Positions 1-54,802 of a stretch of 54,802 nucleotides of DNA are shown piece by piece. The notes under the pieces are model-generated. The model ran no database searches, was not told the DNA's origin, and worked only from the letters and a program-made list of their open reading frames with translations. The translations under genes were made by a program, and so were the position numbers. Position 1 is the first letter of the stretch, and every line of letters begins with the position of its first letter. Source of the stretch: Candidatus Omnitrophota bacterium (lineage in GTDB: Bacteria > Omnitrophota > Gorgyraeia > Zapsychrales > Fredricksoniimonadaceae); contig PEAF01000007.1 of the NCBI GenBank assembly GCA_002753465.1, forward strand, positions 1 to 54,802, in the 5' to 3' direction.

Positions 1-1
1 G

Positions 2-1759
2 ATGTCTTTATCTTACTTGATCGCTCATTCTTCACGGCTGGAAGACGTGGCTTTGCAAGGAAAACTTGTAACGCTTCGCAATGAATTCCTTGGAAGATTA
101 AAACCTTTATTGAGAGCAAAGATCGCGCCTCTTGACCCCGGCGCTTTTCATATTACGACGTTTCCCATGGCTTCGTTATTAGATGAGACGGTAAGGGATA
201 AAGCTAAGAAGATCGTGATGGACTTTACCAGAGATATGCCGGAAAAGTTTCGGCGAAGTACGCCGGCAAAAGTTATCGGGATCGATATGTTTACGCCCAG
301 CGTTATTAAATTTTCTCTTGTGTGGGACCATGAGTTCTTTACTGACCTTGGTCTTTCGATCGAAAATGCGTTGAAGCAAGATGCGGATGTATGGGCTGCT
401 TATGGTCAAGGAAAGGAATGGGAAAAGGCCGGGAAACATATCTTTCATATTACTTTGGGTTCCATCATGGAGCCGCTTACACCTGAAGAGATAGATCAGC
501 TTGTCGATGCGATGGCTATTGAATCAACCCCTGATAAGCACATTGACTTTTCTTTGTCCTCAGGGCAGATGATCACATCTACAGATTCGAATACGCTGGT
601 CTTATGGGATCAAGTTAAGGGAGTGCTTGGTCCGATGGCAGTGCGGACAAGATTAAGTAGAATGTCAAACTTGGCTGTTATTTATTTGCATGGCATGGGT
701 GGAGATATTAACAATAAGGTCGGTCAATGGCTGGAAGAATTGCCGCTCGATATGACTGTGGTGCGATATACCTCATCGAGGATTAGAGAGAAACCGGGGA
801 AAGTAACAAAGGACCAGTTGATAAATTCTGCACCAGAAGGCGCCAAGATTTGGCAATGGTTGGAGGCTAATAAATATCTGATTCCCTCTCAGAAGGATGA
901 CACCGTGCTTGAGATCAATAAGAAGGCAGGGTACACGATCGATGATGTTTTAGATGCCGTTAAAGTGCAATACCCTCAGGAAAATGGCTTTTTGGAGATG
1001 GTCAAGAAGATCGATTGGATCAGTTATACATTTGGGAATAAAGAAACCGATCGTAAAGTAAAGACTTTTGATGATGAAATTCAGGATCTAAAGGATGTTG
1101 TCGATGCGACAATTCAGAAATTTGCTGAACTAGGTCGAGGCCCTTTGCAAATTGTTCTTGTGGGTGAAAGTTTAGGCGGTACGATAGTTCCGATAATTGC
1201 GCACGAACTTGAAGCAAAAGGAGTCAAGGGTATTGTTTCTATAGTCGGGAACTCGGGGTATGAACCTAAAAGCCCGACAGTGATTCTTTCGGAAGAGCAT
1301 CCGATCACGGGTAAAATTCCTGAACAGGAGGAGATGCTCCGGAGGTTTAGGGAGTTTTCCGGTGAAACATTGATTATTCAGGCGGCTGAAGATCATAATC
1401 CTGATCGAAATCCATCTTCCGCCAAATGGCAAGAGAAGCCGCCGTTGGTCGTTCCAGGTGGGCATGATATTAATTCAAGCGGTGAGGATACCGAGAAGGC
1501 GATCAAGGGCGGGTTGAATGGTTTTATTATTTCTTTGAAGGAGCGCTTAGGAGTTCTGGGGAAAGATAGCGCACCGGGTGGTATTGACCTAACCTGTGAA
1601 AAGATGAAGCTTGAGATCCAGGGTTCACGGAGTGGTGTTCAGTTTAAGTTTGATACGGCCATGATCCAGCAATTGCAGAATGCTTCTGGTTTAACTCCAA
1701 TAATTATTGATATTAGACCCATGAAGACAACAGTTTCCAGGTTTTTCGAGCTTCCTTAG
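2..1759 (+). CDS. Probably 5'-truncated modular 'GGID-CTD' family protein: 2H phosphoesterase + alpha/beta hydrolase + conserved C-terminal domain
   Basis: Two HxT motifs (FHITT, FHITL); LHGMGG oxyanion loop, GESLGG nucleophile elbow, candidate Asp (AAED) and His (GGHD); C-terminus DSAPGGIDL...SGLTPIIIDIRP resembles the three downstream paralogs. ORF starts at the window edge and lacks the family N-terminal domain. Confidence 0.8.
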   Translation: MSLSYLIAHSSRLEDVALQGKLVTLRNEFLGRLKPLLRAKIAPLDPGAFHITTFPMASLLDETVRDKAKKIVMDFTRDMPEKFRRSTPAKVIGIDMFTPSVIKFSLVWDHEFFTDLGLSIENALKQDADVWAAYGQGKEWEKAGKHIFHITLGSIMEPLTPEEIDQLVDAMAIESTPDKHIDFSLSSGQMITSTDSNTLVLWDQVKGVLGPMAVRTRLSRMSNLAVIYLHGMGGDINNKVGQWLEELPLDMTVVRYTSSRIREKPGKVTKDQLINSAPEGAKIWQWLEANKYLIPSQKDDTVLEINKKAGYTIDDVLDAVKVQYPQENGFLEMVKKIDWISYTFGNKETDRKVKTFDDEIQDLKDVVDATIQKFAELGRGPLQIVLVGESLGGTIVPIIAHELEAKGVKGIVSIVGNSGYEPKSPTVILSEEHPITGKIPEQEEMLRRFREFSGETLIIQAAEDHNPDRNPSSAKWQEKPPLVVPGGHDINSSGEDTEKAIKGGLNGFIISLKERLGVLGKDSAPGGIDLTCEKMKLEIQGSRSGVQFKFDTAMIQQLQNASGLTPIIIDIRPMKTTVSRFFELP

Positions 1760-1804
1760 GGAGGTTGGCAAAGTGGGGTTCGTGCATTGGTTAATCGCAT
1801 TGCG

Positions 1805-1834
1805 CGCGGCGGTCAGAAATGGCTGCCGCGTTTT
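1805..1834 (+). terminator. Intrinsic terminator
   Basis: CGCGGCGGTCA-GAAA-TGGCTGCCGCG hairpin followed by TTTT, 45 nt after the stop of the first ORF. Confidence 0.7.
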
Positions 1835-1935
1835 CATTTGGGGGGGGGGGGCTGGCGCCTGTGGCAAGGTGGGGTTTGTATATGTTATCTTTATATATAG
1901 TGGCGTCGTATTTCAACAATAAAACGAGGGACGAT

Positions 1936-4900
1936 ATGTTTTCAAAATTCCTGTCCATTATTCTTTCGTTGTCTTTGCTTTTGACACCAGAGATGGGCTA
2001 CGCACAAAGCGCTTTTGTATCCATGCTCCCCGAGCCGGGCAAGATGGTGGGCGTGTCGTCTGCCTTTACGCCGGTGCTGGTCAAGGGCTTGGTCATCCAT
2101 CCGGATAAGCCGCTTAACTTTGACTTTATTGTTGATTCTGGTAATGATTCAGCCGATCAGGCGATCGTTAAAGATCAGACGGATCGTATGGCTAAATATT
2201 TTCTGGCCGCGATCACAGTGCCTGAAGAGCAATTGTGGGTCAACTTGTCACCCTATGAAAAAGATCGTGTGATCGAGAATGACCTGGGTAATACGGTGCT
2301 CGGGCGCGATATGCTGGCGCAGGATTATTTGCTCAAGCAATTGACCGCATCACTCATTTACCCTGAAGAGGGTTTGGGTAAAGATTTCTGGGCCAAGGTT
2401 TACAGCCAGGCACAGGCTAAGTTTGGCACAACGGATATCCCGGTTGATACGTTCAATAAGGTTTGGATTATGCCTGCCGCGGCTGAGGTCTTTGAAAAAG
2501 GCAATGCGGTTTATGTGACCCAGGCAAAGTTAAAAGTCATGTTGGATAGCGATCGTACCGCTATGGCTGTAGTTGATGAAAGAGCATCGATAGCTAAAGA
2601 AGTAATGCGTCAGATCATTGTTCCCGCTATTGAAAAAGAAGTTAATGAAGGCAAGAACTTTGCCGCCATCCGTCAGGTCTATCACGCCGCTATTTTAGCC
2701 AAGTGGTATCGCGAGCTGATTCAAAACACATTGCTCTCCCAAGCTTATGTCGGCCAGAACAAGATTGAAGGTGTCACATCGGACGAGAAGGCGCTTAAGG
2801 AAGAGATCTATCAACGCTACATCGCCGCCTATAAGAAAGGCGTGTTCGATTACATCAAAGAAACGCCATCAACAGCAGGCGATGCCACGCCTAAGAAATA
2901 TTTCTCAGGTGGCATTTCAGATTTTGCGATGAAGAATGTGCCTCTGAGCAAGACTGAAAACGCGCAGGCCATTGGTGTGTCGGTCGGTCAGACGTTCAAG
3001 ATCGATATGGCCATGGGGAGTTCCAGTGATGCGGTGGATCGCCAAGAAGCGCCAATAGATGAGATCTCTGAAGATATGATCGGTGAGGCGGCGGGTTTGA
3101 CGGCACCGCGCAAGTTCATTACGCCGTACGGTAAGTTGAAAGATCGGGAAGAAAGGTTGAAGAATAATACCTTCGGGATTGTTGAGGTATTCTTTCCTAA
3201 ATCTGGTCCAACGGTCGATCGGATGATGATGTTTATAAATAAACTCAAGGCTGAGTTTGGAGATAAGGTTTACACGCTTGACCAAGAGAGTCTGCATATG
3301 ACCATTCAGGGTCTTGAGCGTCAATGGGATAACAAATCAGCGGGTACGCTTAAGGAATTAACCCGTCATGTTGGAAGGGATACGATCGATGTTAATAAAG
3401 AGCCTGTCGCTGGTGTTCTTCTAAAGGCGCGAGAGATCCCCACAAGCGCTTTTGATGTACAGGTTGCCGGAATGGGTTGGGACCCGGTGGGCGGCATCTT
3501 TTGGAAAATTGAGCCATATTTGCAGGCAGGACAAGCGCAGGATGAGATGGCCAAGAGACGCAGTGCCTGGGATCTACCTTCGTTTCGCGCGCCGCATATT
3601 ACAGCCGCCTATTTTGCACAGCCTTTTAATAAAGAAGAAACATCTCGGTTAAAAGATCTTCTCCGGGAGTATCAGACGACGGTTTTTGGGGATCTTCAGG
3701 TTAATGAATTGCAGGCCATTGCTTATGAAGATTATTCGTTTAACGCCGGCTACAGGATCCTTGAGACAGTATCGTTGGAAAAAGAAGGTTCGTCACCGGC
3801 CAGGAAAATATCCGCTTTGGTCATGGATCTGGCAAAGAGCGGTGTTGTCCCTTCCGTTAATGGTAAGAAGCTTTTTGATATTCTTCAGGCCTCGTCTTCC
3901 GGTGACATGCTGCAATACATCAAGAACAACGGCATTCTTTCCAATGATGCAGATATTATCGCTTTATTGGAAGTCAAAAAAAGAAGTTTAACAGCGCAGG
4001 CGCTTTCCGTTGATGAGAAGGAGCAACTGTCATTGTATGAGATAATCTTTGACGGTCATTTTGATCCAACGGTGCCAATGACAGTGTTTTCAGGGGGTAC
4101 AGGGTCGAATCGACTTACGGAGGCGTTGCTTAGGAAGGGGGCTGTTAATTTAACGCTCTTGCTTAATGCCTATGATGACGGCAAGAGTACCGGTGATATA
4201 CGCAGGAATTTTGATGTATTAGGACCATCGGATATTGCTAAGAATCTTGTTGTTCTGCTTAAAGGCAAACATCCGGCGCTGGCGGAATTTCTGGATCACA
4301 GGTTTCCCAAAGACGCTGATGCCAACACGCTGCGATTGAACGTATTTGCGTTGGCGAGCGGTGCGGGAACCGGTGAGATCAATCAGTTGTTCCAGGGGCT
4401 TGATGTACAGACCCAGGAAATACTAAAGAAATATTTTTCGGCCTTTATTGAGCAGATACATGCTTGGGAACGTGAGAATAAAAAGATCTATAACTTCAAG
4501 GATTATGGCGTTCGGAATATGGTATTTCTGGGTGCATATCTTTATTATGGGAACGATTATGCGAAAGCAATAAACGGACTTATTGCGGACTTTAACTTGA
4601 ATGGCAAGATCGTCTTGAATAACCATGAATCATTGTGGCTGATCGCAGTTACAGAAAACGGAGAGCTGCTTAATTCTGAGGCTGCCGTTGTAGATGGGAT
4701 GTTGGATAAAGAGATCGCCAGGGTTTTTCTTGTCAGGAAGCTTTTGTCTTCTGACGGAGTGAGTGATTTTACACGGAAGCGTACACTCGAGGAAAAATTG
4801 GACTTTATTGAAAAGAAGTTTGCCGTATATCCGCAGGCTACCAAGGAATCCGTGGAAGCTATTGAAGGCGCGCGCACCATTGTGTTTGCGCCGACAACAT

Positions 4901-7900
4901 TCCACTCAAGTCTTTCACCCACGCTTATTACTAAGGGGATCTCTGAGGCACTGGCCAGGTCAAGGGTGCCTAAAGTGCTCATTGCAAATTTGACACGTGA
5001 AAGAGGCCGCCACACTGTCGGAGAGGCTATCCAGGATATAACAAAGCATATGAAGTATGGTGTTGGCGTTTCTCAAGGGAGCGTCATTGATTATGTGGTC
5101 CTTAATACGCACGGATATCAGACTAACGGGGTGTCCAATACCAACAGGTTACCCATTGATATGCAGAAGATCCGTCAGGAGGGTGTTGAGGCGATCTCTA
5201 TTGACGTTGATCCTAAAAGTCAGGGCAAGCACCAGGGTGATGTTACGGCACAGGTCGTTTTGTCTTTGCAGGGAATTAGTGGTCTTGGCTATGCCATTAG
5301 TCAGGGAAGGCTTATCAAAAAGAGCAAGCTTGACCTAAAAGAGGAACGAAGGGCTCAGTTAAAGAAGCTCTTGGCTAGTCCGATCCTGTATGCGCAAAAT
5401 GCAGATAGGGTCGAACGGTTGACGCTGGATATTCTTGAGATTAATAGTCTGAATGAGTTTGTGCCGCGCCGTAATACGAGGACGGTTATTTTAGCAGGTG
5501 GGCGTGCGACAAGGCTCGGGTCGGACGTTGCCAAAGTTCTTTATCCTATTGCTGGCCGATCGAACCTCGAATACTTGATGGACGCTGTATCTGTTGTCGA
5601 TAAGAAGCCATTATTGGTGATCAAGCGGCCTGATATGGAGCAGTTTCAGAATTGGCTTAGCCATCACCCGTCGTATACTCCTGAATTGATCACAGTAAGT
5701 GGTAAAGGTGGGACGGCGAATGCAATTGAGGAGTTACAGCAGGTGTTTAAGCAAAAAGGGGCTGAAGATGTTCTGCTCTTATGGGGAGATATCAGTAATG
5801 TAAGGCAATCGACGCTGCGGCTTTTAGCTGCGGTCCATGAAGCATTGGGTTCTGATATGACGATTCCTACGTCATGGGAAGAAAATCCTTATGCTGGCCT
5901 TTTGCGTAATGAGCGTGGGGAGGTTATAGATGTGTTCTTGACCAAAGAACATCCTGAACAACAACAGTTCTTTGGAGAGCATGACGGTAGCCTGTTTCTT
6001 TTTAAAGTTGATGAAATTATGCCGTTCATTCATCAGGCCATAGAGGAGTCCGGGTACAACGAAGGTCGGACGTCTGAGGTTAACTTTTTAAAAACGATAC
6101 CGCTTATGTCAAAAGCTGGAAAGCAGCTTTCCGGTCTTACCAATATGGATGTTCGTGAGACGGCAGGGTACAATACACAGCAGGAGGCTGAACTTGTTGC
6201 GCAGTATAAGCAAGAATTGAAAGATGGCGTACCCTTAGCACAACAGGATATTCATCCGATGCTGGATTCCGTTAAGTGGGTTGACGAAGCGGTCAATGTG
6301 ACCTATGAAATCAGGCGTGAGCATAAAGAGCGTTTTGACAGGTATGTGTCGTCATCGTATAGCGGGGTTGTTTTTGATGTAGATGATACGTTGACGGAAG
6401 ACGGGGTTGTTTCTGATGAGATGATCGATAAGCTCGTTGCCATGATCAATCAAGGCGTTTCGATCGGATTTATTACGGGCCGGACAAATGATTCGCTGGA
6501 GAGGATATTGCTTTCGAAGATCAAGAACCACCCTCGATTGAACGGCGCATTTCTTAACAATATTTACGTGTATGTTGAGAATGGGACATACGGCTATCGC
6601 TTTGATCAGGGCATATCACAGAAATTTTATGATCAGAAATTATCGGCGCGAGATATAGAGGTTGCGTCATTTTATTTGAGGAAATATATTTTTGGTTTTA
6701 AGGATAATTATTCCATAACTGACCATAAAATCCATATTTGGCCGTATGAGCCATTTAAGCAGGCTGAATATGTGGCTAAGATCCGGGAAATGTTTCGGAT
6801 CATCGGCTTACCGTTCACGGTTTATAAAAGTAATTCCGTTGAGACGACCGGCTCGATTTTGATCGTTAATAATGGTAGTAGCAAGGGGGTTGCGCTTGAG
6901 GACTTTCTATCACAGACAAAGATCGCTGAAGGCCGGGTGGCTAAGATCGGTGATCTCGCAAGGCGGGGGTCTGTTGATTTTGAACTGTTAAAAGGAGCGG
7001 GTAGTTTTACTGTCGGTGAATTTGAGCCTGAGAGTAAGGATCAGGTATCGATAAGGCTGACTTCATCCGAGTTGACCAATGAGGCGAGGACATTTTCACT
7101 ACTCAATGTTCTGAAATTTGAGCCTGCGGCCAAGGACTCTGTCTTGTTGGGGCGCACCGATATTCAGAATGCTGACCACGCCATGACCTCTGCCGAAACC
7201 GTCCGCCTGCTCGATGATGCCCGTGTTATGGCCGGGTTGCATACGACGACGGAAAATGGGCAGTTTGGCACTGTTCTTAAGGAGCAGGGGCCGGCGGCTA
7301 TCGTTCGCCTGGCGCAGGAACTTAAGAATAACGGCATACCACCGGTGTTTGATTCTCCGGAGGCGCTTGAGGGGTTCCGGGCGTCAAATATGGATGATAA
7401 GGGTAAGACGGACACGGTTACCGGATTTTTTGTCACCAATGATGTGGCTGGTGCGCGCGCCGGGATCGCGGCGGGGGCGGACTTTCTTGTCGCTATTGAA
7501 TATCTTACGCCAGAAACCATCAAGGCTTTGAAGGTATTGAAGCCGTCAGTGGCTGTTATCAATGTGATCGCACAAAAAGATAAAGACGGGACGTTCATCA
7601 CATTGAAGGACGCGGATGTTATGGCTTTGGTCAAGGATTCGGTCGAGGCCGGGGCTGACGGTATTCAGTTAAAGCCGTTCATGAATTTTGTTACGGATGG
7701 TACTTTTGCTGTTGCCAGCGACGCGCTCAAGGCGATACGTGCTCAGTATCCGGATCTTTTGATCAATGGCGCCGGAGCGATCTTTGGCGAGCGTTACACC
7801 AATGTCCTTAAGATGTCGGAGAATATCCTGCCATCGGTCGGCTTTGCCAATGAGGGTTCAGTGGCCGTTGATGCGGAAAGTTATCGTCAGGCGATTGCTA

Positions 7901-10536
7901 GTAAGCTGACGGTGCAGTTCTCAGAGCTTTTGAAGAATGATATAGAAGAAAAAGATCTGCCTCAGGATATCGACGTCCTTATGATTCCTGGTACTGAATA
8001 TTTCAATGTGTATGAGAAGATTTTGGATTTAAAGGCGCGTGGTGTTGGAAGACATATTCTTATTTCTGGAGGAACGGGGAGGGTAACAATCGATATTAAG
8101 CGGATTGCTGATGCGAGGGGTTTTAAGGTTGATAAGTCTAACGAGGCGGACATGATACTTTCGATCATGAAGCAGATGACATTAAGACATATCAGCGTTG
8201 CATCTGATGATAAAGAAGTTAAGAAGTGGCAAAGTGTGCTGGATTATCTTGAGAGTAGCGATGTGATGCTGGAAAAAAGAGCTAGCTTTACGGTTGATAA
8301 CTTCTTGAAAGCCAAAGAGATTCTCAAGGATAGAAAATTATTATTGTCGGGTAACGCTAAGCCGCTAAAGATCCTTTACATTCATAAACCCGTACAGCAA
8401 TTGCGCACCCGAGGGAATTTCGAAAGCGTGTTCAGTCAGGAGATGACGGATCACCAAATTGAGGGCATCAGTTTTACGACCACATATGCGCCGAATGCCA
8501 AGGTCATTTTTGATATTGTCGGTGAGTTCTTCCGGATCATTGCCAACGGGCAGAAAGGTGATTGGCTTTTGAGGACAGGTAATTGGGATCCGGCTAAGAG
8601 TTATGCTGTTGTTCCTGATGTGCGCTGGGGTCAGGCGCTTGCGCTTTTTAAGGGAATGAGTGCTGAAGATAAAAATGAATTGGTCGATGTGCTGTGGACG
8701 AATGTGGTCAATATGGGGATGACGGCGGACAAAGTGTTGGCGAAGTTGCCAGAAGCCGTTGCACCGTTGGCTAAAGCGATCCTGGACCATCATGAGGCTA
8801 TGGAAAACAGCAAGGCCGCTCTGGCCGGTACGTCAACGTCGTCTGCTTTGTTGTCCAATGTTTCCGACGCAGCCATGTCACCTGAATTGATCGCCACGGC
8901 GGTTTTGGGCTTTGGTGTTGGCCTAGCCGGATTTGTTAAGCTCATTAACCGGTATTCGTTCGACCTCTTTAAGAAAGATGTGACGGCAAAGACGGTTGAA
9001 CATCAGGCGGAGCGTTATGCCGGTGCTGGTGATTCCGAGCGTGGGGCATTGTTGTCATTTTATGTCAGAGTCCTGGAAGAAGGCGTGAATACCGCCCTGC
9101 AGCAAAAGATCAAGACCCTCTTGCAGGGATTGGCTGTTCTTGAGGCGCGCGAGGGCAATTACCGGGTCATTACGGAGCTGGAGAGTCTGTCCCATCGTCA
9201 GGATGTTTCGCTGGCGACGCGCAGCCTGTTCGCGGAAATCTTAAGAGAGCTGATCGCTATCTTTGGCCGCTTACGTGCCTCTAACACGGGTGAGGCGGGG
9301 GCCCAGGCGTACAGGGCCCTGGAGAAGATCAAGGAGATCACAGCGTTCAACGTTGACGCGGCGCAGAACGATAGCGTCGAAAATCAGGTCGTGGAAGATG
9401 TTAACAGTGCGTCTGCGGCATGGAAGGCCAATGTTTCAGATGCGGCCATGTCTAATGAAGTTTTGCAATGGTTGATCAAAACCTACCCGATGCTGAAGTT
9501 CGTTGGTGTCATGACGCCAATGGCTGCGACGGCTGGTGTCTCGCGGGCCTGGGCTTTGTATACGGCCGCCGGGAATATCACAAGAGCGAAGCGCGGTGTG
9601 ATCGATGCCATCCTTTGGCTTATTCGTAATAATGCGGTAGCTGCCGGGAAAGTCCTCAACGCGGCGCATCTTTCAGATCGCCGGATTCAGCAAGCTCTAA
9701 AGGCCGGACAGGATCCATATCTGGTGGGCATTGTCTTACGTATTCATGCTTCTCAGCCCAAGTCTTTTCTGGATTTGGCAAGGTCCATGGGTGCAACGGG
9801 CAAGCCGCTGCTGGAGGCCCAGATCGAACGTGCCAAGTTGCGCCGGGTGGATGCTCAGGAGTGGCTCATCCGTAATATTTCCACACCAGCCAAGGATTTT
9901 GTAGAGAAAAACGGGTTGAAATTCAATTTATCGGATGAGGGGATCATAGATGCTCTGGTAGAGATGAGGGATCCTCAGCAGGAATTTTTAAGGCAGGAAG
10001 CGGCTACGCGGATCCTGAGGACCCGTGGAGAGACGCGTGCTGGCCTGGATTTACTGATAAAGCTTAAGGCGACCTACCAGACGATCGAGCAGTCGGGAAA
10101 TATGAATAAGAACCGGTTGGTTAATGAGATGGCGTTGCTTTCGCAGAATAATGATCCGATCGTACGTGACCGGATCAGCAGGGAGTTGCTGGCGCTTAAA
10201 ACGGATGTGATTGACGGTGAAGCAATGGCTAATGCGCATGCGGCATTGTTAGCCGCTCGGGATAATATTCAGCCTGTCGCCGTGCCCCCAGACGCCATGA
10301 TCATTGAGGGCTCTGGTTCCAGCAAAGACCGTTGGCTTGGGGATGCCAACATTGACGGTGGTATCGACATTAAGAACATTGATGTCAAAAAGACGGGCAA
10401 TGTCAGGATACAGTTCAATGACCAGGCCGTGCGGGATGTGCTGGCCAATGGCTTTAACGGGTTCACGCCGGTCATCCTTAACATTACGCCCATGAAGGAT
10501 CCGTTGATGGCCCTGGGGATCGTTCCGGGGGTTTAA
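1936..10536 (+). CDS. Giant (~2866 aa) secreted modular protein: signal peptide, conserved N-terminal domain, 2H phosphoesterase, CofD/YvcK-like, GlmU-like nucleotidyltransferase, HAD phosphatase, TIM-barrel aldolase-like, DUF218-like, two helical modules, GGID C-terminal domain
   Basis: Start moved to ATG 1936 (GAGGG RBS; signal peptide MFSKFLSIILSLSLLLTPEMGYAQ). Motifs: LHMT/PHIT (2H); FSGGTG, NAYDDGKSTG (CofD/UPF0052); ILAGGRATRLGSDVAKVLYPIAG (NTP transferase); FDVDDTL, ITGRT, SKG, KIGD (HAD); ISGGTG, NEA, LEKRASFTVDNF (DUF218); GGIDIKNIDV. Confidence 0.85.
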   Translation: MFSKFLSIILSLSLLLTPEMGYAQSAFVSMLPEPGKMVGVSSAFTPVLVKGLVIHPDKPLNFDFIVDSGNDSADQAIVKDQTDRMAKYFLAAITVPEEQLWVNLSPYEKDRVIENDLGNTVLGRDMLAQDYLLKQLTASLIYPEEGLGKDFWAKVYSQAQAKFGTTDIPVDTFNKVWIMPAAAEVFEKGNAVYVTQAKLKVMLDSDRTAMAVVDERASIAKEVMRQIIVPAIEKEVNEGKNFAAIRQVYHAAILAKWYRELIQNTLLSQAYVGQNKIEGVTSDEKALKEEIYQRYIAAYKKGVFDYIKETPSTAGDATPKKYFSGGISDFAMKNVPLSKTENAQAIGVSVGQTFKIDMAMGSSSDAVDRQEAPIDEISEDMIGEAAGLTAPRKFITPYGKLKDREERLKNNTFGIVEVFFPKSGPTVDRMMMFINKLKAEFGDKVYTLDQESLHMTIQGLERQWDNKSAGTLKELTRHVGRDTIDVNKEPVAGVLLKAREIPTSAFDVQVAGMGWDPVGGIFWKIEPYLQAGQAQDEMAKRRSAWDLPSFRAPHITAAYFAQPFNKEETSRLKDLLREYQTTVFGDLQVNELQAIAYEDYSFNAGYRILETVSLEKEGSSPARKISALVMDLAKSGVVPSVNGKKLFDILQASSSGDMLQYIKNNGILSNDADIIALLEVKKRSLTAQALSVDEKEQLSLYEIIFDGHFDPTVPMTVFSGGTGSNRLTEALLRKGAVNLTLLLNAYDDGKSTGDIRRNFDVLGPSDIAKNLVVLLKGKHPALAEFLDHRFPKDADANTLRLNVFALASGAGTGEINQLFQGLDVQTQEILKKYFSAFIEQIHAWERENKKIYNFKDYGVRNMVFLGAYLYYGNDYAKAINGLIADFNLNGKIVLNNHESLWLIAVTENGELLNSEAAVVDGMLDKEIARVFLVRKLLSSDGVSDFTRKRTLEEKLDFIEKKFAVYPQATKESVEAIEGARTIVFAPTTFHSSLSPTLITKGISEALARSRVPKVLIANLTRERGRHTVGEAIQDITKHMKYGVGVSQGSVIDYVVLNTHGYQTNGVSNTNRLPIDMQKIRQEGVEAISIDVDPKSQGKHQGDVTAQVVLSLQGISGLGYAISQGRLIKKSKLDLKEERRAQLKKLLASPILYAQNADRVERLTLDILEINSLNEFVPRRNTRTVILAGGRATRLGSDVAKVLYPIAGRSNLEYLMDAVSVVDKKPLLVIKRPDMEQFQNWLSHHPSYTPELITVSGKGGTANAIEELQQVFKQKGAEDVLLLWGDISNVRQSTLRLLAAVHEALGSDMTIPTSWEENPYAGLLRNERGEVIDVFLTKEHPEQQQFFGEHDGSLFLFKVDEIMPFIHQAIEESGYNEGRTSEVNFLKTIPLMSKAGKQLSGLTNMDVRETAGYNTQQEAELVAQYKQELKDGVPLAQQDIHPMLDSVKWVDEAVNVTYEIRREHKERFDRYVSSSYSGVVFDVDDTLTEDGVVSDEMIDKLVAMINQGVSIGFITGRTNDSLERILLSKIKNHPRLNGAFLNNIYVYVENGTYGYRFDQGISQKFYDQKLSARDIEVASFYLRKYIFGFKDNYSITDHKIHIWPYEPFKQAEYVAKIREMFRIIGLPFTVYKSNSVETTGSILIVNNGSSKGVALEDFLSQTKIAEGRVAKIGDLARRGSVDFELLKGAGSFTVGEFEPESKDQVSIRLTSSELTNEARTFSLLNVLKFEPAAKDSVLLGRTDIQNADHAMTSAETVRLLDDARVMAGLHTTTENGQFGTVLKEQGPAAIVRLAQELKNNGIPPVFDSPEALEGFRASNMDDKGKTDTVTGFFVTNDVAGARAGIAAGADFLVAIEYLTPETIKALKVLKPSVAVINVIAQKDKDGTFITLKDADVMALVKDSVEAGADGIQLKPFMNFVTDGTFAVASDALKAIRAQYPDLLINGAGAIFGERYTNVLKMSENILPSVGFANEGSVAVDAESYRQAIASKLTVQFSELLKNDIEEKDLPQDIDVLMIPGTEYFNVYEKILDLKARGVGRHILISGGTGRVTIDIKRIADARGFKVDKSNEADMILSIMKQMTLRHISVASDDKEVKKWQSVLDYLESSDVMLEKRASFTVDNFLKAKEILKDRKLLLSGNAKPLKILYIHKPVQQLRTRGNFESVFSQEMTDHQIEGISFTTTYAPNAKVIFDIVGEFFRIIANGQKGDWLLRTGNWDPAKSYAVVPDVRWGQALALFKGMSAEDKNELVDVLWTNVVNMGMTADKVLAKLPEAVAPLAKAILDHHEAMENSKAALAGTSTSSALLSNVSDAAMSPELIATAVLGFGVGLAGFVKLINRYSFDLFKKDVTAKTVEHQAERYAGAGDSERGALLSFYVRVLEEGVNTALQQKIKTLLQGLAVLEAREGNYRVITELESLSHRQDVSLATRSLFAEILRELIAIFGRLRASNTGEAGAQAYRALEKIKEITAFNVDAAQNDSVENQVVEDVNSASAAWKANVSDAAMSNEVLQWLIKTYPMLKFVGVMTPMAATAGVSRAWALYTAAGNITRAKRGVIDAILWLIRNNAVAAGKVLNAAHLSDRRIQQALKAGQDPYLVGIVLRIHASQPKSFLDLARSMGATGKPLLEAQIERAKLRRVDAQEWLIRNISTPAKDFVEKNGLKFNLSDEGIIDALVEMRDPQQEFLRQEAATRILRTRGETRAGLDLLIKLKATYQTIEQSGNMNKNRLVNEMALLSQNNDPIVRDRISRELLALKTDVIDGEAMANAHAALLAARDNIQPVAVPPDAMIIEGSGSSKDRWLGDANIDGGIDIKNIDVKKTGNVRIQFNDQAVRDVLANGFNGFTPVILNITPMKDPLMALGIVPGV

Positions 10537-10564
10537 TAGGGTTTGTGTATTCTTTAGTTGTATT

Positions 10565-10599
10565 AACGCGGTAGCTGGCAACGGCTGCCGCGTTTTTTT
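10565..10599 (+). terminator. Intrinsic terminator (copy 1 of a 30-bp direct repeat)
   Basis: AACGCGGTAGCTG-GCAA-CGGCTGCCGCGTT hairpin plus T-tract after the giant ORF. Confidence 0.8.
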
Positions 10600-10616
10600 A
10601 TGCTGGGCGCTCGCAC

Positions 10617-10648
10617 TTGACGAATACAAATGAATATATTATATTCAT
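10617..10648 (+). promoter_or_regulatory. Sigma70-type promoter of the TA operon overlapped by a palindromic operator
   Basis: TTGACG-N17-TATATT; perfect inverted repeat ATGAATATA-T-TATATTCAT (10630-10648), as expected for antitoxin autorepression. Confidence 0.7.
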
Positions 10649-10671
10649 AGTAGAGCACAAAGGAGAATATT

Positions 10672-10914
10672 ATGTCTAAGACAGTTACGATCAGACTTTC
10701 TGATGAAGATTACAAGGCGATCTCAAGTGTTGCTGAGCACGAAAGAAGGCCGATCTCGAATTTTATCACCCATAGGGTTATGGAGGCGATCGCCGATATG
10801 AACAAGGTCGATGATGTCGAGATGAGAGAGATCTTGTCGGATGAGAAGGTGATGAAAAGTATCGGGCAAGGGCAAAAGCAATTCGGGCAAAGGAAAGGCC
10901 GCTTTGTTGTTTAA
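10672..10914 (+). CDS. Ribbon-helix-helix type antitoxin
   Basis: 80 aa, N-terminal KTVTIRLSDEDY...ISNFI RHH pattern, AGGAG RBS, overlaps the toxin gene. Confidence 0.75.
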   Translation: MSKTVTIRLSDEDYKAISSVAEHERRPISNFITHRVMEAIADMNKVDDVEMREILSDEKVMKSIGQGQKQFGQRKGRFVV

Positions 10915-11194
10915 TTCTGAGCTCTTTGAAACTCAGGATTATTTAGATCATCTTGATGAGATTCTTGGCAAGAGGAAGGAAGTGTTTAATAAGAAGCTTC
11001 ATGATTATGTTTATCCCCAACTTCGAGTTCAGCCGTACTTCGGAAAGAATATCAAAAAGTTAAAAGGTATTTCTCAGTCAACCTGGCGGTATCGTTTGGG
11101 TGATGTGCGCCTTTTTTATCAGATCGATGGTCAGGGGAAGATTGTGATCATGGCTGCAGCACATTTGCGCAGGGATGCGTATAAAGATATTTGA
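10904..11194 (+). CDS. RelE/ParE-family type II toxin
   Basis: 96 aa, IKKLKG...WRYRLGDVRLFYQID...HLRRDAY RelE signature; exact start uncertain. Confidence 0.8.
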   Translation: MLFNSELFETQDYLDHLDEILGKRKEVFNKKLHDYVYPQLRVQPYFGKNIKKLKGISQSTWRYRLGDVRLFYQIDGQGKIVIMAAAHLRRDAYKDI

Positions 11195-11216
11195 AGTTTG
11201 TGTCTGTTTATTGTTT

Positions 11217-11246
11217 ACGCGGTAGCTGGCAACGGCTGCCGCGTTT
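11217..11246 (+). repeat. Terminator-like hairpin (copy 2 of the 30-bp direct repeat)
   Basis: ACGCGGTAGCTGGCAACGGCTGCCGCGTTT identical to 10566-10595. Confidence 0.85.
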
Positions 11247-11325
11247 GTGTTTAGCCTGCCTTGCTTTACTATCTCTATATAATATATACTTCAAGTGGTG
11301 GCTTATATAACCGTTAAGGGTGGCT

Positions 11326-14300
11326 ATGGTCTATTCGCTGATCAAAAGATGTATTAGTGCTTTTATGGTTGTGGCATTTATGGCCACAGGCATTGTTACG
11401 CCTTCATATGCCCAGAATGCCATGAACCTGCCTGTACCCGGCACGTTGACCGGCATAAGCCGATCCATGCATCCCGTTACTCTTCAAGGCCTTAAGGTTG
11501 ATCCCCAACAGCCTTTTCGTTTCAAGTTCCTGGTTGCCAAGGGGGATTCAGGCAAGGCTGATCCAGCCGAAACCGACAAGCTGGTCAGGTATTTCTTTAA
11601 CGCGCTGACGACCCCTGAAAAAGAGATGTGGGTCAACTTGTCACCGATCGAGGGCGACCGCATTGTGGCCCCTGAATTCGGGCTTACGTCCATGGGGCGT
11701 GATCTCTTGAGCCTCGATTATATCCTTAAGCAGGTAACCTCATCGCTCATGTACCCCGAGGATGCGACCGGCAAGGCTTTCTGGAACAATGTCTATTCAA
11801 AGGCGCATGATCTTTTCGGCACGACAGATATCCCGACCGATGTGTTCAATAAAGTGTGGGTTGTTTCCAGCAAGGCCAAGGTTTATGAAAACGGTGGTTC
11901 TGTTTATATCACGGAAGATACGCTGGATGTGATGCTGGACAGCGACCATGCGCTGACTAAGGTCAATGGACAGGCCGCGGATAATTCTCCGGCCGCCGAA
12001 ATGATCCGGCAGGCGATCCGCGAGAATATTCTGCCTATCATCAAGAAAGAAGTGAATGAGGGCGAACAGTTCGCTGCGTTGCGCCAGGTGCATCGGTCGC
12101 TTATTCTGGCGACCTGGTACAAGAAACGCCTGAAGGATTCGCTGTTGGCGCGTGCCTATGGCGACCGGAATAAGATCGCGGGTTTAACGCACAATGACCC
12201 GATGGTCATTGACAGTATTTACAGCCGTTACGTTGAAGCGTTCAAGCAGGGTGTTTACAACTATGTGCGGGAAGATAAGGATATTTATTCTGGCGATGTT
12301 TTACCCCGCAAGTATTTCGCGGGTGGTATGCAGATCGCCGTTACGCTTGATGCGACTGGGACGGCCCAGGACGTGCAGGCGCCGGCCAATGCGTTTGAGG
12401 TTCAGACCTTTGATGCGCTGCCCATCGGTGCGGAGATCGATAGCTTGGTTTCATCGGACGATAAAGCGCAGCAGGTTGGCAAGGCCATTCTCGGGTACTT
12501 GTCGCGGCATGCGCTGATGTTGACGCTTGCAACTTTTATTTCGCTTTCGGGGACGCAGGCGATTGCGCTCGATACTGATCCGGCTGGCTTTTCCAATAGA
12601 GTGGTCAAAGCGTTGAAAGCGCTGGAAAACCCTAATACCAAGTTTGTGCCCAGCCATGTGAATATGCCGGGTCTTGAAAACATTGCTTTTACGTATGATC
12701 TTTCTGTGGAGGCGGCGGCGTATAAAGCAGCAGGGCAGGATGGTCCAGCGCGCAATACCATGAATGCCATTGTTCAGGGTTTCTCCAGTACCCGTATGAC
12801 GAGGGAGTATAAGGGGCATAAAGGTTTTGTGAACTCTGTTAACATTCGCACCGGCAATATGGGCGGTGAAAATGAGGTAACGCCGGGGCCTAATGCCTGG
12901 ATCGGCCTTGTGGCTTTGCTCGTTGATCCCAAAGAGTATCTGCCGCTGGCACAGAAGATGGGGGATCTTTTGCTCGCCATGCAAGGCACGGATGGTGGCA
13001 TCCTGGATGGTGACCGGAATCCTGATATGGTCATTACCGAGCCGCATATGGACGGCGTGGCTTTGTTCGAGAGATTGTACGACGTAACGGGCCATAATAA
13101 ATGGAACGCGGCGGCACAGCGCGGCAGGCATTATTTCAAAAAACATCTATATTCCGTTTCGCAGGGAACTATTGTGCGCAGCCTGAACGATCCTGAAGAC
13201 ATCTTTGCGACTGACGCTTATTCCTGGTCATTGTTAGGTAAGACAGGCGATGAGCTGCCGTTGAAAGAACTTAAAACATTGATCACGAACCTTCTGAGCA
13301 AATCACTGGTGCGCGTTGAGGCGCCGGTGCCTGGCGGGAAAGTCAAGACGCTGACGCTGGTCGATTACACAGACCCGCGTTCCGCCCATGCGCTGCGTTA
13401 TCGCGGCGGTTTGCATCCGGTGGGTTCTGTGGAGTGGACGAGCGGCGTCATCATGGCTTTACAGAAAGCAGCCGTACGCCTGGCATCATCGGGCGATATG
13501 CCGACGGCAAAATTATACAAGGCCATTGCCGAAGAGCTTTTACAGCAGGTCCATGATGCGTTCGGGGCGCTGCCCAGCGGGGAGCTGATGTCGTATTATG
13601 CCACAGAGTCAGGTGTGGATACGACGCATGGATGGAAGACTCCCGGTCCGACGGGTGCTTACCAGGGCAGTCCCGTAGGCGCTTGGGTGTTGCTTCCAAT
13701 GATGCATGTGGACCCTTTCTCGGGTAAGAATTACGGTCAGGCTTATGGCAAGATCCAGGCGGATGATCACAAAAAGGCGGCGCGCGATTTTATGGATACA
13801 GCCGTTAGCGGTAAGACATATTCTGTCGTTAAGAAGAGCGTTATAGCCGGAACAGCCTTGACGCCGGATGGGGGCGATGCGTTGAACAAGTCATCGGCAA
13901 CATCTTTTACTTTTAATGCCGGGGATGTTCAGTCATACGCCAGTGATGAGTGGAAAGCTAAGTCGTATTATGTCGTATTGCCTAAAGAGGTTGAATTGAA
14001 GACAGGGCAGGAAGTCAGGATAGAGTATTCTTTAAATGGATCTGATGTGATGGCGGTTCAGCTTGTGGCCAGGGGCCAGTCGCCGGATTCACAGGAAGGC
14101 CTTGAGGTCAAAAAGGGAGTCAAGGGGGTCCGTAAGGTAGTTGCCGTTGTGGCTCAAAAGATAATGGCTTTAAAACAGATCGTCCTTCATGTTGGACCGA
14201 ATGCCTGGGGGGCGCTGGGTGGTTCAATGAGTGCCACGGCGAATATCCATAAGGTTGATGTGATCGATAAGGCAGCGAGCGTTGGTGGTATTGATTTTGA

Positions 14301-14463
14301 AAAGATCGATCTGGGCATTGATGCGAAGAGCGGTGCGATGTCCTTTGAAGTGAATGAAGAATTTGTGACGGCTTTTCAGGAGCGCTTGCTGGGCATTCAG
14401 CCGCTCCTGATCAATAGCCAGCCGTTAAGTAATGTTGCATCATTCATGAATAGCCCCAAGTAG
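11326..14463 (+). CDS. Secreted modular GGID-CTD family protein with (alpha/alpha)6 glycosidase-like cargo and possible beta-sandwich carbohydrate-binding module
   Basis: Signal peptide ending PSYAQ; diverged copy of the family N-domain (WVNLSP, MGRDLL..DY.LKQ.T.SL.YPE, PRKYF.GG); cargo motifs shared with 17053-18804; C-terminal GGIDF...GIQPLLINSQP. Alternative GTG start at 11320. Confidence 0.8.
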   Translation: MVYSLIKRCISAFMVVAFMATGIVTPSYAQNAMNLPVPGTLTGISRSMHPVTLQGLKVDPQQPFRFKFLVAKGDSGKADPAETDKLVRYFFNALTTPEKEMWVNLSPIEGDRIVAPEFGLTSMGRDLLSLDYILKQVTSSLMYPEDATGKAFWNNVYSKAHDLFGTTDIPTDVFNKVWVVSSKAKVYENGGSVYITEDTLDVMLDSDHALTKVNGQAADNSPAAEMIRQAIRENILPIIKKEVNEGEQFAALRQVHRSLILATWYKKRLKDSLLARAYGDRNKIAGLTHNDPMVIDSIYSRYVEAFKQGVYNYVREDKDIYSGDVLPRKYFAGGMQIAVTLDATGTAQDVQAPANAFEVQTFDALPIGAEIDSLVSSDDKAQQVGKAILGYLSRHALMLTLATFISLSGTQAIALDTDPAGFSNRVVKALKALENPNTKFVPSHVNMPGLENIAFTYDLSVEAAAYKAAGQDGPARNTMNAIVQGFSSTRMTREYKGHKGFVNSVNIRTGNMGGENEVTPGPNAWIGLVALLVDPKEYLPLAQKMGDLLLAMQGTDGGILDGDRNPDMVITEPHMDGVALFERLYDVTGHNKWNAAAQRGRHYFKKHLYSVSQGTIVRSLNDPEDIFATDAYSWSLLGKTGDELPLKELKTLITNLLSKSLVRVEAPVPGGKVKTLTLVDYTDPRSAHALRYRGGLHPVGSVEWTSGVIMALQKAAVRLASSGDMPTAKLYKAIAEELLQQVHDAFGALPSGELMSYYATESGVDTTHGWKTPGPTGAYQGSPVGAWVLLPMMHVDPFSGKNYGQAYGKIQADDHKKAARDFMDTAVSGKTYSVVKKSVIAGTALTPDGGDALNKSSATSFTFNAGDVQSYASDEWKAKSYYVVLPKEVELKTGQEVRIEYSLNGSDVMAVQLVARGQSPDSQEGLEVKKGVKGVRKVVAVVAQKIMALKQIVLHVGPNAWGALGGSMSATANIHKVDVIDKAASVGGIDFEKIDLGIDAKSGAMSFEVNEEFVTAFQERLLGIQPLLINSQPLSNVASFMNSPK

Positions 14464-14500
14464 AGTAATTGAGAACATTTTGATTTACTGGGAGATGGCT

Positions 14501-17023
14501 GTGGCAATAAAGGAAATACTTTGCAGCGTTCTTTCTTTATCGCTTTTCCTGTCGCCCGAAATGTCTTATGCTCAAAGCGCTTTTGTGTCGACGCTCCCTG
14601 TGCCGGGAAAGATGGTGGGCATATCCGCGCCATTTACGCCCGTGCTTGTGAAGGGCTTGGTGATCCATCCTGATCAGCCGCTGAATTTTGATTTCATTGT
14701 CGATTCCGGGAACGATGTGACCGATCAGGCCGTCATCAAAGAGCAGAGCAGCCGTCTGGCTAAATATTTTCTCGCCGCCGTAACAGTTCCCGAATCCCAG
14801 TTGTGGGTGAATTTGTCTCCGTATGAAAAAGATCGCGTTATTGAGAATGAGCTGGGCACGACCGAACTTGGTCGCGACATGCTGGCGCAGGATTATTTAC
14901 TTAAGCAGCTGACGGCATCACTCATCTACCCAGAAGAAGGTTTAGGTAAGGATTTCTGGGCGAAGGTTTACAGTCAGGCACAGGCTAAATTCGGCACAAC
15001 GGATATTCCGGTCGATACATTCAATAAAGTTTGGATCATGCCAGCCACGGCTGAGGTATTTGAGAAGGGCAATGCCGTTTATGTGACCCAGGCACGTTTG
15101 AAGGTAATGCTTGATTCGGATTATGTTGCGATGAGCAATGTGATGGGCGTAGGGGAGGACCTTGTGTCCTCCCAAAAACGGGCGGACATAAAGTCCGCCC
15201 CTACGCACGAATTAACAAAGAGCCTCTTGCGTGAGATCATCCTCCCCGCCATCGAAAAAGAGGTCAATGAAGGCAAGAATTTTGCCGCGATCCGTCAGAT
15301 TTATCACACCGCTATTTTAGCCAAGTGGTATCGCGAGCTGATCCAGAATACACTCCTCTCTCAGGCATATGTCGGTCAGAACAAAGTTGAAGGCATTACA
15401 TTAGACGAGAAGGCACTCAAGGAAGAGATCTATCAGCGTTACATCGCCGCTTACAAGAAGGGCGTCTTTGACTACATTAAAGACGAAGATGTTGTAGGGG
15501 AGGACCTTGTGTCCGCCCGCATGCCAAGGAAATACTTCTCGGGCGGTATTTCTGATTTTGCGATGAAGAATGTTCCATTGAGCAAAACCAATGATGCCCG
15601 TGCCGTAGCGCCGGCGGTCGGTGATACTTTTAAAGTGGATCTGGCGATGGGCACTGTTGAGAGCCGGGAAGAATTGAAGGCATTGGCCGATGCCCGTCTT
15701 TCATGGCTGATTGAGCATGATCCGAAATTTGCCACCCAACTTGCGATCCTGGGAAAGAATCTGCCTGGTATTATTTTGCGCAAGAAGGCGCATGTCGTGA
15801 ACGTTTACTGGTTCTTTTATTTGTTCCGTCAGAAGCAATTTGAGACCCTCTATCACTTGTTGTCAGACAAGGAGAGGGATGGTGGGAATAAGGTTGTGCA
15901 TGATGCGTATAAGTCTCAGCTTAAACGACTTTCACGGATGTACAGGTCTCTTGGTCCCGATATGCAGGACAGGCTTTTGACTGTTCTTATTTTGCATGAT
16001 ATCGGATCCGTCGAGGGCGCCTGGGATTGGACACACCATGTGCGTGGTCGTGATATGGTCAAGCGCATACTTGAAGATAAAAGGTTAGGATTTGAGCCCA
16101 GTGAAGTCGAGGTCATCGCGGATGCTGTTTTTAATCATGGCATTGTCAGTAATATCGGGGTCGATTTCCTTCCTGAGGATTTTGCAAGGTTTTCAGCCAA
16201 AGAAAAAGACTTTTACATCCTAATGTCATTTGCTGATTTGATGGCAAATAAGGATGGTGAAACCAATGGCGCAACGCGCTTTAACCTTGATTATTTACTG
16301 GGTTTGCAGGAGCGTTTTGAGTCATTCAAGACAGTAGAGGATAAATTTCTTAAGTACAGGTTTGGAAAATTCTTCAGGCCTTTTGCGATGAAGAGTGAGA
16401 AAATGGATAACAACTATGCCGAGGTTATGAAGGAACTTGAACGGTTAAGCGGGGATGACCTTGGCCGTGTGAAAGCCATCTGGCAGAACCGCATCCGTGT
16501 GAATATGTTCGGGCTCTTCATGTCGTTGGGGGAAGATAGCCGGGAAAATTTTGCGCGCCTTGTTTACCAGGTCGCTAAGAAAGTCATGGCTGAAGATCCT
16601 GTCAGTGGCGATATTTACCTTGAAACCGAGGTTGATTTTATGGGGTTGGATTTTCAAGGCAATAGTCCGTCTTTTGTCCTGCGGTCTAAATATGTGTCTG
16701 GTGTGCGTCACATATTGGCTAGTGGTGGTGATATCCCGATGCATTTTAGAGAGAAGGATGGGCAAACGCAGCTTGTGATAGAGTTGGAAAATATACTTGG
16801 GCTTCAAGGTGGGCCTGACGCAGCGAACGGTCAGGATGTGACGAACGGTGGTATTGATATCAGGAACATTGACGTTAATAAGGCCGGCAGTGCCAGGATA
16901 CAGTTCAATGACCAGGCGGTTCGAGACGTGCTGGTCCATGGCTTTAATGGCTTTACGCCGGTGATCATTAAGATCACACCAGCTATTGACCCTTTAGCGG
17001 CGTTGGGTATAGTTAAACTGTAA
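14501..17023 (+). CDS. Secreted modular GGID-CTD family protein with HD-domain cargo
   Basis: Start GTG 14501 (GGAG upstream) or ATG 14495; N- and C-terminal domains nearly identical to 1936-10536; cargo has LILHDIG...HH.RG...NHG...FAD HD-superfamily pattern. Confidence 0.8.
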   Translation: MAIKEILCSVLSLSLFLSPEMSYAQSAFVSTLPVPGKMVGISAPFTPVLVKGLVIHPDQPLNFDFIVDSGNDVTDQAVIKEQSSRLAKYFLAAVTVPESQLWVNLSPYEKDRVIENELGTTELGRDMLAQDYLLKQLTASLIYPEEGLGKDFWAKVYSQAQAKFGTTDIPVDTFNKVWIMPATAEVFEKGNAVYVTQARLKVMLDSDYVAMSNVMGVGEDLVSSQKRADIKSAPTHELTKSLLREIILPAIEKEVNEGKNFAAIRQIYHTAILAKWYRELIQNTLLSQAYVGQNKVEGITLDEKALKEEIYQRYIAAYKKGVFDYIKDEDVVGEDLVSARMPRKYFSGGISDFAMKNVPLSKTNDARAVAPAVGDTFKVDLAMGTVESREELKALADARLSWLIEHDPKFATQLAILGKNLPGIILRKKAHVVNVYWFFYLFRQKQFETLYHLLSDKERDGGNKVVHDAYKSQLKRLSRMYRSLGPDMQDRLLTVLILHDIGSVEGAWDWTHHVRGRDMVKRILEDKRLGFEPSEVEVIADAVFNHGIVSNIGVDFLPEDFARFSAKEKDFYILMSFADLMANKDGETNGATRFNLDYLLGLQERFESFKTVEDKFLKYRFGKFFRPFAMKSEKMDNNYAEVMKELERLSGDDLGRVKAIWQNRIRVNMFGLFMSLGEDSRENFARLVYQVAKKVMAEDPVSGDIYLETEVDFMGLDFQGNSPSFVLRSKYVSGVRHILASGGDIPMHFREKDGQTQLVIELENILGLQGGPDAANGQDVTNGGIDIRNIDVNKAGSARIQFNDQAVRDVLVHGFNGFTPVIIKITPAIDPLAALGIVKL
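15149..15204. repeat. REP doublet (REPIN-like) inserted in frame in a CDS
   Basis: GTAGGGGAGGACCTTGTGTCCTCCC followed by an inverted copy GGGCGGACATAAAGTCCGCCCCTAC; GTAG foot plus short palindrome. Confidence 0.75.
15494..15518 (+). repeat. Single REP-like element in frame in a CDS
   Basis: GTAGGGGAGGACCTTGTGTCCGCCC, 24/25 identical to 15149-15173. Confidence 0.75.
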
Positions 17024-17052
17024 GGCTTAAATAAAACATAACAGGGATCTGC

Positions 17053-18804
17053 ATGCATCGTTGGTCGTATTTTTTCATAGCATTCTTACTGATACTCGTA
17101 GCACCGCTGGCCCATGCCTCCGGCGCTGGTAAGGGTGACTTTGACCCCGCCCTCATCAATTGGCTGCGCACGAATGTCAGCGCGAAGACGGGCATGCCTT
17201 TTAGTTTTGCCATCTCTGGGGATAAGAAAGATGTTTACAGCCGCATCGGGATGCCCGCGTCTCCAACCGGGATCATCGAGCGCGTGATACTTGAAGAGGG
17301 TATATCTATTTATGATGCGGCCGTGTGGCAGATCGTGATGGGCGCTACCGGGGATGCCCGGGATCTTCAGCAGGCCATGAAGCCCGTGAAGTATTATTGG
17401 GATGGCGCGATGGAAGGGCTTTTTAATATCCGCACCGGGTCGGGCGGGTCTGTGTTCGTCTATGACCCCGTGCAGCCGGATGCCGTGACGTCCCAGCTTT
17501 CCGAGCAGGGCCGGCGTGGTTTTATTTTCCGTATCATTGATGCGAACGGCGCGTACCAGATGAGCGATCCTTTGGACGGCAGCACGGTCAATGAAGATTT
17601 TCCGAATGATCCGAATATTCACTGGGAAGACTGGAAGCCTATCGCCGGCGAAAATGCGTGGGTCGTTATTGCGGCGCTGCATTTACTTGAGCATAACGCG
17701 GATGTCCAGGCAGGCACGGTGCGCATGCAGGACACGCCGGAATTCCGGCTTGCGGTGGAATTGGCCAGGGCGGCGATGTTCCTTCAGGCGGAAAATGGCG
17801 GCATTCGCATGGCGCCTTTAGGGACCTATAATCATTTGCTCAACATCAAGCCGGGTTTAAGCGAGGCCGAGATCACGCATGAGCTTGATCAAAGGTCGCT
17901 GCAGTTCAAGTCAGCGCATAAGGTCAAGGCGCCTCTGGTGCGGGTGGGTGTTCAAGATTATCCGGACTATCACGCCTGGCATTATGAAGAGATCTCTACC
18001 GAAAATAATCTTTCCTGGTACGCTGCGATGCGCATGCTCTTTAAGTTGACCGGCAATGAAGAGTACCGGACCGTGATGCAGGGTATCGAAACTTATTTAA
18101 GGTCGGCCTGGAATGCCCAGGACAATGTTTTTTACCAGGGTGCGCATTATACGCAAGGGCGCTGGATGCCCAATCCGGAGCCTTTTGCCGAGGATGTACA
18201 AAGCTGGGCGATCATGGTCCTGGGGCCGGAAGTTTTGGATCAGTGGTTCGGCGAGGGCGCGGCCTATCACATCTGGCAAAAGACCAGGGCCTATGCTGGT
18301 GTTTTTGCTTCTGACGGACGATTGCAGGGCGTCGGTTTTACGCTGGAGAATGATCGTTTATCGGTGGAGTGGACAGCAGGGGCCATCATGGCTGTCCGTC
18401 AACTTGAGGACTATTATGCGTCAATGCACCCGCAGTGGGTGGATGGCTTAAAGCAGGATGCGCGCAGTATGCGTGAGGGCATTGATCAGTTCCGGTTCGC
18501 CGCGTCGGGGGATCGGGCGTCTTACGCGTATTCATCCAAACGCGGATGGATCCCATTCGGCTGGTTCTCACAGGCGCCTGAGGTGCAGAGCCTTGTCTCA
18601 ACAGCCTGGGTGGCACTGGTCGATGCGGGGATAAATCCCTTTATCCTGTCCTCATCTGCGTCTTTTGCCGCGAAACCGGTGCCTGTGGATATGTGGTTGG
18701 GGTCCTTCAGAGAGAATTTCCGTCACGCGATCGCTACGTCATACGGCATCTACTCCTTCGGCTTCTTTCCGCCTGCGTATTTCCTGTATAATTTCCTGCA
18801 TTAA
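17053..18804 (+). CDS. Secreted six-hairpin (alpha/alpha)6 glycosidase-like protein
   Basis: Signal peptide (LAHA); YDAA, GENAW, NGGI, STENN, DVQSW, SVEWTAG motifs in a helical Trp/Glu-rich sequence; exact GH family not assignable by eye. Confidence 0.55.
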   Translation: MHRWSYFFIAFLLILVAPLAHASGAGKGDFDPALINWLRTNVSAKTGMPFSFAISGDKKDVYSRIGMPASPTGIIERVILEEGISIYDAAVWQIVMGATGDARDLQQAMKPVKYYWDGAMEGLFNIRTGSGGSVFVYDPVQPDAVTSQLSEQGRRGFIFRIIDANGAYQMSDPLDGSTVNEDFPNDPNIHWEDWKPIAGENAWVVIAALHLLEHNADVQAGTVRMQDTPEFRLAVELARAAMFLQAENGGIRMAPLGTYNHLLNIKPGLSEAEITHELDQRSLQFKSAHKVKAPLVRVGVQDYPDYHAWHYEEISTENNLSWYAAMRMLFKLTGNEEYRTVMQGIETYLRSAWNAQDNVFYQGAHYTQGRWMPNPEPFAEDVQSWAIMVLGPEVLDQWFGEGAAYHIWQKTRAYAGVFASDGRLQGVGFTLENDRLSVEWTAGAIMAVRQLEDYYASMHPQWVDGLKQDARSMREGIDQFRFAASGDRASYAYSSKRGWIPFGWFSQAPEVQSLVSTAWVALVDAGINPFILSSSASFAAKPVPVDMWLGSFRENFRHAIATSYGIYSFGFFPPAYFLYNFLH

Positions 18805-18909
18805 CTTATTCCCGCTTATCATTTTGTGTTAGAATTTTTCGTAAAAGAGAACGTCCGCCTAGAACTTCAGGCGGACGGGAAATTGTTTACTGAACTAACG
18901 GTATCGCTA

Positions 18910-19416
18910 TCAGAACGACACCTCGGTCACAGGTGCAGGTTCAGGAGCAGGTGCCGGTGTTGGATCAGGCGTCGGTGTCGGTGCTGGCGCAGGATCTGGT
19001 GCTGGTGCCGGCGGAACGACCGGGTCTGGAACGATCACAGGCGGCGGTGGCGGCGGCGGAACAACAGGATCCGGAACGATCACCGGCGGCGGTGGCGGTG
19101 GAACAACAGGATCCGGAACGATCACAGGCGGCGGTGGCGGTGGAGGAACGATCACAGGCGGCGGAACAACAACGGGGTCTGGTACTTTAACTACGCGGCC
19201 GCGGTCACCCTGAAGATCTTTGCGGTCGTCGCGTGATTGACCCCACGGGTCGCGCATTTCCGGACGGTTGCCATGGTCTTTGTCTTTCTGCTCAAGCGCT
19301 TGTTCGCGCCCTTTATCGTTTTTCGATTCTCGATCGTCTTGTCGGGCTTGTGCGGGGATGCAAAAGGCAAAGACCAGGATCAACAGAAGCGTGAGTTTAA
19401 GGGGTAGGTAATTCAT
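18910..19416 (-). CDS. Secreted proline-rich repeat protein
   Basis: ATG 19416 with GGAGG RBS; signal peptide (PAQA); tandem VIVPDPVVPPPPPP repeats then PA/PT tail. Confidence 0.75.
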   Translation of the reverse strand: MNYLPLKLTLLLILVFAFCIPAQARQDDRESKNDKGREQALEQKDKDHGNRPEMRDPWGQSRDDRKDLQGDRGRVVKVPDPVVVPPPVIVPPPPPPPVIVPDPVVPPPPPPVIVPDPVVPPPPPPPVIVPDPVVPPAPAPDPAPAPTPTPDPTPAPAPEPAPVTEVSF

Positions 19417-19477
19417 AAAACCTCCTGCACTGGTTACTCTCGTGCAGAGGTGCACAACGGGGCGGAACACGGTTAGC

Positions 19478-19560
19478 CAGCTTCGGCGGCCCGGCTGTCC
19501 TTCTATCGAAGGACCCGCAGCTTTGCGTCACCCCCTTACGGGAGTTTTGCCTTTTACAAC
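19478..19560 (-). promoter_or_regulatory. c-di-GMP-I (GEMM) riboswitch
   Basis: Minus strand reads AAAAGGCAAA-ACTCCC-GTAA-GGGGGT-GACGCAAAGC...GGGTC...GACAGCCGGGCCGCCGAA, matching the GEMM consensus (GGCAAA, GNRA-capped P2, GACGCAAA, terminal CCGA); in the 5' UTR of the Pro-rich gene. Confidence 0.85.
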
Positions 19561-19580
19561 TTCTAACTCTCAACTAAAGT

Positions 19581-20996
19581 ATGGCATTTGCAATGATGAA
19601 AAACAAGGGCTTGCGGCTGATAATGGGGATATTCTTTGTGACGGGGGCGGGGCTTTCCCTGGCAGATACCGATGAAAATTCCCGTCGGGTGGAAGAAAAA
19701 AAACGTGTGATCATCGATCAGGCTCCCTTGAATGAGGTCGTGCACAGAAAAGAATATTCTTTTGAGTCCGGCGGATGGCTCAATTACCGTATCAGCGATT
19801 ATGATGAACTGGACAATGACCGGACCGAGAAGGATTACTTCACGCGATCCCTACGCGCGGATGTCCGCTTATGGGGCCGGCTGACATATCGCCCATCAAC
19901 AGCCAGCGACCCTGACAAAGATTATATCTATATGCGTATCAAAGATATTTATACCGAACTTCAGGGGACTGAGCCGGGCGCGCGTTTTGACAATCGCGGG
20001 CCGCAAGTGGATTATGCTTATATGGGCATGGATCATAATCCCTGGAAGGTAGAGGCCGGGCGTCGCTACTTCATTATAGGGCGCGGCATTGCCTATAGCG
20101 GCGTACATGACGGTGTTCAGGTTAATTATCAGCCGGCGGGATTGAATTGCACCGGTTTTATATCTCAATTGCCGCCACACACGAGCAATATCGACACGAG
20201 CGTGCCTGGCTATGACAAGGAAAGCCGGCGTTATTTCGCGGGAGCCGGTATCGCGCTTACCAAGATGAAGCAGCATCAGATCTATACCTACACTGTTTTA
20301 GAGCGCGACCACAGCCGTGAGCGGCCTGAAAATCCATTTCAGGATTACAGATATGATGCCGAGTATTTTGGCCTCGGTTCAAACGGGCAGTGGGCCGATC
20401 AATGGCCGTACTGGGCCGAGATTATCCGTGAGACCGGGTATTCGCGTGAATTCCCTTCGAATGCGCGCAGTAATATTTCGGCCTGGGCATTTGACGCTGA
20501 GCAGAAATTCTCGACGAAGTGGGCATCGAAGGTGGTTTTCAGTGCTGAGGGGGCCTTGGGTTCCGGGGATGGTGACCGGGAGGTTCCGACCAATACGGTC
20601 TATGGCAATAGGTCCGGCCGTGACCACGGCTTTTCGTACTTTGGTTATTTACCGACAGGCGCCGCGCTTTATCCGGCCTTATCTAATCTGCGCCTGCTGC
20701 GTTTAGGGGTCGATGCGTATCCGTTTTATCGCATTGATCTTTTGCGTAAGATATTGCTGGGCGTCGATTACTATCATTATTGGAAAGATCGTTCTGACGG
20801 CGGATTTTCAGATCTTGACGCCACAGTTGCCCGGCGTGATATCGGCCAGGAGATCGATCTGAAGGCCGACTGGTGGGTTACCAAAAAGGTTTTCTTATCG
20901 GCGGAATGGGGGAGTTTCCTGCCCGGCAAGGCGTATGACCGTTCGCATCGCAGTGAAACACAGGTTGTTTCACTGAGCATGAGTGTGATATTCTAA
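19581..20996 (+). CDS. Alginate export (AlgE-like) family outer-membrane beta-barrel
   Basis: Signal peptide, amphipathic beta strands, GSGDGD and DIGQEIDL motifs, C-terminal Phe; start may be 19593/19596. Confidence 0.65.
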   Translation: MAFAMMKNKGLRLIMGIFFVTGAGLSLADTDENSRRVEEKKRVIIDQAPLNEVVHRKEYSFESGGWLNYRISDYDELDNDRTEKDYFTRSLRADVRLWGRLTYRPSTASDPDKDYIYMRIKDIYTELQGTEPGARFDNRGPQVDYAYMGMDHNPWKVEAGRRYFIIGRGIAYSGVHDGVQVNYQPAGLNCTGFISQLPPHTSNIDTSVPGYDKESRRYFAGAGIALTKMKQHQIYTYTVLERDHSRERPENPFQDYRYDAEYFGLGSNGQWADQWPYWAEIIRETGYSREFPSNARSNISAWAFDAEQKFSTKWASKVVFSAEGALGSGDGDREVPTNTVYGNRSGRDHGFSYFGYLPTGAALYPALSNLRLLRLGVDAYPFYRIDLLRKILLGVDYYHYWKDRSDGGFSDLDATVARRDIGQEIDLKADWWVTKKVFLSAEWGSFLPGKAYDRSHRSETQVVSLSMSVIF

Positions 20997-21028
20997 CAGC
21001 ACAACTGAAATCAACAGAGGAACATGTT

Positions 21029-22702
21029 ATGTTCAAAAAAATATGCAATATCACACTGAAGATATTCCTGGGTCTCTTTGTTTTTTACACGGTTGTCGGG
21101 TTTACTATTCTCCCGGCGGTCATCAAGTGGGCTGTTGCAAGTCAGGGGACAGCGATCCTTAAGCATGAGGTCAGGGTCCGTTCGGTCGATCTTAATCCGT
21201 TCACGTTCCGGCTGCGTGTGGCCGGGTTCGAGGTCCTGGATAAAGACAGCACGGTGATGGCCGGCTTCGAGCGCTTTACCGTTGATCTCAGTTTTCTGGC
21301 ATTATTCAAGAAAGTTTACCGCGTCGAATCGTTGACGCTTGATGGTCTCAGGGTCAATGTGGCCCTTTTGCCCGGTGGTAAGGTTAACCTGCTGGAGCTT
21401 GTTCCGCCGGTTCCTGCCGCGCCTCAGGCACCTTCAACATCAGTGCCAAAGCCTGCCGCAACGCCTGTGTCCCTGCCTCTGGTTGTGGTGGATGACATCA
21501 AATTAAACGATGGCGCCGTGGCCTTCACGGACAAGACGCTTACGCCTGTTTTTAAAACATCACTCCATGCGATCAATATCCATATTACAGGCTTGTCGAC
21601 CAAGCCTGACGGACAGGCCAAGGTCATGTTCGAGGCCAGGCTTGATGAGAAAGGCGTGATCTCGTCTGAAACAGATATCAAGCCCCTGGTGCAGCCGGTC
21701 GAGCTTGAAACAAGTTTTTCACTTAATGGCTATGCGATGAATACGCTGACGCCTTATGTGGGCAAGTTTACCGGGCGCTCGCTGGCAGACGGGAATATGA
21801 ACTTCAAGATGGATTACAGGATCTCGAACAATAAATTGACCGCCAGCCATAAGGTGCTTATCCAGCGTTTTGCATTCGGGCAGAAAGTAGAGAGCAGGGA
21901 TGCTTTGCCGTTGCCCTTCGGCCTGGTGGTGGCCCTGTTGGAAGATGCTGACGGACGTATCAATGTGTCGCTGCCGGTGACCGGTGATATGAGCTCACCT
22001 GAGTTTCATTATTGGGGCCTTGTAGGGCAGGTGGTGCGTAATTTCTTTTTCGGTATCGTGGCCAAGCCTTTTGCCTTTCTGGCCTCCGCGTTAGGGGCTG
22101 AGAGCGGCAACGAAGAATTGGGGTATGTACGTTTTACGCCCGGCAAAGCGGATATTGCTGATGCCGAAAAAGAGAAAATGCGCACGCTCATGAAGGGCCT
22201 GAAGGCGCGTCCGAAGCTTTTACTGGCGATCAACGGCTCTTATGCTGCTGATGTTGACTGGAAGGCGATACAGAAGGACGTTGTTGACCGGGATTTTGCT
22301 GACATGCGCCAGAAGTCTTCACGTACGGATAGCCGTGTTTATCAGGACCTTTATCAGCGGCGTTTCGGTATCCAGGCGTTATGGAATGCGACCAAAAAGT
22401 TCAAGCAACGTCAGGGTGCGTATGATGACAAGGCGCTGGAGCAGGAACTCCGGCGTCAATTGATCGAAGAAGGCGACGGCGATAAAGTAGCGCTGGCTTT
22501 GTTGGCCAAGCGGCGCGCTGAGGCGGTGCATGCCTTTATGCTGGCCGAGGGATTTGATGAGCGGCGCGTCTCAGTGGGTCCCGTGGCGGAGGTTCAGGCC
22601 AGCATGGGCTTTGTCCCGTCAGAATTTACGCTGACCATTTTTGAAAGTGACAAGCCTTCTGAAGCGGTCAAACCTGCGACGGATGTTCCGGCAGGCAAGT
22701 AG
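21029..22702 (+). CDS. DUF748 (AsmA-like) domain protein with degenerate OmpA-like C-terminus
   Basis: N-terminal anchor, LNPFTF, ALLEDADGRINVSLPVTGDMSSPEF, LAKRRAEAV. Confidence 0.75.
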   Translation: MFKKICNITLKIFLGLFVFYTVVGFTILPAVIKWAVASQGTAILKHEVRVRSVDLNPFTFRLRVAGFEVLDKDSTVMAGFERFTVDLSFLALFKKVYRVESLTLDGLRVNVALLPGGKVNLLELVPPVPAAPQAPSTSVPKPAATPVSLPLVVVDDIKLNDGAVAFTDKTLTPVFKTSLHAINIHITGLSTKPDGQAKVMFEARLDEKGVISSETDIKPLVQPVELETSFSLNGYAMNTLTPYVGKFTGRSLADGNMNFKMDYRISNNKLTASHKVLIQRFAFGQKVESRDALPLPFGLVVALLEDADGRINVSLPVTGDMSSPEFHYWGLVGQVVRNFFFGIVAKPFAFLASALGAESGNEELGYVRFTPGKADIADAEKEKMRTLMKGLKARPKLLLAINGSYAADVDWKAIQKDVVDRDFADMRQKSSRTDSRVYQDLYQRRFGIQALWNATKKFKQRQGAYDDKALEQELRRQLIEEGDGDKVALALLAKRRAEAVHAFMLAEGFDERRVSVGPVAEVQASMGFVPSEFTLTIFESDKPSEAVKPATDVPAGK

Positions 22703-22725
22703 ACGGCAATTACGGAGAAGATCAT

Positions 22726-23061
22726 ATGACATACGCATCCAGGCCTCAGGACCAGCGTCGCGACGTGCGCGTCGAGCACAAAGTGCCTGTCGAGGTCAAC
22801 ATCGGGTCACAGTTCACCCTGCAGGGGTCGCTTAAGGACCTTTCTTTAAAAAGCGCGTTTATTACCATCAAGGCCAGCGTGTGTTTTAATGTTAACGATG
22901 AGATCGGTTTTACGATCCAGGCCGCATCCGGCAAAGAGGATGATGCGATCAAGGGCATCGCCCGCATTTCCCGCCTGGCCCCGGGGGAGGGCTTTGTCAT
23001 TTATTTCACGCGCCTCATCGGAAATTCTGAAGCGCATTTGAAAAAGATCGTTGATTTCTAA
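22726..23061 (+). CDS. PilZ domain protein
   Basis: QRRDVR (RxxxR) and DLSLKS (D/NxSxxG-like, last Gly replaced). Confidence 0.7.
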   Translation: MTYASRPQDQRRDVRVEHKVPVEVNIGSQFTLQGSLKDLSLKSAFITIKASVCFNVNDEIGFTIQAASGKEDDAIKGIARISRLAPGEGFVIYFTRLIGNSEAHLKKIVDF

Positions 23062-23087
23062 ACTGTATCAGCGTTTGGCCTGCGGCT

Positions 23088-23891
23088 ATGTTTAAACTTA
23101 TCCTTTCTTCCGTAATATTCCTGACGATATTTTTCCCGTCTTGCGTGCATGCGGCTATCCCTGCGCATGCGCAAGCTGATATGTTCGGCCGCGGCTGGAC
23201 GTGTGATCCGGGGTATGTAAAGAAGGATGAGCTTTGTGAGCCGTTGGTATTGCCTGCGCATGCACGCGTTAATTTACTGTCTGACGGATGGGAGTGTCAA
23301 AAAGGCTATGTCAAAATGGATAACGGATGCCAGTTGATGCGCATTCCGCCCAATGCCGAGCGCGATTCATTCGGCAATGGGTGGCGTTGCCAGCGGGGAT
23401 ATGCTCAGGAGGGCAATGAGTGCTTTGCCATTAAGATCCCCATGCACGGGCAGCTTAATGCGCTGGGGAATGACTGGCAGTGTCAGAATGGATTCAAGAA
23501 GAAGCTTAATGTCTGCATTGATATGGAGCCTCCGGAAAAAGATGCCCAGAATAAGTACCTCCGGGACCAGTATGCCAGGGAAATGATGGATCAGAAAGCG
23601 CCCACAGGCCCTTGCCGCGCAGGGTATAATAAATGCACGTCGGCGTGTTCGGCGCTGGACAGGAAGGATGTGGCATCCCTGATAAGGACGGATGATCCGA
23701 TGAGTTTATGTTTTCAGGCGTGCGCGCATGGGGAGATGCTGTGCGCGCGTGAGAAAGGTAAAAATGACTGCGGTCAATTCGCGGCATCCTGCCCGCAGTT
23801 CTGTCCTAAAGATATGAGTCTTTGCCTGGGTGCCTGTCAGGATGGGACTGACAGGTGTGTTTACCAGGCGCAACAGGTCGTTACGAAGTAG
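23088..23891 (+). CDS. Secreted cysteine-rich repeat protein
   Basis: Signal peptide; four P-x-(H/N)-(A/G)...W-x-C-x-x-G-(Y/F)...C repeats and a Cys-dense C-terminal region. Confidence 0.7.
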   Translation: MFKLILSSVIFLTIFFPSCVHAAIPAHAQADMFGRGWTCDPGYVKKDELCEPLVLPAHARVNLLSDGWECQKGYVKMDNGCQLMRIPPNAERDSFGNGWRCQRGYAQEGNECFAIKIPMHGQLNALGNDWQCQNGFKKKLNVCIDMEPPEKDAQNKYLRDQYAREMMDQKAPTGPCRAGYNKCTSACSALDRKDVASLIRTDDPMSLCFQACAHGEMLCAREKGKNDCGQFAASCPQFCPKDMSLCLGACQDGTDRCVYQAQQVVTK

Positions 23892-23893
23892 CC

Positions 23894-24277
23894 CTACTTT
23901 GTTTCGGTTGTTATGGCTGGTGAACGTAGCTCGGTGTTGGCGGTCTCCGGTGTCACGGCTTCAATCGTTTCCTGGACAGGCGCTGTTATTAAAGGGGTTT
24001 CAGCCGGCGCGGCGGTTGACTTTCTTTCATAGAGAGATCTCTCGGGCGGCGCGTTTTTGACAGGCTTCATGCCGAAGGCGTGTTTTTCGTGCGTGGACTG
24101 CACGTGTGACAGTTCCTGGAGTTCGACAGGGACGTTCTGCTGATTTTCCTGGCGCGCTTTTTTTTCTGCTTCACGCTGCGCGTGGTAGGCCTTCGGATCA
24201 ATATCGATCGCTGCCATCGCCGGCAATGCCAAGAGTAAGATCCCTAGAGTAATAAAGCTGCAGGTAGAATTTTTCAT
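23894..24277 (-). CDS. Secreted hypothetical protein
   Basis: ATG 24277 with GGAGG RBS; signal peptide ending PAMA; low-complexity tail. Confidence 0.6.
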   Translation of the reverse strand: MKNSTCSFITLGILLLALPAMAAIDIDPKAYHAQREAEKKARQENQQNVPVELQELSHVQSTHEKHAFGMKPVKNAPPERSLYERKSTAAPAETPLITAPVQETIEAVTPETANTELRSPAITTETK

Positions 24278-24461
24278 CAAGCCTCCTAGTAAGTATGCTA
24301 TTGAATACGATTTTCTCATAGATGGAATTGTAAGTCTATCTTATTCGCACACTTATATTTTGACCGTCATGTGAGTGTAATTTAAGGCCCGCGCATTCAA
24401 AATACTTAATTTCTTGCTGAATAAAATCAATTAACGTATTATATTTATAATTCCTAATTAA

Positions 24462-26762
24462 ATGAAAGGGTCCATGGATAGATATATTCCTACAAAATCG
24501 ATGTTCATCCCGTTCAAGATCGTGGCAGCTTACGTTGTTTTCGGTTTTATCTGGGTTTTGGGTTCGGATCTTTTGAGCGGGCTCATTTTCGGCGGCTCGA
24601 CTGTTGTTACCCATTTTTCGATCCTCAAGGGCTCCTTCTTTATTCTGCTGACCGGTCTTCTTTTATATTTTACGATCCGCAGGGTTATGCTGAGGTTGCT
24701 GCGCAGTGAGGCGCGTCAGCGCTTGCTGTTGGATAATATGAGCGAAGAAGTGTATGTGTACGAAGGGCTTGCGGCGGACGGATTACCGGGCAAGTTCATC
24801 GAAGTGAATGAAGAAGCCTGCCGGCGCTTGGGGTATACGCGCGAGCAGTTCCTGAACATGCGTCCCTCTGATATTGATGATCCATCCATGGTGGACGGCC
24901 TGCACGAGGCCATGAAGACCCTTAAGGCGCAGGGCCATGTCGTATGGGAAGGCGCGCACATGACCAAAGACGGGCGCAAGATCCCGGTTGACATCAGTAA
25001 CCGCCTGTTTTATATGCACGGCCGGCAGATGATCCTTTCTGTTTGCATTGACATTACCCAGCGTAAGCGTGTGCAGGAAGAGCTGGCCAAAGAGCATACG
25101 TTGTTGCGTACGCTGATCGATAATATCCCGGATGCCATTTATGTTAAGGATGAAACGGGGCGGAAGATATTGACCAACAGGTCTGACCTTGAGTTCATGG
25201 GCGGCAAAGACGAGAACGAGGTGCTGGGGAAGACCGACGCTGAAGTGTACCCGTCTTATTTGGCCGACCAATACGTTAAAGATGACATGGTCGTCCTGAA
25301 TGAGGGCGGTTCGGTCATCAACCGTGAAGAGTTTGTCGAAGACGCGGCAGGGGTTCGCCGCTGGCTTTTGACGTCAAAGATACCGCTTAAAGATAATTTC
25401 GGGCAGGTCCTGGGGCTTGTGGGTATCGGGCGTGACATTACCCAGAGGAAGTTACTCGAGAACAAGCTGCTGGTCATGGCCCATTACGATTCCCTGACCT
25501 CATTGCCGAGCAGGGCTTTGTTCCTGGATAAAGCCAATATCAGCATTGCCCATGCCAAGCGCACATCCATGTTCTGCGCCATGCTTTTTGTCGATCTCGA
25601 CCATTTCAAGAGCATCAATGATACCCTCGGGCACTCTGTCGGGGATGAGTTGCTTAAAGACACCGCCATCAAGCTGATGGAGTGCGTGCGTGAGACGGAT
25701 ATCATGGCGCGCTGGGGCGGGGATGAATTTGTCATTATGCTCAATGACCTTGAAGATGCGGATATGGCGCAGCGTACGGCGGAGCGCATCCGTGAGAAAT
25801 TCAATGCCCCGCGCATGGTCAGCGGGCACGATCTTTTTATTACCGCCAGCGTCGGCATCGCCATTTTCCCGCATGACGGCGAATCCATGGAGGAATTGCT
25901 TAAACATGCCGATACAGCCATGTATGCCGCCAAGAACTCAGGGCGTAACAATTTCTGCTTTTATGACGGTGTCATGAACAAGAAGGTTGTGGCGCGCATG
26001 CAGATGGAGCGCGGCTTGCGCGATGCGATCAGCAAGAAAGAGATGGTCCTTTATTATCAGCCGATCGTGCGCGTTTCTGACGGGAAGGTGCGCGGCTTTG
26101 AGGCTTTGCTGCGCTGGTTCAAGGAAGGTAACGGCCTGATCGGGCCGGACCAGTTCATTCCGGTGGCCGAGGAGTCAGGGCTGATCATCCCCATCGGTGA
26201 GTGGGTGCTTTTCGAGGCCTGCGCCTTCAATAAGAAAATGATGGATGCCGGATATCCGGGCCTTATCATGTCGGTCAATATCTCCGTTGTTCAGTTCCGC
26301 CGCAAGAATATCGTGGATGTGATCCGGATGGCGTTGGAAGAGACGGGTTTGCCGCCGGCCTGCCTTGAGATCGAGGTTACGGAAAGCGTCCTGATCGAGT
26401 CTTTTGACGCGGCTATCGACATCCTGAATGCTGTCAGGGAGTTGGGTGTTCAGGTGTCGCTGGATGATTTCGGTACAGGATATTCATCCTTGGTGCATTT
26501 ACAGCGTTTGCCCATTTCAAACCTTAAGATCGACCGCATGTTCATCAAGGAGATCGCCAAAGACAGCGAGCAGAACGCCATGATCCCCGCGATCATTGAC
26601 CTGGCGCATAAATTGAATCTGCGTGTCGTGGCCGAAGGTGTTGAAACAACCATACAGCTTGATAAACTGGCCGGTAATCAGTGTGATTTCTTCCAGGGCT
26701 ATCTTTTCAGCCGCCCGATGCCGGCTGACCAGGTGCTTCCTTTTCTGAAAAAGCTTTTATGA
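24462..26762 (+). CDS. Membrane-anchored PAS-PAS diguanylate cyclase/phosphodiesterase (GGDEF-EAL)
   Basis: Two TM segments, two PAS/PAC domains, RETD I-site + RWGGDEF, FEALLRW and DDFGTGYSSL. Confidence 0.93.
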   Translation: MKGSMDRYIPTKSMFIPFKIVAAYVVFGFIWVLGSDLLSGLIFGGSTVVTHFSILKGSFFILLTGLLLYFTIRRVMLRLLRSEARQRLLLDNMSEEVYVYEGLAADGLPGKFIEVNEEACRRLGYTREQFLNMRPSDIDDPSMVDGLHEAMKTLKAQGHVVWEGAHMTKDGRKIPVDISNRLFYMHGRQMILSVCIDITQRKRVQEELAKEHTLLRTLIDNIPDAIYVKDETGRKILTNRSDLEFMGGKDENEVLGKTDAEVYPSYLADQYVKDDMVVLNEGGSVINREEFVEDAAGVRRWLLTSKIPLKDNFGQVLGLVGIGRDITQRKLLENKLLVMAHYDSLTSLPSRALFLDKANISIAHAKRTSMFCAMLFVDLDHFKSINDTLGHSVGDELLKDTAIKLMECVRETDIMARWGGDEFVIMLNDLEDADMAQRTAERIREKFNAPRMVSGHDLFITASVGIAIFPHDGESMEELLKHADTAMYAAKNSGRNNFCFYDGVMNKKVVARMQMERGLRDAISKKEMVLYYQPIVRVSDGKVRGFEALLRWFKEGNGLIGPDQFIPVAEESGLIIPIGEWVLFEACAFNKKMMDAGYPGLIMSVNISVVQFRRKNIVDVIRMALEETGLPPACLEIEVTESVLIESFDAAIDILNAVRELGVQVSLDDFGTGYSSLVHLQRLPISNLKIDRMFIKEIAKDSEQNAMIPAIIDLAHKLNLRVVAEGVETTIQLDKLAGNQCDFFQGYLFSRPMPADQVLPFLKKLL

Positions 26763-26778
26763 CCCTGCGGGAGACTTC

Positions 26779-28314
26779 ATGATCAAGCGGCTGAAAGATC
26801 TTTTGGGGCGTATCGAGTCTGCCCAAACGCCCCTGAGTTATGCTATCGTCACGTTCCTGTCAGCGGTGATGCTCCGGACGTTCTGGGAACATACGCTTCT
26901 TATGCGTGACCCCTTTTCCAATGACTGGGGCATTGACCACGCCCACTATCTCTTTTTTTATATCGCGCTTGCCCTGACCTTGGCCCTTCTGCTGTATGTC
27001 CTGACCGGCGAAAATATCGCACGCATCATGCGCGTCGTCCTCCCGTCATTCATTGTGCTGACTATTGTGCCTTTGATCGACAGGGTCAGCGGGGCATCGG
27101 CTTTTTTTAATGTGACGTATTATTTCCCTGAAAAACATCCGGATATCTGGGAGCATTTCTTTTTCTTTTTCGGCCGCCTTGAATCGACGGGGGCAACGCC
27201 GGGGATGCGTGTTGAGATAGCTTTGATTCTTTTGGTGATCGCGCTTTATATCTTCATTAAAACTCAACGCCCCTGGCACGCGGTATGCGGCACCCTGATG
27301 GCTTATGTGATCATTTTTGCGTATATCGCCATGCCGGTCCTGGTGCAGGGGGTTGCTGGCCTTTTTAAAGCCAAGGCCCAGATCGATATAGCGTTTAATG
27401 TCCGGTTTTACTTGATGCTTATTTTTCCCTTGGGGCTCGGGGTTCTCTACGCCGCCGGCCCGCATATCTTCAGGGCTGTTTTCCGCGACCTGCGCTGGAT
27501 GCGCCTGACGCAATATCTTTTACTGATCGTTCTGGGGGCTGTTGTCTGCGCCAAGCATTTTTCCGGCCAGGTTGTTTTTGGCCAGGAGGGGTTCTTCCGC
27601 GTTATATTTTTATTGATCTCGGTCACTTTAGCCTGGGCATTTTGCGTCATCAGCAATAATTGGGCGGATGAGGATATTGACCGTGTTGCGAATCCCAGGC
27701 GTCCGTCTGTGGCTGGAACGGTGCCTGCGGGTGTTTATCGGTGTATCGGATGGGGTTGTTTGTGGGGTGCGGGCATTTATGCGTTGGCCATCAATGCCGC
27801 CACACTGGAGATTATGGCGGTCTTTACCGGGGCCTACTCCTTATATTCCATGCCGCCTTTGCGCCTCAAGCGGGTGCCGGTGCTGTCAAAGTTTGTCATC
27901 GGGCTCAATGCGCTTTTGATGTTCATGCTGGGGTACATGTTCTGGGCGAATTCGACGACAATACAGCTGCCGTTCATTTTATTTTTCCTGCTCTTTTTTA
28001 CGTTCTCGGCTAATTTTATTGATATTAAAGATCATGACGGCGACCTGGCGGCAGGCATCAAGACCCTGCCTGTTCTTTTGGGGCCCCTTTGGGCTAAGCG
28101 CCTGATCGGACTGTCTTTTGTGGTAACTTATCTGGCGGCGTATGAAACATTCATGCTGCAGGGGTTTTTCTGGGGGTGTTTGGCAACGGGTGCTGTGCAG
28201 TGTATCCTGATCAACCGCAAGAATTATGATGAGCGGCCGGTCCTGATCATACATGTGGCGAGCCTTATTTTCATCATCGGCTATGTGCTGCGGACAACGG
28301 GCATGGGCTTATGA
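26779..28314 (+). CDS. UbiA prenyltransferase family protein with N-terminal membrane extension
   Basis: Asp-rich motifs NNWADEDIDRVANPRRP and DIKDHDGDLAAGIKTLP; many TM helices. Confidence 0.8.
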   Translation: MIKRLKDLLGRIESAQTPLSYAIVTFLSAVMLRTFWEHTLLMRDPFSNDWGIDHAHYLFFYIALALTLALLLYVLTGENIARIMRVVLPSFIVLTIVPLIDRVSGASAFFNVTYYFPEKHPDIWEHFFFFFGRLESTGATPGMRVEIALILLVIALYIFIKTQRPWHAVCGTLMAYVIIFAYIAMPVLVQGVAGLFKAKAQIDIAFNVRFYLMLIFPLGLGVLYAAGPHIFRAVFRDLRWMRLTQYLLLIVLGAVVCAKHFSGQVVFGQEGFFRVIFLLISVTLAWAFCVISNNWADEDIDRVANPRRPSVAGTVPAGVYRCIGWGCLWGAGIYALAINAATLEIMAVFTGAYSLYSMPPLRLKRVPVLSKFVIGLNALLMFMLGYMFWANSTTIQLPFILFFLLFFTFSANFIDIKDHDGDLAAGIKTLPVLLGPLWAKRLIGLSFVVTYLAAYETFMLQGFFWGCLATGAVQCILINRKNYDERPVLIIHVASLIFIIGYVLRTTGMGL

Positions 28315-28526
28315 TGAATAAAAATGACCTTTGGGTATTTGTCGCCAGCATGATCTTCGGCACCATTGGTTTCGTCGCTTTTTCTTATGGCTGGAAGAAC
28401 CGGGTCTGGCGCCCCATGCTCATCGGATTTGCGTTGATGGGTTATACATATTTATTGTCTAATGTAATCGCGGTTTACGCCGTGGGCTGCGCGCTGACGG
28501 CGGCATTATATTATTGGCGGGAGTGA
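28311..28526 (+). CDS. Small membrane protein
   Basis: 71 aa, hydrophobic, translationally coupled to both neighbours. Confidence 0.6.
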   Translation: MMNKNDLWVFVASMIFGTIGFVAFSYGWKNRVWRPMLIGFALMGYTYLLSNVIAVYAVGCALTAALYYWRE

Positions 28527-29605
28527 TGGGTATGATCGTTATTCGCCGGGCATCTGCCCGCGTGGTCGAAGCGCCACTGACCGTGCCTTTTCGTATCGCC
28601 ACGGGCCAGCATAACACCCTGCACAATGTCTTTTTTTCCATTGAACTGAGCGGCGGCATCAAAGGTTTCGGCGAGGCGGCTGTGGCCACGCATATTACCG
28701 GCGAGACCGTTGATCAGACGCTGAAAAACCTCAAAGAGGCTGCTGCGGTGTGTGCGGGTGAAGATGTGGCGGACTACCGTTCTTTTTTGCAGGGGTTCCG
28801 TGAGAAATTTGCAGGGAATCACGCGGCGCTGGCGGCGTTTGAAATGGCTGTTTTGGACGCCTGGACGCGTTCGCTCAAGCTGCCTTTATGGAAGATATTC
28901 GGTGAGACGGCGCATCCTTTGCGATCAGACATCACCATTGTTATAGGTTCATTGGAGGAGGCTAAAGTTTCCGCGGCGCTTTACAGCCGTCAGGGGTTCA
29001 AGGCGTTCAAGATCAAGGTTGGCAAGGACCATGATCTGGACATCGCCCGTGTTTTGGCCGTTAAGAAGGCGGCACCGCGGGCCAGTATTATTCTGGATGC
29101 GAATCAGGGATTCTCAGCCAAAGATACATTAAAATTTATCGCCGCCTTGCGCTCACTTAAGGTCATCCCTGTTCTGGTCGAGCAGCCTGTTGTCCGGGAT
29201 GACTGGGATGGATTAAAGAAAGTGACACAGTCTTTGCGGCGGCAGAACATCCTGGTGTGCGCAGATGAGAGCGTGAAGTCACTGGCAGATGCGGTGCGTG
29301 CCGTGCGCGAAGGGGCTGTCAGTGCGATCAATGTCAAGTTCATGAAAAGCGGTATCCTTGAGGCTGAGGCGATCGCCCGCGTGGCGCGGGCGGCGGGGAT
29401 GGAACTGATGATAGGTGCTATGATGGAAAGTTCACTGGCCATTACGGCAGCGGCCCACATGGCGGCAGGTATGGGTTGTTTTCGTTTTGTCGACCTTGAC
29501 ACGACGTATTTCTTGAAGGGGCCTTTGTCGAAGTCACCGTATCTTGATGATAAGGGGTGTTTTGATCTGAGCCGCGCCGGTGGTGGTATCGGCGTATTAA
29601 GTTAA
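28526..29605 (+). CDS. ykfB: L-Ala-D/L-Glu (dipeptide) epimerase, enolase superfamily
   Basis: KIKVG, DANQG, EQP, ADES, NVK, DLD motifs; upstream of an NlpC/P60 gene. Confidence 0.85.
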   Translation: MGMIVIRRASARVVEAPLTVPFRIATGQHNTLHNVFFSIELSGGIKGFGEAAVATHITGETVDQTLKNLKEAAAVCAGEDVADYRSFLQGFREKFAGNHAALAAFEMAVLDAWTRSLKLPLWKIFGETAHPLRSDITIVIGSLEEAKVSAALYSRQGFKAFKIKVGKDHDLDIARVLAVKKAAPRASIILDANQGFSAKDTLKFIAALRSLKVIPVLVEQPVVRDDWDGLKKVTQSLRRQNILVCADESVKSLADAVRAVREGAVSAINVKFMKSGILEAEAIARVARAAGMELMIGAMMESSLAITAAAHMAAGMGCFRFVDLDTTYFLKGPLSKSPYLDDKGCFDLSRAGGGIGVLS

Positions 29606-29611
29606 TTTAAT

Positions 29612-30772
29612 ATGATCCATCATCCCGTCCTTATTATTATCGTTCTTCTGGCCATTGAAGTGCTGGTGCTGGCATTAAGCAAGCATCCGCGCACGCGGCA
29701 CTGGTTTGATTTCATTCCGTCCGTATTCTGGATCTATTTCCTTCCCATGATGGCGTCTACCGCGGGGCTCATTGATCCCAAGGCGCCGGTACTGTCCCTT
29801 ATCACGTCCTGGCTTTTGCCGGCAAGTTTGCTCTTGCTTCTCATCGTGGTCGATATCAAGGCTATTTTGCGTTTGGGCGGCATGGCCCTGGGCATGTTCT
29901 TCATCGGCAGTGCGGGCATCATCGCCGGAACGGTGATCTCTTTTATTATTTTTAAGCATTTGATCGGGGCTCAGTTCTGGGCAGGGTTCGGGGCCTTGTC
30001 GGCTTCCTGGACGGGCGGCAGTGCCAATATGATCGCGGTCAAGGAGGCGTTGTCCGTGCCGGATGCCGTCTTTGCGCCCATGGTCATTGTCGATACGGTC
30101 GTGCCCTACGTGTGGATGGGGATCATGATCGCCGGGGTAGGATTGCAGGGGGCTTTTGACCGCTGGAACCGTTCTGACCGCAGCATCATTGATGAATTGG
30201 GCGGAAAAGCCCAAGCCATGGCAGTGCCTGTGGTCTGGAGCCGGGCCGGATTCCTTCGCCTTGTTCTTTTGCTGGGTGCAGGTACAGGGGTAGCGTATGC
30301 ACTGGCGTCAACATTACCTGTCGTTAAAGATATCATTTCCACGTATGCGTGGACGATCATTGTGGTATCTGTTATCGGCCTTGTTTTATCACTGACGCCG
30401 GTGCGTCGTCTTGAAAAAGACGGGGCTTCACCTTGCGGGTATTACCTTCTTTATTTTGTGCTGACGGCTATCGGGGCTAAGGCGAGTGTCGCGCATATCT
30501 CTTCCGCGTTCATCCTGATAGCGGCCGGGTTTGTGATCGTCGGTATACATGCCATTTTTCTTTTGGTGGGCGCGCGCATGCTCAAGGCGCCCATGTTCCT
30601 GGTCGCGACCGCCAGTCAGGCGAATGTGGGCGGGGTAGCATCAGCCCCCGTGGTCGCCGCGGTTTATCAGCCGGGGCTGGCATCCGTCGGGCTGTTACTG
30701 GCCATCCTGGGCAATATTGTTGGAACTTATATGGGGATATTATGCGCGCAGCTTTGTCGTTTCTTTGCCTGA
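29612..30772 (+). CDS. DUF819 family membrane protein (putative peptide transporter)
   Basis: SWTGGSANM and ASQANVGGVASAP motifs; about 10 TM helices. Confidence 0.75.
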   Translation: MIHHPVLIIIVLLAIEVLVLALSKHPRTRHWFDFIPSVFWIYFLPMMASTAGLIDPKAPVLSLITSWLLPASLLLLLIVVDIKAILRLGGMALGMFFIGSAGIIAGTVISFIIFKHLIGAQFWAGFGALSASWTGGSANMIAVKEALSVPDAVFAPMVIVDTVVPYVWMGIMIAGVGLQGAFDRWNRSDRSIIDELGGKAQAMAVPVVWSRAGFLRLVLLLGAGTGVAYALASTLPVVKDIISTYAWTIIVVSVIGLVLSLTPVRRLEKDGASPCGYYLLYFVLTAIGAKASVAHISSAFILIAAGFVIVGIHAIFLLVGARMLKAPMFLVATASQANVGGVASAPVVAAVYQPGLASVGLLLAILGNIVGTYMGILCAQLCRFFA

Positions 30773-32025
30773 TGGCTATATCGGGTGCTGCTTTGGCCCA
30801 GACCGTGGATGTACCGCGTGTGACGCCCGGGATGCGTACGCCGGATTACTGGATCAGCCGTCATCGTGCACCGGACAGGCTGGTGATGTCCCCCGAAGAG
30901 ATCAAAGCCTTCAACAAGAGGACAATAGATGCGGGTCTTATAGAAGAGCTGTCTGTTTTTCCTGAGGAGTATGACGGGTATAAATTGCAGATACAGTTAC
31001 AGTCCATGCTTGATGGCTTAAAGCATCAGCGCCTCTATATGGTTAGCGGCGCTTTAGCGGGAGAGGATCTTTACGCCAGCCTTCAAAAAAAGATCGCGAT
31101 TGATGCGGTTGCTTACCGCGTTATTCCCCGCAGAGCTTTTGTGACGACTTTTACTGACCAGCGTCTTGTTCCCATGGATGAGCCGCTTTATGAGGCGCCG
31201 CGCGATGTTGACTTTGATCAGGTTCAGAACAGCGGCCTTGACCCGTCCACGCCGGTGATGGTGCTGCATCAAACCGCTGATGGCAAGTGGCTTTATGTGA
31301 AGGATATGATCGCCGGAGGCTGGGTGCATGCGGATGCTGTCGCTTTTGTGGATGAGAGGATGTGGAAAATGTTCTGGCAGGACACGTCATCTGTGGTTGT
31401 GACCGCGGCACGTACACTGGTCTGGAGCGACGCTGAGCTTAGGGGGCCGCTGGCTGCGCTCAGGATGGGCACACGGCTTATGGCTACAAAGTTCACCCGG
31501 GGCGTTGTTGAGGTCCTTTATCCGCAGCGGGGTGTCGGCGGTAAGGTTTTCTGGACAACGGCGTTCATGAAACGCGCCGATGTGACGCCGGGCTCTTTGC
31601 CGTACACGGCGCGCAATATTTACACGCAGGCTTTTAAAATGCTCGACGCGCCTTATGGCTGGGGGGATGTTCATCAGCGGCAGGATTGTTCCCGTTTTAC
31701 GCAAATGGTTTTTGCAACGGTTGGCCTTATTCTCCCGCGTAATTCAGCGGAGCAGGGTCAGACGGGGTCCGAGGTGCCTTTGCCGGAAGCGATGGGGGCG
31801 GCAACATTGTTGCGCTTGAACGGACATGTGATGCTTTACTTGGGAAGGGTTGATCAAAGGCTTTATGCCATCCATGATGTGTGGGCCTATCGCGAGAATG
31901 TCAATGGCCGCGATGTGCTCAGGCCGCTGAAGCGTGTGGTCGTGAGCGATCTTCTTTTGGGTGAGGGCTCATCCAAAGGGTCCTTGATGGAGCGCCTTGT
32001 AGCGGTCAGGTCCCTCGCCAAGTGA
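30742..32025 (+). CDS. SH3-containing NlpC/P60 peptidase (YkfC-like gamma-D-Glu endopeptidase)
   Basis: Signal peptide; PYGWG...DCS, LPRNS, GHVMLYLG catalytic motifs. Confidence 0.85.
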   Translation: MRAALSFLCLMAISGAALAQTVDVPRVTPGMRTPDYWISRHRAPDRLVMSPEEIKAFNKRTIDAGLIEELSVFPEEYDGYKLQIQLQSMLDGLKHQRLYMVSGALAGEDLYASLQKKIAIDAVAYRVIPRRAFVTTFTDQRLVPMDEPLYEAPRDVDFDQVQNSGLDPSTPVMVLHQTADGKWLYVKDMIAGGWVHADAVAFVDERMWKMFWQDTSSVVVTAARTLVWSDAELRGPLAALRMGTRLMATKFTRGVVEVLYPQRGVGGKVFWTTAFMKRADVTPGSLPYTARNIYTQAFKMLDAPYGWGDVHQRQDCSRFTQMVFATVGLILPRNSAEQGQTGSEVPLPEAMGAATLLRLNGHVMLYLGRVDQRLYAIHDVWAYRENVNGRDVLRPLKRVVVSDLLLGEGSSKGSLMERLVAVRSLAK

Positions 32026-32047
32026 CGTCGGGGGTGATTAATAAAAG

Positions 32048-32075
32048 TTGACATTTTGGGATTGTGTGGCATACT
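32048..32075 (+). promoter_or_regulatory. Sigma70-type promoter upstream of the helicase
   Basis: TTGACA-N16-CATACT with extended -10 TG. Confidence 0.5.
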
Positions 32076-32303
32076 TGTGCCGTTCAAGGTAGCGATCAGG
32101 TCAGATCTATCCCATCTGAGTATTCCCCTCCTCATTACCTTGCCCGGACAAAGGCATGTGCCGTCCGCTCGTAAGGTTCGTCAAATCTTTTTAACCAAGA
32201 TCAACCGACTAAACGGGATTTTCCGTCAGTTCAGGTGCTTTTATGTTAAAGCCCGGCTTTCGGGGATATTAAATTAATTGTAACAAGAAAGAAGAACAAA
32301 GAA

Positions 32304-33551
32304 ATGACAACAACAAACACACCAACAACTTTTTTTGGTTTGGGAATTGCGCCCAAAGTACTTGAAGTACTTGCACGCATGAAATTCGTGGTGCCGACAC
32401 CTATTCAACATAAGGCCATTCCGATGGCGGTTGAGGGTAAGGACATCATGGGTATCGCCCAGACCGGTACCGGGAAAACACTGGCTTTTGCCATTCCCAT
32501 GGTACAGCGCCTGGCACAGGAGCCTATCGGCATCGGCCTTGTGGTCGTTCCGACACGCGAACTGGCTATCCAGGTTGAAGAAACATTTAACAAGGTAGCG
32601 CAGCCGTTCGGTTTAAGGACCGCGATCCTCATCGGCGGTGCGTCGATGGAAGAGCAGTTGCGTGCCATCAAGAAAGGCGCGCGTATCCTTATTGCGACAC
32701 CGGGACGCCTGATCGATCATATGCAGCGTGGCACCGTGCGGCTTCAGACAACGCGCGTCCTTGTGCTTGATGAGGCTGATCGTATGTTCGACATGGGTTT
32801 TGCTCCGCAGATCGAACAGATCCTGCAGCAGGTCCCGAAGGAACGTCAGACCATGCTTTTTTCAGCGACCATGCCGCGGGACATCATGGCCATGGCTTCG
32901 CGTCACATGAAGCTTCCGATCAATATTGAGGTAGCACCCCAGGGTACAGCTGCTGAACGCGTTGTTCAGGAGATCTTCGTGGTCCGTCGTGAAATGAAGA
33001 GCATCCTCTTGCAGAAAATTCTGGGCCAGTATCGCGGCTCTATTCTTATTTTCTCGCGCACCAAGCACGGTGCTAGTAAGCTCGTTCGTGAGATCAAGGC
33101 CATGACTCACAGTGCAGCCGAGATCCACTCGGACCGTTCCTTGTCCCAGCGCCGTCAGGCACTTGAGGGGTTCAAGGTTGGACGTTATCGTATCCTTGTG
33201 GCGACAGATATCGCCGCGCGCGGTATTGACGTTAAAGGCATTGAGCTTGTTATCAATTACGATCTTCCGGATGATGCCGAGAACTATGTGCATCGCATTG
33301 GCCGTACGGGCCGTGCCGGCATGGAAGGCCGCGCGATCTCGATCGCTACGCCGGATCAGGCCGATCAGATCCAGGCCATTGAACGCTGCATGCGTTCGGA
33401 GATCAAGTTGGCTGAGCATCCTGAGATCGAAACACAGAAGCTTTACCGTGCACCTTCCCGCAGCGCTTCAAGCGGGTCGAGCAGCCGCAGGCCTTCAAGC
33501 GGTGGCAGAAGCTTCAGGGGTAAATCCTTTGGCGGCCGTCGTCGTTTCTGA
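32304..33551 (+). CDS. DEAD-box ATP-dependent RNA helicase (RhlE-like)
   Basis: Q motif PTPIQ, AQTGTGKT, PTRELA, DEAD, SAT, HRIGRTGR; basic Ser/Arg/Gly tail. Confidence 0.95.
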   Translation: MTTTNTPTTFFGLGIAPKVLEVLARMKFVVPTPIQHKAIPMAVEGKDIMGIAQTGTGKTLAFAIPMVQRLAQEPIGIGLVVVPTRELAIQVEETFNKVAQPFGLRTAILIGGASMEEQLRAIKKGARILIATPGRLIDHMQRGTVRLQTTRVLVLDEADRMFDMGFAPQIEQILQQVPKERQTMLFSATMPRDIMAMASRHMKLPINIEVAPQGTAAERVVQEIFVVRREMKSILLQKILGQYRGSILIFSRTKHGASKLVREIKAMTHSAAEIHSDRSLSQRRQALEGFKVGRYRILVATDIAARGIDVKGIELVINYDLPDDAENYVHRIGRTGRAGMEGRAISIATPDQADQIQAIERCMRSEIKLAEHPEIETQKLYRAPSRSASSGSSSRRPSSGGRSFRGKSFGGRRRF

Positions 33552-33619
33552 TAAATAGCTTGTCATCCTGAGGGCGAAGCCCGAAGGATCTCAGCGTTCT
33601 TTAGAATATGTTGTTAGAA

Positions 33620-33648
33620 AAGCCTCTTGGGAAACCAGGGGGCTTTTT
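33620..33648 (+). terminator. Intrinsic terminator (copy 1 of a 29-bp repeat)
   Basis: AAGCCTCTTGG-GAAA-CCAGGGGGCTTTTT. Confidence 0.8.
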
Positions 33649-33741
33649 GTTTTACGCGCGTTAATATCGATCGTATTATTTACGCCCTCCCCCTTGTGGG
33701 GAGGGAATGGAAGGGGGGCACATTATGCTTTTGAGGCCAAG

Positions 33742-33780
33742 TTGACTTTTGTTCTTGATCAGAGTATCCTTATTGTAAGG
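33742..33780 (+). promoter_or_regulatory. Promoter and candidate operator of the second TA operon
   Basis: TTGACT-N17-TATCCT; inverted repeat CCTTA-TTG-TAAGG overlapping the -10. Confidence 0.55.
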
Positions 33781-33812
33781 AAGTAAGGAATAATACAGGA
33801 AGGCGGCCAAGT

Positions 33813-34076
33813 ATGACTATTATTGAAACGGCTAAAATAACAACAAAGGGACAAGTGACGATCCCCAATCGGATCCGCAAGCTTTTACATTTGGAAGAAG
33901 GATCTTCGGTTGCTTTTGGTATTAGTAAGAACGGCATCATGTTGATGCCCTGTGAAGTGACCGCTAAATCGCCGTACACGTCCAAAGAGTGGCAAAAGAT
34001 CGAGAAATTGGCCTCTGAGAAGGGAAAAGCATTCTCAAGTGATGACGCGGCGAAGGGTTATCTCGCTAGTTTATGA
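33813..34076 (+). CDS. AbrB/MazE/SpoVT family antitoxin
   Basis: KITTKGQVTIPNRIRKLLHLEEG signature. Confidence 0.85.
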   Translation: MTIIETAKITTKGQVTIPNRIRKLLHLEEGSSVAFGISKNGIMLMPCEVTAKSPYTSKEWQKIEKLASEKGKAFSSDDAAKGYLASL

Positions 34077-34351
34077 AGTTTGAATTTAAACCGTCCTTTG
34101 ATCGCTCGATCAAGCAGTTGCCTTTAAATGATAAGGCTGAAGTTAAGGCTGCGGCCAGTCAACTTATTGAAGTTTTGTCTAAAGACAGAGAGATTTACCA
34201 GGGGTTGGGGCTAAAACGTCTTAAAGGTGATTTCTGGGAAGTTCGTTATGGGCTTAAAGTCAGGATCCTCTTTCGCTGGGAAGGGGCTCTGGTGGAATTT
34301 CTACTTGCCGGCAATCACGATGATGTTAAGCGTTTTCTAAAACAAAATTGA
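34073..34351 (+). CDS. RelE/ParE-like toxin
   Basis: ATGA overlap with antitoxin; FDRSIKQL...LKRLKGDFWEVR...RILF...GNHDDV. Confidence 0.75.
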   Translation: MKFEFKPSFDRSIKQLPLNDKAEVKAAASQLIEVLSKDREIYQGLGLKRLKGDFWEVRYGLKVRILFRWEGALVEFLLAGNHDDVKRFLKQN

Positions 34352-34359
34352 TCAATGGT

Positions 34360-34418
34360 AATTATGGGGACATGTACCATTAATTCGCGAAGCGAATTTG
34401 GTACGTGTCCCCATAATT
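34360..34418. repeat. Long palindrome (GGGGACAYGTACC type)
   Basis: AATTATGGGGACATGTACCA ... TGGTACGTGTCCCCATAATT with inner AATTCGC-GAA-GCGAATT; half-site GGGACACGTACCA recurs at 37035-37047. Confidence 0.7.
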
Positions 34419-34437
34419 GTTTAGGTAAGGTCCCGGT

Positions 34438-34665
34438 ATGATTAGAAATGCGCGTAATGACAATGACGTTATTATTTGTTACTGTTCGGACTTGAAAAGG
34501 TGCGAGATAAGGAATGCCGTCAAGAACGGTTGTCGGACGATAGCGGATGTGAGAAAGCATGCGGGTAAGAATATAACAGGACAATGTGCAGAAAAGAATC
34601 CGTCGAAAAGGTGTTGCCATGATCTGTTCATGGATGAAATAAACAGGACCCTTAAAGCTCTATAA
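34438..34665 (+). CDS. BFD-like (2Fe-2S)-binding protein
   Basis: ICYC...IRNAV..G...C...NPS.RCC pattern. Confidence 0.7.
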   Translation: MIRNARNDNDVIICYCSDLKRCEIRNAVKNGCRTIADVRKHAGKNITGQCAEKNPSKRCCHDLFMDEINRTLKAL

Positions 34666-34690
34666 ATCGTGCATGCCCCTTTAATTGTAA

Positions 34691-34912
34691 TTAAAAGTCG
34701 ACCAGTTTTGATAGGGGGATTTTAAAAGCAGTCGCTAATTTGTTGAGTGTGATTAAGCTCGGGCAAGTGGGATTCTTTGATTCTAGATATTGAACGTTTT
34801 TGTAGGAAATATCAGCAACCTCAGCAAGCTTCTCCTGTGTTAAGCCTTCCTTTATTCTTAATTCTCGTAGCCGTCTTGAGAACCTTCTAACGACATCATT
34901 ATTGTTCTTCAT
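34691..34912 (-). CDS. XRE-family HTH transcriptional regulator
   Basis: LRELRIKEGLTQEKLAE...PSLITLNKLA. Confidence 0.85.
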   Translation of the reverse strand: MKNNNDVVRRFSRRLRELRIKEGLTQEKLAEVADISYKNVQYLESKNPTCPSLITLNKLATAFKIPLSKLVDF

Positions 34913-35022
34913 GGGTGGATTATAGTTTCAGCGCACAATTCTTTACACCAAAGGCATTGGGTGTTAACATTGTGCATGTTTACATCAGAAGAACTAATTT
35001 CCATGGGATTTGGGAGGGCTTA

Positions 35023-35739
35023 ATGGCAGAAAAGAAAAATTATTTGTTAACTAGTTTCTTGTCTGTATTTGAAGGCGAGAAAAGGGGTAAAGTGTTGGAC
35101 ATTGGGTGTGGTAACGGTGACTATGCGTTCAATCTTAAGAAGATGGGTTTTGATGTTCTAGCCGCGGATATGGATATCGAGCGATTTCAATATAAGGGGC
35201 AGATCGACTTTAAAGAATGTGACGTTACTGAAAAGCTACCGTTTGGTGATAATACTTTTGATTTTATTGTATTTTCTGAGGTTGTTGAGCATTTAAAGAA
35301 TCCGTATGATGTATTTAAAGAATTGAATAGAATTTTAAAGTCCGGCGGGAAGATTGTTCTATCAACCCCTAACATTTTAAATCTAAAATCAAGAGTTCGT
35401 TTTTTTACCGAGGGTTGTTGGGAATATTTCAGAGAGATACCCTTAGAGCATTCTAAGAATCCTAAGGAAGTTATTTGGAACTTGCATTTAATGCCATGGC
35501 GTTATCATGAATTAGAGTATCTGCTTCACTATAGTCATTTAGAAATCGAAGGTATTTATACTAGTAAATATGAGGGGATGGGCCTAGCTTTTATAGTGCC
35601 AATGATGTGGCTTCAATTAAGATCGAAGGAAAGGCGCGCAAAGAAAAAGGGTGGGGTAGATTTCTCTAGGATCAATAATATTATGTTGTCTAAGAATATG
35701 CTTTTTGGAGAGCATTTAATATTGAAAGCAGTTAAGTAA
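35023..35739 (+). CDS. Class I SAM-dependent methyltransferase
   Basis: VLDIGCGNG, LPFGDNTFD, EVVEHL, LKSGG..VLSTPN; start at ATG 35023 after GGAGG. Confidence 0.88.
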   Translation: MAEKKNYLLTSFLSVFEGEKRGKVLDIGCGNGDYAFNLKKMGFDVLAADMDIERFQYKGQIDFKECDVTEKLPFGDNTFDFIVFSEVVEHLKNPYDVFKELNRILKSGGKIVLSTPNILNLKSRVRFFTEGCWEYFREIPLEHSKNPKEVIWNLHLMPWRYHELEYLLHYSHLEIEGIYTSKYEGMGLAFIVPMMWLQLRSKERRAKKKGGVDFSRINNIMLSKNMLFGEHLILKAVK

Positions 35740-35932
35740 TAGCTTTGAATTTGAAGAGAGGGCTATACTATGGGCAAATCATCATCGTCTGGGAGGAAAA
35801 AGTCCCACACATAAAAGAATAGAAATAATGGCAGAATTAAGATTGTGGCAATAAAAGAAAGCGTAGTCAGGATTGCCGCGTTCCATTTTTTTCTCATATA
35901 CCTCACCGTATACCCTTAAACAATCCCAGCTT

Positions 35933-36664
35933 TTATTTAAATGCCTGATTAATGAATAAATAATTTGCAAACGAATCTTTTTTCCCATTACGTCCAATGC
36001 ACGGTACTTCTTCAGCTAACTTGAAACCAAACCCCGATAAGTAACGACTTACATCATCAAGACACTTTTGCCCTTGATAAAGAGGGATTGTTTCAATTTC
36101 ACTAATAATGTATCTAACACGATTCAAAACATCCCCCAATCCTTGTAATGCCTCAAATTCTGCCCCCTGAAGATCCATGCATAGTAGATCAATGCTCTGA
36201 ATACCATATTCATGACAAAAGCCATCCAGTCGGATGGCATCCACCTCAATCTCGCACTGTTTTAATTTTTCGTAATGTAAATTGGCGCTCATAAAACAAG
36301 AAGAGCTACCGATATTCTTTGCTTGAAGCTCAGGTAAGTCGTCATCATATGAGGCAACAACTGGGAAGAATTGTATTTTCTTATCTTGATTCCAAACGGC
36401 CTTCTCAATTAAAACGACATTTTCAGCTTTCGCCAAATTCTGACGGCACAATGAAAGCGAGTCAGGGTTACATTCAAAAGCAAACACTCTTGCCCGAAAG
36501 AATTTCTGCAACAATATGGCGTCTTTAAGATCCCTGCTTCCAACTTCAAAAACAAGCTTCACTTCGGCTCTTTCTATGTGCCGTTTAAACTGTTTATCTA
36601 AATAAGTGCTATACGGCCGTACCCTTTTTATTCCTAACCATCTCTTTAAAATGCCCCCTGCCAT
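35933..36664 (-). CDS. FkbM family methyltransferase
   Basis: FEVGS, FAFECNP, IDLLCMDLQGAE; start at ATG 36664 after GAGGT. Confidence 0.85.
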   Translation of the reverse strand: MAGGILKRWLGIKRVRPYSTYLDKQFKRHIERAEVKLVFEVGSRDLKDAILLQKFFRARVFAFECNPDSLSLCRQNLAKAENVVLIEKAVWNQDKKIQFFPVVASYDDDLPELQAKNIGSSSCFMSANLHYEKLKQCEIEVDAIRLDGFCHEYGIQSIDLLCMDLQGAEFEALQGLGDVLNRVRYIISEIETIPLYQGQKCLDDVSRYLSGFGFKLAEEVPCIGRNGKKDSFANYLFINQAFK

Positions 36665-36788
36665 ACCTACCTCTTTCTGATACGCCTTTTTATAAGAAGC
36701 CATATTATAGACATACCTTGTGGGTATGCAAGTAAAACATACCTAAGCCGGAGTGTTCCTCTGCGGTATGCAATAAGATAATATTTAC

Positions 36789-37016
36789 ATGGCAACAGCC
36801 CAACACAACATAAAAAATACTCTTGTGGAAAATATTAAATGCTATCGTGAAAAGGCGCACCTTACACAAGAACAGGCGGCAGAGCGGGCTGGGATTACTG
36901 CAAAATATTGGCAGCGACTAGAAATGCGCTCACAAATAGATCTTCCTTCGATAAAAGTGCTTTTTAAGATTGCGCAAGCGCTTAACATAAACCCCGGCAA
37001 GTTAATCGACAACTAA
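36789..37016 (+). CDS. XRE-family HTH transcriptional regulator
   Basis: NIKCYREKAHLTQEQAAE...PSIKVLFKIAQAL. Confidence 0.85.
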   Translation: MATAQHNIKNTLVENIKCYREKAHLTQEQAAERAGITAKYWQRLEMRSQIDLPSIKVLFKIAQALNINPGKLIDN

Positions 37017-37147
37017 TACCATCAGACAGTTCCAGGGACACGTACCAAAGGTTTCCGGAGACACGGTTTTTAAGGTGTCCAGTAATTCCGAAATTGTGTG
37101 ATAATATTATTAGGGCTTTTTATAAAACAAATCATAAGGGGGCTGGT

Positions 37148-37543
37148 ATGAAGAAGTTTTTATCGATGGTGATGGTAGGTGTCATGGCGCTGGCTTTGTC
37201 AGGTGCAGCTTTTGCGCAGGCGCCGGCAGGTTATGTGGCCAGTAAAGGCGGCGAAAAGTTCCATACAACAGAGTGTCCTGTAGCTAAAAAGATCACGGCT
37301 GACAAATTGGTGAAGTTTGCCACACCGGATGAGGCGATCAAGGCGGGTTATAGCGCATGTAAAACTTGCAATCCGCCGCCAAGTGCTGATGCGTTGGTTG
37401 TGACTAAGGCGGGCGGCAAGTATCATAAGCAAAGCTGCCGGATCGTCGCTGGCATGGATACAGCTAACAAGGTGTACTATAAAGATGTGGCGGCAGCGGA
37501 AAAAGATGGCTATAAGCCGTGCGCGATCTGTTTTAAAAAGTAA
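37148..37543 (+). CDS. Secreted protein with two Ada-like Zn-binding domains
   Basis: Signal peptide (AAFA); two K(F/Y)H...C...GY..CxxC repeats. Confidence 0.75.
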   Translation: MKKFLSMVMVGVMALALSGAAFAQAPAGYVASKGGEKFHTTECPVAKKITADKLVKFATPDEAIKAGYSACKTCNPPPSADALVVTKAGGKYHKQSCRIVAGMDTANKVYYKDVAAAEKDGYKPCAICFKK

Positions 37544-37567
37544 TAGTTGTTAAGGGTTTTATTTAAG

Positions 37568-37598
37568 AAGCCTCTTGGGAAACCAAGGGGCTTTTTTA
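37568..37598 (+). terminator. Intrinsic terminator (copy 2 of the 29-bp repeat)
   Basis: AAGCCTCTTGG-GAAA-CCAAGGGGCTTTTTT, 28/29 identical to 33620-33648. Confidence 0.8.
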
Positions 37599-37644
37599 TT
37601 TCTCAAGGATGATTGAGCTTCTGAGGGGGGATTGGCGATAATTG

Positions 37645-37780
37645 TTTTCCTGGTTTCATAAGGCCTCGGGACGCCTGGCTGCTCAGACAGTGGAAACAGC
37701 TTTTTCTATAAAAAGAATTATTGAAAGCTTGGTTTCCAAACTCGCAGCTGCGGCATTCCCTCAGCCCTAAACCAGGAAAA
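37645..37780 (-). repeat. Structured ~135-bp intergenic element, copy A
   Basis: Reverse complement aligns with 52668-52800; nested inverted repeats; strand given only relative to copy B. Confidence 0.8.
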
Positions 37781-37791
37781 TATAACATTAG

Positions 37792-37962
37792 TTTTGCTTA
37801 GGGTTAGAGGTGATTCTAAAGCCGACATGGCTCGGCCGAACGGGCATGGATTTGGCCAAACAACGTGAGGCCAAAGAGTGAGGACGAGTCTCTGAGCGAA
37901 GCCAGCCTCGCGGGGGCTGGCAAGCGTTCGGCGTAGAAGCACCTCTAACCCTAAGAGCAAAG
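37792..37962. repeat. ~170-bp MITE-like element with ~26-bp terminal inverted repeats
   Basis: TTTGCTTAGGGTTAGAGGTGATTCTA ... TAGAAGCACCTCTAACCCTAAGAGCAAA plus internal hairpins. Confidence 0.65.
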
Positions 37963-38009
37963 CTCATTAAAGACATCAGGCGGCAGGACCCGCTACGTAG
38001 TGTGGTATT

Positions 38010-39338
38010 TTATTCTTGGAATAGCGCGAGTGTTGCCCAACAGAACAGGGCGGGCAGGATGTCGAGGGCAACACGTTCAAAGCTTGTATTCATCCACCAG
38101 ACAATGTCGTAGTGCGTGTTGATATAGAACATGCTTAACGAGAAACAAATGTTGGCCAGTAAAACGACGGGGAACAGGCGTACGGTTTGGTTGAGACTTT
38201 TACGTCCGGCCACCATGAGGGCGATGACAGGAAGTATCCACAATCCCTGCCAGCGGTTGTTGATAAGGTCATGGCCCATGAATGACATGAAATATGAAAA
38301 CCGGTCCCAGGTCAGCGGGTGATCGGGCGCTGTGAGGCCGTTCTTGAACACAACAACTTTCCGGGGTGCGTAGATAAAAACGAATAACAAGAGAGGGATG
38401 GCGGCCGCGATGGTCGCTGACCATAATTTTATCAAGGCGTTCTTACAGATATCCTTGAAGGTTGTCATGATCAGGATCGAGCTGGCGATGCCGGTGATGG
38501 CGAGTAAGCCCATGCCTTCGGCTTTGGTGAATCCCATCATGCCTAATGTAGCGCCCATTAAAATAAGATAGCCGGCATTTTTTGTTAAATTGAATAGGGC
38601 GAACAAGCCCAGGGCTGTGAGCAGGAATGTCGCTACCAGAAGGTCACTGTACTGGCTGGAAGCTTGAATGGCGACGGCCAGGTTCGTGAAAAGGCAAGCC
38701 GGTATCAGGACCATATAGAACTTGCCTGTGATCTCTTTAAGTATCCCGAATAAAACGCCTGCCGACAGAAAAGTGATGAGGCAGGTCATGATTAGCGGCA
38801 CAAGAGGCGTTGGGGCGCTGCCAAAGCACCACAGCCATACATGCATGAGCGGTAAAAGGAACGGATAGTTGATCTGGTCGCGCCAGAGCATGGGGTCGAA
38901 CATATTCGACCAGCTTGTGCCGCCCAGAAAAAGAAAGCGTGCTTTCATGTTCCATGTGCCCCAGGCATCCCAGCCGCCGTAAGGATAAAGGCTGGCGTGA
39001 ATAATGGTGGGGATGCATATGGCGGCGAGGATAGTGAAGGCCGCGCCGTCCTGCCAGGTCAGGGTTTTTAATAGGGGAAGGGAGCACAGTTGGTTTTTTT
39101 GTTTTAAATACCAGCCCAAGGCGGTGATGATCCCCAGATGCAGGGCGATGACCCATACGGCGGAGAGTTGATTGAAAATAACGAAACTGCTAAATGTGAG
39201 GATAGCACTCGAACCCAGGCCGATGATGCCGCTTAAGAAAAAGGTCAGCAGTGCTCCGGGGACTTTGTTGTTTAGCGCTGTTTTAATGATCAACAGCCCC
39301 AGTATCAGAGAAATGGTCAGCGGCAGCAAGTAGATCAT
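38010..39338 (-). CDS. GT-C fold (ArnT/PMT-like) membrane glycosyltransferase
   Basis: About 12 TM helices; WDAW..W..KA, NYP, TKAEG motifs. Confidence 0.6.
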   Translation of the reverse strand: MIYLLPLTISLILGLLIIKTALNNKVPGALLTFFLSGIIGLGSSAILTFSSFVIFNQLSAVWVIALHLGIITALGWYLKQKNQLCSLPLLKTLTWQDGAAFTILAAICIPTIIHASLYPYGGWDAWGTWNMKARFLFLGGTSWSNMFDPMLWRDQINYPFLLPLMHVWLWCFGSAPTPLVPLIMTCLITFLSAGVLFGILKEITGKFYMVLIPACLFTNLAVAIQASSQYSDLLVATFLLTALGLFALFNLTKNAGYLILMGATLGMMGFTKAEGMGLLAITGIASSILIMTTFKDICKNALIKLWSATIAAAIPLLLFVFIYAPRKVVVFKNGLTAPDHPLTWDRFSYFMSFMGHDLINNRWQGLWILPVIALMVAGRKSLNQTVRLFPVVLLANICFSLSMFYINTHYDIVWWMNTSFERVALDILPALFCWATLALFQE

Positions 39339-39766
39339 GGTGTTACCTGCGGCCTTTCGGCAAGGATGATGCCCATATTGTTAGCCGTCAGCGGTTTGGC
39401 GCCGATCTCTTTCATGCGGGCAATGGCTTTGGAAACATCAACGCAATTGATAAGAATGAAGCGATGGTCAAGGCTGTCCGGGTCCAAAATGACGGGTGCC
39501 AAGGTGTACTGGGCCTGTTGCAGTTCCATTAAGGGGCCCGGATTATCAAGGTTTTGGTCCGTGTAATAGGCGATATATTTATTGCCGGCCAGGATCTTTT
39601 GAATGCCTTCGAATTTCTTGCCGGCGAATGCGGCAGATTTGGGGTGCTGGCGCGGATAGAGGCTAACCAGTTTTGTTGTGCTTTGAAAGCCGTTGAATGC
39701 CGTTAGCGCGCCAACAATGGCAATAAAGACAAAGCGGATGATCTGCTTATTATTAAGTTCTTGCAT
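39335..39766 (-). CDS. Membrane-anchored hypothetical protein
   Basis: N-terminal TM, QYTLAP motif; coupled to the GT-C gene. Confidence 0.6.
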   Translation of the reverse strand: MQELNNKQIIRFVFIAIVGALTAFNGFQSTTKLVSLYPRQHPKSAAFAGKKFEGIQKILAGNKYIAYYTDQNLDNPGPLMELQQAQYTLAPVILDPDSLDHRFILINCVDVSKAIARMKEIGAKPLTANNMGIILAERPQVTP

Positions 39767-39911
39767 AGCTGTGCATTCTAAAGGCGGGAGGCAGGTATTT
39801 CAACAAAAACTATTCAGCTTTTGCTTGTCGGGGTTTTAATGAAGCAACTTTATTGCACAATACGGGTTTCGTCTATATAATAGACATTCATTTTAATTTA
39901 AGGAGGGTGTT

Positions 39912-40925
39912 TTGATATCAGTCGGTGTTATCGGGTGCGGTCATTGGGGCCCTAATCATATCCGCGTCTTTTCCCAGCTTGCCAATTCAACGTGCCTGAT
40001 GTGCGCGGACATCGATGATGTACGTCTCAAGTCCATCAAGGCGCAGTTTCCGTCAGTTGACGCTGTTAAGGATTATCGCGCGATCCTGGCCAATCCGGCC
40101 ATAGACGCGGTTTGTATCGCGGCGCCTACCAAATATCATTTTCAATTCACCCGGGAAGCATTGGCGGCCGGCAAACATGTTCTTTGCGAAAAGCCCCTGG
40201 CCATGACGCATGAGGAATGCGTTACGCTAAAGGCAGCGGCGGAGAAATCCGGCAGGATGCTGATGGTCGGGCATGTTTTTTTGTTCAACTCCGGTATTCG
40301 CTGGATGAGAGAGTATATTGCATCCGGTGAAATGGGGCGTATCTATTATGCGCATTCCGAGCGCACGAATCTGGGCCCGTTCCGCTATGATGTTAATGCG
40401 CTGTGGGACCTGGCGCCGCACGACATTGCGATCTTTGATTATTTGCTGGGAGAGTCAGCGGTCAGCGCGTCCGCGCGCGGCCTTAAATGCCTGGGCAATT
40501 CCCTGGAAGACCTTTCTTTCGCCACGCTGGATTACCCTGACGGGAAACTGGTCAATGTGCATGTCAGCTGGGCTGATCCGCGCAAGGTCCGCCAGATCAC
40601 CCTGGTGGGCGAGAAAAAGATGATCGTCTGGGATGATCTGGATGCCTTGGGCGCCATCCGCGTTTACGACAAATCGGTTGAGCGTACATCAAAATATTAT
40701 GAGTCTTACGGCGAGTTCCAGTTGCTTTCACGCGAGGGCAGCATCACTATCCCTAAGATCAATCTGGCTGAGCCGTTAAAAGCGCAGGGCCAGTATTTCA
40801 TTGATTGCATCGAAAAGGGAATTCAGCCTGAATTGGCGGATGCGCAAAAAGGCGATCAGGTGGTACGGACACTGGCCGCGGTGCAGCGCTCGATGGACCA
40901 GAACGGGACTTTGGTAAAAGTTTAA
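39912..40925 (+). CDS. Gfo/Idh/MocA oxidoreductase (nucleotide-sugar dehydrogenase-like)
   Basis: [23 protein letters not shown]; AAGGAGG RBS before TTG. Confidence 0.88.
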
Positions 40926-41425
40926 TGATGCCTTATTTTAAACACGACAAAGCATTGGTGGCTGACGGAGCGAAGATCGGCGAAGGCACGCGCATCTGGG
41001 CGTTCGTTAATGTTCAGGCCGGAGCTGTCATTGGCAAGAATTGCAATATTTGTGATTGTTCCTATGTTGAGAATAAGGCTGTTATCGGCGATGATGTGAC
41101 GATCAAGAACGGCGTTTCGGTATATGAGGGCGTGACAATCGAGGACGGTGTTTTTGTGGGACCTAACGTGGCCTTCGTCAATGACCGTTATCCCAAAAGC
41201 CGTGCGCCCTGGACCATGGAGGGCATACGGGTCAAAAAAGGTGCTTCTTTAGGGGCCAATTCAACTATCCTGTGCGGCGTGACTATCGGCGAGGGTGCGT
41301 TGGTCGGAGCAGGATCAGTTGTTGTTAAGGATGTCCCGGCTTTCGCTATCGTGGCTGGAAACCCTGCGCGTGTGATCGGCAAGGTTGGTGTTGATGGAAA
41401 GCCAGTGAAGGGAAAGAATGCCTAA
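40925..41425 (+). CDS. Hexapeptide-repeat sugar N-acetyltransferase (WbpD/WlbB-like)
   Basis: Left-handed beta-helix repeats, [19 protein letters not shown]. Confidence 0.88.
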
Positions 41426-42149
41426 GATCCTTGTCTGTCCCATCGCGTTCAATGAGAACGTTAAGCTGAAAAGTGTTATTGAGCGGTTCTTGAAAAGTCC
41501 GGCCAGAAAGATCGCGGATTATCTGGTCATGGATGATTGTTCGACGGACGGGACCACGGAGATGATCCGGTCATTTGCCGTCCAGGGTGTTGCGACCATA
41601 CGTCATGAAAAACAAAGCGGCGTGGGGGTTGCGATCCGAACGGCCATCCGCTATGCTCAAAAGAATCAGTATGACGTCATTGTTATCATGGCCGGCAATG
41701 ACAAGGATAATCCTGATGAGATCACGGCCGTGATCAAGCCGATCGTGGATGACGGTTATGATTTCGTGCAGGGATCGCGTTATAAAGGCAAGGTCGGTAC
41801 CGGCGGGGATATGCCTTTCTACCGCAAGGTGGCGACCCGCATGCACCCGATGCTCATGTCATTTTTTACCGGCGCTTCGGTGACAGACAGCACTAACGGG
41901 TTCCGTGCTTTTCGTGTTAAGATCATCGATGACAGGCGTATTGACCTCGATCAGGATTGGCTGGACCATTATGAGCTTGAGCCGTATCTGATGTTCAAGG
42001 CGATCAAGCTGGGTTATAAATTTACTGAAGTTTTTGTTACAAAGATCTACCCGCCCAAGAAGCTCGGCTATACGAAAATGAAGCCGCTGCTGGGTTGGTG
42101 GAGTATTCTGAAACCGTTGTTTTACCTAGGATTGGGGATCAAAAAATGA
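41418..42149 (+). CDS. Glycosyltransferase family 2 (polyprenol-phosphate glycosyltransferase-like)
   Basis: [24 protein letters not shown]. Confidence 0.88.
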
Positions 42150-42880
42150 AGATTTACGGCAAGAATCCGGTCCTTGAACGTTTGAAGGCAGATCCTAAAA
42201 GTATCAATCATATTTTTGTTGAGATCGGTAACCCGGAGCATCATTATGTGGCGATGAAAGCCAGGAAGCACGGCATTCCCGTCAGCGTTGTTCCGACCAC
42301 CAAGATGATGAAGCTCAGTCGCAGCCTGAATTCACAGGGGCTCGTGATGGAGGTCAAGGGCTTTGAGTACGCTGATTACGATGACCTTCTGGAAGATGTT
42401 GCGACGTCTGGCCTGACCTTCCTTTTTCTCGATGGCATTACGGACCCTCAGAATTTCGGCGCCATTTTACGCAGCGTTGCCTGTCTGGGTGGCATTGCCG
42501 TTGTTATACCGACGCACGGGTCGGTGGATGTGACGGATACGGTCACGCGTGTGGCTTGCGGCGGTGAGAATTATGTCAAGGTCGCCAAGGTCAGCAACTT
42601 GAACAATGCGATCGAAAAAGCCAAGTCCAAGGGCGTATGGATCGCCGGCGGCGTTGTTAAAGACGGCGATGATATTGCCAAGGTTAAGCTGCCGTTCCCG
42701 TTAGGGCTCGTCATGGGCTCCGAAGGTAAGGGGATCAGGGACGTCACGCTGACGCGCCTTGATCTTAAGTTAACGGTGCCGATGGCCCAGCCGCGTTTAT
42801 CGCTCAATGCGGCGCATGCAACCACATTATTCTGTTATGAGATCAAAAGACAAAAAGACCAGCAGCCCAGGAAAAAGTAA
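42146..42880 (+). CDS. rlmB: 23S rRNA (G2251) 2'-O-methyltransferase RlmB-like, TrmH/SPOUT family
   Basis: IYGKNPVLE, LDGITDPQNFGAILRS, GSEGKG, SLNAAHA; start ATG 42146 overlapping upstream stop. Confidence 0.8.
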   Translation: MKIYGKNPVLERLKADPKSINHIFVEIGNPEHHYVAMKARKHGIPVSVVPTTKMMKLSRSLNSQGLVMEVKGFEYADYDDLLEDVATSGLTFLFLDGITDPQNFGAILRSVACLGGIAVVIPTHGSVDVTDTVTRVACGGENYVKVAKVSNLNNAIEKAKSKGVWIAGGVVKDGDDIAKVKLPFPLGLVMGSEGKGIRDVTLTRLDLKLTVPMAQPRLSLNAAHATTLFCYEIKRQKDQQPRKK

Positions 42881-43445
42881 CCCGTCTTTGGATTTTTTTG
42901 CCGAGGCCGGCCTCCTCAAGCGCATCAAGCGCAGCGGGTGGTGGGTGGCGGGCATCAAGGATCCTGAGAGCGTGGCGGAACATTGCTTCCGCTGCGCGGT
43001 CATCGGGTTTTATATCGCCCATGAGGAAGGGGCTGACCCTTACCGCGTGATGGCGATGACGCTGTTCAATGACATCCATGAAGCGCGTATCAATGACCTG
43101 CACAAGATGGGGCATTACTATATTGATTTCAGGGAAGCGGAAAAGCGCGTTTTCAAGGACCAGGCGGCGCCGCTGCCGTCCAAGGTCCGTACCGCGCTGG
43201 TCGATATCCGCGGTGATTACGATACGCAGAAAACCCATGAAGCCCTGATCGCGCGGGATGCGGATATTCTGGAATGCCTTGTTCAGGCTGTTGAGTACCG
43301 GGATAATGGTTATCCTGTGGCTGAGAAATTCTTAAAGCGGGCGCCGGGGTTTTTGAAAACGGCCACGGCCAAGAAATTGTGGAAGGACCTTCAGCGTTGG
43401 GATTCGACGGTTTGGTGGGAGAATGTCGTTAAGTTCGAGCGATGA
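42837..43445 (+). CDS. HD domain phosphohydrolase (YfbR/HDDC2-like)
   Basis: LKRIKRSGW, ESVAEH, NDIHEAR (HD replaced by ND), DAD.LE. Confidence 0.75.
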   Translation: MRSKDKKTSSPGKSNPSLDFFAEAGLLKRIKRSGWWVAGIKDPESVAEHCFRCAVIGFYIAHEEGADPYRVMAMTLFNDIHEARINDLHKMGHYYIDFREAEKRVFKDQAAPLPSKVRTALVDIRGDYDTQKTHEALIARDADILECLVQAVEYRDNGYPVAEKFLKRAPGFLKTATAKKLWKDLQRWDSTVWWENVVKFER

Positions 43446-43523
43446 AAGTTGGTAAAAAAGTGATTGAATTGGACCGAGGTAGCAACTAGAATCAAAGAAC
43501 CGGGAGGCGGTAACTATTATATT

Positions 43524-43805
43524 ATGAAGAGGATAGGGATTGTTGCCAGTCGTATTGCCAAGGATGATCTGTTAGTTTATAACGGGCTGGTGATGCTGTT
43601 CTCGTTTTTGTTGTCGCTGCTGATTTTTTTTATTGCTGCTTTTTCGATTTTGGCAGCCATTGCGCTGGTTTCTTATGTGACGCGCGGTTATATGTCGATG
43701 GACGCCGGCCGTGGTTTTTTCAGGTTTGCCTTGATGGGATTGTCGGGTGTGGTCGCCATTATTAATTTTGTGGCTGTTATCGTTAACATTAAATTGAAGC
43801 GTTAG
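43524..43805 (+). CDS. Small membrane protein
   Basis: Two hydrophobic helices; start uncertain. Confidence 0.55.
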   Translation: MKRIGIVASRIAKDDLLVYNGLVMLFSFLLSLLIFFIAAFSILAAIALVSYVTRGYMSMDAGRGFFRFALMGLSGVVAIINFVAVIVNIKLKR

Positions 43806-43809
43806 CCCT

Positions 43810-45750
43810 ATGGCATTGAATCACGTTGAATTAAAAGATTTCATTAATGCGCTTAAGATCGGCATCTGCCGGACGACCGCGGGCTCAAACCCTGTTTTTG
43901 TGTTCACCAATTCGGCTTTTTCAGCGATGTTGGGCTATAAGAAAGATGAATTGGTTGGCAAGAAGGTGGGCGATCTTTTTACCGAAGCGCGCACGTTCAA
44001 AAGCCTCCTGACGCGGGTCAAGAAGCATGAGTTCCTGGAAAATTATGAGGCACGTCTGCACTGTAAGAAAAAGGGCGAGTCTATCTGGACGTCGATCGCC
44101 ATTTCGATGGAATACAATGCTAAAGGACATGTCGAGTTCCTGGATCTTGTTGTTGAAGATATTGCCCGCCAGAAAGAGATCGAGAAAGATTTAAGCCGTT
44201 CCAAGGAACTTTTTAAGGTGATCTTTGATAATTCAGCCGCAGCCATTACGGTGACGGACAAGAACGAACAGGTCATTGCCTGGAACCCGTTTGCCGAGCA
44301 AATGTTTGAAATGACGCGTGAAGATCTTTTTAATAAGCCGGTCAAGGACCTTTACCCGGAGCGTGAGTGGCGCAAGATGCGTAAGCTCAAGATCCGTCAG
44401 AAGGGCTCTCTGTCAGGCATCATGACGCAGGTGGTTAAAAAGGACGGCACCATCCTTGATGTCGACGCATCGATCTCCATCGTGCGTGATACGCAGGGTA
44501 ATATTTCAGGGTCGATCGGCATCCTCAGGGATATCAGTAAGCAGCGCCGTGTTCAGGAAATGCTGATCAAGGCCAAGATGGAGGCCGAAGAGGCCAACAG
44601 TTCCAAGAGCCTTTTTCTGGCCAAGATGTCGCATGAGTTGCGCACGCCCATGAATGCTATCATCGGTATGATCGACCTTACGCTCGACACAGGGCTTTCT
44701 GATGAACAGCGTGAAAATCTTAAAGTAGCCAAAGACGCCGCAGGTAATCTGCTGCGCCTGATCAATGACATCCTCGACCTTTCTCGTGCGGAAGCGGGTA
44801 AGATCTCCATCGAAGCCATAGAGATCTCTTTGCCCGAGATCGTGCGCAGCGTTTGCCGCGGGCTGCAAATCCTGGCGCAGAACAAGAATTTATTTTTGAG
44901 CTGGAACGTGGCGGCTGATCTTCCGGCGTTCGTGATGGGCGATCCGGTGCGTATCCGTCAGATCATCATCAATCTTGTTAATAATGCGATCAAGTTCACG
45001 CATAAGGGCGGGGTTACGGTCAGCGTAAGCCTGCAGGCCCGTCGTGACAAGGATTGCGATGTGCTGTTTGCCATTAAAGATACGGGTATCGGCATCCCCA
45101 AGGAAAAACAGGGGCGTATCTTTGAAGTGTTCAGCCAGGCGGATGATCAGACCGCGCGCCGTTACGGCGGCACGGGCCTTGGCCTCGTGATCTCCAAGAA
45201 GCTGGCGGAGATGATGGGCGGGCGCGTGTGGATCGATAGTGAAGACGGCCAGGGTAGTACGTTCAATGTTATGCTCCGCCTTGAGATCAGCACCAGTGTG
45301 GCCGCGCCACCGGCGCCGCAGACAGCGGACGCCTTGCCGGTCGAGGCGGAAAATGAGAATATCGGCCAGATCCGCATCCTTTTGGCTGAGGATAATCTGG
45401 TGAATCAGAAGGTGGCCCAGCGTATTTTGCAAAAGCGCGGCTGGGAAGTGGTGACGGCTAATAATGGTAAAGAAGCGCTGGATGCTATTGGGAAAGCCAG
45501 GTTTGATATCGTGCTCATGGATGATATCATGCCTGAAATGACGGGCGTTGAAGCGGTGAAGATCATACGCATCGAGGAGAAACAGACCGGCCTTCATTTA
45601 CCGATCATCGCCATGACCGCTAATGCGATGATGGGTGACCGTGAGAAATACCTGGCGGGCGGGATGGATGGCTATGTTTCCAAGCCCATTGACCGCGAGC
45701 ATCTTTTTAAAGAGATCATTAATCTAGTTAAACAAAGGAAAGACGCATGA
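43810..45750 (+). CDS. PAS-PAS hybrid histidine kinase with receiver domain
   Basis: MSHELRTPMN H-box, NLVNNAIKFT, DTGIGI, GGTGLGL, receiver LLAEDN...VLMD...KP. Confidence 0.93.
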   Translation: MALNHVELKDFINALKIGICRTTAGSNPVFVFTNSAFSAMLGYKKDELVGKKVGDLFTEARTFKSLLTRVKKHEFLENYEARLHCKKKGESIWTSIAISMEYNAKGHVEFLDLVVEDIARQKEIEKDLSRSKELFKVIFDNSAAAITVTDKNEQVIAWNPFAEQMFEMTREDLFNKPVKDLYPEREWRKMRKLKIRQKGSLSGIMTQVVKKDGTILDVDASISIVRDTQGNISGSIGILRDISKQRRVQEMLIKAKMEAEEANSSKSLFLAKMSHELRTPMNAIIGMIDLTLDTGLSDEQRENLKVAKDAAGNLLRLINDILDLSRAEAGKISIEAIEISLPEIVRSVCRGLQILAQNKNLFLSWNVAADLPAFVMGDPVRIRQIIINLVNNAIKFTHKGGVTVSVSLQARRDKDCDVLFAIKDTGIGIPKEKQGRIFEVFSQADDQTARRYGGTGLGLVISKKLAEMMGGRVWIDSEDGQGSTFNVMLRLEISTSVAAPPAPQTADALPVEAENENIGQIRILLAEDNLVNQKVAQRILQKRGWEVVTANNGKEALDAIGKARFDIVLMDDIMPEMTGVEAVKIIRIEEKQTGLHLPIIAMTANAMMGDREKYLAGGMDGYVSKPIDREHLFKEIINLVKQRKDA

Positions 45751-46097
45751 CGCTGATCATTGACATCAAGGATGCGCTGGAGCGCGTACAGGACGATAAG
45801 GAGCTTTTGCTGGAGCTTTTTGATATCTTCACCGAGGATTTCGTCGGCAAATATGCCCAGCTTCAGGTCGCGTGCAAGAAGGGTGATTGTTCAGCGTTCC
45901 AGATGCTTTCGCATGGACTTAAGGGGGCTACAGGCAACATTTCCGCCAAGCAGATGCACGAGAACTGCGTTGCGCTTGATGCCATGGGGAAGACCTGTGA
46001 CCTGTCCAATGCCGGTGAAAGGGTTGAGCTTCTGGGGCGTCAGTTCGAGGAATTCAAACTTGAAGCGATCAAGGTTAAAAAGGAGTTCGAAAAGTAA
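45747..46097 (+). CDS. Hpt phosphotransfer protein
   Basis: SHGLKGATGNISA motif, coupled to the kinase. Confidence 0.88.
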   Translation: MTLIIDIKDALERVQDDKELLLELFDIFTEDFVGKYAQLQVACKKGDCSAFQMLSHGLKGATGNISAKQMHENCVALDAMGKTCDLSNAGERVELLGRQFEEFKLEAIKVKKEFEK

Positions 46098-46105
46098 TTC
46101 TCCCC

Positions 46106-47866
46106 ATGTTCTTTAAAAGCCCCAGACCGTACATAGTCATCTTGGCCCTGTGCGTTCTGGGGCTTCTTCTTTATGCCCGGGCGCTGTGGTATCCGTTTGT
46201 TCATGATGATCTGGTGTTCATTCAGCTGAATCCGTATATCGCGCGCTGGGATAATATTCTCGATGTGTTCTTCCGGCCCGGTCTGGCGGTGGTGCAGGAT
46301 CAGATGCGCTATTATCGTCCTTTGCTGGAAGTTATTTATCGTCTGGAATATCTTGTTTTCGGGATGGAGCCATGGGGTTTTCATCTGGTCAATATATTGC
46401 TGCACGGTGTTGCCGCGGGATTGGTTTATCTGTTGGCGCGGCAGTTAAGATGCGCTAAAGGTGCGGCTGTTTTTATCAGTATCCTTTTTCTGGTTCACCC
46501 CGTACAAAGCGAAGCTGTTACGTGTGTTGCGGGCATATCAAATCTGGCGGTGGCGGTACTTATGCTGGGCGCGCTCGTTTTGCATATAACGGGCCGCCGG
46601 CAGGGGAAATGTTTTTACTGGCCCGCTTTGCTTATGGCTGGTGCCGCCTGTTTTGTTAAAGAGCAGGCGCTGGTGCTGGTGGCGCTGGTGGGTTTGTATG
46701 AGGTTCTTTTTCGCCGCGGAACATGGGGCAGCCGGGTAAGGGTCCTGGCGCCTTTTTTGATGATCTCAGGGCTGTTCCTGGCCTGGCGTATTTTTCTTTT
46801 CCCCGGTTTTGGAGCGAATGTGTTCGTTGGCGGATATGAATCCCGACTAAGACTTTTGGCTATTCCCAGGATCATCGTGACAGATCTCGGGCTTGTCTTC
46901 TGGCCGGCGGGGCTGCATTATTACCGCAGCATTGATATTCTGGCACCCTATGCTTTAGCCTGGATTGTTTTAGCAGCGCTTACGGGGCTGGTGGTTATTT
47001 GGTTCCGTCGGATCACACCCGCACAGCGGCGCCTGGGTCTGTTCGGGCTTGGGTTTTCTTTTTTTACATTTCTGCCGGCATTGAATATTTTTCCGCTTAT
47101 TAACGAATATTCAAATATTATGGCCGCGGAACATTTCATTTATTTATCTTTGGCCGGGTTTTTATTGATGATGACGGCGTTACTGGCAGGGATTTTTCGT
47201 CGTTTCAGGTGCGCGTGGCTGGTGGCGGCATGTTTTTCTGTTATCATTATTTTTGCGTTCATGACGGTCCGTCAGAGCGCTTTCTGGCGCAGTGAGACGG
47301 TTCTTTTTGAGCGGACGCTGGCTTTTGAGCCTCAGCTGGGAAGGGTTCATTTGCTACTGGGCCGCGCTTATGGCCGCGACCGACGTTTTTCCGACGCGAT
47401 CTGGCAGCACACGGCAGCCTTGCGGATCCTGGAGAATTATGTTAAAAGAACACCTGTAATGATGCCGGCGCACCGTTTCTATGAGATCTTTGTCAAGGAA
47501 GCGCACGACGAGCGCGGCGCTTTCCGCATGGTTTCGGGGGACCTTCACGGTGCGATTGAGGATTATAAGATCGCAGTGTCCATGGCGCACAATGGCTTGC
47601 GCTCCAGCGTCTTTGGCGGCAATGACAGCGCCTCAGCCAATAATTTAGGAATGCTTTTATTGCAGACCGGAGACCGGCTTGAGGCGCGTGAGATGTTCAG
47701 GCAGGCGCTCAAATGGGATCGGCACTTCGCGCCGGTGATGAATAATCTGGGGATGATGGCCCTTCAGCACGGCGATCGCGTGAGCGCGCGTTTCTGGTTT
47801 CGCCGGGCCTTGAAAACGGCGCCGGGTTTCACACAGGCGAGAGATAATTACAATAAGGCTAAGTGA
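46106..47866 (+). CDS. TMTC-like membrane O-mannosyltransferase-like protein with C-terminal TPRs
   Basis: FVHDD, YYRPL, FHLVNILLH, HPVQSEAV, KEQA, EHFIYL; TPRs with NNLG. Confidence 0.8.
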   Translation: MFFKSPRPYIVILALCVLGLLLYARALWYPFVHDDLVFIQLNPYIARWDNILDVFFRPGLAVVQDQMRYYRPLLEVIYRLEYLVFGMEPWGFHLVNILLHGVAAGLVYLLARQLRCAKGAAVFISILFLVHPVQSEAVTCVAGISNLAVAVLMLGALVLHITGRRQGKCFYWPALLMAGAACFVKEQALVLVALVGLYEVLFRRGTWGSRVRVLAPFLMISGLFLAWRIFLFPGFGANVFVGGYESRLRLLAIPRIIVTDLGLVFWPAGLHYYRSIDILAPYALAWIVLAALTGLVVIWFRRITPAQRRLGLFGLGFSFFTFLPALNIFPLINEYSNIMAAEHFIYLSLAGFLLMMTALLAGIFRRFRCAWLVAACFSVIIIFAFMTVRQSAFWRSETVLFERTLAFEPQLGRVHLLLGRAYGRDRRFSDAIWQHTAALRILENYVKRTPVMMPAHRFYEIFVKEAHDERGAFRMVSGDLHGAIEDYKIAVSMAHNGLRSSVFGGNDSASANNLGMLLLQTGDRLEAREMFRQALKWDRHFAPVMNNLGMMALQHGDRVSARFWFRRALKTAPGFTQARDNYNKAK

Positions 47867-47870
47867 TCAT

Positions 47871-48557
47871 ATGATTTATATCATTATTATTCTGGGCGCG
47901 CTTCTTGTATTGGGAGCTTTGAGTTACGTGGTTTCACAGTGGCCGGATCAGGCGCCGGCTAAGAATAAAAAAGAAAAGAAAGAACGCCCTGAGCCGGTTG
48001 TGCCGCAGAAAGATGTGTTTGAAGTGACCGAGAAGTTCGAACGGCGTGTCAGGACTTTGGAGGCGGCTTTACAGGCCGCCCAGGCTGATCAGAAGGCCCG
48101 CTTGAATGAGATCGGGGCTTTGAAAATCACTATTAACAATCTTGAAAAGGGAAGAGGCTAGGAAAAGTCCTGGCGTGAGAGGGAAGAGGCTTTTGCGGTC
48201 AAGGAGAGGAAGCAGGAGCTTGATTTGCGGGCCGAGCTTGAAAAGACGCGCGCCCTGTTGCATGATGAGTCGAATCAACGCATACGCCTTGAGTATGAAT
48301 TAAAGGAAGTGCGTTTGCTTAAAGACGCTGTTTCGGCGGAAGAGCGGAAGTTGACCGGCAGGAACAATGAGCTTGACCGTCAGCTGAAAGAGCTAGTCGT
48401 GGAATCACGCGAGCTTAGGAGCGAGAATGCCAAGTTAAAGATCAAAAAAGAAGCGGATCAGTGGGTGGCCAAGGATGAATATGTTATGCTTGAGAAATTC
48501 CTGAAGCGCGCCCAGGCTGAGATCGAGCAGTTGAAAAAGATGCCGCCTGCGCTTTAG
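47871..48557 (+). pseudogene. Membrane-anchored coiled-coil protein interrupted by an in-frame TAG (48159-48161)
   Basis: ORFs 47871-48161 and 48225-48557 are in the same frame and the intervening codons continue the coiled-coil (EKSWREREEAFAVKERKQELD). Confidence 0.6.
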
Positions 48558-48598
48558 GCTTTGGCATGCCTGCAGCTTGCGCAGGCTAATGGTTTAAT

Positions 48599-48622
48599 GT
48601 AGGGGCGACCCGCTGGGTCGCC
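48599..48622 (+). repeat. REP-like palindrome
   Basis: GTAGGGGCGACCC-GCT-GGGTCGCC, GTAG foot like the 15149/15494 elements. Confidence 0.6.
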
Positions 48623-48640
48623 TGTAAAGAGGAGTTTCAC

Positions 48641-49669
48641 ATGTCTTTTGAATATCGTAAACAGTTGCCTAATGTGGAAGAGATCATGCAGGCTTTGCCC
48701 GTCAGCCCTGAGTTGGCGGAAGTGAAGCTTGGCCGCGACCGCGCCGTGGCGGATATCATCACCGGCAAGAGCCATAAATTCCTTTTGATCATCGGGCCTT
48801 GCTCGGCGGACAATGAGGATGCTGTATGTGAATATGTGGCGCGTCTTTCCAAGCTGCAGGCGCGCGTTAAAGATAAGCTGGTCCTTTTGCCGCGCATCTA
48901 TACCAATAAGCCGCGCACAACGGGTATCGGGTATAAGGGCATGGCCCATCAGCCGGACCCGAACGAGGATCCTAACATTGTCGAAGGTCTTATCGCGATC
49001 CGCAAAATGCATATCCGCGCACTCGGTGAGTCGGGCTTAAGTTCAGCCGATGAGATGCTTTATCCTGAAAATTATCCGTATCTTGAGGACGTCCTGAGTT
49101 ATGTGGCCATCGGTGCGCGTTCCGTCGAGAATCAGGGGCATCGCCTGACCGTCAGCGGCCTGGATATCCCCTGCGGCATGAAGAATCCGCCCAGCGGTGA
49201 TATGGGGGTCATGCTTAATTCCGTGCGTGCGGCTCAGTCGCCGCATATTTTTTCCTATAACGGGTGGGAAGTCGCGACGAATGGGAATCCCCTGACGCAT
49301 TCCATTTTGCGCGGGGCGGTCAGCCCTTTCGGCAAGACCCTTGCGAATTATCATTATGAAGATATCGCTCATTTACAGGCGCTGTACAGCAAGTCCGGCT
49401 TATTGAATCCGGCGGTCATTATTGATGTCAGCCATGCCAATTCGAATAAAGTTTATACCGAGCAACCTCGCGTGGCACAGGAAGTCATTAACAGCCTTAA
49501 ATTCGCGCCTGCTTTAAGGGCGTTTGTGAAGGGGCTTATGATCGAGAGTTATCTGGAAGAGGGCGCACAGGATGTTAATGGCGGCGTTTATGGCAAGTCG
49601 ATCACCGATGCCTGCCTGGGTTGGGCGGCTTCAGAGGCTTTGGTTTTGAGTTTGGCGGACCAGCTTTAA
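48641..49669 (+). CDS. aroG: 3-deoxy-D-arabino-heptulosonate-7-phosphate synthase, class I (AroF/G/H type)
   Basis: IIGPCSA, KPRTTG.GYKG, AIGARSVE, IDVSHANS, GLMIES, YGKSITDACLGW; isozyme not determinable. Confidence 0.9.
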   Translation: MSFEYRKQLPNVEEIMQALPVSPELAEVKLGRDRAVADIITGKSHKFLLIIGPCSADNEDAVCEYVARLSKLQARVKDKLVLLPRIYTNKPRTTGIGYKGMAHQPDPNEDPNIVEGLIAIRKMHIRALGESGLSSADEMLYPENYPYLEDVLSYVAIGARSVENQGHRLTVSGLDIPCGMKNPPSGDMGVMLNSVRAAQSPHIFSYNGWEVATNGNPLTHSILRGAVSPFGKTLANYHYEDIAHLQALYSKSGLLNPAVIIDVSHANSNKVYTEQPRVAQEVINSLKFAPALRAFVKGLMIESYLEEGAQDVNGGVYGKSITDACLGWAASEALVLSLADQL

Positions 49670-49692
49670 CCGGTACTTTCATATAAAAGAGG

Positions 49693-50868
49693 TTGGCATT
49701 GTTTTCCAAGCGAACTGAATGGGAATTAGGCGAGAATCCCCTTGCCTTGGAGCTGAATAAGCTTCAGGAACAAGGGGTTTCTCTTTTTGACCTGACGCAA
49801 TCGAATCCTACCCAGGCGGGGATCGCGTATCCGCCGGAGCTTATCCTTAAGGCCTTTCTTGACCCGCAGAACCTGATCTATGCCCCGCACCCTAAGGGCA
49901 TGCTTAAAACGCGTGAAGCTGTGGCTCATTATTATGCGGATAAGGGGATTAAGGTTTCGCCGGAGAACATTGTCCTGACATCAAGTTCATCTGAGGCCTA
50001 TGGTTTCCTGTTCCGCCTTCTTATGGACCCGCATGACCGACTGCTTTTGCCGGCGCCAAGTTATCCGCTTTTTTCGTATCTGGCGGGGTTGAATGACGTC
50101 GATGTGGCCTATTATCATATCTATTTCGACGATAAGGGCTGGCGCATTGATTTTGATTCACTGGAAGACTCGGCGGAACGCGGGGCCAAGGCGATCGTTC
50201 TGGTGAGCCCGAATAATCCGACAGGCTCCTGCATTAAGGCGGAAGAGATCAAGCGGTTGAACGCCTTGTGCACCCGTTATGGCATGGCCATTATCAGCGA
50301 TGAGGTTTTTATCGATTATATTTTTGATGAGGCGGCGACGAAGTATCAGAGCCTTGCGCTGAATACGGGGGCGCTGAGCTTTGCTTTAGGCGGCCTTTCC
50401 AAGGCCATGGCTTTACCGCAGATGAAATTGGGCTGGATCATTGTCAACGGTCCCAAGAAAGAAGTGAAAGGCGCGCTGGACCGCCTCGAGGTCATTGCGG
50501 ACACATATCTTTCCGTGAATACACCGGTGCAGCATGCGGCAGCCACGTGGCTGGCCGGGCGAGGGATTGTCCGTGATCAGATCATGGCGCGCGTTCGCGC
50601 CAATGAAGCGCTTCTGGGGGATGTGGCCAGGAAAGCCGGCGTGCGCTGTTTTCCGGTCGAAGGCGGCTGGTACGGGCTTATTCAGTTATCGATGGGCATG
50701 CCTGAAGATGAGTGGGCATTAAAGCTCCTTAAAGAAAAACATGTTGTGGTGCATCCCGGGTTCCTGTTCGATTTTGATGAAGAAGGTTTTCTGGTCTTGA
50801 GCCTGCTGACCAAAGAGGATGTTTTCGCCGAAGGGCTTCGACGGATAGCGGCTTTCATTGAAAAATAG
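49693..50868 (+). CDS. PLP-dependent aminotransferase class I/II
   Basis: SPNNPTG, ISDEVF, GLSK lysine motif. Confidence 0.9.
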   Translation: MALFSKRTEWELGENPLALELNKLQEQGVSLFDLTQSNPTQAGIAYPPELILKAFLDPQNLIYAPHPKGMLKTREAVAHYYADKGIKVSPENIVLTSSSSEAYGFLFRLLMDPHDRLLLPAPSYPLFSYLAGLNDVDVAYYHIYFDDKGWRIDFDSLEDSAERGAKAIVLVSPNNPTGSCIKAEEIKRLNALCTRYGMAIISDEVFIDYIFDEAATKYQSLALNTGALSFALGGLSKAMALPQMKLGWIIVNGPKKEVKGALDRLEVIADTYLSVNTPVQHAAATWLAGRGIVRDQIMARVRANEALLGDVARKAGVRCFPVEGGWYGLIQLSMGMPEDEWALKLLKEKHVVVHPGFLFDFDEEGFLVLSLLTKEDVFAEGLRRIAAFIEK

Positions 50869-50937
50869 CCGCGTTCTGTTAAGATGTCATAGTTAAACAG
50901 CCATGAAAAATTATTAATTTGAAGAAAAGGGATGATT

Positions 50938-51411
50938 ATGGCCAGACCGAATTGGGATGAATATTTCATGAAACTCGCCATGCTTGCCTCCGAGCGGGCG
51001 ACTTGCCCGCGCATGCATTGCGGTTGCGTGCTGGTCAAAGACCGTGAGGTCACAGCCACCGGGTATAACGGTTCAATTCCCGGCGATGATCATTGCGAGG
51101 ATGTCGGGTGTCTTGTTGTCGAAAACCACTGTGTGCGTACAAATCACGCGGAAATGAACGCAATCGTTCAGGCGGCCAAAAAAGGCCATAAGATCGACGG
51201 CGGGACAGCGTATGTGACGAACATGCCGTGCACGACATGCGCTAAGGCGCTCATTGCCGCGGGGGTCAAGCGGGTGGTTGTTTTTTCAGATTACCACAGC
51301 ACGCTGGCAACAGAGTTTTTTGCCAAAGCCAAGGTCGTGATCGACAAGGTCGCCATGCCGTCCAAAGAGATCGTGTATGACCTAGAGAAGTACACGTCGG
51401 CCAGAAAATAA
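50938..51411 (+). CDS. dCMP deaminase / ComEB family
   Basis: RPNWDEYFM, TGYNG, HAEMNAI, PCTTC. Confidence 0.9.
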   Translation: MARPNWDEYFMKLAMLASERATCPRMHCGCVLVKDREVTATGYNGSIPGDDHCEDVGCLVVENHCVRTNHAEMNAIVQAAKKGHKIDGGTAYVTNMPCTTCAKALIAAGVKRVVVFSDYHSTLATEFFAKAKVVIDKVAMPSKEIVYDLEKYTSARK

Positions 51412-52607
51412 TGAATATATTGAGGCTGCATAACGGGCGGATCACAGACGGTGTCCGCCCTGTTTCTTTAAAGGGTATTAACCTCGGCGGATGGCTTATG
51501 CCCGAGGGGTATTTCATGCATGCGCCTAATCGCGGTTATCACCTGTTCCGTAAGGCTTTTGTTAAAGCGCTGGGCGAGGATGTCTGTCGGGAAAAAGAGC
51601 GCGCATTCCGGGAAGCGTTCATCACGCCAAAAGATCTGGCCGCCATTGCCGGGATGGGGTTTAATAGTATCCGCTTGCCGTTCCATTTCGGGCTCATCGA
51701 AACGAGCCCGTACGTTTATTCCCATGAAGGCGTGGGATATTTGGACCGGGCGATCTGCTGGGCCCGGCAAAATAACCTGCGTGTTATTTTAGATATGCAT
51801 GCCGCACCGGGGGCGCAGAACCATGACTGGCATTCTGACTCTGATGGCAAGGCGCGGTTCTGGACGAATAAGGGTTTTCAGCGCAGGGCGGCGGCGTTGT
51901 GGGGTTTTCTGGCTGATCGTTATAAAAATGAACCTGCCGTGGCGGGGTATGATCTTTTGAATGAAGCCGTGCTGGATGATACAACGCTTCTGAATGCGTA
52001 CTATAAGGCGGCGATCCGTGAGATCAGGAGCGTTGATAAGGCGCATATTATTTTTGTCGAGGGTAATCATTGGGCGCAGGACTTGACGTGCCTGGACAAT
52101 TTTGATGATAATAATCTGGCCTTGAGTTTCCATTTTTATGAGCCGTTGGAATTTACGTTCAATTTTGTGCCGGGGTTGAAGTATCCATTGTGTGCTGGCA
52201 AGGGCCGCTGGGACAGGGCATTTATGCATAAGCGCCTTGAAAGTTTTGTCAAATTAGCAGGGAAGCAAAAGCGTGCTTTATGCTGCGGTGAGTTCGGTGT
52301 TAACAGCCGCGACGGATTTTATGGCGAAGATGTATGGTTGTCGGATATACTTGCTGAATTCAAGGCCATGGATATCCACTGGACGTACTGGACATGGAAG
52401 GCTGTGAAGCATTTCATGTATCCGGACGGGGTCTATAGTTATACGGGGAATCCGGCGTGGGTCAACCGTCCGGGTCCTGTAACGGGCTGGGATACATGGT
52501 CGGCGCAGTGGTCAGTCAAGCAGAAAGAAATGATCGCGTCGTGGAAGACCGGGGCATTCAGCGAGAATAAAGCTATTGCGAGGGCGTTGAGAGCGGGACT
52601 TAAGTAA
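51411..52607 (+). CDS. Glycoside hydrolase family 5
   Basis: GINLGGWL, IRLPF, LDMHAAPG, YDLLNE (acid/base), HFY, GEFG (nucleophile). Confidence 0.9.
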   Translation: MNILRLHNGRITDGVRPVSLKGINLGGWLMPEGYFMHAPNRGYHLFRKAFVKALGEDVCREKERAFREAFITPKDLAAIAGMGFNSIRLPFHFGLIETSPYVYSHEGVGYLDRAICWARQNNLRVILDMHAAPGAQNHDWHSDSDGKARFWTNKGFQRRAAALWGFLADRYKNEPAVAGYDLLNEAVLDDTTLLNAYYKAAIREIRSVDKAHIIFVEGNHWAQDLTCLDNFDDNNLALSFHFYEPLEFTFNFVPGLKYPLCAGKGRWDRAFMHKRLESFVKLAGKQKRALCCGEFGVNSRDGFYGEDVWLSDILAEFKAMDIHWTYWTWKAVKHFMYPDGVYSYTGNPAWVNRPGPVTGWDTWSAQWSVKQKEMIASWKTGAFSENKAIARALRAGLK

Positions 52608-52667
52608 TCGTTTGGCGTCATCCGCTAAAATAGAAGTTTGATATATGATGCATTGTTGATTAAATGG

Positions 52668-52800
52668 TTCCCTGCTTTAAGGCTGATGGCATACCGCAGC
52701 TGCGAGTTTGGAAACCAAGCTTTCAACAGTATTTTCTTAGAAAAAGCTGTTTCCACTGTTTGAGCAGCCAGGTATGCCGGAAGCCTTAATAAGCAGGGAA
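52668..52800 (+). repeat. Structured ~135-bp intergenic element, copy B
   Basis: Homologous to the reverse complement of 37645-37780 with compensatory stem changes. Confidence 0.8.
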
Positions 52801-52837
52801 TTTTATAATTCTTAAAGACTGAAAAGAATAAAGCTAT

Positions 52838-53638
52838 ATGATCGAAAAGATTTCAAGTTTACAGAATGCGGGTATCAAGCGTGTCGTGCGGCTGCGCACT
52901 AAAAAGAGCCGTGAGGCGCGCGGGCTTACCATTGTTGAGGGCAATCGCGAGGTGCGTCAGGCCTTCCTGGCGGGCTTGCGTTTTCACAGTGTTTATATCT
53001 GCCGTGAAGGCGTTTACCATGTGGATGAGGCCTTGGCCAAAGAGCTTTTGGATGCCAGGGTCAAGATCTATGACACAGGGTGTGCGGTGTTCGGTAAAAT
53101 GTCGTACGGTGACCGCGTCGACGGGATATTGGGTCTGGTTGAACGGCCGGAGGTTACGCTGGAGAATTTAAAATTAAGCGCCAATCCGCTCATCGTTGTG
53201 ATGGAGGGCGTTGAGAAACCCGGTAATCTGGGCGCTGTGCTGCGCACATGTGACGGGGCGGGAGTTGAGGCGCTGATTGTGTGCGATGAGAAGACGGATA
53301 TTTATAATCCGAATGTGATACGCGCCAGTCTGGGCGCTGTGTTCGCTGTTCAAACGGTCTCCTGTACGAACAAGGAGGCGGTCGAGTTCTTGCGTATGAA
53401 GGGCGTCAAGACGTTCGCGGCGGTTGTTCAGGCTAAAGAATTTTACTATGACAAGGATTTGTCCGGCCCCTGCGCCATCGTGATGGGCAGTGAGCAGGAT
53501 GGGTTGAGCGATCTATGGCGCCGCAGCGCGGATGATGCCGTGCGCATCCCGATGTGCGGCAAGGTCGATTCGCTCAATGTGTCGGTTTCGGCCGCCGTGA
53601 TGGTTTATGAAGCGTTAAGACAAAGAGGAAAAATATGA
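52838..53638 (+). CDS. TrmH/SpoU family RNA methyltransferase
   Basis: EKPGNLGAVLRT, GSEQDGL, DSLNVSVSAA. Confidence 0.9.
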   Translation: MIEKISSLQNAGIKRVVRLRTKKSREARGLTIVEGNREVRQAFLAGLRFHSVYICREGVYHVDEALAKELLDARVKIYDTGCAVFGKMSYGDRVDGILGLVERPEVTLENLKLSANPLIVVMEGVEKPGNLGAVLRTCDGAGVEALIVCDEKTDIYNPNVIRASLGAVFAVQTVSCTNKEAVEFLRMKGVKTFAAVVQAKEFYYDKDLSGPCAIVMGSEQDGLSDLWRRSADDAVRIPMCGKVDSLNVSVSAAVMVYEALRQRGKI

Positions 53639-54802
53639 AACTACAACTTTTTATTTCGCATAACGGCGGCGTTTCCCGACGTAAGGCATTCGATCACATC
53701 ATCAATGGCGATGTGATGGTCAATGATAAGATCGTCAAGGAGCCGTCCCATATGATGGAGCCCGGCGAGGATAAGATCACGCTTTTAGGGCATGAGATCA
53801 AGCCGACCGCGTATGAGTACATTATGCTCAACAAGCCTTCGGGCTACGTAACGACGTGCGAAGCACAGTTCGATCAGACCGCGGTGATGGCGCTGTTGCC
53901 GGCTAATCTGCGCCACCTGAAACCTGTCGGGCGTTTGGATAAAGATACACAGGGACTTTTGCTGTTGACCAATGACGGCGAGTTGGCCAACCGTCTGGCG
54001 CATCCGAGCTATGACGTGAATAAAACATATCACGTGCGTGTTACGCGTAAAATGGAGTTCCGTGAGAAGGACCGTTTGGAAGCAGGCGTTGTGATCGACG
54101 GGTTCCGTACGGCACCGGCTGAAGTGGCTAACATTAATTATTTAAATGCAGCGACGGAGTTCGACCTTACCATCCATGAAGGCCATAAGCATCAGGTCAG
54201 GCTTATGTGCCACGAAGTGGGGCATGATGTTGAGCAGTTGACACGCATCGCCCAGGGGCCGCTTAAGCTTGAAGGTCTTAAGGTGGGTACGTGGCGTCCG
54301 TTAACACCGGAAGAGCTGGCGATGTTGCATAATATCGGCCGCACCACTATTACGCCGGTCTTCAAGTCGCATTCACCTGAGCGTCGTTATTCAGCCAATC
54401 GCGACTGGTCCAGTGATAAGCCTGAAGGCCAGCGGTATTCCACGCCGGCCAGCAGTCCCGCGGAGTCAGCGCGCCGCGAACGTACGGAGCGTCCAGAGGC
54501 TGGTCGTCCGGATTCAAGCGCGCCGCGTGAGGAGAAACCGACGGGCGAGCGCCGCGAGTATAAGCCATTTAATCGTGATGCCCGGCCGTCTAGTGATAGG
54601 CCAAGAAGTGATCGTCCATATTCGAGTGCGCCACGTGAAGGCCGTTCGTACGGTGAGCGTCCGCGCACCAGCGCGCCATATTCGAGTGCACCACGCACCG
54701 AGCGTCCTCGCAGCGACCGCCCGTATTCCAGCGATCGTCCGCGAACGGACAGACCAAGAAGTGATCGTCCTTATTCGAGCGCGCCGCGTGAAGGCCGTTC
54801 GT
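53635..54802 (+). CDS. RsuA/RluB-family rRNA pseudouridine synthase with long repetitive C-terminal tail (3'-truncated)
   Basis: Not in the ORF track because it runs off the window; reads MKLQLFISHNGGVSRRKA (S4 domain), LNKPSGY, VGRLDKDTQGLLLLTNDG, IHEGHKHQVR. Confidence 0.88.
   Translation, partial: MKLQLFISHNGGVSRRKAFDHIINGDVMVNDKIVKEPSHMMEPGEDKITLLGHEIKPTAYEYIMLNKPSGYVTTCEAQFDQTAVMALLPANLRHLKPVGRLDKDTQGLLLLTNDGELANRLAHPSYDVNKTYHVRVTRKMEFREKDRLEAGVVIDGFRTAPAEVANINYLNAATEFDLTIHEGHKHQVRLMCHEVGHDVEQLTRIAQGPLKLEGLKVGTWRPLTPEELAMLHNIGRTTITPVFKSHSPERRYSANRDWSSDKPEGQRYSTPASSPAESARRERTERPEAGRPDSSAPREEKPTGERREYKPFNRDARPSSDRPRSDRPYSSAPREGRSYGERPRTSAPYSSAPRTERPRSDRPYSSDRPRTDRPRSDRPYSSAPREGRS

Follow-up and report, generated by a model that had tools for sequence, protein, structure and literature searches.

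Does a short peptide that recurs between the modules of long, multi-enzyme proteins mark the places where those chains are read or cut? The question is raised by four genes, A to D, in a window of 54,802 nucleotides (the whole stretch of Candidatus Omnitrophota DNA that was analysed), for which an earlier note had listed a series of D-x-A-M/Q sites; all of them are present, displaced by at most 3 nt, and all features given below lie on the plus strand. The genes belong to a family with a common plan: a signal peptide, a head of ~330 aa ending in KYFSGG, a variable cargo, and a GGID tail of about 65 aa with the consensus GGID...G-F-x-P-V-I-x-x-I-x-P. The signal peptide, with an x-A-Q ending, can be read directly in genes B, C, and D and in paralogs. 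This genome holds 36 head-bearing and 33 tail-bearing ORFs, and its family proteins are mostly 0.5-3 kaa long, with enzymes of metabolic type as cargo. At E≤1e-3 the head family numbers 7909 cluster representatives or more; its alignment has 46 invariant columns, and 36 of the 301 genomes sampled from its class contain it. A tail is present in 161 of 197 external proteins, and none of the 36 tail-less ones ends in DxA-stop as a natural 'split' form. A literature search found no published description of the family's caps, joints, or motif.

Gene A (2..1759) encodes the C-terminal portion of a family protein, and the end of contig C127 carries the N-terminal portion; the cargo of gene A gives weak alpha/beta-hydrolase matches, its tail GGID is at 1577-1588, and a DTAM lies within the tail at 1652-1663. 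Gene C (11320..14463), a paralog, has DKAQ at 12460-12471, 45 aa past its KYFAGG, and a tail GGID at 14284-14295 with DKA upstream, while gene D (14480..17023), a paralog with weak HD-domain cargo and a head 81-83% identical to that of gene B, carries DFAM at 15554-15565, DLAM at 15638-15649, and GGID at 16847-16858. The related DSA, DKA, and DAA said to precede GGID in three members are found upstream of it in genes A, C, and D.

Gene B (1819..10536, 2905 aa) shows the full arrangement of head, cargo, and tail. Its true start is likely ATG 1939, which opens a Sec-type signal peptide (1939..2010, read directly from the sequence) ending in GYAQ and sharing the x-A-Q ending of its paralogs. The head and its ordered C-terminal extension follow (2011..3015), with KYFSGG at 2896-2913, a first motif, DFAM, within the folded extension (2920..2931), and a second, DMAM (3004..3015), that closes the last head strand. 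Just past DMAM, homology to gene D and model confidence both end. The two sites, which the earlier note had put at the close of the N-terminal domain, belong to a region of the head modelled with confidence and not to a free linker; since the segment has a pLDDT of 90-93 in the predicted model, both head-end copies may be structural.

A further suggestion, that the N-terminal domain might itself be a protease, found no support, as neither a protease-like nor any other recognizable fold was detected in the head. Against the PDB, the best Foldseek match to the head model had an E of 0.13 and a TM of about 0.1, and ClyA-type helical toxins headed the list with a probability of 0.05; a VIA-wide fold search reached a best Z of 3.5, not above noise, and an ESM Atlas search returned Omnitrophota hypothetical clusters only. 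The sole profile match among PDB sequences, to Huntingtin HEAT repeats, arises via cargo columns and was rejected. The tails of genes A to D did not match Por_Secre_tail or T9SS CTD models in Pfam or NCBIfam.

The first cargo block of gene B (3016..7173) contains a 2H-like region with two HxT motifs, followed by CofD (aa 755-1129), NTP-transferase (aa 1222-1416), and HAD-IIB (aa 1517-1742) domains. As described earlier, DxA[MQ] is absent from this block (aa 400-1785). The data are compatible with the idea that it forms a single unit, but SSPA (3790..3801, 2H/CofD, aligned with an SSPL junction of external protein P0150) and ASPI (5374..5385, CofD/NTP-transferase) stand at two borders within it. 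The block ends at DHAM (7174..7185), which had been placed between the HAD domain and a TIM-barrel: a junction does lie there, and homology blocks shared with P0008, P0074, and P0127 begin at aa 1765-1801, with QAAM in the DHAM column of P0074, but the 'TIM-barrel' (aa 1790-2020) is without Pfam support. The second cargo block (7186..8856) holds two modules (about aa 1790-2023 and 2001-2334, with a weak DUF218 hint) that no DxA motif separates. It is followed by a first NVSDAAMS (8857..8880), part of a 21-aa extended junction (SSAL..NVSDAAMS), with a hydrophobic, transmembrane-like segment right behind it (8881..8955; 19-aa Kyte-Doolittle mean >1.6 at aa 2355-2358), by DAAQ (9355..9366), and by a second NVSDAAMS (9430..9453) that introduces an NEVLQW.. 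module also found after DxAM in P0013, P0014, P0028, P0107, and P0129. The tail domain (GGID...FNGFTPVILNITP) occupies 10357..10533. Among proteins of near length class, gene B itself was the sole match to its aa 1700-2620.

Of the 24 bases encoding NVSDAAMS, 4 are different between the two copies, every change being synonymous; the copies share just the 21-aa junction stretch (12 of 21 residues identical), and homology ends there. The earlier reading of such differences as selection on the peptide is borne out, because codons at the motif vary as they do across the family. The excess of the motif is likewise a property of the family. Gene B alone has 5 DxAM against 0.42 expected and 1 DxAQ against 0.72, and although DxAM ranks second among 2105 gapped tripeptides, it is not significant when corrected for about 8000 patterns. 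Across the 44 family ORFs of this genome, DxAM occurs 35 times (8.4 expected, P 6e-12) and DxAQ 44 times (13.1 expected, P 1.5e-11), with no fourth residue besides M or Q enriched after DxA; the ratios in the 1258 non-family ORFs of the same genome are 0.91x and 1.46x. In the deep cargo of 155 external relatives, DxAM is the first of 6924 patterns (137 against 12.0, P 7e-93); MA.D, its reversal, stays at expectation with 12 against 12.0. Between the head end and GGID in these proteins, D at position 1, A at position 3, and M at position 4 each occur 313 times against 15.3, and Q at position 4 occurs 65 times against 26.4; position 2 prefers small residues and position -1 prefers proline. Counts from the external set are inflated, since its members were chosen by likeness to the heads of genes B and D and include related cargos, and deep DxAM is absent from 86 of the 155. 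In the deep cargo of this genome alone, the excess is weak for DxAM (9 against 5.1, P 0.075) and clearer for DxAQ (17 against 7.9, P 0.003). That chance or composition produced this pattern is a negligible prospect: the gene B excess by itself fails multiple testing, but family-wide P values run from 1e-11 to 1e-93, neither the reversed nor the control motifs stand out, and no excess is seen in this genome outside the family. The excess of Asp-x-Ala-Met/Gln across the family is real.

The motif is found at the head end, 5-10 residues upstream of the tail GGID, and on both sides of internal cassettes, often as a doublet flanking a short spacer; the spacing from one deep motif to the next is 20 aa or less in 15 of 68 cases and more than 100 aa in 42. 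The enrichment at domain borders that the earlier note had put forward is evident, as DxAM avoids Pfam interiors and clusters at Pfam edges: among 43 deep DxAM sites, a single one is internal to a Pfam stretch where 9.2 would be expected (P 4e-4), and 14 are no more than 25 aa from a Pfam edge, against 15.4% of random positions. Of 705 BLAST block ends, 76 fall no further than 10 aa from a DxAM (10.8% against 4.8% at random), with control motifs flat, and these blocks and shared modules show that cassettes have been shuffled between family proteins. A stand-alone homologue in this genome existed for just 10 of 198 queried modules, and in 7 of 8 non-repeat cases the motif Met lies within -4 to +4 aa of the homologue's first Met, a match that extends to their Tat/Sec signal peptides. 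Behind the motif, Tat-like signals occur at 8 of 189 sites (1% at random) and hydrophobic segments at 24 of 189 (4.1% at random). Codon use at the motif is that of the family, and neither an SD-like nor any other conserved RNA word was found upstream of the motif Met. Some borders are without the motif: those of the four-domain region of gene B (aa 400-1785), one near aa 2020 of gene B, NDK/His_Phos in P0018, and receiver/hexokinase in P0093. Asp-x-Ala-Met/Gln is thus a signal at cassette borders that is selected at the level of the peptide.

The wording of the signal differs by genome. Each genome uses one of three dialects, DxA[MQ], [ST]SP[ILVM], or NxA[VI]L; counted as DxA[MQ]/[STA]SP[ILVM]/NxA[VI]L and with at most seven proteins for each genome other than this one, the D-type genomes G140, G316, and G225 give 20/0/0, 17/0/0, and 14/0/0, the S-type genomes G288, G276, and G057 give 2/26/0, 1/19/0, and 1/10/1, and the N-type genome G206 gives 1/0/12. 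Met is absent from the motif in both the S and the N dialect. The inner-border SSPA and ASPI of gene B resemble the S dialect. An initial tree of the heads placed 13 of the 16 S-type proteins next to one another; this tree alone cannot separate effects of lineage from those of genome, so a multi-genome tree was needed, in which sister heads from different genomes use different dialects (support 0.93-0.97). G225 and G206 are classed in one genus, yet their dialects differ; only 1 of 5 and 1 of 6 of their motifs align to the other dialect, few because the linkers align poorly. This pair, along with G316 and G302, gives the sharpest contrast in dialect. One and the same cargo module has DAAM directly behind it in gene B and P0091 but SSSPV in P0076 and P0160. 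No head column tracks the dialect in sister pairs. The DPA[MQ] within the tail reads DPAE in S-dialect genomes and does not switch with the dialect, so this copy is probably structural. That each genome has one dialect is new here. Taken together with the differing sister heads, it suggests that every genome encodes a reader of its own, and from these sequence patterns we infer that the motif would be read in trans, for example by a protease.

A reader need not cut. The motif could be an uncut recognition or boundary element, bound by a non-proteolytic partner (the head, a chaperone, or export machinery), or a folding cap whose start and stop signals let neighboring cassettes fold independently in an intact chain. 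The head is predicted to fold around its own two motif copies, the tail copy sits at an apparent helix start, position 2 favors small residues and position -1 proline, a weak alignment links the head extension with the beginning of the tail (20 columns, hhalign probability 41%), and genome dialects would suit any co-evolving binder. A structural cap, however, does not explain why the motif stands behind the preceding domain and recurs after a spacer of 5-18 aa, nor the intact Tat/Sec signal peptides behind internal copies, which would be useless in an uncut chain. Moreover, junction copies switch with the dialect and the in-tail copy does not, indicating that structural and junction copies behave differently. 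We regard an uncut element as unlikely on this evidence.

Two other explanations turn on the methionine. The motif may be a scar, now functionless, of whole genes fused in frame from their ATG behind a D-x-A adaptor and passed on with the cassettes as these were shuffled within a genome; Met would then be the native start Met, signal peptides would have been carried along, and paralogs of one genome would share a dialect, as they do. Such a history seems improbable given that D, A, and M are about 20-fold above expectation while the codons drift, that the motif also precedes the tail, where a start Met is needless, and that the S and N dialects lack Met; in addition, one head clade uses different dialects by genome, which would require concerted replacement. 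Alternatively, the Met codons could be internal translation starts that make the giant ORF double as a polycistronic message, which would account for their alignment with native starts, render the signal peptides behind them functional, and agree with GTG usage where the S dialect has Val as its fourth residue (16 of 38 codons, compared with a background of 21%). But there is no SD-like or conserved RNA word upstream, D and A are kept as residues and not as codons, DxAV and DxAL are not enriched, DxAQ is as frequent as DxAM in this genome, and codons unable to start translation fill position 4 in 35 of the 92 motifs of the S dialect and 10 of the 12 of the N dialect, making internal starts very improbable.

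Several known systems combine some of these features. Viral polyproteins carry 3C-type or NS3-type cleavage-site motifs, and the likeness lies in a short motif at the borders of complete proteins in one ORF and in wording that varies by lineage as if co-evolving with a reader. The family ORFs, in contrast, are cellular, with a Sec signal peptide, constant head and tail caps, and dozens of members per genome, and their motifs are only candidate cut sites. In MARTX toxins, effector modules are freed by an in-cis cysteine protease domain (CPD). These too are bacterial proteins with swappable enzyme modules between constant ends, but the comparison drawn in the earlier note fails at its defining element, as a Pfam scan found no CPD; neither CPD (Peptidase_C80) nor RTX repeats occur in genes B, C, and D (Pfam/NCBIfam, E≤0.01), and the cargo is of metabolic type, not toxin effectors. 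Polymorphic toxins have junction motifs, VENN in CdiA and PxxxxDPxGL in Rhs, and likewise place a short conserved peptide between constant and variable parts, where cassettes are exchanged. Theirs is a single junction before one C-terminal toxin, whereas a chain of this family has several junctions, its cassettes are whole proteins, the codons vary, and the dialects are specific to genomes. Closest in origin are the giant and very long proteins of the same phylum, with multi-enzyme, signal-peptide, and TM-bearing architectures (bioRxiv 10.1101/2023.11.21.568195; bioRxiv 10.64898/2026.06.07.730766); the available portions of these preprints mention neither head/tail caps nor a junction motif, and the family proteins, mostly 0.5-3 kaa, are not giant by comparison.

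Our best guess, at a little short of even chances, is proteolytic processing at the motif. The family ORFs consist of a head, one or more whole-protein cassettes, and a tail with D-x-A-M at the joints, D-x-A-Q serving as an additional junction signal in this genome. The reader encoded in each genome would recognize this junction motif; that it is an endopeptidase, cutting between Ala and Met or Gln, is only a guess. Cutting would detach head and tail and set each enzyme free with an N-terminus close to its native one. Of the original idea of a protease-recognition or export-pacing motif, what stands is a border signal that varies by genome and fits a trans-acting reader; no cognate protease was found. 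The peptidases detected in this 64%-complete genome are ordinary (two S41, at C42:26428-26925 and C19:7328-7804; one S26, at C104:3358-3876; one C39-like, at C4:3198-3611) and none is tied to the motif, S8 and rhomboid peptidases and the TraB/Tiki domain were not detected in it, and an RSExR motif occurs once in 220,152 aa of the family, with four single chance matches in this genome.

Do the multi-enzyme and giant proteins of Omnitrophota work as intact chains, or are they cut into pieces? Cleavage has been proposed, and in the available part of that work the cleavage points are stated to be unknown and named as the obstacle (West-Roberts et al. 2023, bioRxiv 10.1101/2023.11.21.568195). The motif is the best candidate for the site where chains of this family are read or cut, and because it is sharp and has genome dialects, the question becomes directly testable by looking in proteomes for termini there. 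For annotation and structure prediction, the motif offers a way to divide the ORFs into the proteins they are made of, and its dialects provide a handle for finding the reader through a co-varying gene. Possibly, though we hold this more doubtfully than processing as such, the family represents 'genes of genes', complete proteins behind a common head, some bringing export signals of their own, that are freed at a genome-private, four-residue cut mark. If true, this would imply a dedicated, fast-co-evolving processing enzyme, and dozens of enzymes organized in a way that stands in for operons.

One family accounts for four adjacent plus-strand genes in the window: gene A (2-1759, without its start), gene B (1819-10536), gene C (11320-14463) and gene D (14480-17023). 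Its members consist of a Sec-type signal peptide with x-A-Q at its end, a head of about 330 aa that ends in KYFSGG, a cargo that is unrelated between members, and a tail (about 65 aa) opening with GGID and closing with G-F-x-P-V-I-x-x-I-x-P. The start of gene A sits on a different contig: contig C127 ends in a head-bearing ORF whose last residues recur as the first residues of gene A (2-120), which places the assembly break within a single family gene. A 2H-like region, CofD, an NTP-transferase and a HAD-IIB hydrolase make up the first part of the gene B cargo, and the modules behind them have no Pfam name. In the source genome (2.18 Mb, 64% complete), 36 ORFs carry the head and 33 the tail. 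A head search outside it returned 7909 cluster representatives at E<=1e-3, the named relatives being nearly all Candidatus Omnitrophica/Omnitrophota, with one record labelled Desulfobulbaceae; among sampled genomes, 3 of 61 from the phylum and 36 of 301 from the class carry the head. Cysteine is nearly missing from family proteins (frequency 0.0013 in 119 external proteins), as expected if they work outside the cytoplasm. Just past the family cluster, 19581-22702 (+ strand) encodes an Alginate_exp-like outer-membrane barrel (E 2e-14) together with a DUF748/AsmA-like protein (E 3e-115), and both may be partners of the exported family in the envelope.

The D-x-A-M or D-x-A-Q motif (DxA[MQ]) that an earlier note had reported at module boundaries is present at every cited site, each within 3 nt of the reported position, and the two NVSDAAMS copies do differ only synonymously (4 bases), their similarity being limited to a 21-residue junction stretch. 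Gene B by itself does not show a convincing excess (5 DxAM against 0.42 expected, rank 2 of 2105 gapped tripeptides; DxAQ 1 vs 0.72), and it is the family-wide counts that settle its reality. The 44 family ORFs of the source genome (50,502 aa) contain 35 DxAM (8.4 expected) and 44 DxAQ (13.1 expected), with no other fourth residue enriched after DxA; the 1258 non-family ORFs give 0.91x and 1.46x. A different joint motif, R-S-E-x-R, is absent here. From 197 external proteins we kept the 155 with a recognisable head end and GGID, leaving out 42. In these, DxAM occurs 8 times in the head (5.1 expected), 115 times in the 60 aa after KYFSGG (2.5), 137 times in deep cargo, away from head end and tail (12.0; rank 1 of 6924 patterns), 59 times in the 30 aa before GGID (1.1) and 13 times in the tail (0.8), and the reversed control MA.D shows no excess in deep cargo (12 vs 12.0). 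In the source genome alone the deep-cargo excess is weak (DxAM 9 vs 5.1, P 0.075; DxAQ 17 vs 7.9, P 0.003) and the signal comes mostly from elsewhere: the motif lies within 60 aa after GG in 26 of 35 heads, and of the 33 tails, 10 are preceded by DxA[MQ] and 21 by DxA at no more than 16 aa from GGID.

Selection acts on the peptide and not on the DNA, as had been proposed: synonymous codons at the motif vary as they do family-wide (Asp: GAT 53, GAC 26; Ala: GCG 30, GCT 23, GCC 20, GCA 6), and no SD-like sequence was found upstream. The core is sharp, with D, A and M each about 20-fold above expectation, and the flanks show mild preferences for Pro at -1, Leu at +1, Ser/Thr at +2 and small residues at position 2. 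The copies are not all equivalent. In an AlphaFold2 model of the gene B head (85-sequence alignment, mean pLDDT 82, pTM 0.84), pLDDT is 90-93 from just past DFAM to DMAM, which closes a strand, and falls to about 55 directly after it, so both head-end copies are predicted to belong to the head fold, the second marking its true end. F-D-P-A-M/Q, the copy within the tail, looks structural, since it reads F-D-P-A-E in genomes of another junction dialect.

Deep copies favor predicted domain borders, as the earlier note expected. In the 23 of 33 scanned external proteins that had Pfam hits (10 without hits were dropped), only 1 of 43 deep DxAM sites falls inside a Pfam best stretch (9.2 expected, P 4e-4), and 14 of 43 lie within 25 aa of a Pfam edge, against 15.4% of random positions. 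Of 705 ends of BLAST blocks shared by cargos, 76 (10.8%, vs 4.8% at random) have DxAM no more than 10 aa away, and the controls DxAK and DxAL are flat. In gene B, DHAM (aa 1786) falls where homology blocks begin (aa 1765-1801), and the first NVSDAAMS where they stop (aa 2324-2365); in relatives the same module is followed by DAAM (P0091), NAAM-GGID (P0074) or SSSPV (P0076, P0160). The motif is not present at every module border: deep DxAM is missing from 86 of the 155 external proteins, the gene B border near aa 2020 has none, and the 2H-CofD-NTase-HAD block is indeed free of internal copies (aa 400-1785, four domains).

Native N-termini of complete proteins stand behind internal DxAM. Receiver domains (M-L-S-G-K-R-I-L-V-V-D-D) start there, as do Tat-like signals at 8 of 189 sites (1% random; six convincing) and Sec-like or TM segments at 24 of 189 (vs 4.1%). 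Only 10 of 198 modules had a stand-alone, non-family homologue in the source genome; leaving out TPR repeats, 8 remain, and in 7 of them the motif Met lies within -4 to +4 residues of the homologue's first Met. Gaps between successive deep motifs are 5-18 aa in 15 of 68 cases and domain-sized (>100 aa) in 42, so cassettes often carry a short Q/T/P-rich spacer with a copy of the motif at either end. Gene E (17053-18804, + strand), which stands alone with a signal peptide and without head or tail, matches the cargo of family members P0189 and P0099, with the motif Met aligned to its start; it is a free cassette copy beside the family genes.

Other genomes use other junction sequences at the same sites. 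Of the 155 external proteins, DxA[MQ] is present in 132 and [SA]SP[IVLM] in 22, with an overlap of only 10 (Fisher odds ratio 0.075, P 1.6e-6); the second motif lies +11 and +36-41 after KYFSGG, 10 aa before GGID and in deep cargo. We surveyed post-head regions of at most 7 family ORFs per genome (13 for G057), counting DxA[MQ]/[STA]SP[ILVM]/NxA[VI]L (D-, S- and N-type): G140 20/0/0, G316 17/0/0, G225 14/0/0, G164 8/0/0, G241 7/0/0, G330 6/0/0, G288 2/26/0, G276 1/19/0, G057 1/10/1, G084 2/8/0, G145 0/8/0, G325 2/7/0, G302 0/5/0, G085 0/4/0 and G206 1/0/12. None of the three was found in G187 (3 proteins) or in the single-protein G169, G244, G240, G163 and G215. The third dialect, T-N-[AS]-A-[VI]-L, accounts for 12 sites in four G206 proteins (L079-L082); G206 is filed in one genus with a DxAM genome, G225, and G288 in their family. 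Dialect tracks genome, not head lineage: in a tree of 127 heads from multiple genomes, sister heads differ in dialect between genomes (two D-type G225 with three N-type G206, support 0.965; four D-type G316 with two S-type G302, 0.97; three G206 proteins with one G225 protein, 0.93-0.95), and one genome's paralogs are spread over several head clades yet have one common dialect. Gene B itself carries S-type look-alikes, SSPA (3790-3801, +) at the 2H|CofD border and ASPI (5374-5385, +) at the CofD|NTase border; the former aligns with a true SSPL junction of P0150, a hint that the 2H/CofD/NTase block came from an S-dialect lineage. In S-dialect genomes (L034-L126 subset), 16 of the 38 Val codons at motif position 4 are GTG, against a 21% background.

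These patterns fit a short linear signal read in trans. Proteolytic cutting at the motif, the idea of the earlier note, ranks first among the explanations, at a little under an even chance. An uncut docking or insulating element is a less probable but still serious reading. That the motif is a scar of gene fusion is improbable, because dialect follows the genome rather than the head lineage, which argues for a genome-encoded reader and against a passive scar. The motif Mets could also be internal translation starts; this is very improbable, as fourth codons are non-start codons in 35 of 92 S-dialect and 10 of 12 N-dialect copies.

For an autoprotease in the N-domain no sign was found in the head, which matches no known fold, and no head residue column tracks dialect. 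The head does have 46 invariant columns (alignment A2/A3, window 1939-2937), among them Ser104 (W-V-N-L-S-P-x-E) and Lys133 (D-Y-x-L-K-Q; numbered from gene B aa 41), and this conserved polar set could be an active site. No co-occurring protease is tied to the motif among the peptidases of the source genome: it has two S41, one S26 and one C39-like candidate, none linked to the motif, and S8, rhomboid and TraB/Tiki were not found in this 64% complete assembly. The only S26 signal peptidase found (C104:3358-3876, - strand) is encoded some 2 kb away from a family member of the same orientation (C104:171-1196), a closeness that may be chance with at least 36 members in 2.2 Mb. In 36 paralogs the signal peptide nearly always closes with x-A-Q (SYAQ, SHAQ, VSAQ and others). 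The DxAQ form of the junction motif contains this A-Q pair too; a signal-peptidase-like cut after Ala is a lead.

In the literature on Omnitrophota giant proteins, GGIDL and DxAM variants we found no account of the caps or the motif. Cleavage of the giant proteins has been proposed, with the cleavage points described as unknown in the available part of that preprint (West-Roberts et al. 2023, bioRxiv 10.1101/2023.11.21.568195), and the available part of a 2026 Omnitrophota preprint (bioRxiv 10.64898/2026.06.07.730766) makes no mention of a junction or processing. The junction dialects are new here. If the motif is indeed a cutting site, a cut between Ala and Met would account for the motif doublets around spacers and for internal signal peptides being kept, and would free whole proteins with native-like starts.
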